From Candidatus Binatia bacterium (GTDB lineage: Bacteria; Desulfobacterota; Binatia; HRBIN30): DNA of 61,470 nucleotides. Below the pieces are notes generated by a model, which saw only the letters and a list, made by a program, of their open reading frames with translations, searched no databases and had not been told where the DNA came from. This document shows positions 1 through 61,470 of the stretch, in pieces (within the stretch, counting starts at the first letter, position 1; the number at the start of each line of letters is the position of its first letter). The DNA lies in the NCBI GenBank assembly GCA_041497995.1, contig JBGQHM010000001.1:1-61470 (forward strand). The letters are read 5' to 3'. The position numbers were made by a program, and so were the translations under genes.

Positions 1-1
1 C

Positions 2-310
2 AGCCTGGCAGCGTGTCCGCCAGGATGGGGTATCGAACCGGCCGAGTCGGTGGAGGTCGCCAAGCTAGCAGTCGACACCGGGGTGTGGCCGCTCAAAGAA
101 GAGCGCGACGGCGTGGTGGTCCACACCGTCGTACCGCACCGCTTCAAGCCGGTGGAAGAGTACCTGCAGCATCAAGCGCGCTATCGCCACCTGTTCGAGC
201 CGCAGCGGCAGGAGGAGATTCTGCGGCGGCTGCAGACCGACGTGGATCAATACTGGACGCATGTCACGCAGCGGGAGCCTGCTCGTGTCGCTGTCGCCAC
301 CCCAACTTGA
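2..310 (+). CDS. 2-oxoacid (pyruvate):ferredoxin oxidoreductase beta subunit, C-terminal fragment (5' end outside window)
   Basis: The frame is open from base 2. The translation SLAACPPGWGIEPAESVEVAKLAVDTGVWPLKEERDG...FKPVEEYLQHQARYRHL shows the CPxGW motif and the LAV(E/D)TG.(F/W)PL...PVEEYL..Q.R(F/Y).HL tail that I recognise from PorB/KorB-type subunits. Confidence 0.75.
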   Translation, partial: SLAACPPGWGIEPAESVEVAKLAVDTGVWPLKEERDGVVVHTVVPHRFKPVEEYLQHQARYRHLFEPQRQEEILRRLQTDVDQYWTHVTQREPARVAVATPT

Positions 311-331
311 CAATGCACGACGCCGCCCACT

Positions 332-592
332 ATGCCTCGCTTCATGAGCGAGACAGGGTACGTAATGCAGAAGGTCGAGTGGTTCCAATTCCGCGCCCCG
401 GACGGCAAGGCATTCTTTGTGATGGTAGCGAGCTTGCCGAACGGTTTCTTCACAGCCGTGCCGTGTGAGATGCCGGTCGTGCATGCCGACCACAGCCTGA
501 TCGCGCTGGCGGCGACCGTCGATGACGCGCTGGCACAGTTACAGAAAACGTTGGCGGGCAAGACTCACGAGGACATCTTTCCGGCGCAGTGA
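332..592 (+). CDS. hypothetical small protein (86 aa)
   Basis: ATG ORF directly downstream of the oxidoreductase fragment. Its composition is protein-like (MQKVEWFQFRAPDGKAFFVMVASLPNGFF). No family recognised; start uncertain. Confidence 0.45.
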   Translation: MPRFMSETGYVMQKVEWFQFRAPDGKAFFVMVASLPNGFFTAVPCEMPVVHADHSLIALAATVDDALAQLQKTLAGKTHEDIFPAQ

Positions 593-599
593 GCGCGCC

Positions 600-923
600 T
601 TACGTGCTCGCAGCCTTGAGCAGCACGAGCAGCATCACCACCGGCGTCTTGGCCCGCACGCTGTGACGCAGGTGCGCGGGCATGTGCACCCACGCACCCG
701 CCCGCACCTCGATCGTGTCGTCGCCGAGGCCAAGCTGCGCCTCGCCTTGCACGATCTGGAGGATTGCCGGCATCGCCGCCGTGTGCTCGGACAGCTCCTG
801 GCCCGTGCCGAAACCGAACAGCACGACCTTGGCGTGATCACCGTTGTAGATAGTTCGGCTGAGGATGCCGTCAGCCGGGATGTCCTGCGCCGCGAGATCA
901 GCGACGTACGTATAGCTCGACAT
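600..923 (-). CDS. cupin domain protein (107 aa)
   Basis: The ATG at 923 is preceded by AGAAGGAGAAGCACCAC, a strong Shine-Dalgarno. The sequence VVLFGFGTGQELSEHTAAMPAILQIVQGEAQLGLGDD...AGAWVHMPAHLRHSV is a typical cupin_2 beta-barrel signature. Confidence 0.8.
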   Translation of the reverse strand: MSSYTYVADLAAQDIPADGILSRTIYNGDHAKVVLFGFGTGQELSEHTAAMPAILQIVQGEAQLGLGDDTIEVRAGAWVHMPAHLRHSVRAKTPVVMLLVLLKAAST

Positions 924-2075
924 GTGGTGCTTCTCCTTCTGGTTGGTTGGCGGACACCTTTTGGCAGGTCCACGTCGGTAACCCATCTTCGGATTCTTGG
1001 ACCCCTGCGGCTCAACTCTGCTAGAGCGACGCGCGAGGGATTCACCCTCGGCTACGCACCGCGGAATGAGACGTCGATCGAAGCGAAGCGAGCGAATGGA
1101 AGATGGCCCTCGCGCCACGTGCTGTAACCCGGCCGTTCCGAGTAGGAGGATGTCCCCCGCAGGAAAGAAAACATCCTGCCGTTGGCAGTCGACGAGGTAG
1201 GATTTGCGCCGAGGGTTTTCCATTTGCCAGCGCCAATAGTCGACGGCGGTGCGAATCGCTTCCGTTCGTGGAGCACCAGCAGGAAGCACTACACCATAGT
1301 GAAACGTGAGAATCGCTCGACACACCTCATTCAGATCAGCGCGGCTCGAAATCGGCCGCGTCGTGATACTGCTGGGCAACTCCGTCGGCTCCGAGTCATC
1401 AGAACGCTGCGGCGGAGCTCCGTCGCCGCCAAACGCCCCGTAGAGGACGTGGAATACGTCTCGATGCACCCGTTCGTCGCGTAGAATTCGAAGGAGCTTG
1501 AGGTGCAAGGCCAGACTGCGAGGCGATCCGGGTTCATTGCGGCGCAGTGCCGCCAGTAGCGCAACGACTTGTTGGTAGCTTTCAACAGCGGTGACCTCGA
1601 GGGTACGACTGAATTTCAGGAACCCGCCGACATCGAGTCCGGTGACCGCTCGCCCGGCCGCACGCTCGCGGTCGGATCTGGCTCCCAGCTCGAGGAGGAT
1701 CAGCGCGATCGCCTGCGTGAAGGCGTTGGTACCGGCGAGCTGGCCCAGAACGAAACCCTCAAGGCGTCCCCAGCCTTCCTCGAGCATGACCTGCGACCAT
1801 GGGCTCACGGCCGCAAGGAGCGCGCGAATGGCGGTGACATGCGTCTCTTCGTTGGTGCAGATTCCGTTCACCTTGGCGAGCACGCTGCGTACGAGCTGCT
1901 TGGGAAGAGATTGTAGCCGGCTCTCGACGGAGTGCCTTTCGTACAGGCTGGCGACCAGGCCCTCGCGCTCCAGTGCGATATGCAGCCAGGCCGCCAACTC
2001 GCCGCGCGGATCGCCGCGGAACTCAGCGGCAAGCTCTGCCGCTACTGCACGGCTCAGGTCGATGAGCTCTTGCAT
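600..2075 (-). CDS. ferritin-like (diiron-carboxylate type) protein; ORF runs in-frame, without a stop, into the cupin gene
   Basis: The 491-aa ORF starts MQELIDLSRAV. Two ExxH motifs are present (NEETH at residues 76-79, DERVH at 201-204), each preceded by a lone Glu helix (ALEREG, LLELG). This is the E...ExxH x2 pattern of four-helix-bundle diiron proteins. There is no in-frame stop before base 600, so the true 3' end is unresolved. Confidence 0.6.
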   Translation of the reverse strand: MQELIDLSRAVAAELAAEFRGDPRGELAAWLHIALEREGLVASLYERHSVESRLQSLPKQLVRSVLAKVNGICTNEETHVTAIRALLAAVSPWSQVMLEEGWGRLEGFVLGQLAGTNAFTQAIALILLELGARSDRERAAGRAVTGLDVGGFLKFSRTLEVTAVESYQQVVALLAALRRNEPGSPRSLALHLKLLRILRDERVHRDVFHVLYGAFGGDGAPPQRSDDSEPTELPSSITTRPISSRADLNEVCRAILTFHYGVVLPAGAPRTEAIRTAVDYWRWQMENPRRKSYLVDCQRQDVFFPAGDILLLGTAGLQHVARGPSSIRSLRFDRRLIPRCVAEGESLARRSSRVEPQGSKNPKMGYRRGPAKRCPPTNQKEKHHMSSYTYVADLAAQDIPADGILSRTIYNGDHAKVVLFGFGTGQELSEHTAAMPAILQIVQGEAQLGLGDDTIEVRAGAWVHMPAHLRHSVRAKTPVVMLLVLLKAAST

Positions 2076-2974
2076 GGCGGTAGCTCAGTCACCTGCTTGA
2101 CCTCGACGATGCCCCAGAGCATCGAACGGTCGCGTGCCGCGACGTTGGTTGCTGTGGGCGCGGCCGGCTCGGCGAAGCTGCGCAGGACGACGACTGCCTC
2201 GGGAGCGGCGGCATGCCGGACCGCGGCAAAGAGGCGCGCACGGTAGTCGCCGGGTGCGCCATCGAGAATGTTGGTCAATGTGAAGCCCGCGAAACTGGCA
2301 GCGGCGCAGCTTTCGAGATACGCGGCGGCATCGGCACACTCGAAGCGAATCGCCGCGGCCGCCGGCGGTGGAGGCCGATCGACGAGCTCACCTCCAAGCA
2401 GCGCTCGGGCGTAGACGTTCGTCCGGTTGGGATGGGTGGCGACACAACGCTCGAGCCGGGTGCGCATGACACGGCCGAAGCGGTCCGGCAGGAACGCGAG
2501 GAACGGTGCGGCGTACACCGTCCGGAGCCACGTGAGCGACAGCAGCGTGTCGGTCGCGAAACGGAAGCCGCGCGTGTCGAGGTGCCGCCGCCAGAACGCG
2601 ATCTGCTCGGCTGGCTCTTCGAGCGCGAGAAACGCCGCTAGCGTGACGCGGCGCCACCCGCATCGCGCGAGCAGGGTGCGGCCCACGCCGACGACGCGCT
2701 CCGCCGTGCCGAAGCGCATCGGTGCCCCCGCCACTCGCGCCTTGGCGTACTCGAGCTGCACCGGATTGATATCGACTGCGGTCACCGCGTACTGCTCGGC
2801 GAGCCGCATTGCCGTGCAGCCGGCCGAGGCGATGCAGAAGACGTGACTGCCGGGTGCGTGCGCAAACGCCGCGAGCTCGATCGCGGCGTCCTCGTACATC
2901 CGCCCGAATAGGATCTTCCTTGGTCCGCCACGCGTGTCGAAGCGGCCGCTCTCCCAGGGCGTCGCTGGCGTCAC
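2054..2974 (-). CDS. DUF3419 family protein (BtaA-like SAM-dependent 3-amino-3-carboxypropyl transferase family)
   Basis: KILFGRMYEDAAIELAAF...HVFCIASAGCTAMRLA...VTAVDINPVQLEYAK...FTLTNILDGAP is collinear with DUF3419/BtaA proteins. The start is placed at the GTG at 2974, just after the DoxX-like stop; the ATG at 2899 is the alternative. Its 3' end overlaps the next gene's start by 22 nt. Confidence 0.75.
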   Translation of the reverse strand: MTPATPWESGRFDTRGGPRKILFGRMYEDAAIELAAFAHAPGSHVFCIASAGCTAMRLAEQYAVTAVDINPVQLEYAKARVAGAPMRFGTAERVVGVGRTLLARCGWRRVTLAAFLALEEPAEQIAFWRRHLDTRGFRFATDTLLSLTWLRTVYAAPFLAFLPDRFGRVMRTRLERCVATHPNRTNVYARALLGGELVDRPPPPAAAAIRFECADAAAYLESCAAASFAGFTLTNILDGAPGDYRARLFAAVRHAAAPEAVVVLRSFAEPAAPTATNVAARDRSMLWGIVEVKQVTELPPCKSSST

Positions 2975-2982
2975 CGGTACGC

Positions 2983-3351
2983 TCAACTCGCCGACCGACC
3001 GGCGGCCACCCAGACAAGGAGGAGAAACGCGAAGTTCTTCACGAGCATTCCCGGTGGGTCGGGAATCAAATGCCGCGACCACATGATGCCGGCGGTATTG
3101 AGCGACACCAGGAGCGTTGTCTGCACCACGGCGGCCCACAGTGGCTGCCAACCCGTGAGCACCCACACCGCCAGCATGGTTTCCAACACGCCGAGCGCGC
3201 GCAGAAACAGCGCCGCGACGTTCGGGCTGAACAGTGGCGCGGCCTCGACCACCTCGAGCTCGTGGCGGCTGCCTCCGAGCACCTTGCACCACAGGCCCTC
3301 GTACAACCACACAAGCGCGACAGCGACGTCGATCAGTATCAGCGGCGGCAC
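2983..3351 (-). CDS. DoxX-like family membrane protein
   Basis: A 122-aa protein with four hydrophobic segments. It carries VALVWLYEGLWCKVLGG...LGVLETMLAVWVLTGW...PDPPGMLVKNFAFLLLVW, the WLY(Q/E)GLWCK signature of DoxX-like proteins. Confidence 0.7.
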   Translation of the reverse strand: MPPLILIDVAVALVWLYEGLWCKVLGGSRHELEVVEAAPLFSPNVAALFLRALGVLETMLAVWVLTGWQPLWAAVVQTTLLVSLNTAGIMWSRHLIPDPPGMLVKNFAFLLLVWVAAGRSAS

Positions 3352-3428
3352 GGGGCGATCATAGCGAATACTGGGCGCGGATCGAACCGCCTAGGCCGCG
3401 GACGTCTACACCGGGTGTCGGGCGCGGC

Positions 3429-4556
3429 TCAGGTGTTCGCGATGTACTCGACCACCGCGCGCCACACGGCCTCAAACTTCTCCTGGGTGAACTGGCTGCC
3501 CGTTGCCAGCCAGTCGAAGTGCGGTGGGGTGCTCGACGGGTCGGCGAAGTGGCCGATCACGTCGAGGTGATCGGCCTGCGCCGCGTGGATGACGTCGCCC
3601 CACACCTGTGAGCGGGTCGGGACCAGGCCGTCGTTGGCCTGCACCGTCGGGAGGGCACCGTACGCGTGTCGCAGAGCGCGTGCCTGATCGGTAGAGAGCT
3701 GTGCCCGTCGGGCGCGTGGCGCCTGCACCGCGAGCCGGTAGAGGGTGCGATAGATGGCGTGCGTCGCCTGTGCCGACGGATCGAGCCCGGCGGCCAGCGT
3801 CGAGCGCATGCTGGGCGGTTGGGCGCGCGTGATGACCGAGCCGTAGCGGACACCGGAGCGATTGTGCGTCAGTGCGTTGAACAGATCCATCGTCTCGGGG
3901 GTCAGTTGCACGAGCAGGCCTTGATCCTGTGCGACCTCGTGGAACAAACGCTGCACGGCGCGCCGCCGACCGATCGAGAAGTCGTCGAGTAGCTTGCCGA
4001 ACAGCTCGTCGAGTAAGGCGCTGTTGACGCCGAGATTGTCGAGGCGGGCGAGGAGTGCGCCGAGCTGCAACAGGACGGCGATCGGCAAGCGGCCGAAGCG
4101 CAGCACGTAGATCGTGCTCAGCGATAACACCTGGAGCAGCTTCTGGCCGAGCAAGCCTGTGAAGAAGGACGCCACCGGCGTTCCATGGTGCGGCGTCGAC
4201 ACCGTGACGACGGAGCGCACGCAGCCGGTGTACCGCTGCTGCTCCGGCGACGTCGGGAGCCGGACGTCTGGCGCCATCACCAGGCGACAGTCGAGGCCGC
4301 CGCTCGAGTGACCGACGAGATGAATCGGCCCACGCCCGGTGCGCGTCGTTGCGGCGATGGTGTCGAGCAGCCGAGCCGCGCGCATCGGTAACGACGCCGT
4401 GGGGTGCGTCTTCACGACGTGCACGCGCAGGTCGAGACCGCGCGCCGCACCGCACTGCAGGAGGAATGCGCGCACGTGTCCGAAGTACTTCAGCTCACCC
4501 AGATTCGCGAAGCCGAAGAAGCCCGGGACGAGATAGAGGTGATGTGGGGTGCTCAC
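3429..4556 (-). CDS. alpha/beta-hydrolase, triacylglycerol lipase-like
   Basis: N-terminal LYLVPGFFGF...YF and the nucleophile elbow HLVGHSSGG (GxSxG), as in bacterial family I-type lipases/esterases. Confidence 0.8.
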   Translation of the reverse strand: MSTPHHLYLVPGFFGFANLGELKYFGHVRAFLLQCGAARGLDLRVHVVKTHPTASLPMRAARLLDTIAATTRTGRGPIHLVGHSSGGLDCRLVMAPDVRLPTSPEQQRYTGCVRSVVTVSTPHHGTPVASFFTGLLGQKLLQVLSLSTIYVLRFGRLPIAVLLQLGALLARLDNLGVNSALLDELFGKLLDDFSIGRRRAVQRLFHEVAQDQGLLVQLTPETMDLFNALTHNRSGVRYGSVITRAQPPSMRSTLAAGLDPSAQATHAIYRTLYRLAVQAPRARRAQLSTDQARALRHAYGALPTVQANDGLVPTRSQVWGDVIHAAQADHLDVIGHFADPSSTPPHFDWLATGSQFTQEKFEAVWRAVVEYIANT

Positions 4557-4622
4557 AAGGCGGTTGAACGACCGCGCAGCACGTGAGCCGACTGGCTAGC
4601 GGCGCGCCTCACGACGGTGTGC

Positions 4623-5300
4623 CTACATGCCGGTGAAACGGGCTACATACCAGAACGTCATCGCGTAGTGCGCAGCGCTCCCCGCCACCACGCAGACATG
4701 AAACACTTCGTGGTGCGAGAAGACGTGTGGCCACAGACGCGGCCGCTCGGTGACCATGCACACCATACCGACCGTATAGAGAAGGCCACCCACTGCCATC
4801 AGCAGTAACGCCGGGTAGGGAAGCCGGTGGGCCAGCGGCATAAACAGTGGCAGTGCGAGCCAACCCTGGGTGGTCTGTAGGGTGATGGAGAACCAGTCAC
4901 CGATCTTCGGAAGGAACACCTTCTGTAGGATTCCGATCAGAGCAATGCCCCACGCGGCGCCGAGCGCCGTCCACCGCAGCCAGCCGTCGAGGACGATGCA
5001 GGCGAGCGGGGTGCAGGTCCCCGCGACCAAAATGTAAATCATCGAGTGGTCGATGCGTTGCATCCGCTGCTTCCACACACCGCGCCACGGGACGGAGTGA
5101 TAGAGGCTGCTCCCCGTGTACAGCGCGATAAGGCTGACGGCGAAGACGAGCAACGCCATCTGGCGCGGCCGATCGCCCGAGCACTGCTGCCACAGGAGGA
5201 TGGCTCCGAACACCGACGTGACGGCTGCCGTACCATGCAGGAACCCGCGCACGGGGTTCTGCATCTTGCCGAGTGTGAGGCGGTTGCTGTGCTGACGCAT
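4623..5300 (-). CDS. hemolysin III / PAQR family channel protein
   Basis: Seven hydrophobic segments. The motifs HSMIYILVAGTCTP and SHHEVFHVCVVAGSAAHY are typical of the hemolysin III (YqfA/trhA) family. Confidence 0.9.
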   Translation of the reverse strand: MRQHSNRLTLGKMQNPVRGFLHGTAAVTSVFGAILLWQQCSGDRPRQMALLVFAVSLIALYTGSSLYHSVPWRGVWKQRMQRIDHSMIYILVAGTCTPLACIVLDGWLRWTALGAAWGIALIGILQKVFLPKIGDWFSITLQTTQGWLALPLFMPLAHRLPYPALLLMAVGGLLYTVGMVCMVTERPRLWPHVFSHHEVFHVCVVAGSAAHYAMTFWYVARFTGM

Positions 5301-5456
5301 GAACGTCCCTCGACGTTAGAAGAACCAATCAACGAAGGGAAGGGAAATCGTGCATGACGCCGTAACATCAGTCGGAACGGGTGCAGTCGCGGTTCGTGTT
5401 GGCGACTGGCGCATCCGGTGCGACGCGCACCAACTGCACGCCGTAGCGGAACGAAG

Positions 5457-7457
5457 TTATCCCTGTCGATCGCCTGCCCGTTTGCTCCAGTTGAAATCGT
5501 ACCGGAGCCCGGCGAGAAAGTTCACCGGCGGCGCGGGAAATCCGATCGATTCTGAGTAGTCGCGATTGAACAGATTGCGTGCGCTGGCGGTCACTGAGAG
5601 CGGCGAGAGCCGGCCGCCAAGATGATAGATCAGCGCCACGTCGACGCGGGTGTATCCCGCGATCGGTGCGGGGGAAAACGGCTCTTCCATGTCGAACGGG
5701 TTCGGACTGTCGCGGCGTGCCAGCCCGTAGACGACCGTGGTCAGGGTTGCGTGGTCACCCGCGGCCAGCAGGTTGTCCCAATGCGCCGTGGCCGTCGCGG
5801 AGCCACCATGGCGCGGGCGATTGACCAGCGTGCCCGTCGACGTGACAAAGTTCAGATACATGTAGTTCCCCGCCAGCGTGAGCCACTGCGTGGGCTGCAG
5901 CCGTGCGATCAGCTCCACCCCTTGGATGCGCGCGCTCGCCACGTTGCGAGCGCCTTCCTCGTCCGGCACGCCGGCGACCGGTGGCAACTCGTCGGCGATC
6001 TCCTCGATCAAGTTGTGCACCTCTCGGTAGAAGTACGTCGGCTCGAAGCGTAGTCGTCCGCCGAACACGTCTTGAGTGACCCCGGCGTCGATCTCCCAAC
6101 TCGTCTCCGGCTGGAGTGCGGGATTGCCGAGGGTACCAAACAGCTCATCGAACGTCGGGGCTCGAAAGCCTTGGGCATATCCAACGCGCAGCCGCGTTTG
6201 CGTCGGCTGAATGAGGTACGAACCGGAACCCGAGAGGGTGAACTGGTCGCCGAATCCGTCGTAATGATCGTAGCGCATGCCGCCGACGCCACGCAGCGTG
6301 TCGTCGAGCAGTTGCAGCTGCTCCTGCCCGTACACGCCGACGATCGAGCGGTTCGCCCGCATTGGCACCGCGTTCGTGTTGTCCCTCGACTCCGCTGCGT
6401 CTTCCGTACCGGCAGAGAACTTGTCGAACTCTGCCCATTGCTCCTTGTATTCGAGGCCGACGGTGCTGAGCGCAAATTCGGGCCAGCGACAATTTGCCTG
6501 TGTCTCGGCTTGGATCTGCTCGTTGGGGGTATGGTTGACCACCACCGGTTCCACCTCGCCTTCCGCATCGACCATGTCGTCGCGGTAGCGTGGGTTGTCG
6601 CGCACGAATGACACCGCGGTGCGATAGTTGAAGATGTCCGTTGGCGCATGCTCCCACTCGCCTTTGGTGAGAAAGAAGTTGTCGCGCGCGTAGGCGTCAG
6701 GATCGAGCCGGTTCTGGAAGACATTGAAGTTCACCAGGCCTGCACGGGACTCGCTGTAGCGGAGAAACGCACGCAATGTGCCCGTCGGCAGGATATCGAG
6801 GTCGCTGCGCCAGACGGTGGAAAAGTTCCGGTAGTCGTCGTTCGGGGATTGGAAGCCATCGCTGGCGAGATACGACGCCGTGCCGGACAGCGCTAAGGGG
6901 CCGTGTGCGCCGTTGATGCCGACGCTCTCATGGTGCGTGGCCGCGCTGCCCGCCTCGCCGCTGCTCAGGAGATGGAACGGGCCTTCGCCGCGCTGCGTGA
7001 GGACGTTCACCACACCGCCGATTGCCTCGGAGCCGTACAGCGTACCGCCAGCGCCGCGAAGAACCTCGATGCGGTTGAGATTGTCGGTCGTCAGGTTAGC
7101 AAAGTCGAATTGCCCGACGGTCGGCGTGTTGACTTCGACGCCGTCGAGCAAGACGAGCACCTGGTCGGGATTCGACCCACGGATGGTCGCGAACGCGGTC
7201 TGGCCGGCCGAGCCGAACTGAGTGACGTCCATTCCGGGCGCGCCGCGCAGCGCATCGCCCACCATCGCTTGGTCACGCTGGCTGATTTCGTCGTGGCTGA
7301 TGACCGAGACGGAGGCCGTGGAATCCTCGGCGCGCGTCTGGGTGCGCGTCGCCGTCACCACGACTTCGGGCAGTTGCGTCGTCGGCTCCTCCGCGCCTGT
7401 CGGAATTGCTCGCACCAACATCCAGGACAGGACTCCCCACTTCAATTGTCTCCGCAC
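5457..7457 (-). CDS. TonB-dependent outer-membrane receptor
   Basis: Signal peptide, TonB box/plug (LPEVVVTATRTQT...SVSVISHDEI...D.L...PG), IEVLRGAGGTLYGSEAIGGVVNV, and a long beta-barrel ending ...GLRYDF. Confidence 0.9.
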   Translation of the reverse strand: MRRQLKWGVLSWMLVRAIPTGAEEPTTQLPEVVVTATRTQTRAEDSTASVSVISHDEISQRDQAMVGDALRGAPGMDVTQFGSAGQTAFATIRGSNPDQVLVLLDGVEVNTPTVGQFDFANLTTDNLNRIEVLRGAGGTLYGSEAIGGVVNVLTQRGEGPFHLLSSGEAGSAATHHESVGINGAHGPLALSGTASYLASDGFQSPNDDYRNFSTVWRSDLDILPTGTLRAFLRYSESRAGLVNFNVFQNRLDPDAYARDNFFLTKGEWEHAPTDIFNYRTAVSFVRDNPRYRDDMVDAEGEVEPVVVNHTPNEQIQAETQANCRWPEFALSTVGLEYKEQWAEFDKFSAGTEDAAESRDNTNAVPMRANRSIVGVYGQEQLQLLDDTLRGVGGMRYDHYDGFGDQFTLSGSGSYLIQPTQTRLRVGYAQGFRAPTFDELFGTLGNPALQPETSWEIDAGVTQDVFGGRLRFEPTYFYREVHNLIEEIADELPPVAGVPDEEGARNVASARIQGVELIARLQPTQWLTLAGNYMYLNFVTSTGTLVNRPRHGGSATATAHWDNLLAAGDHATLTTVVYGLARRDSPNPFDMEEPFSPAPIAGYTRVDVALIYHLGGRLSPLSVTASARNLFNRDYSESIGFPAPPVNFLAGLRYDFNWSKRAGDRQG

Positions 7458-7552
7458 ACCCGTTCCCCATTGTTCCCGCCACCTCCGAGAATGAGCGCGC
7501 CCGCGCCTGAACCCGGCGGCATGACACTTCCGCGGAGTCTACTACCGACGGG

Positions 7553-8056
7553 TCAGCGACTGCGCGCTGGATTAATTCTCACCACCCTGAGGGCTGCTCT
7601 CACTTCGGGGTCCCTGAGGAGCTGCTCGGCCTGAGCAAGGGCCTGTTTGATGTCCGCATCATTGGCAAACTCGGCTTGGGCGGTGCGGATAGTCGAAGCG
7701 GCACCACTGACATCCCCGGCCTGTAGGCGCGTGCGTGCTGAGGTGCACGCCGCATCGTTGTCCGCCAGGACGCGGGCGATTGAATCGACCGTCTTTGGTG
7801 AAAGCAGGTGGATACTTTGTAACGTGTCCACCACGATGCGCGTGCCCCGCGTGGCCATCTCCAAGGCGCCGATTTCGTCGGTCACCATTTGCGCCGTCGG
7901 CCCACTTGGTCGAATGCTCTGCATTGCGGAACAGCCTGCGACGAGCGTCTCCCCTACGCAACACAGGCAGAGGACCAAGACCACACCGACTACGTCTCGC
8001 CTGTGTGTCGTCCTACAAGGTCGGAGCACGCTGCAGTTCCTCGTCGTAGCGCCCAT
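7553..8056 (-). CDS. hypothetical lipoprotein
   Basis: Hydrophobic leader with the lipobox LVAGC, followed by an Ala-rich helical body. It lies upstream of and co-oriented with the TonB receptor. Start uncertain. Confidence 0.5.
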   Translation of the reverse strand: MGATTRNCSVLRPCRTTHRRDVVGVVLVLCLCCVGETLVAGCSAMQSIRPSGPTAQMVTDEIGALEMATRGTRIVVDTLQSIHLLSPKTVDSIARVLADNDAACTSARTRLQAGDVSGAASTIRTAQAEFANDADIKQALAQAEQLLRDPEVRAALRVVRINPARSR

Positions 8057-8116
8057 GAGTTGAGGCGATGGCTGCGCGACTTATTGGCTCGTGTGGTCGC
8101 CGCGTGCCAGCCCAGC

Positions 8117-17138: not shown

Positions 17139-18838
17139 CGCCCGCTCGGCTGTGATGCGTTGTCAAGGTGTGCCACCCGTTCGCCAACCGCCCGTTCAAG
17201 AACAGCTAGACGCGCTTCGAGTGCCGCGTTGTGCTGTTGGAGTGCCGTGATGGCCGCGTCCTTCTGCCGCATGAGCTCATATAGTCCCTTGATGGCCGCG
17301 AACGCCACACCTTGCGCATCGCTGGTGTTGATCATCGTTTCCTCGCCGAGACCAAAGGCCGCGTGGAAGTCCTGGGCGACGGGGCCGATGTGCTTGTGGG
17401 TAGGATCGGTTCCCTTCAAGTTCCACCACGTCACTGGGAGCGTACTCACGCGGCGCAACGTGTCATGTGCATCGACGGGCACAAAGTTCTCCTTGACGGT
17501 GCGATCGCTCGTGCAGTTCCACCCTACGGAATCCGGATGGAGGTCGCAGTGCGCGTCGCCGCCGTGCCAGAACTCGACGCCGCCGACCGAGGTCACGTTG
17601 AAGTCGTAGAGGTGCGCCGATAGGCCGGCTCGCGTGCCGTCGCTCCAGACGAAGGACCGGTCGTGCAGCGCGTGGGCGTTCATACCCGCAGCGAAGCTGC
17701 CCGTGCCGTGCGCCTCGTTCGTCCAACCACCGGGCACGGTAGAATAGTCACCGCTCGCGGTGTTGTCGGAGCCGCCACCGATGGTGGCACCGAAGCGGCT
17801 GGCGCTGTTGCGCACTCCCCCGCCGACGGTTGAAGCGTCACCACCGGCGGTATTGCTATCTCCGCCTCCGACGGCTGACCTTTCAGCGCTGGCAGTGTTG
17901 TTCGCACCGCCCGCAACAGTTGCACCCACCCCGCTCGCGACGTTGCTGGCGCCACCACCAATTGCCGTGACAGGACCCGTAGCGGTATTCTTCACGCCAC
18001 CACCGACCGTTGCGAAGACGGACGCGATATTCTCCCCCAGGTCACCGCCCCCGCCACCGATGGTGGCACCGTATACCGCGGGCACGCTAACGCCGTTGCC
18101 ACTGAATCCACCGATCACGTTCGGACTGATCATGTTCGGCTCGAGGCGCATGGCACGGGTGCCGTTGACCCGCAGTTCCAGTGCCTGGTTGTCGGTCGTG
18201 CCGAGAAAGGCGCTCGCGGAGGTGCCGCTGTTGCCGGTGAGACTCCAGCAGGATGAAGTGCTCGGCACTTGCCAAACGACACCGCTTCCGTTCGACGTCA
18301 GTACCTGTCCGCTTGTCGAGCCGGTGGCGCTCAGCTTCACCGTGCTAACTTGCGCGTCGCCGATCTTCGCGGTGGTAACGGACCCATTGGCCAGGTCGGC
18401 CGCGTCGAGGCAGGCGGTGCAGGTGACGTCGTTTGCGACGCCAGCAACGGGCGAGTACAGCGCATACGGCGTAGCCGCTAGCGGCTGGCGCGGCGCGAGC
18501 GTGGCGTAACTGCCGCTCCCCGTCGGGCAGCGCACGGCGATCTGCAACCAACGATCGTTGCCGTCGAACGCGCTGCCGCCGAAGTCGAGCGGCACGGTGA
18601 ACAGTCCGTTGGCGACGGCAACCGGGCTGGCGGCCCGCAGGCCGCCGATCTGCGCGCCGCCAAAGGCGGCGTCGAACAGGCCGAACTGGAAGTCACACGC
18701 GTCGTTCGCCGCTGCGCCGGCTGTTTGCAGCTGCCCTTGGTAAGTGAAGGCCGTGCTGAGTGCCGTGCCGCTCTGGGCCGAGCCGCACACGAGCAAGGTG
18801 GCGACGACGATACGACGCCCTACGACCCTCATGTTCAT
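17135..18838 (-). CDS. secreted fibre protein 2 with C-terminal peptidase-S74 intramolecular chaperone domain ('tail fiber domain-containing protein')
   Basis: Start MNMRVVGRRIVVATLLVCGSAQS (signal peptide). The N-module is AFTYQGQLQTAG..CDFQFGLFDA, followed by Gly-rich repeats. The C-terminus is SDRTVKENFVPVD...IGPVAQDFHAAFGLG...INTSDAQGVAFAAIKGLYEL plus a coiled coil. The ATGA at 18835-18838 is shared with the fibre-1 stop. Confidence 0.85.
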   Translation of the reverse strand: MNMRVVGRRIVVATLLVCGSAQSGTALSTAFTYQGQLQTAGAAANDACDFQFGLFDAAFGGAQIGGLRAASPVAVANGLFTVPLDFGGSAFDGNDRWLQIAVRCPTGSGSYATLAPRQPLAATPYALYSPVAGVANDVTCTACLDAADLANGSVTTAKIGDAQVSTVKLSATGSTSGQVLTSNGSGVVWQVPSTSSCWSLTGNSGTSASAFLGTTDNQALELRVNGTRAMRLEPNMISPNVIGGFSGNGVSVPAVYGATIGGGGGDLGENIASVFATVGGGVKNTATGPVTAIGGGASNVASGVGATVAGGANNTASAERSAVGGGDSNTAGGDASTVGGGVRNSASRFGATIGGGSDNTASGDYSTVPGGWTNEAHGTGSFAAGMNAHALHDRSFVWSDGTRAGLSAHLYDFNVTSVGGVEFWHGGDAHCDLHPDSVGWNCTSDRTVKENFVPVDAHDTLRRVSTLPVTWWNLKGTDPTHKHIGPVAQDFHAAFGLGEETMINTSDAQGVAFAAIKGLYELMRQKDAAITALQQHNAALEARLAVLERAVGERVAHLDNASQPSGR

Positions 18839-21381
18839 CGTCGGTCCTCGCTGGACACTCGAGTCGTCTGGGCTATGACATTCTGCTCGACCACTGCAAG
18901 GCGCGCCTCCAGTTCGGCGATCTCGGCGTCCTTCTCTCGAATCATCGCGTACAGCCCTTGGATGGCGGCTAGCGCAACGCCCTGTGCGTCGCTGGTGTTG
19001 ATGGTCGTGTCGTCCGTGCCGAGCTCGAAGGCGGCGTGGAAGTCCTGGGCCATCGGGCCGATGTGCCTGTTGCCGGGTTCGGCGCCTTTCATGTTCCATT
19101 GAGTGATCGCCATGGCACCAAGCCGTTGCAGCAACGCGCGTTGGTCGATGGAGACGAAGTTCTCCTTGGCGTTGCGGTCGCTGGTACAGTTCCAGTTGGG
19201 CTGGCCCGGTACGAGGTCACAATGCTCGCTACCGTTCGTGGAGTAGTAGAACTCGACGCCGCCGGTCGAGGTTACGTTGAAGTCGTTGGCGTGAGCCGAA
19301 AGGCCAGCGCGCGTACCATCGCTAAAGACGACGGAACCCGCGTGCGTGGCGTGGGCGTCGCGGCCGGCCGCGAAGCTAAACGCGCCGCTGGCTAGGTTGC
19401 GAGTGCCGCCCGCTACCGTGGCAAAGGTTCCTGAGGCGAGGTTGTTCCCGCCGCCTGCCACGGTGCCGTATGGGCCAGTGACGCGGTTGCCGGTGGTTTC
19501 ATCGTTTGCGTTCGTTCGGCCGCCGCCGCCGATCGTGGCGAAGGGCGCGGTCGCTTGATTTCCAAAGCCGCCCGCGACGGTGGCGTTCTCGTCACTGGCC
19601 ATACTTCCGGCGATGTTGAGAATACCTCCCGCTACCGTGGCGTGGTTGGCAGCCGCGCCGTTGGACTGTCCGCCCCCGATTGTGGCCGCGAAGTCACCGA
19701 TAGCGCGGTTGTTGAGCCCGCCCGCAACAGTGTTGCTGTCCCCGTCGGCCTCGTTGTTGGAACCGCCGCCAATCGTTGCACGCGGCCGGTTCGCTGTGTT
19801 CGCGGAACCGCCGGAGACCGTGCTGTCCTCGTGCGTGGCGTCGTTGTTCGCCCCCCCGCTCACCGTGGCGTTCTTGCCACTGGCAAGGTTGTTCAGTCCG
19901 CCGCCCACGGTGGCGTAAACCGCGTCGGTCGTGTCTGCGTTTCCGTTTCCTACGAAATTGTGCCCGCCGCCGCCGACCGTGCCGTAATCGTCGGTGACGT
20001 GATGGCCCGTGTCGACGTCGCTCACATTCGATCGGCCGCCGCCAGCGATCGTCGCAAACGCACCTTGTGCATCGTTACCTAGCCCACCACCGACGGTGGC
20101 ACCAAGACCTCTGGCCGTGTTGGCGCCTCCGCCGCCAACGGCGGCCCAGTAGTTAGCAGCGCTGTTGCCAACACCGCCGCCTACCGTAGCGAAGGCCGCG
20201 TCCCTCGTGTCGCCGTTGTTGTTTCCCGTCTGGTTTCCGCCCCCGCCGCCGACGGTGCCGTAGTCGTCGCTGACATGGTTACCCGTACTCGCATTCGTGG
20301 GATCGGTTCTGCCGCCGCCACCGATGGTCGCGTAGGCGGCCTGCGCGCTATTGCCAAGGCCGCCGCCGATTGCGGCGTCTTGGCCGGAGACAGTGTTCCT
20401 GTCGCCGCCGGCAATGGTGGCGCCCAGTCCACTGGCGACGCAGGAAAATCCCCCGCCAACGCTCGCGGTCGCGCCGCTGGCTTCGTTTGCGTATCCGCCG
20501 CCGACCGTGGCATTCGCACCGCTGGCACGGTTCCCCAGCCCGCCGCCGACCGTGGCGAAGTCAGCCACGACATTGACCAAGCTGTTGCCGCCGCCGCCAC
20601 CAATCGTAGCTCCGGCCACGCTGGCCGAGGTCGCGGCATTTCCACTGAACCCACCGATCACGTTTGGGCTACCGGCGGCGGGCTCGATCCGCAACGCGCG
20701 CGCGCCGTTGACGCGCAGCTCCAATGCCTTGTTGTCGGTCGTTCCGAGAAAGTTGCTCGCCGTCGTTCCCGCGTTGCCGGTGAGGTTCCAGGTGTTGGTC
20801 GCTGCGCTGGGGGACTGCCACACCACGCCCGCGCCGTTCGACGTCAGCACCTGTCCGTTCGTCGAGCCGCCGGCGCTGAGCTTTGCGGTGCTCACTTGCC
20901 CGTCGCCGATCTTCGCCGCGGTGATCGCGCCGTTGGCCAAGTCGGTCGAGCTGAGGCAGCCCGTGCAGGTCAGATCGTTCGCGACGCCGGCAACCGGTGA
21001 GTACAACGCGTACGGCGCGGCGCTGAGCGGCTGGCGCGGCGTGAGTGTGGTGTAACTGCCGCTACCCACCGGGCAGCGCACGGCGATCTGCAGAAAACGA
21101 TCGGCGCCGTTGAAAGCGGTGCCACCAAAATCGAGCGGCACGGTGAACAACCCATCGGCGACTGTCACTGGCGTGAGCGTCTGCGTGCTGCCTACCTGTG
21201 TCCCACCTGACGCCGCGTCGAACAGCGTAAACTGGAAGTCGCACGTATCATTTTCCACCGTACCGCTGTGTTGCAGCTGGCCTTGATAGGTGAAGGCTGT
21301 ACCGAGCGCGTGTGCCTGCAGGCTCGTCGCGATCAGCAATCCGAGCAGCCAACCGATTCCGTGGAATCTCACAGTAGCCAT
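18835..21381 (-). CDS. secreted fibre protein 1 (848 aa) with C-terminal peptidase-S74 intramolecular chaperone domain
   Basis: Start MATVRFHGIGWLLGLLIATSLQAHA, with GGAGG 10 nt upstream. It has the same N-module as fibre 2 and a long run of 'ATVGGG.gN.A.G' repeats. The C-terminus is SDRNAKENFVSID...IGPMAQDFHAAFELG...INTSDAQGVALAAIQGLYAM. Confidence 0.85.
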   Translation of the reverse strand: MATVRFHGIGWLLGLLIATSLQAHALGTAFTYQGQLQHSGTVENDTCDFQFTLFDAASGGTQVGSTQTLTPVTVADGLFTVPLDFGGTAFNGADRFLQIAVRCPVGSGSYTTLTPRQPLSAAPYALYSPVAGVANDLTCTGCLSSTDLANGAITAAKIGDGQVSTAKLSAGGSTNGQVLTSNGAGVVWQSPSAATNTWNLTGNAGTTASNFLGTTDNKALELRVNGARALRIEPAAGSPNVIGGFSGNAATSASVAGATIGGGGGNSLVNVVADFATVGGGLGNRASGANATVGGGYANEASGATASVGGGFSCVASGLGATIAGGDRNTVSGQDAAIGGGLGNSAQAAYATIGGGGRTDPTNASTGNHVSDDYGTVGGGGGNQTGNNNGDTRDAAFATVGGGVGNSAANYWAAVGGGGANTARGLGATVGGGLGNDAQGAFATIAGGGRSNVSDVDTGHHVTDDYGTVGGGGHNFVGNGNADTTDAVYATVGGGLNNLASGKNATVSGGANNDATHEDSTVSGGSANTANRPRATIGGGSNNEADGDSNTVAGGLNNRAIGDFAATIGGGQSNGAAANHATVAGGILNIAGSMASDENATVAGGFGNQATAPFATIGGGGRTNANDETTGNRVTGPYGTVAGGGNNLASGTFATVAGGTRNLASGAFSFAAGRDAHATHAGSVVFSDGTRAGLSAHANDFNVTSTGGVEFYYSTNGSEHCDLVPGQPNWNCTSDRNAKENFVSIDQRALLQRLGAMAITQWNMKGAEPGNRHIGPMAQDFHAAFELGTDDTTINTSDAQGVALAAIQGLYAMIREKDAEIAELEARLAVVEQNVIAQTTRVSSEDRR

Positions 21382-21749
21382 GATGTCGACACCTCCGGAT
21401 CGTAGCGACAGACTGCGCCGGTGCGGATCGAGCGCGCGAGGTGGCGCCCGAGCGCCGGATGCTCCTTCTCGATGCGCAGCAGTGCGGTGCGGATGCGCAT
21501 TGTCACGGCGGCGCGGGCGCGCTCCGCCGCTTCCTCTGTCCCAACTTCGCCGTTCGATTCGAGCAAGTCGGCCGCCGGGAGTCCGCCGTCTTGCTGCCCC
21601 AGCAAGCGCGCGATGTCGTGGAGGCCCTTGGCGTCCTTCAAATGGACGACGCGGCCCGCATAGGCGACGGTCCAGAAGTGCCCTTCCTTGCGGAAGACGT
21701 TCTCGGAACCGTCCGTGACGCTGTGAGCGCGCGGCTTCCCTGTGTGCAT
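21369..21749 (-). CDS. small protein paralogous to the C-terminal module of the adjacent STAND ATPase (putative regulator)
   Basis: 126 aa. VFRKEGHFWTVAYAGRVVHLKDAKGLHDIARLL and ERARAAVTMRIRTALLRIEKEHPALGRHLARSIRTGAVCRY are collinear with the last 180 aa of the 21866-25195 product. The 3' end overlaps the fibre-1 start by 13 nt. No clear SD. Confidence 0.7.
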   Translation of the reverse strand: MHTGKPRAHSVTDGSENVFRKEGHFWTVAYAGRVVHLKDAKGLHDIARLLGQQDGGLPAADLLESNGEVGTEEAAERARAAVTMRIRTALLRIEKEHPALGRHLARSIRTGAVCRYDPEVSTSWLL

Positions 21750-21790
21750 TCACAGAGAAGGCGTAAGAAAGATCGTTACAATGTAAGGAA

Positions 21791-21861
21791 GGGGTGTAGG
21801 GGGTCGGGTGTAGGGTGTCAAGCCTGAGGGCCTGAGGGGCTACACCCGACACCCCACACCC
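21791..21861 (-). terminator. long imperfect hairpin (about 20 of 22 bp paired, 26-nt loop) just 3' of the STAND gene stop; probable terminator/insulator
   Basis: The arms GGGGTGTAGGGGGTCGGGTGTAG (21791-21813) and CTACACCCGACACCCCACACCC (21840-21861) are complementary with 2 mismatches. On the transcribed (minus) strand the hairpin is followed by a T-rich, AT-rich stretch (CTTCCTTACATTGTAACGATCTTTCTT). Confidence 0.5.
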
Positions 21862-21865
21862 GTCT

Positions 21866-24800
21866 TCAGAGATTCCAACGTACCGGCGCCTCAGGCACGT
21901 AGGAGCAGAAGGTGCCAGTCTTGACCGACCTGGACAGATGGAGGGCGAGAGCAGGGTGGTGCCTTTTGATTTTGGCCAGGCTGTCTCGGATTCGCATAGT
22001 GACTGCGGCGCGGGCGCGTTCGGCGGGATCACCCGGCCGGCGTCGGCGGCCGCCGAGGCCGTAGGCCGCGGCCAGCTCGCCGGCGATCAAGTCGAGCTCC
22101 GTTCGCGCCCGGTCGGCACGCCCCAAGTCGGCCAGCCGTTCGGCGTCCTCCAGCTCTTCGCGCAGCTCTGCAAGGCGGGCGCGATACTCCTGCCGCGCCC
22201 GGCCGTCGATCGCGGGGTCGCTCGGGGCGCGTTCGCGGCGGACGCCGGCCGGTGCCGCTGCGGACCCGGCGACGAGGTCGGCCACGTGCAGGCTCTCTCC
22301 CGGTCGCATCAGCAGGGCGGCGATGTCGCGCAGGCCCTTCGCGTCTTTCAGGCGCACGGACCGTCCCTGGTAGGCGAGGGTCCAATAGTCGCCCTCCTTG
22401 CGGAATACGGCCGCTTCGATTGGTGGAGCCGCTGCTAGCGTCGGGGCCGCCAGAGCCGCGCTACGCAGGGCCGCCGCCTTCCTTGCGAGACTGTTCATGC
22501 CGAGGCTTTGGGCCGCTTGTAGCGCCTCTTCCACGTAGCGCATCGCGCGTTCCCGGTCAGCCGGTCCGTTGCGCCGGAAGAGCAGGTCGGCATAGGCGAG
22601 CTGCGTCCGCGCCAGCGCCGGCCGTGCTCCGAGCCGCGTCTCCACGGCGAATGCAGATTGGAAATGCTGCTCGGCTTGTTCGTAGTGTTCCGCGGTCATG
22701 GCGAGGATGGCGAGGTAACGCTGCACGGATCCGACGTAGCAAAAGTAGAGTGCCCCAACCTGCAAGTCGGCATGTGGCGCCAACAGTTGGTACAGGAAGG
22801 CACTGCGGCGCGTGTCGCGGAGAAAGGTGCAGACGATCGCGAGGCACGCCACAGCCGTGAGCCACGTGGCATCGCGCGGCAGATCGCGGAAGTCATTCGC
22901 GGCCAACCGTTCAAACTCGCTGCGTGCTTCGGCCTCGCGGTCCAGCTCAACATAGAGCGACGCCAGGGCGGCACGGGCGGCGGGTATGGCGGTGTCGTGC
23001 TCCGCAATCGCCACGACGCTCGCTTCGACCTCGTCACACCGCCCCTGCTCATAGCGCAAGTGGAAGACCAGCAGGCCGAGCACGCCACCGATACTCGATC
23101 GCTGCCCGAGCAGAGCGGCCATGGCCTGTGACGCCAACTCCTCGGCTTGGGGAAACCGTCCAAGCATCACCGCGCGCGTGGCCTGCAAACACAGCGTGGT
23201 GAACTGATGCCCCGGTTCTCTCAGCTCATCTGCCAGCTGCGCACGCCGCGCGACGTCGCGATCCGCGCGCGCGAGATCGCCCATCGTCTGCAGGACGGTG
23301 ATACGACAGTTGTAGCCCATGACGGTCAGATCCTTGTCGCCCAGCGCCGTTCCGAGGTCGATGACCTCGCTTGCGAGGTAGAGCAGTGTCTTGGGGGCGA
23401 GCGATGCGAACAGCACCCAGAAGCGACTGACGAGCGCTTGGGCCAACGCCGCGCTGTCGCCCACGCGGCGTGCCATCTCGAGGGCCTCGCGACTGAGTGC
23501 CTCCCGGGTCTCGTCCGAGTCGGCGCCGCGGCACTCATTCGCGAGGCGGGACATGACCTGCGAGCGCAGTGCACTGTCCGCCGTGCTCAGGCTCTGCAGC
23601 GCCTCCTCCAGGAGCGCGATCCGCGTGCGATCCACTCTGCCAAATCCCGGAAACGGCGTGACGATACCCAGAGCGGCCTGTGCCAGGCGCGTTCTGTCGC
23701 CCGTCTTCCGCGCGAGCTGGGCGGCTTGCCGCAGCGTCTCCTTCCCTTCTCGCCAGCCGCCGGCGCTGATCTGCGCCCGGCCGAGCGCGAGCAGCAGCTC
23801 GCACAGTGGCGTCTCGTCGGCGGTCGCCTCCAGACAGACGCGCGCACGTTCGAAGTGCTTGACCGCTTCCTCGTAGGCGAACATGCCCAGCGCCTGCTGG
23901 CCGGCGCGGGTCGCATAGTCGATGACCTTGGTGGCGTCGCCCACCCGCGTGCCCTCGAAGAAATGGTGCGCTAGCTCGGCCAAGTGCGGCTCGGGGTCAC
24001 CGGCGCAGAGCGCTTCGAGTGTTTCGCCGACGCGTCGGTGCAGTTGCCGTCGCTGGTCCGTGGCCAGCTCGCTGTACAGTGCGGCGCGGATCAGGTCGTG
24101 CGCGAAGCGGAACCCACCGAGGACGAACGGTCGCTCGGCCAGGACTCGGGCAGCGACGGCCTCGTGGAGGAGATCGGGAAGCCGGGCGCGTGTCAGCTCG
24201 CTGGCGCCACCGAGCAGCTCGATATCGAATTCCCGCCCGATGACCGCCGCCACGGTCAGCGCCCGGCTGCAGTCCTCGGACAGTCGATCGAGGCGACGCC
24301 CGATGACCTCACGCACTCCCTGCGGAATTCCGAGCGCCCCGGACTCGATGTCACTGGCGCGTGGGAGTCGACCGTCGGACGCCAGCAATCGGACCACCTC
24401 GCTGACGAAGAAGGGGTTCCCCTCCGTGTGCCGATGGACCGCGGCGGCCACGCTCTCCGGACAATCTGTCTCGAGCACCGCGCGTATGAAGCGGCCGACC
24501 TCCGGCTCGCTGAATCCCGCAAGCAGGATTCTCCCACCGATCGTGAGGTCGCCGAGTGCCCGCGACAGCGGGTGCTGGCGCCCGATCTCGTCATGGCGGT
24601 ACGTGCCAACGACCAGAAGGCGCGCGTCACGCAGCTCTCTGGACAGAAACTGAAGCAACTGCGTTGACGCCTCGTCCGCCCAGTGGAGATCGTCGAGGAC
24701 GAGCACTACAGGCTGCGCACGGGCGACGCTTTTGAGGAAGGTTGCAATGCTGTCGAAGAGGCGAAAGCGGGCCTGCTCGGGCTCCAACGTGGCGGCGCGC

Positions 24801-25195
24801 ACCGGCGCATTGGGCAAACGTTCGCGCACCTCGTCGAGGAGCGGCGCGATGTCTGCGACCCCGGGGCCCAGCTCCTCGACCAGCTGCGCCAGCTCGCAGC
24901 TGCGAACGCGTTGGCGGATGATCTGCAGCCACGGCCAGTAGGCGGGCTCGCCCATACTCTGGCACGCACCCCAGAGGACGCGTGCGCCGCGCGCAGCCGC
25001 GTGGTTAGAAAACTCGTCTAGCAGACGGGTCTTGCCGATCCCGGCCTCGCCGGCAATGAGCAGGAGCCGCCCGCGGCCGGCCGCCGCCTCCTCGAACCCG
25101 GCGCGCAACTCGGCCATCTCCCGGTCGCGTCCGACGAACGCGCGGCTGGCAGCGGGATCGTCCCCGACGCCATCGGCTACATTATCAAGACTCAT
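21866..25195 (-). CDS. STAND-type signalling ATPase (AAA_16 P-loop + TPR-like helical repeats) with an uncharacterised C-terminal output module
   Basis: Start MSLDNVADG. FVGRDREMAEL...LLLIAGEAGIGKTRLLDEF (Walker A) and VVLVLDDLHWAD (Walker B), then about 600 aa of TPR-like helices, then the FRKEGDYW.../ERARAAVTMRIR... module. No LuxR HTH and no N-terminal effector domain recognised. Confidence 0.85.
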   Translation of the reverse strand: MSLDNVADGVGDDPAASRAFVGRDREMAELRAGFEEAAAGRGRLLLIAGEAGIGKTRLLDEFSNHAAARGARVLWGACQSMGEPAYWPWLQIIRQRVRSCELAQLVEELGPGVADIAPLLDEVRERLPNAPVRAATLEPEQARFRLFDSIATFLKSVARAQPVVLVLDDLHWADEASTQLLQFLSRELRDARLLVVGTYRHDEIGRQHPLSRALGDLTIGGRILLAGFSEPEVGRFIRAVLETDCPESVAAAVHRHTEGNPFFVSEVVRLLASDGRLPRASDIESGALGIPQGVREVIGRRLDRLSEDCSRALTVAAVIGREFDIELLGGASELTRARLPDLLHEAVAARVLAERPFVLGGFRFAHDLIRAALYSELATDQRRQLHRRVGETLEALCAGDPEPHLAELAHHFFEGTRVGDATKVIDYATRAGQQALGMFAYEEAVKHFERARVCLEATADETPLCELLLALGRAQISAGGWREGKETLRQAAQLARKTGDRTRLAQAALGIVTPFPGFGRVDRTRIALLEEALQSLSTADSALRSQVMSRLANECRGADSDETREALSREALEMARRVGDSAALAQALVSRFWVLFASLAPKTLLYLASEVIDLGTALGDKDLTVMGYNCRITVLQTMGDLARADRDVARRAQLADELREPGHQFTTLCLQATRAVMLGRFPQAEELASQAMAALLGQRSSIGGVLGLLVFHLRYEQGRCDEVEASVVAIAEHDTAIPAARAALASLYVELDREAEARSEFERLAANDFRDLPRDATWLTAVACLAIVCTFLRDTRRSAFLYQLLAPHADLQVGALYFCYVGSVQRYLAILAMTAEHYEQAEQHFQSAFAVETRLGARPALARTQLAYADLLFRRNGPADRERAMRYVEEALQAAQSLGMNSLARKAAALRSAALAAPTLAAAPPIEAAVFRKEGDYWTLAYQGRSVRLKDAKGLRDIAALLMRPGESLHVADLVAGSAAAPAGVRRERAPSDPAIDGRARQEYRARLAELREELEDAERLADLGRADRARTELDLIAGELAAAYGLGGRRRRPGDPAERARAAVTMRIRDSLAKIKRHHPALALHLSRSVKTGTFCSYVPEAPVRWNL

Positions 25196-25509
25196 CTCGG
25201 CGTGTTCCTCTGCGACAGAAGGGGGTGTAGACGCCGGACCCGCTTCACGCGCACTTCTATACTGCTGAGGATCGAGCACGGTCAAACCATTGTGTCTGAA
25301 GCCCGCGAGGGTGCGCGCAACGAGGCTCGGGCGGCAGCGCATCCTCCCGTTGGCGCCACAGGAAGCGCTCGAAAGTTTCTACAGAGTGAGCGACTATGGC
25401 CGCTGCCAATCCTCAGTTCGGGCGCCGCGTCTGCTTCCCGCGGCGCCAACGGATTGTCGATGTACCCGAACACCTCCAGGGGTTACTTCCTCCAGCGGTG
25501 CGGCTTACC

Positions 25510-25525
25510 TGGCATGTGTCATGCT
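25510..25525 (+). promoter_or_regulatory. candidate sigma-54 (-24/-12) promoter element
   Basis: TGGCATGTGTCATGCT has GG-N10-GC spacing; the consensus is TGGCAC-N5-TTGCW. It overlaps the first ATG of the 25521 ORF. If it is real, the CDS would start at the GTG at 25554 (GAGG 8 nt upstream). Confidence 0.25.
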
Positions 25526-26252
25526 CATTCGGGGCTCGGGCGAGGCAACCAGAGTGATTGAACTGAAAGAAGGGGCGGAGGTGCTCGAGTATCAGGCAAG
25601 CGACGAGTATCTACTCACCCCAGGGCCCGAGGCGGACGCCCAACCTCTTCACCTTGACGATCGGGTTCAAGGGCTTCTGCTTGAGTACGTTCACGAGTTC
25701 CGGCAGCAGCAAGTCCTCGTGACTGGGGAGGCGCCGCGTCGAGCATCCCGTAGAGTCTACTGGGCCGTGGGGAGTCTCAGCGTGATCCTGGTGGCGGCAT
25801 TGGCGGTGGTGCTGCTGCAACCGGAGAGCGAAGCGGAGCGATCCGCAAGGCTCCATAACGCGAAGCTTTGTGGGGAACGTCAGACGGTAGTCATGCGCGC
25901 CATTGGGCGCTACACCCGCGACCACAGTCGGCCTCCGGAGAACCTCGAGGCCCTACGGCCCGGCTATCTCGCCGAGCCACCCGTTGATCCTGCCTCGGGT
26001 CTTCCGTACCGCTACTCCGCGCGGGGAGACGTCATTGGGCTCTCTTGCCCGAATCATCTGCTCGCACAGCAGCCGAGTCTGCAGGCGGACACGGCCGGCA
26101 CACGAGCGGGGCGCCGTGCTCCGGCCACCCCAGCAGCCGCCCGCCAACTGCGCGAAGGGCCTTCGGCGCGATCTGGCAGCCGGGAGTACTACGAAAGTTG
26201 TAGGTTAGCGCGCTGCCAGGCCCGGGAAATCGTACCTTTTGCCGATGGTTGA
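25521..26252 (+). CDS. bitopic membrane protein with GspG/pseudopilin-like C-terminal domain but no prepilin leader
   Basis: One TM segment (VYWAVGSLSVILVAALAVVLL), then LCGERQTVVMRAIGRYTRDHSRPPENLEALRPGYLAEPPVDPASGLPYRYSARGD. This resembles the L..Y..d.G.yP..L..LvpgYl...P.DPwG.pY.Y core of T2SS GspG. Alternative start at the GTG at 25554. Confidence 0.6.
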   Translation: MLIRGSGEATRVIELKEGAEVLEYQASDEYLLTPGPEADAQPLHLDDRVQGLLLEYVHEFRQQQVLVTGEAPRRASRRVYWAVGSLSVILVAALAVVLLQPESEAERSARLHNAKLCGERQTVVMRAIGRYTRDHSRPPENLEALRPGYLAEPPVDPASGLPYRYSARGDVIGLSCPNHLLAQQPSLQADTAGTRAGRRAPATPAAARQLREGPSARSGSREYYESCRLARCQAREIVPFADG

Positions 26253-26297
26253 GCTGCGCCGCGTGACGTACCCTGACTGCAGCAGGACTGACAGTCG

Positions 26298-26810
26298 ATG
26301 ACACCATCCGCAGCGCGTTCCCGGCCTCTGGCGCCACGGCGGCGCATTGGATTTGTCCGGGAGGCCGCCTCTCGTGGGTACAGCTTGCTCGAACTGTTGG
26401 TTACCATGGCGGTTCTTGCCATTTTGACCGGTACCGCGTTCCTCGGGTATCGCTCCAACCGGCTGCAGATCAACAATGCCCAACGCCTCGTCATGGGCAC
26501 TCTCCGCGGCGCCCGGGCCAGCGCGATCAGCAAGAGTGTACACTTTACCGTCGAGTTTGCCGCCAGTGACCGCCTCCTCGTGCAGCGCATGGTGCACGAC
26601 GACAGCGGCTGGCATGTCGACGCCACGAGTGTGCGCACGGTGCCGATCCCCGCACCAGCGTACGTGTCGTCAACCGCTGTGGGCACTCGGGTGGAGTTCG
26701 ACAGCCGTGGCGTCGCGGTCAACCTGTCAGCACCGCAGCAGATCGAGCTGCGCGACTCGTTTGGGGTGAGCAAGTCGCTCCAGGCGTGGCCGTCTGGAGA
26801 GATCCAATGA
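26298..26810 (+). CDS. prepilin-type minor pilin (GspH/FimT-like)
   Basis: Prepilin cleavage/methylation motif RG|YSLLELLVTMAVLAIL with Glu at +5. Confidence 0.8.
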   Translation: MTPSAARSRPLAPRRRIGFVREAASRGYSLLELLVTMAVLAILTGTAFLGYRSNRLQINNAQRLVMGTLRGARASAISKSVHFTVEFAASDRLLVQRMVHDDSGWHVDATSVRTVPIPAPAYVSSTAVGTRVEFDSRGVAVNLSAPQQIELRDSFGVSKSLQAWPSGEIQ

Positions 26811-27211
26811 ATCGGAGTGCCGAGCGCCCTCGTCGAGTCGCTCGTAACCAGCGGGGCACGACACTGATCGAGTGCGTTGTGGCGATCGTGTTGTTCGCGA
26901 TCGCCGCGGCGGCCATCGGCGACTTGCTGACGGAGCAGATCCGGATGCAACGCAGCAACGGGACAACGAGCACGGCGATCTCTGTGGCAGCAGGCGAACT
27001 CGAGGACGTTCGCACCCTGAACTATGCCAATATGGCCAACCGCTCGTCGACCACCGTCGTCGACGGCGTCACCTACAACCTCGAAACCAGCGTCGCAGCG
27101 AATGCGCCCCAAAAGAACATGAAGACCGTTCACACCACGGTGGTTTGGACCGAACCCACGGGCGCCAAGAGCTACACGCTGCATTCGATCTATACCGATG
27201 TCACGCACTGA
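26807..27211 (+). CDS. prepilin-type minor pilin (PilV-like)
   Basis: The ATG overlaps the upstream stop (ATGA). Motif RG|TTLIECVVAIVLFAIA with Glu at +5. Confidence 0.8.
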   Translation: MNRSAERPRRVARNQRGTTLIECVVAIVLFAIAAAAIGDLLTEQIRMQRSNGTTSTAISVAAGELEDVRTLNYANMANRSSTTVVDGVTYNLETSVAANAPQKNMKTVHTTVVWTEPTGAKSYTLHSIYTDVTH

Positions 27212-28031
27212 AGCCGGCCTCTCGCTCGTCGAGCTGCTTGTCACCATCGCGCTCATCTCTTTGGTGCTCGGCGCCGCCGGCGGCCTGGTGGCCGTGGCAC
27301 GTCCGAGCATCAAGCAGCAGATTGTCCGCATCGAGACGACACAGGCGCTGCGCGCTACGCTGGATACCCTGGCGCGCGACCTCCGCCTGGGCGGGGCGTG
27401 TTTGCCAACGAATGGGACCTTCGTCGCCTTGTCGGGCAGCGATGCAGGTGTGACCGACCGCATTGTTACCCGCCATGGCGTGGTGCGATCGGATCTCACC
27501 TGCGTGCGTACGGCCCTGCGCACTGACCTGCCTGCCAACGGCACTGACCTCGCCGTCGACTCCGCCGCTGGGTTCGCGGCCGGCATGTGGATCTACATCC
27601 GCCACCCCAACGGCACCGGCGAGTTCTTCAGTATCACCAACGCACAAGCGGCCGCGCGAACCTTGCAGAAGAGTACCGCGCTGTCGAAGGACTACCCGAT
27701 ATCCAGCGGTGTCTACGCCGTTGACGAACGCACGTACGCGATCGACACATCGGACCCAACTATGCCAACGTTCACGGTTGCCACGAACGGCGGGCCCGCG
27801 CTCCCGTTCGCATCCGGAGTGGAAGCGTTGAACATCCAGTATCAGCTGGCGCGCAATTGTCCCTCCTGCGACGTTGTCGACCTCCCTGTCAACGACGGCG
27901 AGTGGATGCTGGTAACCGAGATCAACGTCGGCGTTACGGTGCGCTCGCGCGTTGCAGACGCCCAGGGACAGTTCTTCCGGCGCACCGGCCGAATCAAAGC
28001 GAAGCCCCGCAATCTGCTGCCACGCGCATAA
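27198..28031 (+). CDS. prepilin-type minor pilin (PilW-like)
   Basis: 14-nt overlap with the upstream gene. Motif AG|LSLVELLVTIALISLVLG with Glu at +5. Confidence 0.8.
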   Translation: MSRTEAGLSLVELLVTIALISLVLGAAGGLVAVARPSIKQQIVRIETTQALRATLDTLARDLRLGGACLPTNGTFVALSGSDAGVTDRIVTRHGVVRSDLTCVRTALRTDLPANGTDLAVDSAAGFAAGMWIYIRHPNGTGEFFSITNAQAAARTLQKSTALSKDYPISSGVYAVDERTYAIDTSDPTMPTFTVATNGGPALPFASGVEALNIQYQLARNCPSCDVVDLPVNDGEWMLVTEINVGVTVRSRVADAQGQFFRRTGRIKAKPRNLLPRA

Positions 28032-28077
28032 ACCCGATGCAGCCGACGAGCAGATCACGCGCAAGGGTTGCTTCAGC

Positions 28078-30147
28078 ATGACTCCATCATCTCGCAACAA
28101 TCAAGCAGGGGTGGCACTCATCACGGTGCTGTTGGTTTTATCGCTCATTATGGTCATGGCGGTCTCCTTGACCACCTCCATCCTTTCGGACACCACCCTC
28201 CGGGGCGCCTTCGCTCGGGTTACCACCGGCTTCTACGCCGCCGAGTCCGGCGTGAACCACGGCATGGGCACCTACCGCAACATCTTTCTCAACTTTCGGG
28301 TGCCGAGCGGATCCGACCTCCTACCTACCAGCCTCACCCTCGGTAACCGCACGGTCACCTACGGCCTCACCGAGGTGCCGGGAAATCCGCAAACGATCGT
28401 GATCCCGGCCGGTCAACTCTTCGGCGGCCTCAACGCCATTCGGTACGCCTACACGGTGAAATCAGAAGCCATCTCCAACGGCGAGACCGAGGCCATCGTC
28501 GGGGCGCAGTTCGACGTGGACTACATCCCCCTGTTTCAGTTCGTCGCCTTCTATACGAACGATCTGGAGATCGAACCAGGCCCAGTTATGCGCTTGCATG
28601 GACGCGTCCACACCAACGGAAACCTCTACCTGAACGCCGGCGACCATCTGTACGTCGAGGACAAGCAGGGGGCCGGAGTCCCTGCCAACCAGGCCATTAC
28701 CACGGTGACGGTGTCCGCCAAGGGGGACGTCTACCGCGGGCGCAAGGACACCACCGATTGCACCGGTGTCGTCACGGTTGACGCGTTGCAGGACCTCGTG
28801 GCGCCGTCACCGGATCTCGATCCCCTCGATTTGGGTTGCGGTGCTGGTGGTACGCGCAAAGTGCCGGCAGCAGAGCTGGCGGCCTGGAAGGGGAGTCTGC
28901 TCGGCAACACGCGCGACCTTGCCGTCCCGAAACCGGACGTGACTGCCAAGGGTGGGGTCTTCTGGACGAACGCAGACCTGCGGATCGTGCTGCGGCTCAA
29001 CGCGAACGACAATCTGCCCGCTGGCCCCAACCTGCCCCATACGATCGAGGTCCAGGACGCTAGCGGCAATCGCAACGCGGCGCAGACCGCGGCCCTGCAC
29101 AACTTCATGACGGACGCCGTCTGGAATACGGCCAACAGCTCTCTGCCCGGAACCATGCCCGTTTTCTACACCGACATACCGACGGGGGCCGGTGGCTGCA
29201 CCTGCACGAACGCCAACGCGACCGCCTGCAACAACGGCGATCTTGTTTGCTACAATCCACCCTTCGCCAGCAACGGGCGCGTCTACGCCACAAGCATGGG
29301 CCCTGCGCTCGGCACCTTCGATCTCGACTACCGTCGCGGCGGTTTCTACAACTGGCGCGAACACAAGTGGCTGTATCTTCTGAACATCAACCTGCACGAT
29401 CTGCTGCTGTGGAATCAATCCAATGGCACCCCGTTTTTTGACCCAGCCGACCTCACCGACGGCGGAGTTGTGATCTACGTCTCGGTACAGGGCCCGGATT
29501 CCGCCGTGGCCAACAATTACGGTGTGCGCGTTTTTGGCTCCGCTAATCTGCCGTTCCCGCCACCACCCGGGGGAGACCCAACCGGGTTGACGGTAGTGAC
29601 TGATCAAGCAGCGTATGTGACCGGTGACTACAACCGCGGCCCCGTCGGCGCGGGAGATCTGCCCAAGCAACCGGCCGCGGTGATCGCCGACAGCCTGAAC
29701 GTGCTGTCGAACCGTTATTTCAGCTCTGTCTCTACCTACACCTGCGGCGCAACCTTCTCGAACGACTGCCAGAGTAATCGTTCGCTCACCGATGCGTCCC
29801 GTCGCGGTGCCGATACCACTATCAATGCGGCGTTCCTGGCTGGCGTGGACACCACCCTGGTCGGCACCTACAACGGTGGCCTTGAGAACTATCCGCGCTT
29901 TCAGGAGGACTGGGGCGGTTTCGCCCTGGCGTACCGCGGGTCCTTCGTAAGCCTCGGCACCCCGGAGCGTGTGAACGGTATCTGGTGCGGGACCGGCGGC
30001 AGCAGCGTCAGTGGCTGCAACATCTACGTTCCGCCGGTTCGGAACTGGGATTACGACGCCGACTTCAACGATGTGAAGAACATCCCGCCACTGGCTCCCC
30101 GCTTCGTCTCCGTCGAGCAAGTCTTGTTCAGCCAGGACCTACAGTAG
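28078..30147 (+). CDS. large PilX-N-domain pilus tip/adhesin-like protein (689 aa)
   Basis: Start MTPSSRNNQAGVALITVLLVLSLIMVMAVSL...FYAAESGVNHG, i.e. a PilX_N-type hydrophobic N-terminus without Glu5. This is followed by a long Gly/Asn/Thr-rich beta-rich region. Confidence 0.75.
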   Translation: MTPSSRNNQAGVALITVLLVLSLIMVMAVSLTTSILSDTTLRGAFARVTTGFYAAESGVNHGMGTYRNIFLNFRVPSGSDLLPTSLTLGNRTVTYGLTEVPGNPQTIVIPAGQLFGGLNAIRYAYTVKSEAISNGETEAIVGAQFDVDYIPLFQFVAFYTNDLEIEPGPVMRLHGRVHTNGNLYLNAGDHLYVEDKQGAGVPANQAITTVTVSAKGDVYRGRKDTTDCTGVVTVDALQDLVAPSPDLDPLDLGCGAGGTRKVPAAELAAWKGSLLGNTRDLAVPKPDVTAKGGVFWTNADLRIVLRLNANDNLPAGPNLPHTIEVQDASGNRNAAQTAALHNFMTDAVWNTANSSLPGTMPVFYTDIPTGAGGCTCTNANATACNNGDLVCYNPPFASNGRVYATSMGPALGTFDLDYRRGGFYNWREHKWLYLLNINLHDLLLWNQSNGTPFFDPADLTDGGVVIYVSVQGPDSAVANNYGVRVFGSANLPFPPPPGGDPTGLTVVTDQAAYVTGDYNRGPVGAGDLPKQPAAVIADSLNVLSNRYFSSVSTYTCGATFSNDCQSNRSLTDASRRGADTTINAAFLAGVDTTLVGTYNGGLENYPRFQEDWGGFALAYRGSFVSLGTPERVNGIWCGTGGSSVSGCNIYVPPVRNWDYDADFNDVKNIPPLAPRFVSVEQVLFSQDLQ

Positions 30148-30158
30148 ATTCGCTTCCA

Positions 30159-30173
30159 TGGCACGAGCGCTGC
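30159..30173 (+). promoter_or_regulatory. candidate sigma-54 (-24/-12) promoter upstream of the PilB-REC gene
   Basis: TGGCACGAGCGCTGC matches TGGCACG-N4-TTGC at all but one position, with correct GG-N10-GC spacing. It lies in the 295-nt intergenic region, about 270 nt before the ATG. Confidence 0.35.
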
Positions 30174-30442
30174 CCGGAGCGGGCGCAGACAAGAACGGGC
30201 ATCGGGGCCGCACCCCAGACCGCGTTCGATATCGGCACCGACGGGATCTTGATCCGCAAGGCTCTGCGAGTTGGGGTGGTGGTTCGGTTTTCGGCTCCTC
30301 GATCGAGTCAGTGCGTCTCTTCCGCCTAGCGGACCCCGCGGCAGCCGCGGCGACATCGGCGTGTCGCGACGCGTCCGGAATTGTCGGCGGGCCCTGACAA
30401 CCCTCGCGCCTTTTCGTCACCAGGCATGCGCATGCACCCGGC

Positions 30443-32908
30443 ATGCAACTTGCGGAGCGACTCGCGGGGTCGAGAACGAGAATGACGCACAAACAGGCGG
30501 CGGAGAATGGGTCGCTGTTGCGGTACTTGGCGCGAATAGCGCTCATCTCGAACGACATTGCGCAGCGCGCCGAAGCGGAGTTGGCGTGCCAGGAGAGTAG
30601 CGTGACGGCCATCGACTGGCTGGCGCGCAACGCTGGGGTCGGGGAGGACGCGGTGGCGGAGTCGCTGGCGCGGTCGCTGCGCTGGCCACTCGTCGACCTT
30701 GCCACCGTGGCGTTGGATCCGGCGGTGACCCGGCTGGTGCGCGAGGACCTCGCAACGCAGCACCAGATCGTCCCGCTGCGTGTGGAACAACACGGCCTCG
30801 TCATTGCCATGGCCAATCCGCTCGACCGCGGTGTCTTGCGCGACATCGAGTTTGCCACCGGCAAGCGGGTCCACGTGGTAGTCGCGACACAGACCGCAGT
30901 ACGCGACGCCTTAAGACACGCCTACCATCTCGACGATGCACTGAACGAATACTTGCGAGGGGTCCCCGAGGGAAGTGACTTCCACGTTGCAGAGCAGCGG
31001 GATGAACCGACGACCGACCTGTCCAACCTGATGCGCGAGAGCACGCTTGCGCCGGTGGTGAAGCTCCTCAACCTCATCCTCGTCGAAGGCGTGCGTGGAC
31101 GCGCCAGTGACATCCACATCGAAGCCGAGCCCACGGCCGTGCGGGTTCGCTATCGTATCGATGGCATTCTGGAAGAATCGCTGCGCTTGCCGAAATGGAT
31201 TCAGGATCCCCTCATCGCGCGCTGCAAGGTCCTCGCAAGGTTGGACATCACGGAACGACGCGTCCCGCAAGACGGCCGCATTCAGATGCGCTTCCGCGAA
31301 GGACTGGTCGATCTGCGCGTCTCTAGTCTGCCGACGCAGTTCGGCGAGAAGGTGACCATGCGCATTCTGGACCCGAGCAGCTCGCCCAGCGGGCTCGAGG
31401 CGTTCAAGCTGTCGCCGCGCGACCTGAAGGCCATCCGCCACGCGATTGTGCGGCCGGAGGGGATCATCCTGGTGACGGGCCCGACGGGGAGCGGCAAGAC
31501 GACCACGCTCTACGGCATGATTGCCGAGATCATCTCACCGACGCGCAACATCGTTACCATCGAAAACCCCATCGAGTACCAGATCGCCGGGATCAATCAG
31601 GTCGAGATCAACGAGAAGCAAGGGCTGACGTTCGCGCAGACGCTGCGTTCGATCCTGCGGCAAGACCCGGATGTGATCCTGGTGGGTGAGATCCGCGACA
31701 GCGAAACGGCGCAGATCGCGCTGCGCGCCGCGCAGACCGGTCACCTGGTGCTGAGCACGCTGCACACCAACGATGCGGTGTCGACCATCAACCGACTGCT
31801 CGATCTCGGCATTGAACCATACATGCTGGCGTCGTCCCTCAATTTGATCCTGGCGCAGCGGCTGGTGCGCCGGATCTGTGAGGCGTGCGCGGAGCCGTAC
31901 GAGCCTGAAGCCGAAAGCCTGCGCGCATTGCAGATCGGTACCGTGCTGCAGCCGCTCCGACGCGGTCGCGGCTGTCCGGCGTGCCGCAAGACCGGCTGGG
32001 CCGGGCGCCTCGGGGTGTATGAGGTCCTGCCGATCACACCGGCGATGGGAAAGCTCATCGAAACCAAGGCGAGGGAGAGTGCGCTGCGCATGCAGGCGCG
32101 CACCGACGGCACGAAGTTCCTGGCAGAACACGCCGCGGCGCGCGTCTCCGCCGGCCTGACCACCGCCGAGGAAGTGTTGCGTGTCGTTGACGTTGCCGCC
32201 GAGGCGCCGCGCTGCCCGGCGTGCGACCGCGAGGTCGAGGAGAACTTCACGGTCTGTCCGCATTGCGCGACGGTTCTGCAGTGCAACTGTTCGAGCTGCT
32301 CCATGCGGCTGCAGAAGGAGTGGCAGATCTGTCCGTACTGCGGTGCCCCCGCGAACCACGCGGCCGCCCCGGCGGCCGTCCCTTCACCCATGGCGGCGCC
32401 TCCCAGGGGCGCCGCTCCTCCCGCCGCAGCCGAACCCCGTCGCTACCGTGCGTTGGTGGTCGACGACCATGAGGATATGCGCCGGCTGATCAAGTTCACC
32501 TTGGACCACAGTGAGCTGCCGATCACGATGATCGGTGCCGCCAACGGCGCCGAGGCGCTCGAGGCGGCGCAGGCCGAGCCGCCCGATCTGATTCTTCTCG
32601 ACATCATGATGCCCGGTATGGACGGGTTCCAGGTATGCGAGCAGCTGCGCGCCAACGTCCGTACGGCCTTCATTCCCATCCTCATGCTCACCGCGCGTGA
32701 CGATCCGGGTAGTCGTGCCCGCGGCTTCATGGCCGGCACCGACGACTACGTCAGCAAGCCGTTCGCGCGCGCCGAGCTGTTGGCGCGCGTACGCCGCCTG
32801 CTCGAACGCACGTACGGAACATTCTTGCCCAAGGTGCCCGAGCCCGAGCCGGCACCTGCGCCCGCGGCAGACGCTGCGGGCGAGGGGCGACCCGCCGCCC
32901 TTCACTGA
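30443..32908 (+). CDS. GspE/PilB-family secretion/pilus ATPase fused to a double zinc ribbon and a C-terminal response-regulator receiver (REC) domain
   Basis: T2SSE N-domain (IDWLARNAGV...LVDL...IVPL...IAMANP). Walker A VTGPTGSGKTTTLY, Asp box, Walker B DPDVILVGEIRD, His box TGHLVLSTLHTND, and the tetracysteine CEAC...CPAC. Then CPACDREVEENFTVCPHCATVLQCNCSSCSMRLQKEWQICPYCG. The REC domain spans 32441-32807 (VVDDHEDM...LILLDIMMPGMDG...LMLTA...YVSKPF). The ATG at 30482 is an alternative start. Confidence 0.9.
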   Translation: MQLAERLAGSRTRMTHKQAAENGSLLRYLARIALISNDIAQRAEAELACQESSVTAIDWLARNAGVGEDAVAESLARSLRWPLVDLATVALDPAVTRLVREDLATQHQIVPLRVEQHGLVIAMANPLDRGVLRDIEFATGKRVHVVVATQTAVRDALRHAYHLDDALNEYLRGVPEGSDFHVAEQRDEPTTDLSNLMRESTLAPVVKLLNLILVEGVRGRASDIHIEAEPTAVRVRYRIDGILEESLRLPKWIQDPLIARCKVLARLDITERRVPQDGRIQMRFREGLVDLRVSSLPTQFGEKVTMRILDPSSSPSGLEAFKLSPRDLKAIRHAIVRPEGIILVTGPTGSGKTTTLYGMIAEIISPTRNIVTIENPIEYQIAGINQVEINEKQGLTFAQTLRSILRQDPDVILVGEIRDSETAQIALRAAQTGHLVLSTLHTNDAVSTINRLLDLGIEPYMLASSLNLILAQRLVRRICEACAEPYEPEAESLRALQIGTVLQPLRRGRGCPACRKTGWAGRLGVYEVLPITPAMGKLIETKARESALRMQARTDGTKFLAEHAAARVSAGLTTAEEVLRVVDVAAEAPRCPACDREVEENFTVCPHCATVLQCNCSSCSMRLQKEWQICPYCGAPANHAAAPAAVPSPMAAPPRGAAPPAAAEPRRYRALVVDDHEDMRRLIKFTLDHSELPITMIGAANGAEALEAAQAEPPDLILLDIMMPGMDGFQVCEQLRANVRTAFIPILMLTARDDPGSRARGFMAGTDDYVSKPFARAELLARVRRLLERTYGTFLPKVPEPEPAPAPAADAAGEGRPAALH

Positions 32909-32984
32909 GGCGAGACCGGGGGACGCGCAATGGCACCCCACCGCGTCATGCAACTCCTTGCCACGACGGCGGGAGTACGCGCGC

Positions 32985-34997
32985 TTACTCCGCAGAGCCG
33001 TTGCACGGCAGGTCGACGTTGAACATCGTGCCGCGCGGAGTGAGGCGCACACAGTCGATGCTGCCGCGGGGCGCCAGCACGATTTGCCGCGCGACGGCAA
33101 GGCCGATGCCGGAGCCGTTCGGCTTGGTGGTCTCGAACAGGCGAAACACCTGCATGGTCTCGGGAATGCCCGGCCCGGTGTCGGTGACCGAGATGCGCAC
33201 CGCTTGTGGTCCAGGACGCGTGACGTCGATGTCCACGCGGCCGGGACCCCGATCAATCGCTTCGATGGCATTCTTTACCAGATTGTCGAAGACGCGGTGC
33301 AGCTTCTCCTCATCCGCCGTCAGCAGCGGCACGTGCGATGGTGTGGCGAAGTCGATGTCGATCGCCCGCGCCGCCGCTACGGGTTCCCAGAGGTCGACGA
33401 TCCGTTGCAGGAAACGGCGGAGGTCGACGGCCGTCACGTGAAGCCGCTGCTCGCGCGAAAACTCCATGAACTCTTTGGTGAGCGAGTCGAGGCGACGTAC
33501 TTCGGCGAGGATGCTCTCCACGCCCTTGACGACCGTGCTGATGGGTTGGTTGCCGTCGCGGCCGGCGCGCCGCAGGATGAGCTGCGCTTGCATGGACACT
33601 CCCGTCAGCGGGTTGCCCAGGTCGTGTACGATCTGTGCGGTGATAGCGCCGATGTCCGCCAGCCGCTCACGCTGCTGTGTCGCCTTCTGCAGCTCCCGCA
33701 ACTCAGCTTCCGCCCGCCTCCGTTCGATGAAGTCACCGATCTGGCGACCGAGGGCATCGAGCGTCTCCAACCAATCGGGCTCCGGCCTGCGGCGCTGGCG
33801 GCCGAAGAACACCGAGACGCCGATGATGGTGGTGTCCGTCCGTATCGGGAAGGCGAAGGCACCATGCAGTCCGAGCTGCGCGGCGGCGGTGAACCGGCTG
33901 AAGCACGCGGACGCCTCAACATCCGGAATCCACGCCGGCTCGCCGGTCGCCCACGCGTGACCGGGTAAGCCGCTCCCCGCAGCGAAGGTGATGGGCTGAC
34001 TCAGCGCGACGAAATGGGTCGTGTCGATGGACGCCACATTCCACGCGGCACTCCAGCGCAAAGCACCGGCGGTCGTGTCGACCAGCCACAGCTCGCCAAG
34101 CTCCCAACCGATAGCCTCGCCGATGGCCTGGAGCAGCCGTGGGCCGGCGTCGGCGAGTGACGGCGAAGCCGCCAGTACCCGCGTCGTGGCGTATTGGAGA
34201 GCGATCCGCATCTCCGAACGCTTGCGCACCGTGATGTCGCGTATGAGTCCGGCAAACAACCTGCGGTCGCCGAGAGCGACCTCGCTGACGGCGAGATCCA
34301 TCGGAAACGTCGTGCCGTCCTGGCGCTGGCCGACGACCTCGCGGCCGATACCGATAATCCGCTTCACACCGGTCTGCAGATAGTGGGCGACGTAGTCATC
34401 GTGCTGCTCGCGATAGGGCAGTGGCATGAGGATGCTGACGTTGCGCCCCAACACTTCGGTAGCGGCGTAGCCGAACAGCCGCTCTGCAGCGGGGTTGAAG
34501 GACTGGATCAGCCCGCGCTCATCGATCGTGATGACGCCGTCGACCGCCGTCGTGACAATGGCACGATTGACCGCCTGACTCTCGCCGAGCGCCGCTTCGA
34601 CCTGGCGGCGCCCGCGTCGCACCTCGGCGTCCCGCAACTCGCGTTCGACGACACCGGCCAGTCGGTCGAGATGATCCTTCAGCAGGTAGTCCCGCGCGCC
34701 GGCGCGCATCGCGGCGACGGCGGCCTCTTCGCCGACGGTGCCGGCGAGCAGAATGACCGGCACGTCGTAGCCACCGTCATCCAGGAGCTGCAAGGCGGCG
34801 AGGCCGCTGAAGTGGGGCATCGAATAGTCCGATAGCACGATGTCGTAGCTCTTCTCACCGAGGGCTGCGAGCATTGCGTCCGCGGTCTCAACGCGTCGCC
34901 AGGTGACGTCGAAGCCGGCGCTCTGCAAAGCGCGCATGCTCAGCTCGGCGTCTTCGTCGGAATCATCGACGATCAGGACTTGTAGCGGCACACCCAT
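32985..34997 (-). CDS. hybrid sensor histidine kinase (REC-PAS-GAF-HisKA-HATPase_c)
   Basis: Start MGVPLQVLIVDDSDED (REC; SDYSMPHFSG). PAS (DGVITIDERGLIQSFNPAAERLFGY). GAF (...GLPGHAW.TGEP.WI.D...). H-box IVHDLGNPLTG. N/G boxes NLVKNAIEA, DTGPGIP, GSGIGLAV. Confidence 0.9.
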   Translation of the reverse strand: MGVPLQVLIVDDSDEDAELSMRALQSAGFDVTWRRVETADAMLAALGEKSYDIVLSDYSMPHFSGLAALQLLDDGGYDVPVILLAGTVGEEAAVAAMRAGARDYLLKDHLDRLAGVVERELRDAEVRRGRRQVEAALGESQAVNRAIVTTAVDGVITIDERGLIQSFNPAAERLFGYAATEVLGRNVSILMPLPYREQHDDYVAHYLQTGVKRIIGIGREVVGQRQDGTTFPMDLAVSEVALGDRRLFAGLIRDITVRKRSEMRIALQYATTRVLAASPSLADAGPRLLQAIGEAIGWELGELWLVDTTAGALRWSAAWNVASIDTTHFVALSQPITFAAGSGLPGHAWATGEPAWIPDVEASACFSRFTAAAQLGLHGAFAFPIRTDTTIIGVSVFFGRQRRRPEPDWLETLDALGRQIGDFIERRRAEAELRELQKATQQRERLADIGAITAQIVHDLGNPLTGVSMQAQLILRRAGRDGNQPISTVVKGVESILAEVRRLDSLTKEFMEFSREQRLHVTAVDLRRFLQRIVDLWEPVAAARAIDIDFATPSHVPLLTADEEKLHRVFDNLVKNAIEAIDRGPGRVDIDVTRPGPQAVRISVTDTGPGIPETMQVFRLFETTKPNGSGIGLAVARQIVLAPRGSIDCVRLTPRGTMFNVDLPCNGSAE

Positions 34998-35422
34998 CAG
35001 GCCTCTGTACCTCGCGGCACCCGTGTGCGGGTGCGTCGCCCTAGGAGGAAGCGGAGTAGCATGCCTAGCACGCGCGCTTCTCGCTGAGAAGCGCAGCGCG
35101 ATGGCACGCCGGGGGCTGGTTTCAACGGCCCAAAACCGCACAACGCTCAGTGAGGTTCGGGCAGATTGTCGGGATGAACGCGCTCGAAGGGGCGCCGCTC
35201 GGTCACCTCCTCGGGCTGGTACCCGAGAGCGCGCGTGGGTAGCGGGACGTAGCGGGCTCGCTCATTGCCGTTCGTTTGCGTGCGCACAACAGTGCATCGG
35301 CGCGCCTGGTGCTGCGTGGACGGTGCGTTTCTCGGCGGCAGCTCGAAGGGCGCGGCCTCACGCGGGACTCGTCCTGGCGAGGCCGCGATCTCTTCGAGCT
35401 ATATCGAACGGACGGTTGGAGC

Positions 35423-35716
35423 TCATGCCGACGCAGGAGGGACGACAGACACCTTCACCTTCCGCCTTTTCGGCTTTGCGCGTTTAGCCGGCTTGGCCCC
35501 AGCCTCGAGCTCCTTGCGGATCTCGTGCACGTACTTCTCCACCTGCGCCGCGGCCATGGCGGCGCGCTTACGCAGCTGGTCTGCGACCGCCTTGAGGTTC
35601 TTGAGGAAGCCAGCGGCCTCGGCCCGCTTGCGAAGGTCCGTCCGCAGCCGCTTTGCGAGCCCTTCCACCTCCTTGATGAGTGTTCCAACCCGATCGTGTT
35701 GCTTCTTCGTCGTCAT
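35423..35716 (-). CDS. small basic coiled-coil protein with Lys/Arg/Pro/Ala tail (phasin- or H1-tail-like; function unknown)
   Basis: 97 aa. A helical heptad-like body (LIKEVEGLAKRLRTDLRKRAEAAGFLKNLKAVADQLRK) is followed by AKPAKRAKPKRRKVKV. Confidence 0.55.
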   Translation of the reverse strand: MTTKKQHDRVGTLIKEVEGLAKRLRTDLRKRAEAAGFLKNLKAVADQLRKRAAMAAAQVEKYVHEIRKELEAGAKPAKRAKPKRRKVKVSVVPPASA

Positions 35717-35852
35717 ACGCCCCTCCTTTCAGCGCAGCTCTGGTAGAAACAAACGTGCCACCGATCAGTCCAGACGGCTGCGGGCGCAAGCGCCAATTGG
35801 ATTTGCATGGCTGCGAAACTGCGATCCATCAGACGCGCCGATGAGAAAAGGC

Positions 35853-38546
35853 TCAACGGGGTGCTCCGCTCTCCCTGTCGACCACGTCCCGCCGATACAG
35901 CCAGCCGCAGCGCACCAGCGTCTTCTCGATTTCCACCGCGATGAAGACGACGGCGGACACGGCTAGGCACAGGACGAGCTCGCCGGCGCTCAGCGTGTCG
36001 GTCTTGAAGACGGCGTGCGCGGCTGGGAGGTAGATGGTGAGCAACTGCAGCGCGACCGTCAGCAGTACCGCGCCGAGGAGTGGCCTATTCGACCACAGTC
36101 CTTGCTGAAAGAGCGATTGTGTCTCTGAGCGGATGGCCAGCACGTGGCCCATCTGCGACAACGAGAGCACCGTGAAGACCATGGTCCGCCAGTGTGCCAG
36201 GCCCGTGTGGTAGGCCCACGCCTGGGTGAGGAGCGACGCGCCGCCCATCAGGAGACCCACCCACACGATGTGCTGCCACATGCCGTGGGCGAAGAGGCTC
36301 TCAGCGGGGGGCCGCGGTGGGCGGTGCATGATGGCCTTCTCTTGCGGCTCGGCTGCCAGCGCGACGCCGGGCAGGCCGTCGGTCACCAGGTTGATCCACA
36401 GAATGTGAATGGGCAGGAGCGGGATGGGCAGCCCGAGAAAGGGGGCAAGGAAGATCGTCCAGATCTCACCCGAGTTACAGGTGACGGCATAGCGGATGAA
36501 CTTGCGGATGTTGTCGAAGATGCGCCGTCCTTCCCGTACCGCGGCGACGATGGTGGCGAAGTTGTCGTCGAGCAGGATCATGTGCGCCGCCGCGCGAGCC
36601 ACGTCGGTACCGGTCACACCCATCGCTACGCCGATGTCCGCCTGCTTCAGCGCCGCTGCGTCATTGACGCCATCGCCCGTCATGGCAACGAACTCGCCCC
36701 GGTCTTGGAGCGCTTTGACGATCTTGATCTTCTGCTCCGGCGCCACGCGCGCATACACGCGGACGTGTTCGACGTGTGCCTCGAACTCTTGCATCGACAG
36801 CGCCTGGAGTCGCTGGCCCGTCAGCACCTCACCGTCGTCCGCGATGATTCCGAGCTGTGCGGCGATGGCGCGCGCCGTGGCGGGATGATCGCCGGTAATC
36901 ATCACCGGCGTGATACCGGCGGAGCGGCACATGGCTACCGCCTCGCGGGCCTCCGGGCGCGGCGGGTCGATGAGGCCGACCAAACCGAGAAACGACAGCT
37001 CGTCTTCCACGACGAACGGAGAAAGATCGCCCGGCATGGCCGGCCACGTGCGGTACGCGATGGCCAGCACACGCAAGCCTTCGGCGGCCATCTGCTCGGC
37101 CCGTTCGAGCACGCGGGTGGTCTGCAAGGGCAGGGCACCCCCCGGGCCCATGGCGCTGGCGCATGCAGTCAGGACGGCCTCCGGCGCCCCTTTGGTGAAG
37201 GCCGCAATTGCGCCGCCGTGTCGGTGCAGCGTTGTCATGCACTTGCGCTCCGCATCGAACGGAATCTCGGCGAGCCGGGGTGTGGTCGCCTCGAGCGCCG
37301 CCCGCTCGTAGCCAGCCGCCACTGCGGCCAAGTACAGGGCGACCTCGGTTGGATCGCCACGCACCTGGTCGCGGTGGTCGGAGATGGCGTCGTTGCACAA
37401 GGCCAATGCGGTGTGAAAAAGGCGATAGAGCTCGGAGTCGGCGCCAGTCTCCGTCGGCGTCATCAACTGCGCACCAAGCAAGAGCTCCACCGCACGCATC
37501 TGATTCTGCGTGAGCGTGCCGGTCTTGTCGGCGCAGATGTAAGTCACCGAGCCGAGCGTCTCGACGGCCGGGAGGCGGCGAATGAGCGCCCGCTGTCGCA
37601 CCATGCGTCGCGCGCCCAGCGCCAACGACACCGTCACCACCGCCGGCAGGGCTTCCGGGATCGCAGCGACGGCGAGGCTCACGGCGGTGAGGAACATGAG
37701 GACAACTGACTCGCCGCGCGCCAGCCCGATGACGAAGACGATGGTGCAGATGCCAATGGCGGCCAGTGCCAAGCGTTGCCCGAACTGGGCGAGCCGCTTC
37801 TGGAGCGGTGTCGTGCGGTCGGCGGCACTACTCAGGAGGGTCGCGATCTTGCCCAGCTCGGTGTCCATGCCGGTGGCAATCACCACCCCGGAGCCGCGGC
37901 CGTAAGTGACAAGCGTTCCCTTGTAGGCCATGTTGCGGCGGTCACCGAGCAACGACTCCGGATCGCTGAGCGCCACATCCGTCTTCTCGATGGGCACTGA
38001 CTCACCCGTCAGGGTTGCTTCATCGACCTTCAGCTGGGCACTTTCGATGAGCCGCAGATCTGCGGGGATGATGTTACCCGCATCGAGCAGCACGATGTCA
38101 CCTGGTACGAGCTCGGTTGCGGACACCACTTGCAGCCGCGCGGCGCGCCGGACGGTAGCGGTCGGGGCGGCCATGATCCTCAAAGCCGCGACTGCGCGGT
38201 CGGCGCGGTACTCCTGGAGGAAGCCGATGGTGCCGTTGAGCAGAACAATGATCACGATGGTGATGGCGTCGGGCGGTGCACCGACCAGACCCGAGATGAT
38301 TGCCGCGGCGATCAACACGACAATCATGAAGTCGGTGAACTGATCGAGTAGCATGCGGAGCGGGCCGCGGCGCCGTGCCTCCTGCAACTCGTTGGCGCCG
38401 TAGCGAGCGGTGCGCTGCTCGACTTCGGTTGGGCTCAAGCCAGTCTGCGGATCAACCTGGAGGTGGTGCGCGGTGGCCGCAGCGGTGAGGATGTGCCAGG
38501 CGCGTGGCGATGTCAGGGCGCCTGAACGGCGAGCTGTCTGCGTCAT
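35853..38546 (-). CDS. cation-transporting P-type ATPase (P2-type, Ca2+/Mg2+-ATPase-like)
   Basis: LTGESVP (actuator TGES), ICADKTGTLTQN (DKTGT phosphorylation site), MTGDGVNDAAALKQADIGVAMG (hinge), and 10 predicted TM segments. Confidence 0.9.
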   Translation of the reverse strand: MTQTARRSGALTSPRAWHILTAAATAHHLQVDPQTGLSPTEVEQRTARYGANELQEARRRGPLRMLLDQFTDFMIVVLIAAAIISGLVGAPPDAITIVIIVLLNGTIGFLQEYRADRAVAALRIMAAPTATVRRAARLQVVSATELVPGDIVLLDAGNIIPADLRLIESAQLKVDEATLTGESVPIEKTDVALSDPESLLGDRRNMAYKGTLVTYGRGSGVVIATGMDTELGKIATLLSSAADRTTPLQKRLAQFGQRLALAAIGICTIVFVIGLARGESVVLMFLTAVSLAVAAIPEALPAVVTVSLALGARRMVRQRALIRRLPAVETLGSVTYICADKTGTLTQNQMRAVELLLGAQLMTPTETGADSELYRLFHTALALCNDAISDHRDQVRGDPTEVALYLAAVAAGYERAALEATTPRLAEIPFDAERKCMTTLHRHGGAIAAFTKGAPEAVLTACASAMGPGGALPLQTTRVLERAEQMAAEGLRVLAIAYRTWPAMPGDLSPFVVEDELSFLGLVGLIDPPRPEAREAVAMCRSAGITPVMITGDHPATARAIAAQLGIIADDGEVLTGQRLQALSMQEFEAHVEHVRVYARVAPEQKIKIVKALQDRGEFVAMTGDGVNDAAALKQADIGVAMGVTGTDVARAAAHMILLDDNFATIVAAVREGRRIFDNIRKFIRYAVTCNSGEIWTIFLAPFLGLPIPLLPIHILWINLVTDGLPGVALAAEPQEKAIMHRPPRPPAESLFAHGMWQHIVWVGLLMGGASLLTQAWAYHTGLAHWRTMVFTVLSLSQMGHVLAIRSETQSLFQQGLWSNRPLLGAVLLTVALQLLTIYLPAAHAVFKTDTLSAGELVLCLAVSAVVFIAVEIEKTLVRCGWLYRRDVVDRESGAPR

Positions 38547-38771
38547 CAGGTCAGTGACCGAACTGGTAGAGCAGGCATAGTCCTTACCGCCGGCCGCGCA
38601 ACTTTCCTGCCACGCGCGCGTCGGGTACGCCTACCGCCCACCCCGACCCCGGTTCTCGAAACTGGCGAACCAAGCGGGGCGATTCCCGTGGGTGGCAAGC
38701 GGCGATAACTGTTGGGCGCGGATCGGGGACAAGGTGCGCTGGCGAGCGGCTTGCACCGCATCAGCGCTAGC

Positions 38772-39122
38772 ATGACTCTTCGAATCAACGACATGCGGCA
38801 GTCCCTCCTGGATCGGCGCGCCGCGCTGTTTCGCACGGTGGCGCAGGTTGAGGACGACCTGCGCTGGTTGGACACGAACATCGAGCCAGAGGTGGAAGAG
38901 GAGGGACAGGAGGAGAACATCGCTCGGTTGCTGGCACGCCTGGACGATCGGGGCAAGGCCGAGATCGAGGCAATCGATGCGGCGTTGGCTCGCATCGCTA
39001 CAGGCGCGTATGGTCGCTGCGACCTATGCGGCAAGGCCATTCCTGCGGCGCGACTTGCCGCGATGCCGATGGCGCTCACCTGCGTGGACTGCGCGGCGGC
39101 GCGTGAACGCGGCCCGTCCTGA
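38772..39122 (+). CDS. DksA/TraR-family C4 zinc-finger protein
   Basis: Coiled-coil N-part and C-terminal CDLCGKAIPAARLAAMPMALTCVDC (CxxC-N17-CxxC). The start is taken at the ATG at 38772; the ORF also opens at 38712. Confidence 0.8.
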   Translation: MTLRINDMRQSLLDRRAALFRTVAQVEDDLRWLDTNIEPEVEEEGQEENIARLLARLDDRGKAEIEAIDAALARIATGAYGRCDLCGKAIPAARLAAMPMALTCVDCAAARERGPS

Positions 39123-39223
39123 TGTGACGAACGTTCCCGGTGTCGGACCGCCACCTGGGGGACACGAATGGGTTCGGTCGAAGCAAACGTGCAGGTACCC
39201 GCCAACTTGGCAGCGAGGCGCGC

Positions 39224-39910
39224 ATGACCTTCAAGGACCGCAGGGAAGCTGGGCGCCAGCTGGCGACGCAGCTGCTGCAGTACAAGGACCAGCAGCCGCT
39301 GGTGCTCGCCCTGCCGCGCGGTGGTGTCCCGGTTGGGTACGAGGTCGCAGTCGCGCTCGATGCACCCCTCGACATCGTTGTGGTACGCAAGTTGGGCGCG
39401 CCGGGCCAGCCGGAGCTGGGGATCGGAGCGGTGGTCGACGGCGACCATCCGCAAAGCGTGCTCAACGACGACCTCATGAGTGTCCTACACGTCTCTCGGG
39501 CGTACTTGCAGCGCCAGGTGGCGCTCGAGCTGCAGGAGATCCGCCGGCGTCAGGAATGCTATCGGCGCGGCAAGCCAGCGGTGCCGATCGCCGGCCGCAC
39601 CGTGATCGTCGTCGACGACGGCATCGCTACGGGCGGGTCCATTCGGGCAGCGTTGCGCGGCGCGCGCCGCGCCCACCCGCGGCGCTTGATTCTTGCGGTG
39701 CCGGTGGCACCACCCGAGACCATTGCTGCGCTGCAGAACGAAGCTGATACGGTCGTCTGCCTGAGCACGCCCGCGATGTTTCGTGCCGTCGGGCAGTTCT
39801 ACGACATCTTCACCCAGACGAGTGACGAGGAAGTGATCGAGCTCCTCGATGCCGCCAGTCGGCGATGGGCGGTAGCGCCGACCGGAGAGGCCGGGGCCCC
39901 GATGTCCTAG
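39224..39910 (+). CDS. phosphoribosyltransferase family protein
   Basis: MTFKDRREAGRQLA...LALPRGGVPVGYEVA... and the PRPP-binding loop VIVVDDGIATGGS. Confidence 0.8.
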   Translation: MTFKDRREAGRQLATQLLQYKDQQPLVLALPRGGVPVGYEVAVALDAPLDIVVVRKLGAPGQPELGIGAVVDGDHPQSVLNDDLMSVLHVSRAYLQRQVALELQEIRRRQECYRRGKPAVPIAGRTVIVVDDGIATGGSIRAALRGARRAHPRRLILAVPVAPPETIAALQNEADTVVCLSTPAMFRAVGQFYDIFTQTSDEEVIELLDAASRRWAVAPTGEAGAPMS

Positions 39911-40150
39911 CTCAATTGACTGCTGCTTCGGCGTGTGGCCGGCGCTGCCGGTGGTGTACGACACAGCGCCGCCGCCGCCGCGATCGTCCCGACGCGTTGG
40001 CCGAGACCCGACTGTTGTTCTCATTGTTGAGAAGCAGAGCGGGCCAACCCTGTGCGCCGTTGCGATGCTCGATCCGAGAGAGCGCGGCCCCGACGGTGCA
40101 TTGGCATGGCCAATTCCTTGCTTGTTCGCAGGCAAAAGGAGCGTGATCTG

Positions 40151-40426
40151 ATGACAGGGCCGGGCTATCACTTCGATCGGTTCGGGGCGTATCTCGGGTA
40201 CATCGACAAACACGGTCACTACTTCGAGAGAGACGGGACGTGTCGCGGTATGCTCGCCGACGACGGGACGCTGGTTGATGGGGATGGTGTCCGCCGCGGT
40301 CGCTTCGACGTGCAAGGCCAGTTCTGGGACGAGCAGGGGAGCTACCGAGGTTATCTGTCACAGCCAGACGGCATTCCCTTGCGCTACGGCGAGCACGGCA
40401 GGCGTTTCTCGACTCATGCGTCATAA
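40151..40426 (+). CDS. small Gly/aromatic repeat protein (resembles '4-fold beta-flower' type repeats)
   Basis: AAAGGAG lies 9 nt upstream. Reiterated units FGAYLGYIDKHGHYFERDGTCRGMLADDGTLVDGDGVRRGRFDVQGQFWDEQGSYRGYL. Confidence 0.5.
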   Translation: MTGPGYHFDRFGAYLGYIDKHGHYFERDGTCRGMLADDGTLVDGDGVRRGRFDVQGQFWDEQGSYRGYLSQPDGIPLRYGEHGRRFSTHAS

Positions 40427-40655
40427 CGACGCATTCGATCGTCCGCAGCGGAGACACTTCAACAGGGCGTCCGCACGGGGTGCTCCCATGATCGGCTGCC
40501 GCGTGTGTGCACAAGAATTCCTCTTTCATCAGGAGCGGGCGCCTAGAAACACTCCACCCCAATAGAGCATCTGGAGAAAGAGGCTGTGAAACGATCTGGG
40601 TCTATGTGGCGCAGTGTTTGCCTCAGCGGACCATCAAGGAAGGGAGGCAGCAATC

Positions 40656-41057
40656 GTGAGTTCAGATGCGGAAAAGCACAAGGACATGCACTTCGAACCG
40701 GACGTCATGCTACCGACGCAATTCTTCGCTACGCTACGCCGTCAGGCGCCGACCAAACGAGGCGAGTGCCAGTTGATGGTCGCCGTGCTGGAGGACGCCG
40801 TCCATTGTTTTCAGAAATATTCCCTAGCCCGAGACCGGCAGGGACAGCGACTCTTCCGTGAGGCCGAAGAGTGGATGATGGTCGAGACGTGGCCAGCAGG
40901 GGACGAGCCGACGCTTTCCTTTCAGTATGTGTGCGACATGGTGGGTCTGGATTCGCTCTGTCTGCGCGGCGGCTTGCGGCGCTGGCGTGAGTGCCAGTCG
41001 GCCGCCGACGACTCGCATACACGTGCACCGCATCGGGGACAGCGCGCAGCGGCCTGA
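40656..41057 (+). CDS. hypothetical protein
   Basis: The GTG at 40656 is preceded by AAGGGAGG with an 8-nt spacer; the ORF track ATG is at 40614. Protein-like core: GECQLMVAVLEDAVHCFQKYSLARDRQGQRLFREAEEWMM. No family recognised. Confidence 0.5.
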   Translation: MSSDAEKHKDMHFEPDVMLPTQFFATLRRQAPTKRGECQLMVAVLEDAVHCFQKYSLARDRQGQRLFREAEEWMMVETWPAGDEPTLSFQYVCDMVGLDSLCLRGGLRRWRECQSAADDSHTRAPHRGQRAAA

Positions 41058-41286
41058 AACGTCCGTCCTGATGCGTGCTGCGTTGCGGGCGTGCCGGCTC
41101 GATCGGACGCGGCGGCTCACTCAGGAGGCCAGCAGCTCGCGGACGTTACGCAGCAGCGCGTCCAGCTCGGTCGATCCGCTCCTGATAGCGCTGGCGCTCC
41201 GCCGCGACCAGCTGACCAGCCGCCGCAAGCTCGTCGTTCTGTTCGCGTAGTTGTTCCGGGACAGCCCACGGTCGCCAAGAAGTCAC

Positions 41287-42051
41287 CTAGAAGGGTGGCG
41301 CATGTTCTGAGCCGGAGTGTACGTCCGCAGTGAACCGCCCGCCCGCCAGTCCGCTACCGACGCGCGCCGCGAACGCTGCCGAATGGAAATACGCGGTCAG
41401 CGCCGCTGAAAGCGGAAAGACCTGATAGCCTGGCGTCCACTCGACGACGCGACCCTGTGCGTCGCGCACCATGCCACCAACCATGGCCAGCGACGCATCA
41501 CCCAGTCGCAAGTGACGGAGGTCGCGCACCAGCGCTTCGAAACGGCCTTGCTCCTCGCCATCGAGAAAGAGGAAGAGCCGCGAATGGAAGAAAATCGCCG
41601 CGTCGTGAAAGAACTTCGGCACGCTGGCGACGCCGTCCTTGCCGATGTCGGTGGCCATGCGCACGATGACGTGAAACACTTGGCGCAGAACGCCCAACCC
41701 GGGATGCTGCTGTAACGGCAGCGGCGGACGATCGGCGGTGAACGGTGCAGTCGGGTCTCCCTCGCGTACCCAGTGGACGGCGGCCAGCTCGATCGGCCGC
41801 TCGATGGGATACGCGCACCGCGCGAAGAAGGCGGGTTGCACCGTGGCCTCGCCGACACAGCCGTCTACGAGCAGAAATCGGGTGCCGGCTTTGTGTCCGA
41901 ACAAGAGCGCGTGAGGCAGGGCGTGGCCGGCACTCTCGATCACTAGATCGAGCTGCCCAAACCCCTTGCGTTCGAGTGCCGCCATGACGCCCGCCTCGTC
42001 GAACAGCCGCCGCAACGCCGTCCCGTCGTAGCGATCGAGCACCTTGTCCAT
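41287..42051 (-). CDS. hypothetical protein (254 aa) translationally coupled to the HDAC-like gene
   Basis: The ATG shares an ATGA with the upstream stop (42051-42053). Normal composition. No family recognised. Confidence 0.7.
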   Translation of the reverse strand: MDKVLDRYDGTALRRLFDEAGVMAALERKGFGQLDLVIESAGHALPHALLFGHKAGTRFLLVDGCVGEATVQPAFFARCAYPIERPIELAAVHWVREGDPTAPFTADRPPLPLQQHPGLGVLRQVFHVIVRMATDIGKDGVASVPKFFHDAAIFFHSRLFLFLDGEEQGRFEALVRDLRHLRLGDASLAMVGGMVRDAQGRVVEWTPGYQVFPLSAALTAYFHSAAFAARVGSGLAGGRFTADVHSGSEHAPPF

Positions 42052-43013
42052 CAGTGCTCCGCCGCCTCGCGGGTGAGCAGCCAGCGGAAGTAGTTGAAGT
42101 GGATGCGCCAGCTCGATGCGCCGTAGCCACCGGCGGTGACCACGACCATCGGGATGCCGCGATCCGATACCTCGTGGGTGACGAGTTGGTCGCGGGTGAG
42201 CATGCCCGCTTCACTGATGTCGAAGTCGCCGAGTGTATCATCGACGAACGGGTCACTCCCCGCCACGTAGAAGGCCACATCGGGTTGGAATACGCGGACG
42301 ATGGCTGGCAGATGCTGCCGCAGGGCATCGAGATAGGCGGCGTCGGCGGTGTGCGACGGCAGCTCGACGTCGCGATTGTTGCGTTTGGTGATCCAGCACC
42401 AGTTGCCGGCATGGAGGGAGAACGTGAAGACCGATTCGTCTGCGGCGAAGATCTCGGCGTTGCCGTTGCCGTGGTGGTAGTCGAGGTCGACGATCAGGGC
42501 GCGTTCGATCTGACGACTGCGCTGCAGCCCGCGGATGGCGATGGCAACATCGGCGATCGCGCAAAAGCCGTCGGCACGGTCCGCTTGCGCGTGATGGAAG
42601 CCGCCGCCAAGGTTGACCGCCAGCGCGTGTTGGCTCATGGCCAGCCGTGCGGCGGCAATTGTTCCGCCGGTAGCAAAGAGAAACGGTTCCAACAGGTGCT
42701 CGTCCCATGGATGCGCCGGATCGAGGAACAGCAGCCGCGCCAGCACTTCCGGCCGGCGGATCTGCGCCAGGTACGGGGGCGTGTGCACCAGCAGCAGTTC
42801 CTCCTCGGTCACGGCCGCCGGGGAAGCGAAGTCCACAGCCGTTGCCGCATGCGCCGTGATGAGGCCGTCGCGGATGCGCCGCGGCTTCTGGACATCGAAG
42901 GTATGGCGGATGCCGGCTTCGAGGATGTCGTAGACGTACTCGTCGCGGTAGAACAGCGCGGGCCGGCGGTGCGGGCAATTCATACATCGGAACGGAGGCA
43001 ACTTCCCGGCCAC
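42051..43013 (-). CDS. histone deacetylase / acetoin-utilisation (AcuC) / acetylpolyamine amidohydrolase family protein
   Basis: GGFHHAQADRADGFC and DLDYHHGNG (Zn/catalytic motifs of the arginase-deacetylase fold). The ATG at 42983 is an alternative start. Confidence 0.85.
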   Translation of the reverse strand: MAGKLPPFRCMNCPHRRPALFYRDEYVYDILEAGIRHTFDVQKPRRIRDGLITAHAATAVDFASPAAVTEEELLLVHTPPYLAQIRRPEVLARLLFLDPAHPWDEHLLEPFLFATGGTIAAARLAMSQHALAVNLGGGFHHAQADRADGFCAIADVAIAIRGLQRSRQIERALIVDLDYHHGNGNAEIFAADESVFTFSLHAGNWCWITKRNNRDVELPSHTADAAYLDALRQHLPAIVRVFQPDVAFYVAGSDPFVDDTLGDFDISEAGMLTRDQLVTHEVSDRGIPMVVVTAGGYGASSWRIHFNYFRWLLTREAAEH

Positions 43014-43163
43014 TCACCCCGATTCGCAGAGTGTGCGATGCGCGGCCTGCCGATTCCCGAACTTGCGATAGCCGCACCGCGATGCCTCCTGTATCTGAAC
43101 ACGCCCGTGGGCTTGGCCAAGCGCTTGCTCCAGACAATGCCGAGGAAAGCGAGGCGCACTGAG

Positions 43164-43568
43164 ATGGAATCGACACTACCAACTGGCGGATTCTTTCGAG
43201 TCGAGGAGCTGCCGTCGAAAGGAATGGTTGCCGGCGTGCAAGTCCGGTCCGTCCACCTGGCGGACCTAATGATGACCTTTGTCGAGTACCCGGAGGGCGC
43301 CACGGTGCCGATGCATCACCACCCGTACGAGCAGATTACCTACGTGCTGGAAGGGCAGCTCGAGGTCCGCCTGGGGGGCGAGACGCGCGTGCTCGGGCCG
43401 GGGGAAGGCGTACAGGTTCCGGCCAACATGGAGCACAGCTCCCGGCCGATCGCTGGACCGGCCAAAGTGCTGGATGCGTGGACCCCGGTACCCAAGATGT
43501 TCAAGGTGAAGCCGCCGATCAGCGGCGTAGGAAAGGGTGTGGTGCTGGATGATGAGAGCGTCGCGTGA
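43164..43568 (+). CDS. cupin domain protein
   Basis: VEYPEGATVPMHHHPYEQITYVLEGQLEVRLGGE...GEGVQVPANMEHS, i.e. the two cupin motifs. It is embedded in the 3' end of a long spurious ORF. Confidence 0.75.
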   Translation: MESTLPTGGFFRVEELPSKGMVAGVQVRSVHLADLMMTFVEYPEGATVPMHHHPYEQITYVLEGQLEVRLGGETRVLGPGEGVQVPANMEHSSRPIAGPAKVLDAWTPVPKMFKVKPPISGVGKGVVLDDESVA

Positions 43569-43603
43569 GCTCGCGGGGTCTGCGGCTGGCATCTCTACAG
43601 TCC

Positions 43604-44287
43604 CTACGCGCGTCTCCTCAAGTGGCGTGCGAACCAATCGCTAGCCAGCCGGGCGACCTGTTCCAGTGTCCCCGGCTCCTCGAAGAGATGGCTTGCTCCC
43701 GGAACGATGGCCAGCCGGCGCTCGCAACTCAGCCGTTCATAGGCTTCCTCATTGAGGCGAATCACCGTGGTATCGTCCCCGCCCACGATGAGCAGGGTGG
43801 GCGCCTTCACCATGGGTAGTGCAGCGGTTGCCAAGTCGGGGCGGCCGCCGCGCGATACGACTGCGCCGATCGTCGCGTCGTCGGCGGCGGCACTCAATGT
43901 TGCAGCGGCGCCGGTGCTGGCCCCGAAATAACCGATGCGTAGGTGGTTGGTCCGCGGATTCTGATGAATCCACTTCGTCGCAGCCAGGAGGCGTTGGGTG
44001 AGCAAGTGAATATCGAAAACCTTGGCTCGATCGTCCGCTTCGCGTGCGGTGAGCAAATCGAAGAGTAATGTCGCCGTTCCAGCGTCACGTAAGACGCTTG
44101 CCACATAGTTGTTGCGCGGGCTCAGCCGGCTGCTGCCGCTGCCGTGTGCAAAGAGAACAATGCCTTCAGCGTGTTTGGGCACGCGCAGCTCTCCTTCAAG
44201 TTGAATCGAATCGGTCGCAATGCGGACCGGCATATCGAACCCACCGTTCTGAGATTCACGCCCTATCGTTGGGTACGATCGATTCAT
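43604..44287 (-). CDS. dienelactone hydrolase-family alpha/beta hydrolase
   Basis: GAGGAG lies 7 nt upstream of the ATG at 44287. Motifs GIVLFAHGSGSSRLSPRN, nucleophile elbow GYFGASTGA, LLIVGGDD, GASHLFEEPG. Confidence 0.8.
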   Translation of the reverse strand: MNRSYPTIGRESQNGGFDMPVRIATDSIQLEGELRVPKHAEGIVLFAHGSGSSRLSPRNNYVASVLRDAGTATLLFDLLTAREADDRAKVFDIHLLTQRLLAATKWIHQNPRTNHLRIGYFGASTGAAATLSAAADDATIGAVVSRGGRPDLATAALPMVKAPTLLIVGGDDTTVIRLNEEAYERLSCERRLAIVPGASHLFEEPGTLEQVARLASDWFARHLRRRA

Positions 44288-44317
44288 CGGGCCACTCCTC
44301 ACACGATCTGTCCCGTG

Positions 44318-44569
44318 TCAAACTTCGCCACACTTCGGGGCGAGGTAGGTCAGACAGTCCTCGAGCGTCGACAGCTTTGGATAGTCCACCTCGGGGATGT
44401 CGAAACCGGTCGCTGCATGAATCCCGACGATGAAGTTGAGAAAGTCCACGGAATCGAGATCGCATTGATCGCGCAGACTGGCGCGCGGGGCGATCGTTGT
44501 AAGATCGACCTCGGGCGCAACGGCGGCCAGCGCTTCGAGCACCACCCGACGCAGGTCGTCACGGGTCAT
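44318..44569 (-). CDS. acyl carrier protein-like (phosphopantetheine attachment) protein
   Basis: 83 aa. [33 protein letters not shown] matches the ACP helix II (D-S-hydrophobic) pattern. The ATG shares an ATGA with the E2 stop. Confidence 0.75.
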
Positions 44570-45771
44570 AGCTTGTCCGGCTCCTGCACCAAGCGATCGA
44601 TCGCGGCGAGAAACAACCCGCCGCGGTGACCGTCGCTGGCGCGGTGATCAGCAGACAGCGTCGCATTGATCACGGGGTGGACCCCCACCATTCCCTGTGA
44701 CGCCCAAGGCTGCTCGACGATCTTGCCGAAACCGACCAGCGCGACTTGCGGTGGGTAGATGACGCCGAACACCGTCTGGACGCCCTGCTCGCCGAGGTTG
44801 GTCACGGTGATGGTGGCATCGGCAATTTCCGAGCTGCGCATCACTCCGGCACGGGCGCGCTTCACGAGGTCGAGCAAACTCTGCATCAGCTCGTCGAGAT
44901 TCTTCGTGTCGACATCGTGAATCGCCGGGGCGACCAACCCGCCGGTGCGCAGAGAGATGCCCACGCCGATGTGCACGCCCGAGCCCGACTGGAAAGCGCC
45001 GTCGATCCAGTAGCCGTTCATCTCGGGCACCTGACGCACCGCCAGCGCGACGGCGCGCAGCAGGAGCACCGAGTACAGCAGGCGGCTGGCCACCGGCCGC
45101 TTGAGATTCTCCGCAGCCAACCACGCCAGCGCACGGCTCATGTCGATCTGCGTCGCCAGATAGTAGTGCGGAATCTCGCGCTTCGAGCGGGCCATGGCGG
45201 CGCCGATCGCCCGCCGGATGGCCGCCCCCTGATTTGCTGTGGGCACTGGCGGCGGCGCATGCGGTGCGACCGGCGGCGGCTGCACCAGGCCTGCTGCGCG
45301 CTCTACGTCGGCGACCGTCACGGCGCCGGATTCACCGGTTCCGCTCAGTGTTCCAGGATCGAGACCCAGCTCTTCCGCTCGCTTGCGCGCTCGCGGCGAT
45401 ACCTGTGCACGCGCCCGCGGCGCGGACGGCGGAGGCAATCGCGCGGCGGCCGGCTTTTCCGCAGTGGGCGGCGGCGACGGCACTCGCCGCTCCTCCGTCA
45501 CAAGGGGCACAGGGGAAGGTGGGAGAACGGTCGTCGTCTCGCTGCGGATGCGGGCAAGGACCGTTCCGACCGGGACCTTTGCTCCTTCTTGCACGAGAAT
45601 CGCCTCCACGACGCCGCTCTCGAAAATTTCCACTTCGATGAGACCCTTCTCCGTCTCGACCGCAGCGACGATGTCGCCGCGCTTCACGGCTGCGCCGATG
45701 TCGACTCGCCATTCGACCAGCGTGCCGGCTTCCATGTCGGCACCGAGCGAGGGCATGCGGAATTCACCCAC
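44566..45771 (-). CDS. 2-oxoacid dehydrogenase E2 (dihydrolipoamide acyltransferase)
   Basis: Lipoyl domain ([18 protein letters not shown]...[11 protein letters not shown]). Pro/Ala linker. E1/E3-binding domain ([15 protein letters not shown]...[14 protein letters not shown]). Catalytic domain with SADHRASDG. Confidence 0.9.
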
Positions 45772-46765
45772 GACCGGTCACCACACGTCTCGCTGCCGCA
45801 ACGATGCCCGCCGGCTGAGGAAGAGCGGAATCTTCAAGATGCTTCGCGTAGGGCATCGGCACCTCGGCGCTGCAGACACGAGCCACCGGCGCGTCGAGCT
45901 CGTAGAATGCGTGCTCCATGATTCGCGCCATGATTTCGGCCGAGATGCTGCCGCTCTGCCAGCCTTCGTCGACGATTACAGCGCGGTGCGTGCGCGAGAC
46001 CGAGTCGATGATCGTCTTCTCGTCCAGCGGGCGAAGGGTGCGTAGATCCACGACCTCGGCGTCAATGCCTTCCGCCGCCAGAGAATCCGCCGCCTGCAGC
46101 GTCTTGCCGAGTGTCCCGCCGTAGGTGATGAGACTCAGGTCACGGCCCGGACGGCGCACGACGGCGGTGGTGATGTCGACCGCTCCGGCATCGGCCGCCA
46201 GCTCGCCTTCCATGTTGTACAGCGAGCCGTGCTCGAACATGAGCACGGGGTCCGGGTCTTGGAGCGCGGTCCACAACATCCCACGGGCGTCATCGATTGT
46301 GGCCGGTGTCAGGACCTTGATTCCCGGGATGTGTGCGTACCAGCCCTCGAGGCTGTGCGAGTGCTGCGCGGCCAGCTGGCGCCCCGCACCGGTGGTCATG
46401 CGGATGACCAGCGGAATGTTGAACTGTCCGCCGGACATGTGGAGGATCGTGGCCGCGTTGTTGAGGATCTGGTCGAGGGCGAGCAGGCTGAAGTTGACGG
46501 TCATGATCTCCACGATCGGGCGCATCCCTCCCAGCGCGGCACCGATCCCGGCGCCGACGAACGCACATTCGGACAGCGGCGTGTCGCGAATCCGCTCCGG
46601 CCCGAACTCCTCAAGCAGCCCCTTGCTCACTGCAAAGCAGCCGCCGTAGCGGCCGATGTCTTCGCCCATCAGAAAGACGCGCTCGTCACGCTGCATCGCC
46701 TCGCGGATCGCCGCGCGAATTGCCTCGCGGTAGGTGGTCTTGATCCTCGGTGGTTCGGCGGTCAT
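45764..46765 (-). CDS. 2-oxoacid (pyruvate/acetoin-type) dehydrogenase E1 beta subunit
   Basis: [53 protein letters not shown]. The ATG shares an ATGA with the E1alpha stop. Confidence 0.9.
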
Positions 46766-47753
46766 GAGGGTGACGGCTCCGAGTAGACAAAGCGCGTGAG
46801 GTCCTCGACCGGCTCCCAGGTCCCGGCCTCCGCGAAGTCGACCGCCTGCGCGATCTCCGCCGCAACTTGCTCGTCGATGCGCGCGAGGTCGTCGTCCGTA
46901 AGCAAGCCGTGTTCTTTCAACAGGGCGGAGAAATTGGAGATGGGGTCCCGCTTCTTCCATTCCTCCACCTCGCGCTTGTCGCGGTAGAGCTCGGGATCGT
47001 ACATCGAGTGCGCGCGGAAGCGATAGGTCCGGAACTCGAGGAAATGTGGTCCGGCGCCGCCCCGAATTGCGTCGGCTGCGCGGCGCGTGGCGTCTTGCAC
47101 CGCGAGCACGTCCATACCGTCCACCGGCCACGCCGCCACTTCGAAGCTCGCCGCCTTCAAGGACAGGTCTGTCTCCGATTCCGAACGGGCCAGCGCGGTC
47201 CCCATCGCGTAGAGATTGTTCTCGCAACAAAACAGTATCGGCAGGTTCCACAGCGCCGCGAGATTCATCGACTCGTGGAAGACTCCTTCGGCGACCGCCC
47301 CTTCGCCGAAGAAGCAGGCCGTCAGCCGATTGTGCGCCTGCATCTTGTCGGCAAGCGCCAACCCCACCGCCAACGGCAACCCGCCACCGACGATGGCGTT
47401 GCCGCCGTAAAACCGCGTGCGCTTGTCGAACAGGTGCATCGAGCCACCGCGGCCGCGACTACAGCCTTCGCGCTTGCCGTACATCTCGGCCATGATGGAG
47501 GCGGCCGACACGCCGCGCAGGAGCGCGTGCCCGTGCTCGCGATACGTGGCGACGACGGCATCGTCCGGTTGCAGCGCTTGCATCGCGCCCACCGCCACCG
47601 CCTCCTGGCCAATGTAGAGATGGAGAAACCCGCGGATCTTGGCGGCGCTGTAGAGCTCCACGCACCGTTCCTCGAAGCGGCGCACGCGCACCATCTCGCG
47701 CAGGAGCTGGAGCGCATGCTCGCGCCCGGGGAGAGCGGTGGGAGGCGGGCGCA

Positions 47754-47757
<4 letters not shown>
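46762..47757 (-). CDS. 2-oxoacid dehydrogenase E1 alpha subunit (TPP-binding)
   Basis: [36 protein letters not shown] and the TPP motif [33 protein letters not shown]. The ATG shares an ATGA with the ligase stop. Confidence 0.9.
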
Positions 47758-49526
<1,769 letters not shown>

Positions 49527-49549
49527 AGAATCCGCGATCGGAATGAATC

Positions 49550-49708
49550 TCAGCGTCCGCGCCACATCACGATCATGGCCGTCAGGGTACTGAGAACGAG
49601 GAGCGAGCCGAAGAATACGGATCGCCATGACAATCGCTGTCGGCGCATTTCCATCGCCACGAGAATCGTGAGAACAACAGCCCCGCTTTCCAGCGCCAGG
49701 AAGCTCAT
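49550..49708 (-). CDS. possible 52-aa two-TM small membrane protein
   Basis: Hand translation gives [52 protein letters not shown]. It is below the ORF-track cutoff and ends 24 nt before the ligase ATG. No good SD. Confidence 0.3.
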
Positions 49709-50078
49709 TTGTCGTACTTGGGGTCAGCCTGCATGCGTCGATGGGCCATGGCGCCGTTGACTTGGTGCAACTTGTTGGCCATCGGCTCTGTCTCGATGAG
49801 CGGTGCCTATCGGCAACCGTCGTCTCAAGTCTGGGAGAGTCGTCCTCGAAATATCGTACTTTTCGACGGGGACATCAGGGTCATCAAAGAGCCGAGCCCG
49901 TGGAGTTCCCTTGAGCGAGCGTCGATACCCTGATGCGAGAGCCCCGCGCACCTGGCTCGTCGCCACTATCGCTTGGCGCGGAGGCGATTGACGGGGCGCT
50001 CGCCCGGATCACTAGCCGTGATTGCAATTGCGGAGGCCGAGGGCAACGTGATCATCCAGCAGTCCGCATTGCGGCACT

Positions 50079-50510
50079 TCAATCGGATTTGCGTTGCCGC
50101 CGCGGCGCCTGCTCTTGTATCGAGAGTAGGTAGGCAACGATTGCATTGATGCGTTCGTGGACCTGTCCCTCACGTTCGGTGCCCTTTGCCGAAAGATCCT
50201 CGAATCGCTCTCCCCACACCGGCATCTCGCGTTCGCCGTGGGCTGGGACGACCTCACGGCCGTCAATGTAGCGGGCGATGCGCTCGCCAAGTAGGTGATC
50301 GCGAGTGTGCCGGCCAAGGTGTCTCAGATCAGGCGGTCGTCGCGTCAGGGCACGCGCGACATATCCCTTCCCGTCTGCTTCAACCCCATGGCACGATGCG
50401 CAATAGCGCATGAAATAGGCCCGCCCCTCGTCGGACTGGTCAGCCAACACGGACGTGTACAGATTGACCAGAACGAGCATGGTTACCATCCCGAAGCGGA
50501 TTGCCATCAT
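50079..50510 (-). CDS. monoheme c-type cytochrome
   Basis: Start MMAIRFGMVTMLVLVNLYTSVLA (signal/anchor). One CASCH motif and a distal Met candidate (EREMPVWG). Confidence 0.75.
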   Translation of the reverse strand: MMAIRFGMVTMLVLVNLYTSVLADQSDEGRAYFMRYCASCHGVEADGKGYVARALTRRPPDLRHLGRHTRDHLLGERIARYIDGREVVPAHGEREMPVWGERFEDLSAKGTEREGQVHERINAIVAYLLSIQEQAPRRQRKSD

Positions 50511-50852
50511 GCCGTCACCCCCCTTTGTGCCCGCACCTATCACGGCAGTCAGCGACGGGGCAAATGTGCAGCGCGATTGGCGCAACACCGGTACGAGCGC
50601 TCTCTCCACTGCGTTCCTGGGAACGTGAGCTCGAGCGAATGCTTGAAGATTTCCCGTTCTTCGGCAGCGTATTCTGAACGTGGTAGAGCACGCGCAGCTC
50701 ACTCAGCCCGAGCGCCGGCCGGTCTCGGCGGCGCACGACGGAAACGTTCTCGAGGTTTGACCACCTCCCAGAAGCTCGCGCACCGCGTCGTGCGCGAGCT
50801 GCAGCAGGCCTTCCGCGGTCGTGCGAGCTACGAGTGGTCGGATGGCGGGAGC

Positions 50853-50870
50853 TTGTTTGCGGTGTGGGAG
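50853..50870. repeat. copy 1 of an 18-nt exact repeat TTGTTTGCGGTGTGGGAG
   Basis: Identical 18-mer also at 53454-53471. It lies 18 nt 3' of the minus-strand stop at 50888. Confidence 0.6.
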
Positions 50871-50887
50871 CGAGACTCCTAGCGGAG

Positions 50888-51700
50888 TCAGGTGAGCGAC
50901 AACGTCTGGCGGGCCCGGCGGGCGGCATGGGCGACATGCTCGCGCACGTCGCCGTTGCCAGTCAGCTCGAGTAGGAAGACGCCCGTATAACCGATCGCCG
51001 CCAGCTTCGACTGGACTTTCGGCCAGTCGATGATTCCATCTCCGGGCGGTAGATGATCGTCGGTATGACCCCGGTTGTCGCTTGCTTGCAAGTGGACGAG
51101 CCGCGATGCAAACCGATCCATCACCTCGAAAAGAAATCCCCCCAGGGACGTGTGCGAGGTGTCGATACAGACTCCGGTTCCCTCGCACGGCAGGGTGCGC
51201 AGCAACCCTTCCAGGTCATCGGGCTGTCCTCCCAGAAGGTGGGGGAGGGGCGTCTCGACGACCAGATCGAGGTCGCGCTCGCGGCAACGCTGCCAGAGCG
51301 TGGCGAGCCCCTCGGCGCTCCGCGCGATCCGCGTCTCGCGGTCCCACACCCAATCGTGATCTTCACCGCCAGGGTGAATCACGTAGAGCCGCCCTCCGAA
51401 GATCTGTAGGGCATCCGCAGCGTGTGTCAGACGCTCGAGTGACTGCTGCCGGAAGGCGGGATCGGGATCGGTGATGTCGATGTCATGCCCGAACGGCGCG
51501 TGCAGCGAACAGACGGTGAGACCCATCTCCCGGATCACGTGCGCGAGCTCACGCAGCCTACGCGTGTCCAACAGGTCGATGTGATCGCGAGCTGTCGCGA
51601 TCTCAATGATGCGAAAGCCCGAATCGTATATCGGTTGCAACACCGCCTCGATCGGGTGGTGGTAGGCGATACCGGTAGAGAGGCCGAGATTGTCTGTCAT
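50888..51700 (-). CDS. xylose isomerase-like TIM-barrel protein (sugar phosphate isomerase/epimerase / AP-endonuclease-2 superfamily)
   Basis: GGAGG lies 5 nt upstream. Metal-ligand pattern SLHAPF, VIHPG, VVETP, CIDTSHT, HLQASDN...DDHLPPGDGIIDW, LLEL. Confidence 0.85.
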   Translation of the reverse strand: MTDNLGLSTGIAYHHPIEAVLQPIYDSGFRIIEIATARDHIDLLDTRRLRELAHVIREMGLTVCSLHAPFGHDIDITDPDPAFRQQSLERLTHAADALQIFGGRLYVIHPGGEDHDWVWDRETRIARSAEGLATLWQRCRERDLDLVVETPLPHLLGGQPDDLEGLLRTLPCEGTGVCIDTSHTSLGGFLFEVMDRFASRLVHLQASDNRGHTDDHLPPGDGIIDWPKVQSKLAAIGYTGVFLLELTGNGDVREHVAHAARRARQTLSLT

Positions 51701-51702
51701 CG

Positions 51703-53163
51703 CTACCTCCACTCGATGGCATTCTTGTATTCGCTGAGCCTATGCGTGCATCCCGCAAGCGGGCACGCGCCGCGGGCCGCTTGGAGCTCGCAGCTGAAGT
51801 CTGGGTCGATTCCGCAGGCCATTGCTCCGCAGAACAGACGGACGTAAAAGTCGGCTCGTGCTGCCGCATCGTAGCGGTACCACATCGATCCCCACCCGAA
51901 GTCCCGTTCGTACTTCGAGCGGATGAGCCCGGCCACGGAGCGTGGATGCCACCCCATCCCCCACAGTGCCAGCGCCACCGTACGGATCCACACCGGTTGC
52001 AGCAGGGCTGGATTCGGCTGCGCGAGCGGCAGCCGCACGCACGGTGGCAGCGACCGAAGATCGAGCCGGTCGTAGGTCTGCGCCCACGTTTCCGGGGGAT
52101 CGTGCCAGCCCTGAAGGAACGCCCGATGGAATCGCGCCAGGGCTCCTCGCCGGTAATCTTCGACCCATCGGAGATCGTCACCGCGCGCATCGGGAATGAT
52201 CGTGTGGACACACTCCGCAACCCGCGTCGCTTCTGCCAGGTTCTCCCGAGTACGCAGCAGTCGAGAGAGAGGCCGTGTCCGACATGGAACATTGATCGTG
52301 AACGGCCGCGATGGCGTCAGCTCCCGGGTCTTCTGGTTGCTGCTGAACGCGCACCGAATGTTGCGCTCGAAGAGCGGATCGCCATAGGCACTCAGGTCAA
52401 GGCAGACGTATGGCCCGCCACCGGCGCGGGGAATGTCCGCGAGGACGACCGGCATCTCCGTCTTGCCCGAGAGGTTCTGAATGATCCGATGGACCAGGTA
52501 CTCGAGCAGGCGACCTGCGCCTTCGTGTGCTCGGCCCAGTTGTACCCACGCCGCACCACCGAGTCCGTTGTACTTGGAGCGAAGCGGCGCGCCGATGTCG
52601 CCGATATCGAGAATCGCCGCATGAAAGGGGGTTCCGGCCGGAATGCGTGTGCTCAGGTGATAGCCGCGACTGGTCAGCAGATCGATGGTCGGAACTCTGT
52701 AGCTTTGGAACACGCTGCATGCCTCACGATAGATCGGCTCGATGCGGGTGAAGCAGTCCTCGGGGTGAAGATGGACGTCGGCCGCGTTTTCGGGATCTGC
52801 ATAGTCGATATCCATCTGAATGAGCGTTCCGCCTCGATCGGCTAGGGAGCGACACACGTCTGCTCCATCATCAAGGAGCGTCTGAAAGTCCTCGACGCGA
52901 ACGGGCACCGGCGCGTCCTCGGGAAGGCGAAGGCCGCGTTTGCCACCGTAGCCGGCCAGCCCCAAGGCCCGGAATCCGTGTGAGTGCCCTGGATCGCCAT
53001 CGCAGTACTCCGCGATGCGGGAGCGAACCGCTGCGGACCGGTAGTACGTTGTCAGTTGGATTGCGGGCGATCCAGCGTCGTTGCTCGACCGATCCGGCTC
53101 GGTCGCGACGCAATCGTCGTGGCATGTTCGCGGATCCTGGCTTGTCAGTTCCGATTCCGTCAT
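51703..53163 (-). CDS. uncharacterised 486-aa protein with archaeo-eukaryotic primase (AEP/PriS/PrimPol)-like catalytic motifs and a C-terminal Cys cluster
   Basis: IQMDIDYAD (D118, D120), TSRGYHLST (H169), VCLDLSAY (D256) followed by ERNIRCAFSSNQK. The C-terminus is FCGAMACGIDPDFSCELQAARGACPLAGCTH. The stop is 2 nt before the TIM-barrel ATG. Confidence 0.7.
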   Translation of the reverse strand: MTESELTSQDPRTCHDDCVATEPDRSSNDAGSPAIQLTTYYRSAAVRSRIAEYCDGDPGHSHGFRALGLAGYGGKRGLRLPEDAPVPVRVEDFQTLLDDGADVCRSLADRGGTLIQMDIDYADPENAADVHLHPEDCFTRIEPIYREACSVFQSYRVPTIDLLTSRGYHLSTRIPAGTPFHAAILDIGDIGAPLRSKYNGLGGAAWVQLGRAHEGAGRLLEYLVHRIIQNLSGKTEMPVVLADIPRAGGGPYVCLDLSAYGDPLFERNIRCAFSSNQKTRELTPSRPFTINVPCRTRPLSRLLRTRENLAEATRVAECVHTIIPDARGDDLRWVEDYRRGALARFHRAFLQGWHDPPETWAQTYDRLDLRSLPPCVRLPLAQPNPALLQPVWIRTVALALWGMGWHPRSVAGLIRSKYERDFGWGSMWYRYDAAARADFYVRLFCGAMACGIDPDFSCELQAARGACPLAGCTHRLSEYKNAIEWR

Positions 53164-53453
53164 TTCCTGACTTCACGCTGCGCCACGTGCAACTTCTGCA
53201 CCTTCAGCGCGAGGCCGCAATAGACCATTTGGCACCACGCAAGCTCCGCACCAGAGCCGCGCGTTACGAACGAGCGCCCATCTTTGGAACCGTGCAGCCA
53301 CGACGACCTCTCGAATCTGAGTCCGTGTTCCTACAAATGCGTGGATGACCAGCACTGGAAGGCGAGAATGTGCTACCACCGCACCGGCGGCTTGGCAGAG
53401 CCGAGCGTGTGATGCGAGTGTCGCGCAGCGCCGACAGCGTAACTAACGTGAGG

Positions 53454-53471
53454 TTGTTTGCGGTGTGGGAG
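53454..53471. repeat. copy 2 of the 18-nt exact repeat TTGTTTGCGGTGTGGGAG
   Basis: Identical to 50853-50870. It lies 47 nt 3' of the minus-strand stop at 53518. It continues as ...GGGAGAGGG, which is shared with the REP-like hairpin at 60031-60044. Confidence 0.6.
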
Positions 53472-53517
53472 AGGGATTCGCTTCGGTCAAGAAGCTCGTC
53501 AGCGACAGCCCGAGCCT

Positions 53518-54378
53518 CTACATCAGCTCCACGATATCGCCCACCGCGACGTGGCCTGCGGCGGCAACGGTGGCGTAGACGCCGACGTTCTGCGCCGCGT
53601 TGCGCACGATCGTGCGCAGCACGCTTGGGTCTTTCACGAGATCGTGCTGCGGCAACGTGGTCATGACGCAGCGGGGGCAGGGCGCTTCGATCTTGAGGCG
53701 TGCGCCGCCGATCTGCAGGGTTTTTCCCAGCCAATCGGTTTCGACCAGGCCGGCTGTGCCGCCGGTCTCCACTACCACGTTCGGCCGAAAGCGGCGCACG
53801 TCAAAGCGGGCGGAAGGATTGTGAGCGCCGAGCGCGGCCAGCGACGCCGTCGTGAGGATGTGCAGCGGAAAGGCGTCGAAGTACGTGCCCAGCGGCGAGA
53901 CGTATTCGAAGAGCTCCGGAGGGAAGATGGACAGGTCGGGCAGCGGCTCGTCTGCGGTACGGCCGAAGAGGGCGCGCAGCTCGGCCATCATGTCCGGGTT
54001 GTCGGGTGTGCCGTGCCGATAGTGCTCGATCGCGCTCGCCGGCTGCAGCGGCCACAGCGTCACGCGCCGGCCGAGCAACGCCGAGAGTCGCGGCGCCGCC
54101 GCGGCGTCATCAGTGCGCAGCCGCTGGTCGTCGGGCAGCGTGATCTCCGCCGGCGGGACCGCGCCCTCGGTGGGCTCACTGAGGTAGCGGGCCGTGCAGC
54201 GCAGCAGATGGGGCAGCTTCTTGGCGCCGCGGATCTCACCCGCTTGTTCATCACGCAGCGCCCAGCCGCGATCGCCGACGACGCCGCGCGGGCCGATTGC
54301 ACCCTGCTCCAACCGTTCGCCGCCCATCGATTTCACGGGGTAGCGCCATACTTCGCTGACTCGTCCGACTGCGGCCAT
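53518..54378 (-). CDS. MOSC domain-containing protein (YcbX-like, with N-terminal beta-barrel)
   Basis: VSEVWRYPVKSMGGERLE...GDRGWALRD N-domain and a C-terminal ...PCPRCVMTT... block typical of MOSC. Confidence 0.85.
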   Translation of the reverse strand: MAAVGRVSEVWRYPVKSMGGERLEQGAIGPRGVVGDRGWALRDEQAGEIRGAKKLPHLLRCTARYLSEPTEGAVPPAEITLPDDQRLRTDDAAAAPRLSALLGRRVTLWPLQPASAIEHYRHGTPDNPDMMAELRALFGRTADEPLPDLSIFPPELFEYVSPLGTYFDAFPLHILTTASLAALGAHNPSARFDVRRFRPNVVVETGGTAGLVETDWLGKTLQIGGARLKIEAPCPRCVMTTLPQHDLVKDPSVLRTIVRNAAQNVGVYATVAAAGHVAVGDIVELM

Positions 54379-54547
54379 GCTTCCTCCTTCGGGGCGACGC
54401 CTCGCGTGCTCGCTGGCTGTGACCTAGCAACGCCTTGGAGCAGAGTCCATCCGGTCAAGGAACCTGCGCCGACGTTTCCGCGACCTGGCGGAGCAAGCGA
54501 GCTGGTCGCCGCCGCGCTGACCAGCCCGCTCTCTCACCTAGTCGTGC

Positions 54548-57433
54548 CTACTGCGGGAGGGTTATGAGCGCATTGGTGGCGCCGTCATGCTCGGCGACCT
54601 GGCAGGCGGCGAGTTCCGCCAGCGTCGCGGCGGTCGTACAGCTCGGTCCCCGCACTACGGGCACGAGGGCGTCCGTACACTTCCCTGCAATTTGCGGCGC
54701 GATCCTGGTTGCGTTCCTCTCGATGGTTGTGCGCTCGGAATTGCCGGGGCACGGAAGAGAAGGATACAGATCATGCTGCGGCAGACACCTCGAGATGATT
54801 CTCAGGCGACTAGTCGTGTAACGCTTCCCGGCGCTGGAGATCGCAGCTTGGCAGCGTTCTTCTGCGGCGCTGCTGAGAATCGTGTCGCGTTGGCCATATT
54901 CCGCGGCCAGTGCGGCATCGACGGACGCTGCGGTGGTGGCGATAACGCAGGCGCTGACGGCTGCGGGTGACGTTGCAGGAGAGCACATGCTCGGCAGTGA
55001 CAAGCTGGCGAGAGCATCGCCCGCACAGTTGAGGCCGATCCTCGTGGCCGCCTTACTGGCAGCGTTTACGACCTTGGCACTCGCGTGTGCATCCGGGCAA
55101 GGGCCGGTGGCCGTCCCTCTGTTGACCGTGTCAATACACCGCTGGAACGCACTGAGTTGCGTCTGAAAGAGCTCAGTGAATCCCTTGCGGATCACGCCCC
55201 GACAACGCTTCTGTTCGGTACTCAGTCCGCATGCAGCGGTGTCAAGTGTGCACTGCGGCGTGCAGGCCAAGCCGGATCCGGAAAGTCCCAGGGACCCACA
55301 GCTCTGGCCTCCGAGATCAATGCCGTCGCATGCTTCGCCGCCGACGCGGATGCCGTTCCCACAGCCGGTGACGCTGCAGTTGGAATCGCAACCGTCCCCG
55401 TCGAGGGTGTTGCCATCGTCGCATTCCTCGGCGGGATCGCGAACCCCGTCCCCACACTCGGTGAGCTTGAATACCTGCTGCTGCGTACCGGCATACAGTG
55501 TGTGCTGGCCGCTGAGAGTGAGATCCTTTGCGCATGGCTGAGCGCGCCCCGAGCCAAAAAGACCCTGGCCGAACGTATTCCAGCTGCGCCCTGCATCCGT
55601 GCTGACGACGACCGTACATCCCAGCGCGGCGTACACGGTGGAGCGGTTCTGCGGGTCGACTAGCACCGCGCCAGCGTCTTCAGAAAGGAGTGCCAGCTTG
55701 AGCGCGAAGGATTGCCCGCCGTCTTCGCTCTTATAGAGTCCCTTCCCGGTGACCGCATACACCACCGCCGCATCAAGCAGGTCAGTCGCGAGCCCCAAGA
55801 CGGCGGTGGCCGGAGATTGAGTCGGGCTCCACGAAGCGCCGGCGTCGGTGCTTTTGAGTATTCTACCGGTTGGCGGAATGGCGCTGTACGTTCCGGCGTA
55901 GAGCGTGGAGGGATTCTGCCGGTTGATCGTGAATGCCCACACCCGCTCAGTAAGGGGAAGTCCTCCCGCCACGTTGGACCAGCTCACACCCGCATCAACG
56001 GTTCTGAAGATTTCCGACCCACCCGCGTAAACCACCGCGGCGTTTGTTGGGTTGATGGCAAGCGAGAAAACGCCGACAGGATCTCCCGATGCAAGAGTCG
56101 TCCACGTCGCTCCGCCATCCGTGCTTCTTTCAGCGCCGTTGAAACCCCCGCCGTAAAGGACGGACGGGGTGACCGGATCGATTGCGAGCGGATGATGATA
56201 GAGAGGAAGGCGTTGCCAGGTCGCGCCACCATCGGTGCTCTTGTCCTGAGCGGTGTATACGGTCTGCGGATCACCCGGATCTGCGGCGACGGCCCGTGGG
56301 TTGGTTTCGAACACCCCGGCGCTGCGCTTCGTCCAGCTTTGCCCGCCGTCTGTGCTCTTGAAGATTCCTTCTGAACCGCCTGCGTACAACACGGACGTCA
56401 CGTTCGGATCCACAGCCAGCACACGGAAGCCGCCCGCTGCGGCGGTGGAGATCCAGCTCCAACTAGCCCCCGAGTCAAGGCTCCTGAACACAGCGCCACC
56501 CGCCACCGCATACGCGGTTGACGGGGTTTTCGGATCCAGCGCTAGCGTGGAAACGCACTGATCGAGCGGGCTCTGCGCCCAACTCTGGCCACCATTCGTG
56601 CTCCGGAAGAGCGAACAATTCCCTACCGCATAGGCGGTGCCTGGGGCATCGGCAGCGACCACGAGTTCGCCGACATCGATCTTCGGAAGCCCGACGCTGG
56701 CGGCGCTCCAATCCTGCCCGCCGTTCGTGCTTCTGAACACTGCGCTACTCTTGAGAGCGCTCTCGTCATAGAAACCGATGGCGGCATACACGGTTGCGGG
56801 TACATGCGGGTCGCTGGCGATCGTTCGCACGGCCCGGAACGGCCCCGCCGGGTCCGTTATGCCGCTACTGGCTGCCGTCCAGGTAAGGCCAGCATTGGTG
56901 CTCTTAAAGACGTCGCCCGAAACACTCACCCACGAACCGCCCGAATAGCGTACGCCTAGATAAGTGCCCGCATAAAGTACGGCGGGGTTCTGGCGGTCGA
57001 CGGCGAGCGCGAACGTCGAAGAGCTCGGTGTTCCCACCTGTCCCAGCACGCGCCACGTCGCTCCACCATTCGTGCTACGCGCGACGCTGCCGAAGTCGCC
57101 GACGTACATCGCAGAAGGCGCTGGCGAATCGACGACGATGAGCGACGGACCGTAAAAATCGGATGGAACTGAGTTCTGGGCCGTCCACGTCAAGCCGCCA
57201 TCTGTGCTTCCGTACAGGCGCGAAAGGAGACTGGCGACCAGCACGTCACTCCTCGATGGGTCGACGACGATCGCATCCACGTAGCCGCCGGTTGGCCCAC
57301 CCGTGGGCCGCCAGACGGGTGCGGCCAGAACTCGTGATTCGAGTCCGGTCAGCAGCGTTACCCCGAGTACCACTGAGAGCACGGTTCTGCGGATCCGCCT
57401 GCTGAGGTGCCGACTCCGTGCCTTACCGTGCAT
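54548..57433 (-). CDS. large secreted protein: tandem Asp-box (BNR) beta-propellers + myxococcus-type Cys-rich repeats + Cys-paired helical C-terminal domain
   Basis: Start MHGKARSRHLSRRIRRTVLSVVLGVTLLTG. About 13 S.(D/N).G..W boxes (STDGGLTW, STNGGATW, STDGGQSW and others). Then CGDGVRDPAEECDDGNTLDGDGCDSNCSVTGCGNGIRVGGEACDG. Confidence 0.85.
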   Translation of the reverse strand: MHGKARSRHLSRRIRRTVLSVVLGVTLLTGLESRVLAAPVWRPTGGPTGGYVDAIVVDPSRSDVLVASLLSRLYGSTDGGLTWTAQNSVPSDFYGPSLIVVDSPAPSAMYVGDFGSVARSTNGGATWRVLGQVGTPSSSTFALAVDRQNPAVLYAGTYLGVRYSGGSWVSVSGDVFKSTNAGLTWTAASSGITDPAGPFRAVRTIASDPHVPATVYAAIGFYDESALKSSAVFRSTNGGQDWSAASVGLPKIDVGELVVAADAPGTAYAVGNCSLFRSTNGGQSWAQSPLDQCVSTLALDPKTPSTAYAVAGGAVFRSLDSGASWSWISTAAAGGFRVLAVDPNVTSVLYAGGSEGIFKSTDGGQSWTKRSAGVFETNPRAVAADPGDPQTVYTAQDKSTDGGATWQRLPLYHHPLAIDPVTPSVLYGGGFNGAERSTDGGATWTTLASGDPVGVFSLAINPTNAAVVYAGGSEIFRTVDAGVSWSNVAGGLPLTERVWAFTINRQNPSTLYAGTYSAIPPTGRILKSTDAGASWSPTQSPATAVLGLATDLLDAAVVYAVTGKGLYKSEDGGQSFALKLALLSEDAGAVLVDPQNRSTVYAALGCTVVVSTDAGRSWNTFGQGLFGSGRAQPCAKDLTLSGQHTLYAGTQQQVFKLTECGDGVRDPAEECDDGNTLDGDGCDSNCSVTGCGNGIRVGGEACDGIDLGGQSCGSLGLSGSGLACTPQCTLDTAACGLSTEQKRCRGVIRKGFTELFQTQLSAFQRCIDTVNRGTATGPCPDAHASAKVVNAASKAATRIGLNCAGDALASLSLPSMCSPATSPAAVSACVIATTAASVDAALAAEYGQRDTILSSAAEERCQAAISSAGKRYTTSRLRIISRCLPQHDLYPSLPCPGNSERTTIERNATRIAPQIAGKCTDALVPVVRGPSCTTAATLAELAACQVAEHDGATNALITLPQ

Positions 57434-57734
57434 CGCAATCGCTCCCCTCTGCTGCTGCGCAGCTCCGAAACGGGAGCGGGGCCGTGGGATGCGCACTGCG
57501 ATCAGATTTGCTGGTGTACGCCGTCACGACGGAACGCCCCCCTTTCGTGGATGGTCCCTGATTCGCGAGCCAAGTTGTCAGAACGACAGGCTGACTATAG
57601 CGTACGACGTACCGCTCCCGTCAATACCTCGCGGGAGTTGGTCGAGAGAAGGTGAGGTGCCCTAGCGCGCACGAGGCTGCGACCACCCTGAATTTTGGAA
57701 CGAGGTGGTGCCTGGCCGCGGCAGAGGCACTGAA

Positions 57735-58985
57735 TTAGGTTCCGAAGTCGAAAAGCACCTTCACCGCTCCATGATCGCCTTGGTTGTGGGTATAGAGGAA
57801 TGCGTCCTTGAAATCCTCCAGCCGGAAGCGGTGCGTGATGATTGGTGTGACGTCAACGTGCTTCTGCTGGATCAGATCGAAGTAGTGACGCATGGCGTGC
57901 TGCCGTTTGCCGTTCCATTCTTCGACGCCGAAGGCGTTGGAGCCGACGAGGTTGATCTCCTTGAAGTAGTGCGGCGACCACTCGAAGCGGGCCGGTGTGT
58001 CGACGCCGGACAGGACCACCGTCGAGCGCGGGCCGGCGATGCGAATTGCGACTTCGATGCTTTCTGCCGTGCCCACGGTGTTGTAGATCACGCGCACGCC
58101 GCGTGTGCCGTGCAACATCGGCAGAGCGGGGACGCCTTCGACCGGTGGCAGCACCTCTGCGGCGCCCGTGATGTCTCTGAAGCGTTCGATGATGTGCTCC
58201 GTGGGCCGCCACGGGATCGCTTCGATCGCGCCGAGCTGTTTGGCGAGACGGGTTTGGTGCTCGAAGCGGGTGATGGCGTAGATCTTCACGTCGAAGAGCT
58301 TCGTGAGGATCTCGATGGCGCACAGGCCGAGCGTGCCGCAGCCGTAGACCACGACGATGTCGCCCGGCTGCGGCGGGTGACGCAGGATCGAGTGCAAGCT
58401 CACCGAGAACGGATCGGCCAACACGGCGGCGTCGTCGCTGATGCCATCAGGCACCGGGATCGCCATGCTTTCGTGCGCCGGCAGAAACGGCGCGTAGCCG
58501 CCGGAGGCGTCGCGGCAGGTGCCCGTGTGGATGCCGGCGCACAGGCGCCCGCGCTTGAAGTTGATGCACAGCGAGTACTGCCCGTCCATGCAGGCCTCGC
58601 ACAACGGCGTGACGCCGCGCGGCGCGCAGGACAGCCACGGGTTGAGCACGACGCGCTGGCCGATACGTACGCTCTTCACTTCCGGCCCGACCGCCGCGAC
58701 CGTGCCAACGACCTCATGTCCCATCACCTGCGGAAACGTTGCCAGCGTCGCCAGCGGGCTGTCGATGCCCTCGAAGTCGACGAACACCTGCTTGTAGTCG
58801 CTGCCGCAGATGCCCGTCAGCCGCGTCTTGATCAGCACCCAATCGGGAAACGGGACCCGCAGGTCGGGCACGTCGACGAGCCGCAGCAGCGAGTGCTCAC
58901 CGAGATATGCTTCCTTGTCCTCGCGCGCTTCTTGGATGAGATGGACGATCTCGTTGACGTCAACGTCGAACACCAGTGCCTGCAT
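57735..58985 (-). CDS. zinc-dependent alcohol dehydrogenase (MDR family)
   Basis: GICGSDYK, MGHEVVGTVAAVGPEV, a structural-Zn Cys cluster (C..C..C......C region CEACMDGQYSLC) and the Rossmann motif VVYGCGTLG. Confidence 0.9.
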   Translation of the reverse strand: MQALVFDVDVNEIVHLIQEAREDKEAYLGEHSLLRLVDVPDLRVPFPDWVLIKTRLTGICGSDYKQVFVDFEGIDSPLATLATFPQVMGHEVVGTVAAVGPEVKSVRIGQRVVLNPWLSCAPRGVTPLCEACMDGQYSLCINFKRGRLCAGIHTGTCRDASGGYAPFLPAHESMAIPVPDGISDDAAVLADPFSVSLHSILRHPPQPGDIVVVYGCGTLGLCAIEILTKLFDVKIYAITRFEHQTRLAKQLGAIEAIPWRPTEHIIERFRDITGAAEVLPPVEGVPALPMLHGTRGVRVIYNTVGTAESIEVAIRIAGPRSTVVLSGVDTPARFEWSPHYFKEINLVGSNAFGVEEWNGKRQHAMRHYFDLIQQKHVDVTPIITHRFRLEDFKDAFLYTHNQGDHGAVKVLFDFGT

Positions 58986-59009
58986 GCTACCCTCCTCAGT
59001 TCCATGTGA

Positions 59010-59849
59010 TCACTCTGCGACCCGCCGCCGCGCCGCCTCGATCGCCGCCGCGGGCACCGGGTCCCACCGTGCCGCGCCGCTGCGAAACAATCCGGGGAGC
59101 AGCGACTTGAACAGGAATACCCACGACAGCGACTTCGGCACGGTCATCTCGTAGCGCTTCTTCTCGATGCATTCGAATACCGCGTCGGAGATGACGCTCG
59201 GCGGGTACTTCTTGCCTTGGTAGCGCACCGGCGCCTCGGCGGCGGCTTTGTCCCAAATCTCCGTGTCGATCGGGCCGACGTGGATGACGGCGGGATGAAT
59301 GTTGGAGCCAGCGAGGTCGAGCCACAGGCCTTCGGTGAAGCCGGTGAGCGCGTACTTCGAGGCGGCGTAGACCGTCTCGCGTGGCGGCGGGATCTTGCCC
59401 GCGCCGGAGGAGATGTTGACGATGTAGCCCTCGCCTTGACGCAGCATCGGCTTGAGCGCGGCGACGGTCATGTACGCCGGCGCCAGGAAGTTCACGCGCA
59501 TCGTGTAGTCGATGTCCTCGGCGGTCACGTCGAAGAACTGCTTGTGCTTGGGGATGCCGGCGTTGTTGATCAAGACGTCGAGGCGGCCGAAGCGCTCGCC
59601 GGCCCGCGCGACGACCCGTTCCGCGAAGGGGCGCTCCGCCAGATCACCGGCGAGCGCTTCCACCTCGGCGCCTGCCGATCGGCACTCGGCTGCGACCTGC
59701 TCGAGCAGCGCCGCGCGGCGTGCCGCGATCACCACGTGCGCCCCGCGCCGCGCGAAGTCGATCGCCACCTGCTTGCCGATGCCGGATGACGCGCCGGTAA
59801 TCACCGCCACTTTCCTGCGGTACTCCACTCCGACCTTCTCCTTGTCCAC
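59010..59849 (-). CDS. SDR-family oxidoreductase
   Basis: KVAVITGASSGIGKQVA (TGxxxGxG), NNAG, and YAASKYAL (YxxxK). The start is set at the GTG at 59849; the GTG at 59828 or the far-upstream ATG at 59957 are also possible. Confidence 0.85.
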   Translation of the reverse strand: MDKEKVGVEYRRKVAVITGASSGIGKQVAIDFARRGAHVVIAARRAALLEQVAAECRSAGAEVEALAGDLAERPFAERVVARAGERFGRLDVLINNAGIPKHKQFFDVTAEDIDYTMRVNFLAPAYMTVAALKPMLRQGEGYIVNISSGAGKIPPPRETVYAASKYALTGFTEGLWLDLAGSNIHPAVIHVGPIDTEIWDKAAAEAPVRYQGKKYPPSVISDAVFECIEKKRYEMTVPKSLSWVFLFKSLLPGLFRSGAARWDPVPAAAIEAARRRVAE

Positions 59850-60009
59850 CGAGTCCGTGTGCTGCTGCGGGCGGGAGTCTATCCACGTCGTTGGCTGGTC
59901 GGCAAGAGTGCCTCGTAACTCGTGGCCGGTCTTGGTGGCGCGTCGCCGTGGAATCAAATTCCACGGCTGAGTCGGGCGAAGCCCACTGAATGGGCTGTCG
60001 ATGAAGGTC

Positions 60010-60044
60010 CCCTCTCCCGCGCGCCTTTTCCGCGTGGGAGAGGG
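60010..60044. repeat. REP-like GC-rich hairpin (14-bp stem with one G-T pair, 7-nt loop)
   Basis: CCCTCTCCCGCGCG-ccttttc-CGCGTGGGAGAGGG followed by CTAGGGTGAGGGTG. This is the 'gggagaggg..agggtgaggg' style intergenic palindrome seen in many proteobacterial genomes. Confidence 0.5.
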
Positions 60045-60132
60045 CTAGGGTGAGGGTGCAGAGTTCCGGGACGGGCGCGGCGGCCGCCTGAGCCGTTGGC
60101 CGATCGCGACGAGTTCGTGGTAATCTGAGCAC

Positions 60133-60444
60133 ATGGCTGAGCAGGTTCAGGTTGTGCGTGCGCGGGGCCGCGTGTGGACGGTGGCCAGAATTCGCAAATC
60201 GGCGGCCGACGAGGCGGACTTCCGCTTCTGGTATGACGGGTTGAGTCCCGAGCAACGCGTCGAAGCGGTTGGCGACGCATTGGAGAGTTGCTTGAAGACA
60301 CGGGGTGCCGATGGCGTACCGAGACTACGAAGAGTTCATCGCCGCATTGAATGCCCATGGCGTTCGCTACCTCGTCGTCGGAGCGCACGCGGTCGCGTTC
60401 CACGCTCGGCCCCGCGCAACCAAAGACCTGGACGTCTTGGTTGA
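60133..60444 (+). CDS. small protein upstream of the nucleotidyltransferase-fold gene (antitoxin-like partner); 3' end uncertain
   Basis: The N-terminal about 70 aa look real (VARIRKSAADEADFRFWYDGLSPEQRVEAVGDALESCLK...RLRRVHRRIE). The remainder overlaps the next gene and is Arg/Pro-rich, so it is probably a read-on artefact. Confidence 0.4.
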   Translation: MAEQVQVVRARGRVWTVARIRKSAADEADFRFWYDGLSPEQRVEAVGDALESCLKTRGADGVPRLRRVHRRIECPWRSLPRRRSARGRVPRSAPRNQRPGRLG

Positions 60445-60820
60445 CCCGACCGCAGCGAACGCACGAAAGGTACTGGCCGCGCTGCGAGATTTCTTCGGCG
60501 GCGCAGAGCTTGGGTATTCGGAGCAAGACGTGACCGACCCGCATTGGATCATTCAGCTCGGCGTGGCGCCGGTCAGAATTGACTTGATGTCAGAGATTCC
60601 CGGATTCGGTAGCTTCGACGCCGCGTGGAGGAAGCGCGTCGATGCAACCTTCGGCTCTGTGCCGGCGCACTACATTGGCCTCGACGAGCTCATTGGTGCC
60701 AAAGCGGCGGTTCATCGACCGCAGGACCGAGCGGATCTGCGCATCCTCGAGCGCGCCAAGGGCGGCCCTAGGCTGACGACGCGTTCCCCCCACCGCCGCA
60801 GCAGGACTCGGCGCCGTTGA
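60305..60820 (+). CDS. nucleotidyltransferase-fold protein (MNT/AbiEii-like superfamily, uncharacterised)
   Basis: EEFIAALNAHGVRYLVVGAHAVAFHARPRATKDLDVLVDPT..NA.KVLAAL..F...IQLGVAPVRIDLMSEIPG..F..AW..R. This is a pattern I recognise from small NTase-fold proteins that occur in two-gene cassettes. Confidence 0.7.
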   Translation: MPMAYRDYEEFIAALNAHGVRYLVVGAHAVAFHARPRATKDLDVLVDPTAANARKVLAALRDFFGGAELGYSEQDVTDPHWIIQLGVAPVRIDLMSEIPGFGSFDAAWRKRVDATFGSVPAHYIGLDELIGAKAAVHRPQDRADLRILERAKGGPRLTTRSPHRRSRTRRR

Positions 60821-61162
60821 ACGGCAAGAGTTTGGCCGACCCTTGACGGCGATGTGATCCGGCCCCGACGTACTTCGCGGAGGCACCTTCCTACTCTGCC
60901 GTAGCCCGCACCGTCGAACATTGCACGCCACACATCGCCGATGCTACGCTCACGCGCATCCGGCGAGTGCAGGATGAAGCGAGTCGGTCGAATACGTGTT
61001 GAGGGGCATCGCACAGCTGCCAGGCGATGCGGACCACAGAGCAGTGTGGCGAAGCGGCGGTCCAGTAGCGGATGCGCAATGACCGAATGGTGCGCACCAA
61101 ACAGCGGACCCTCCCGCCCCCGCACGGTGGCCTGCCGACAGGCGCGTGGCACGGGCGAGGGC

Positions 61163-61314
61163 GTGATAGGCCGACCGGCCTATCGGCGGACCGAACGATC
61201 GCGAGCTGTCCGACGAAACCGAGGTGGTGCAAGCACTTGTGGGCAGTATGTTGAACGCCGCACCGGCGTGATAGGCCGACCGGCGCCGCGGGATGCGTGG
61301 TGATAGGCCGACCG
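61163..61314 (+). repeat. three direct copies of GTGATAGGCCGACCG (61163, 61268, 61300)
   Basis: Copies 1 and 2 share 19 nt (GCGTGATAGGCCGACCGGC). Copy 1 is part of the palindrome ATAGGCC-gacc-GGCCTAT (61166-61183). The repeats are followed by an AT-rich patch and a 9-bp hairpin (61339-61368). Confidence 0.6.
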
Positions 61315-61470
61315 ACCTAATTCATGTTGGAACTAAACCGCTGCGCGGTGGGTGTGTCTCGCGCAGCGAGCTACTGATTTCGCCTTCATCTGTGCACAGC
61401 ATTTCGGTGTGAATTCGCCGCACCCGCGGTGGACAATGACCTCCATCACACACCGCGACCTGACCGGCCC

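Follow-up and report, generated by a model that had tools for sequence, protein, structure and literature searches.

A widespread fusion of a PilB/GspE-family ATPase with a predicted double zinc ribbon and a CheY-like receiver in uncultured bacteria

The analysed stretch of DNA (61,470 nucleotides, referred to as the window; Candidatus Binatia) harbours at 30443–32908 on the forward strand an intact open reading frame of 821 uninterrupted codons, the product of which unites four Pfam domains in one protein: MshEN (residues 81–165, 77.5 bits), T2SSE (PF00437; residues 201–580, E = 6e-130), DZR (PF12773; residues 591–634, 28.7 bits, barely over the cut-off of 27.3) and Response_reg (PF00072; residues 671–784, 102.8 bits). 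A second possible start at M14 (nt 30482) yields the 808-aa form held in databases. The N1 domain (MshEN/T2SSE_N fold; residues 14–173, 30482–30961; AF2 pLDDT ~90) is followed on the same strand by the ATPase core composed of N2 and C-terminal domains (residues 201–580, 31043–32182), the double zinc ribbon (DZR; residues 591–634, 32213–32344), a disordered Pro/Ala-rich tether (residues 641–662, 32363–32428; pLDDT ~40) and the CheY-like receiver (REC; residues 668–791, 32444–32815). In the AF2 monomer model (mean pLDDT 81) the ATPase core and the REC are both confident and are joined by the disordered tether, which spans ~25–30 residues between ribbon and receiver. The original prediction, a complete PilB/GspE ATPase of 821 aa continuing via a double zinc ribbon and a Pro/Ala linker into a canonical REC, agrees with this domain map, its coordinates being right to within a few bases.

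The protein is a member of the PilB/GspE (T2SSE) secretion-ATPase superfamily. Walker A (GPTGSGKT, residues 346–353), the Asp box (369–379), Walker B (408–419), the His box (432–444) and the tetracysteine zinc motif (C479/C482/C511/C514) were all located and are invariant across 45 relatives. The best PDB sequence match of the core is Geobacter PilB (6olj/5tsg, E = 1e-133), and Foldseek aligned it to Geobacter PilB 5tsh with a TM of 0.90 and 48 % identity. PilT structures reached ~126 bits versus 450 for PilB, and the N1 domain together with the tetracysteine motif assigns the protein to the assembly (extension) type as opposed to the PilT retraction ATPase. The scores lie below the curated cut-offs of both NCBIfam equivalogs, i.e., TIGR02538 for PilB (571.9 bits, cut-off 675.65) and TIGR02533 for GspE (558.3 bits, cut-off 630.25).

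The MshEN domain was inspected for the c-di-GMP motif RLGxx(L/V/I)(L/V/I)xxG(L/V/I)(L/V/I)xxxxLxxxLxxQ, which comprises 24 residues and occurs in two copies with 5-residue spacing (PMC5013675, PMC10333796). Of the 22 signature positions of this tandem motif, the window protein matches 7 at best, and none of nine sampled family members matches more than 9. The signature of the N-terminal MshEN domain thus appears degenerate and seemingly lost, and control by c-di-GMP via MshEN was set aside because the motif is not kept; according to the source of the motif, imperfect MshEN motifs can still bind c-di-GMP (PMC5013675, PMC10333796). With the signature seemingly gone, phosphorylation may stand in for c-di-GMP as the input.

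C-terminal to the core, four CxxC pairs (CPAC 591, CPHC 605, CSSC 616 and CPYC 630; pattern CPAC-x10-CPHC-x7-CSSC-x10-CPYC; nt 32213–32341) constitute a predicted double zinc ribbon, modelled with short strands at pLDDT 73–81. Its eight cysteines as well as W627 and P631 are invariant among the 45 relatives. The C-terminal domain is a true CheY-like receiver and predicted to be phosphorylatable: the acidic pocket (D674/D675), the phospho-acceptor D720, T750 and K772, which the original prediction had named, are all invariant across the 45 relatives, the aromatic switch residue Y769 is kept in at least 90 % of them, and the (beta-alpha)5 fold is modelled with pLDDT >90. Closest solved relatives are PleD, PhoP and PhoB-type receivers. 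The REC matches the ATPase core in conservation (scores of 0.75 and 0.77, respectively), its most conserved elements being beta4 (0.96) and alpha5 (0.85), and the least conserved segments of the protein are the linker (0.34) and the C-terminal tail (residues 795–821; 0.17). The receiver peptide DIMMPGMD is generic and matched unrelated response regulators in the genome contig scan.

Uncultured bacteria widely carry the ATPase-DZR-REC fusion in conserved form. The four-domain architecture is common to more than 115 clusters (90 % identity level; 55–100 % identity), which belong mostly to Candidatus Binatia MAGs and whose independent representatives are drawn from NCBI, JGI, ENA and Logan assemblies. 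The fusion was also found in 24 fetched loci, among them contigs >1 Mb, and in each fetched family locus, down to 45 % ATPase identity, the REC is encoded directly 3' of the DZR. Since the junction is GC-rich and of low complexity, chimerism had been flagged from the outset; an assembly chimera, or a frameshift uniting separate ATPase and response-regulator genes, has practically no chance of explaining the gene and can be regarded as ruled out, as the same continuous ORF recurs in all these clusters from four data sources and in the 24 loci, the junction holds eight invariant cysteines, and GC3 is uniform (0.82) along the whole ORF. A scan of metagenome contigs with a 7-sequence junction alignment yielded 27 loci, mostly on short contigs. 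One further match, in Vulcanimicrobiota (L005, matching query residues 82–789), turned out to be an ordinary 574-aa PilB within a pil cluster and no fusion.

A wider survey considered the best 150 clusters (50 % identity level) out of 1.84 billion proteins. Among these, 51 have the ATPase-DZR-REC architecture, 43 combine ATPase and REC without the ribbon, and ~30 combine ATPase and DZR without the REC. A C-terminal REC is present in 94 of the 150, with the phospho-Asp kept in 88 of these 94, and the REC is sometimes N-terminal or present in triplicate. All members found so far belong to uncultured lineages (Binatia, Omnitrophota, Elusimicrobia). In a crude UPGMA tree of the ATPase cores, REC and DZR states are interleaved and demand at least ~31 changes each, a number that truncated gene calls may inflate. 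The survey that had been proposed of GspE-zinc ribbon-REC fusions thus revealed them to be common in environmental genomes and therefore no rarity.

Upstream of the ATPase gene, four genes of prepilin type (pseudopilin- or minor-pilin-like; Pfam N_methyl, PilX_N) form an operon on the forward strand (26298–30147; genes at 26298–26810, 26786–27211, 27198–28031 and 27952–30147), the last of which encodes a 731-aa PilX_N protein. Matches to NCBIfam models were weak (GspH, GspI/PilV, HpsC, HpsA), a strict prepilin-motif scan recovered two of the four, and no major pilin is found among the upstream genes of the window. Pseudopilin genes were detected by prepilin-motif scan and tblastn in the window and in loci L085 and L086 only. 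The operon resides in a 14.1-kb insert that is missing from the syntenic loci L004 and L116; linkage to pseudopilins was accordingly rejected as a trait of the family. Between operon and ATPase gene lies a spacer of 295 bp (30148–30442), in which the ATPase gene may carry its own promoter; a consensus scan of the spacer revealed neither a sigma-70-like site nor a terminator, and promoter and terminator scans over 25.3–35.9 kb gave nothing above shuffle expectation. Genes for a platform protein (PilC/GspF), PilM-Q/GspL-M, a secretin, a prepilin peptidase (PilD) or PilT were found neither in the window nor in 12 Pfam-annotated related loci, so that the filament role is one suggested by homology alone.

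Facing the ATPase gene on the reverse strand (32985–34997) is a gene for a soluble protein with REC-PAS-GAF-HisKA-HATPase_c architecture (HisKA 35.6 bits, HATPase_c 68.4 bits), its ORF being open to 35141 with a likely start at M49 (nt 34997), the end coordinate originally assigned. By its H-box His (VHDLGNPL, H506) and the N, G1 and G2 boxes (DNLVKNAIEA, DTGPGI, GSGIGL) it is a predicted histidine kinase; the Asp of its REC is D105. Pfam and motifs hence bear out the convergent kinase of the original prediction. Equally, its statement that no separate DNA-binding response regulator is nearby holds, as the 61-kb window contains just two REC domains, those of the ATPase and the kinase, and a single kinase. 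Besides the N-terminal REC of the kinase itself, possibly its true acceptor, the ATPase REC is the sole receiver in the window for the kinase to serve. Because the two genes are convergent, they are not co-transcribed.

The facing kinase is a real and conserved neighbour at high relatedness, with convergent orthologues in four relatives that share at least 77 % identity (L085, L086, L004 and L116). It is absent beside the ATPase-DZR-REC genes of L117 (73 % identity) and L118 (68 % identity), and was rejected as universal partner outside the lineage sharing at least 77 % identity; elsewhere its place is taken by Hpt genes, other kinases or nothing. Two-component genes lie within ~3 kb of the ATPase-REC gene in at least 15 of ~27 loci: the orthologous kinase (the window and the four relatives just named), an Hpt gene directly downstream (L112, L087, L088), a kinase plus Hpt (L092, L094, L099), a mini-kinase (L115, L003), REC genes (L096, L100, L101) or REC-CheC-REC-REC (L119). 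No two-component gene was found nearby in L117, L118, L114, L001 and L120. From this gene content, a phosphorelay input to the ATPase REC is likely, with a donor differing by lineage, and the convergent kinase is the likeliest candidate for the phospho-donor in the lineage of the window.

Among characterised proteins, PilB of Geobacter metallireducens (5TSG/5TSH/6OLJ) and Myxococcus xanthus (3JC8) share the N1, N2 and C-terminal domains, the motifs and the tetracysteine, identity to the Geobacter core amounting to 47–48 % (TM 0.90). In contrast, the ~240-residue C-terminal extension of the window protein (ribbon, tether, receiver) is missing from the characterised PilB compared (review PMC11656802), and the window protein further differs in its score below the NCBIfam PilB cut-off and in having no adjoining pilC, pilT or pilM-Q. 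With respect to regulation, phosphorylation as input to an extension ATPase was originally put forward as a logic not known from a characterised example. Receivers with this logic have already been described: in Xanthomonas oryzae the single-domain receiver EmvR (2025) binds to PilB, the ATPase of which it represses (PMC11973254), in X. campestris the REC-REC protein DrdR (2026) binds PilB and PilT and enhances both ATPases (PMC13507683), and in Synechocystis the PATAN-REC regulators PixE, PixG and LsiR bind PilB1 (bioRxiv 10.1101/2021.06.11.447907). All of these are separate polypeptides acting in trans, whereas the receiver of the window protein is covalently tethered behind a zinc ribbon; moreover, in the PATAN-REC proteins it is the PATAN domain that contacts PilB1 and not the REC. 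No description of a covalent PilB/GspE-REC fusion was found in the literature searched, and the ATPase-DZR-REC protein is an uncharacterised covalent version of the known in-trans receiver logic.

Two further classes of systems are related in principle. MshE, PilB and GspE proteins with MshEN, as well as FimX-PilZ-PilB, likewise have pilus assembly set in line with a cytoplasmic signal by an input domain that resides on the N1 region or binds there (PMC5013675, PMC11656802), but the window-type MshEN retains at most 9 of 22 motif positions and the added phospho-receiver is located at the other terminus. NtrC-type REC-AAA+ proteins, CheB and PleD resemble the fusion in that a phosphorylatable REC governs the catalytic or oligomeric ATPase domain to which it is joined. 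Their REC is N-terminal with a structured linker, while that of the window protein is C-terminal via flexible tether and zinc ribbon and its output is a secretion ATPase of the PilT/VirB11 class.

The favoured interpretation, with a probability of about 60 %, is that the protein is a hexameric assembly ATPase of the PilB family (type IV pilus (T4P) extension/type II secretion system (T2SS) type) and at the same time a response regulator. D720 would be phosphorylated by a histidine kinase or by a phosphorelay, the donor most likely being the convergent REC-PAS-GAF kinase in the lineage of the window and an Hpt protein or other kinase in other lineages. The phosphorylated receiver would then dock differently through its conserved alpha4-beta5-alpha5 face, be it onto the ATPase ring in cis, onto a neighbouring subunit or in receiver-receiver pairing, and the altered docking would toggle ATP turnover or engagement of the membrane platform. 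Assembly of a pilus or pseudopilus would in this way be linked to an intracellular signal sensed by the PAS and GAF domains. The data show the architecture, its conservation, an intact catalytic core and receiver site and the recurring two-component neighbours; phosphotransfer, the response of the ATPase to it and the filament machine served are inferred from these. Of the phospho-gated type IV filament motor proposed originally, the phospho-control stands as the most probable reading, because the canonical REC is as conserved as the core and two-component genes recur beside the gene; occurrence of the REC at either terminus or in triplicate also fits a tethered regulator. The filament part fared less well, given that machinery genes are not found near, both equivalog cut-offs are missed and the adjoining pseudopilin operon sits in the insert missing from syntenic relatives.

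With a much smaller yet appreciable probability, the receiver could set the location or the partners of the ATPase instead of its catalytic rate, with the zinc ribbon as a protein-binding adaptor; the receiver might, for example, target the ATPase to a cell pole, recruit it to one machine among several or let it compete with a canonical PilB. The disordered, unconserved linker from which the REC hangs is in favour of this possibility, as is the orphan position of the gene relative to pilus genes, and the REC at either end or in three copies speaks for a recruitment module over rigid allosteric coupling. The common ATPase-DZR proteins without REC imply a separate role for the ribbon, and for FimX, loss of the REC domain reportedly misplaced both the protein and pilus assembly (review PMC11656802). 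Against it, the in-trans receivers EmvR and DrdR alter the PilB ATPase directly (PMC11973254, PMC13507683); the strong conservation of alpha5 and beta4 suits both models.

Somewhat less probable again is that the protein is no pilus motor and acts in another pseudopilus or secretion process (T2SS-like, Hps-like polysaccharide secretion) or as an orphan signalling ATPase. This would agree with the scores below both equivalog cut-offs, with the lack of pilC, pilM-Q and pilD alongside in the window and the 12 annotated loci, and with the four upstream pseudopilin-like genes of weak GspH, GspI, HpsC and HpsA similarity unaccompanied by a major pilin. The neighbourhoods could be read likewise, as polysaccharide-synthesis genes lie downstream of the ATPase-REC gene in L001 and L113 and GH94 genes upstream of it in L004, L116, L117 and L112; these neighbours are, however, inconsistent between lineages, and the pseudopilin operon is limited to one sub-lineage. 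The close match of the core to Geobacter T4aP PilB and the kept N1 domain and tetracysteine, typical of assembly ATPases, further argue against a role other than that of a pilus motor.

The on/off control of the extension ATPases of T4P and T2SS is under active study; the inputs described comprise c-di-GMP (MshEN, FimX/PilZ), polarity proteins and, as a very recent addition, stand-alone receivers acting in trans. In this respect, a naturally occurring covalent fusion of PilB with a receiver represents a "Rosetta stone": the REC in ~94 of the best 150 clusters, mostly with an intact phospho-acceptor site, argues that direct phospho-control is widespread beyond Xanthomonas. With motor and receiver in a single polypeptide, the fusion also lends itself to biochemical and cryo-EM work on how a receiver alters the PilB hexamer. 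Multi-step phosphorelays that would end on the motor protein are suggested by the Hpt and hybrid-kinase genes recurring nearby. Rather speculatively, PilB-REC and PilB-DZR-REC proteins might form a large class of signal-gated orphan motors which need phosphorylation to join a type IV filament machine encoded at another locus, where they would compete with the housekeeping PilB or take its place. If so, a phosphorelay (kinase to Hpt to motor) would directly pick when, or which, filament or pseudopilus is built, with neither transcription nor a second messenger in the switch, and in the lineage of the window the motor would have been paired with a recently acquired set of pseudopilins.

The ATPase-REC fusion gene (30443..32908, + strand) is an uninterrupted ORF of 821 codons, whose GC content by codon position (0.68/0.48/0.82) is in line with that of real genes in this window of 65 % GC. 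Pfam domains follow one another in the order MshEN (residues 81–165, 77.5 bits), T2SSE (residues 201–580, E 6e-130), double zinc ribbon (DZR; residues 591–634, 28.7 bits and barely above the 27.3 cut-off) and Response_reg (residues 671–784, 102.8 bits), as claimed in the original prediction of a PilB/GspE-type ATPase joined to a zinc ribbon and a phospho-receiver (REC). All motifs listed there could be located: Walker A (residues 346–353), Asp box (369–379), Walker B (408–419), His box (432–444) and the tetracysteine motif (C479/C482/C511/C514) in the ATPase; four CxxC pairs at residues 591, 605, 616 and 630 (nt 32213–32341) in the ribbon; and the acidic pair DD (674/675), D720 within LILLDIMMP, T750 within LMLTA as well as Y769 and K772 within YVSKPF in the receiver.

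More than 115 cluster representatives with the same MshEN-T2SSE-DZR-REC string (55–100 % identity) were retrieved from 5.8 billion proteins; they originate from NCBI, JGI, ENA and Logan assemblies and include contigs >1 Mb. Where named, the homologues belong to “Candidatus Binatia” or “Deltaproteobacteria” MAGs and are automatically annotated as “type IV pilus assembly protein PilB” or “ATPase, T2SS/T4P/T4SS family”. An assembly chimera or frameshift is excluded by this conserved architecture in the clusters and in the fetched related loci. Across an alignment of 45 homologues (53–89 % identity), no variation occurs in the ATPase motifs, in any of the eight cysteines of the zinc ribbon or in receiver residues D674, D675, D720, T750 and K772. 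Constraint on the receiver matches that on the ATPase core (per-segment conservation 0.75 vs 0.77–0.78); within the receiver, conservation peaks in β4 (0.96), α5 (0.85) and α3 (0.82). Sequence drift is unrestrained in the linker (0.34) and the C-terminal tail (0.17). Among 24 fetched family loci, ranging down to 45 % ATPase identity, the receiver directly follows the ribbon in every ribbon-bearing locus.

An AlphaFold2 model built from the 45-sequence alignment (mean pLDDT 81) comprises a confident N-terminal N1 domain of MshEN fold (residues 14–173), a disordered hinge (175–192), the N2D and CTD core of the ATPase (193–581), a ribbon-like segment (590–636, pLDDT 73–81), a disordered Pro/Ala tether (641–662, pLDDT about 40), a receiver with textbook (βα)5 fold (668–791, pLDDT above 90) and a disordered C-terminal tail. 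The modelled core can be overlaid on PilB of Geobacter metallireducens (5tsh) with a TM of 0.90 at 48 % identity. By sequence, the best relatives of solved structure are the T4aP PilB proteins of Geobacter and Myxococcus (E 1e-133 to 1e-123), followed by GspE/EpsE and, far behind, PilT. Since the protein scores between PilB and GspE and under the cut-offs of both NCBIfam equivalogs (571.9 vs 675.65 for PilB, 558.3 vs 630.25 for GspE), it is, on sequence grounds, to be filed as a member of the PilB/GspE assembly-ATPase family and as an orthologue of neither. The c-di-GMP signature of the N1 domain (motif from PMC5013675) is degenerate, with at most 9 of the 22 signature positions kept among the members sampled. 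In the related locus L089, a separate upstream ORF (998–1468) matches N1 only (ATPase residues 24–178, 53 % identity) and represents a stand-alone N1-domain paralogue.

An exhaustive HMMER scan covered 1.84 billion 50 %-identity representatives, the best 150 of which were classified by means of family-derived domain HMMs. They divide into ATPase-DZR-REC (51 clusters), ATPase-REC joined by a low-complexity linker only (43), ATPase-DZR without REC (about 30), REC-N1-ATPase-DZR (3) and ATPase-REC-REC-REC (1); named examples are supplied by Omnitrophota and Elusimicrobia. In C-terminal receivers among these 150, the phospho-acceptor Asp and the Lys are each kept in 88 of 94. The PilB-family ATPase with built-in receiver is a real, conserved and widespread architecture, and such fusions are not rare. 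In a crude UPGMA tree of the ATPase cores, the different REC and DZR states intermingle, which suggests that both are labile, modular appendages; at least ~31 changes were counted for each, a number that may be too high owing to truncated gene calls and the roughness of the tree.

Opposite the fusion gene, with 76 bp between the two stop codons, lies the convergent histidine kinase gene (32985–34997, − strand), for which Pfam domains (REC-PAS-GAF-HisKA-HATPase_c) and the H-box His (H506), N, G1 and G2 boxes confirmed the predicted REC-PAS-GAF type. Its probable start, M49, coincides exactly with 34997, the end coordinate of the original prediction. A six-frame profile scan of the 61-kb window detected two receivers only, those of the ATPase and of the kinase, and tblastn with the kinase core retrieved no second kinase; the view that a separate DNA-binding response regulator is absent nearby therefore holds. 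An orthologous convergent kinase is kept in every close relative whose flank is long enough, i.e., L085 and L086 (92 % identity), L004 (81 %) and L116 (77 %), and is gone in L117 (73 %) and L118 (68 %). Among the orthologues, the N-terminal REC and the HisKA-HATPase core are retained and the sensor modules reshuffled: GAF in the window, an extra PAS in L004 (12479–15184) and a PAS replacing GAF in L116 (8540–10417). The kinase also diverges faster, with 73–75 % nucleotide identity to L085 and L086 vs 88–90 % for the ATPase. Beyond it in the window follow genes for a 97-aa helical protein (35423–35716, −) and a P-type cation ATPase (35853–38546, −). The order kinase, 101-aa ORF, P-type ATPase recurs in L116, and a P-type ATPase gene is also found near the fusion gene in L113.

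Other lineages carry different signalling genes next to the ATPase gene. In L112 the gene directly 3′ of it encodes an Hpt protein, with three PAS-rich kinases beyond. The same position is held by two Hpt genes in L087 and one in L088; a hybrid kinase plus Hpt is located downstream in L092, L094 and L099. Single REC genes occur <1 kb away in L096, L100 and L101. In L115 (12468–13193, −) and L003 (12497–13204, −), the convergent gene encodes a mini-kinase of 235–241 aa with a clear H-box, HDLKNPLG, the two being 34 % identical to each other. Their catalytic domain is short and possibly degenerate, and they represent a minimal sensor-less kinase or a phosphotransferase. L119 (40 % identity) contains two PilB-REC paralogues in tandem, followed by REC, CheC-like, REC and REC genes. 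This stretch (7781–15051; paralogues of 709 and 778 aa, CheC-like being a phosphatase) is a chemotaxis-like phospho-signalling cluster around motor-receiver fusions. We counted at least 15 loci, out of about 27, in which a kinase, Hpt or REC gene lies no more than about 3 kb away; this supports a genuine phosphorelay input to the ATPase, with a donor that varies by lineage. A two-component neighbour is missing in about a third of the loci (L001/L002, L089, L090, L093, L095, L113, L114, L117, L118 and L120). In L001/L002, L089, L090, L093 and L095 its place is taken by a coiled-coil membrane protein. This protein of ~220 aa, conserved in the lineage of 56–58 % identity and encoded directly downstream (L001 12404–13072), has a predicted coiled-coil, a C-terminal hydrophobic segment and no Pfam match.

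Sequence and model show an intact assembly-ATPase core and a strongly constrained, intact receiver that is flexibly tethered after a conserved zinc ribbon; two-component genes are common neighbours. The fusion protein is proposed to be a response regulator that would have its own ATPase ring as output. Phosphorylation of D720 may change the way in which the receiver's conserved α4-β5-α5 face docks or pairs, and this could in turn affect ATP turnover or platform engagement; in the window's lineage, the adjoining PAS/GAF kinase would be the phospho-donor. Since receivers are N- or C-terminal and single or triple, a tethered regulator fits better than a rigid allosteric link. The same variation in position and number would also agree with a receiver that controls where the ATPase is recruited or localised and not its catalysis, which we consider the less likely reading. 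The weak points are kinase pairing and filament identity.

A 2024 review of PilB cofactors covers c-di-GMP/MshEN, FimX-PilZ, Pil-Chp and PdeK-PdeR (PMC11656802); the word “fused” is absent from it and its sole “fusion” is a fluorescently tagged CpaF. The single-domain receiver EmvR, whose phosphorylation site is D59, binds to PilB, repressing its ATPase activity (PMC11973254), DrdR (REC-REC) binds PilB and PilT and raises the ATPase of both (PMC13507683), and PilB1 is bound by PATAN-REC regulators (bioRxiv 10.1101/2021.06.11.447907). With receiver control of PilB in trans characterised for EmvR and DrdR, the earlier statement that this regulatory logic lacks a characterised example is out of date. 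In these systems the receiver acts in trans, whereas in the window protein it is covalently attached, and this covalent form, unlike the former, remains uncharacterised; in the literature searched, neither PilB/GspE-REC nor PilB-DZR-REC fusions were found to be described. MshEN-REC proteins without ATPase have been noted (PMC5013675). The fusion offers a self-contained system to show receiver control of a pilus motor and hints at phosphorelays ending on a motor protein.

Genes for PilC/GspF, PilM-Q, secretin, prepilin peptidase or PilT were found neither in the whole 61-kb window nor in the 12 loci for which precomputed Pfam annotation was available. Four prepilin-type genes with N_methyl motifs are located immediately 5′ of the ATPase gene (26298–30147), with weak matches to GspH, GspI/PilV and HpsC and, in a 731-aa protein, PilX_N plus a short HpsA-like patch; such upstream genes were found in the window, L085 and L086 only. 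According to nucleotide comparison they reside within a 14.1-kb insert (16215–30362) that separates the ATPase gene from a GH94 gene; these two genes are direct neighbours in L004, L116 and L117. The pseudopilin linkage is therefore, by this comparison, recent and lineage-specific. The insert, absent from the syntenic L004 and L116, looks like an acquired island and further encodes an EF-hand-like ORF (16242–17138), two large proteins with C-terminal Peptidase_S74 intramolecular-chaperone domains (17135–19099 and 18835–22032) and a 1158-aa STAND-type AAA_16-TPR ATPase (21866–25342). The bordering GH94-superfamily gene (14259–16214) codes for 651 aa vs 966–986 aa in L004, L116 and L117, with an internal deletion of residues about 222–549 of the L004 homologue (tblastn). 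Further upstream are genes for a 459-aa multi-haem cytochrome c (10430–11809) and a 521-aa wax-ester synthase/DGAT (12018–13583), the latter family also adjoining the ATPase gene in L117 and sitting at the edge of L116. A DksA/TraR zinc-finger protein (38712–39122) is encoded beside a phosphoribosyltransferase.
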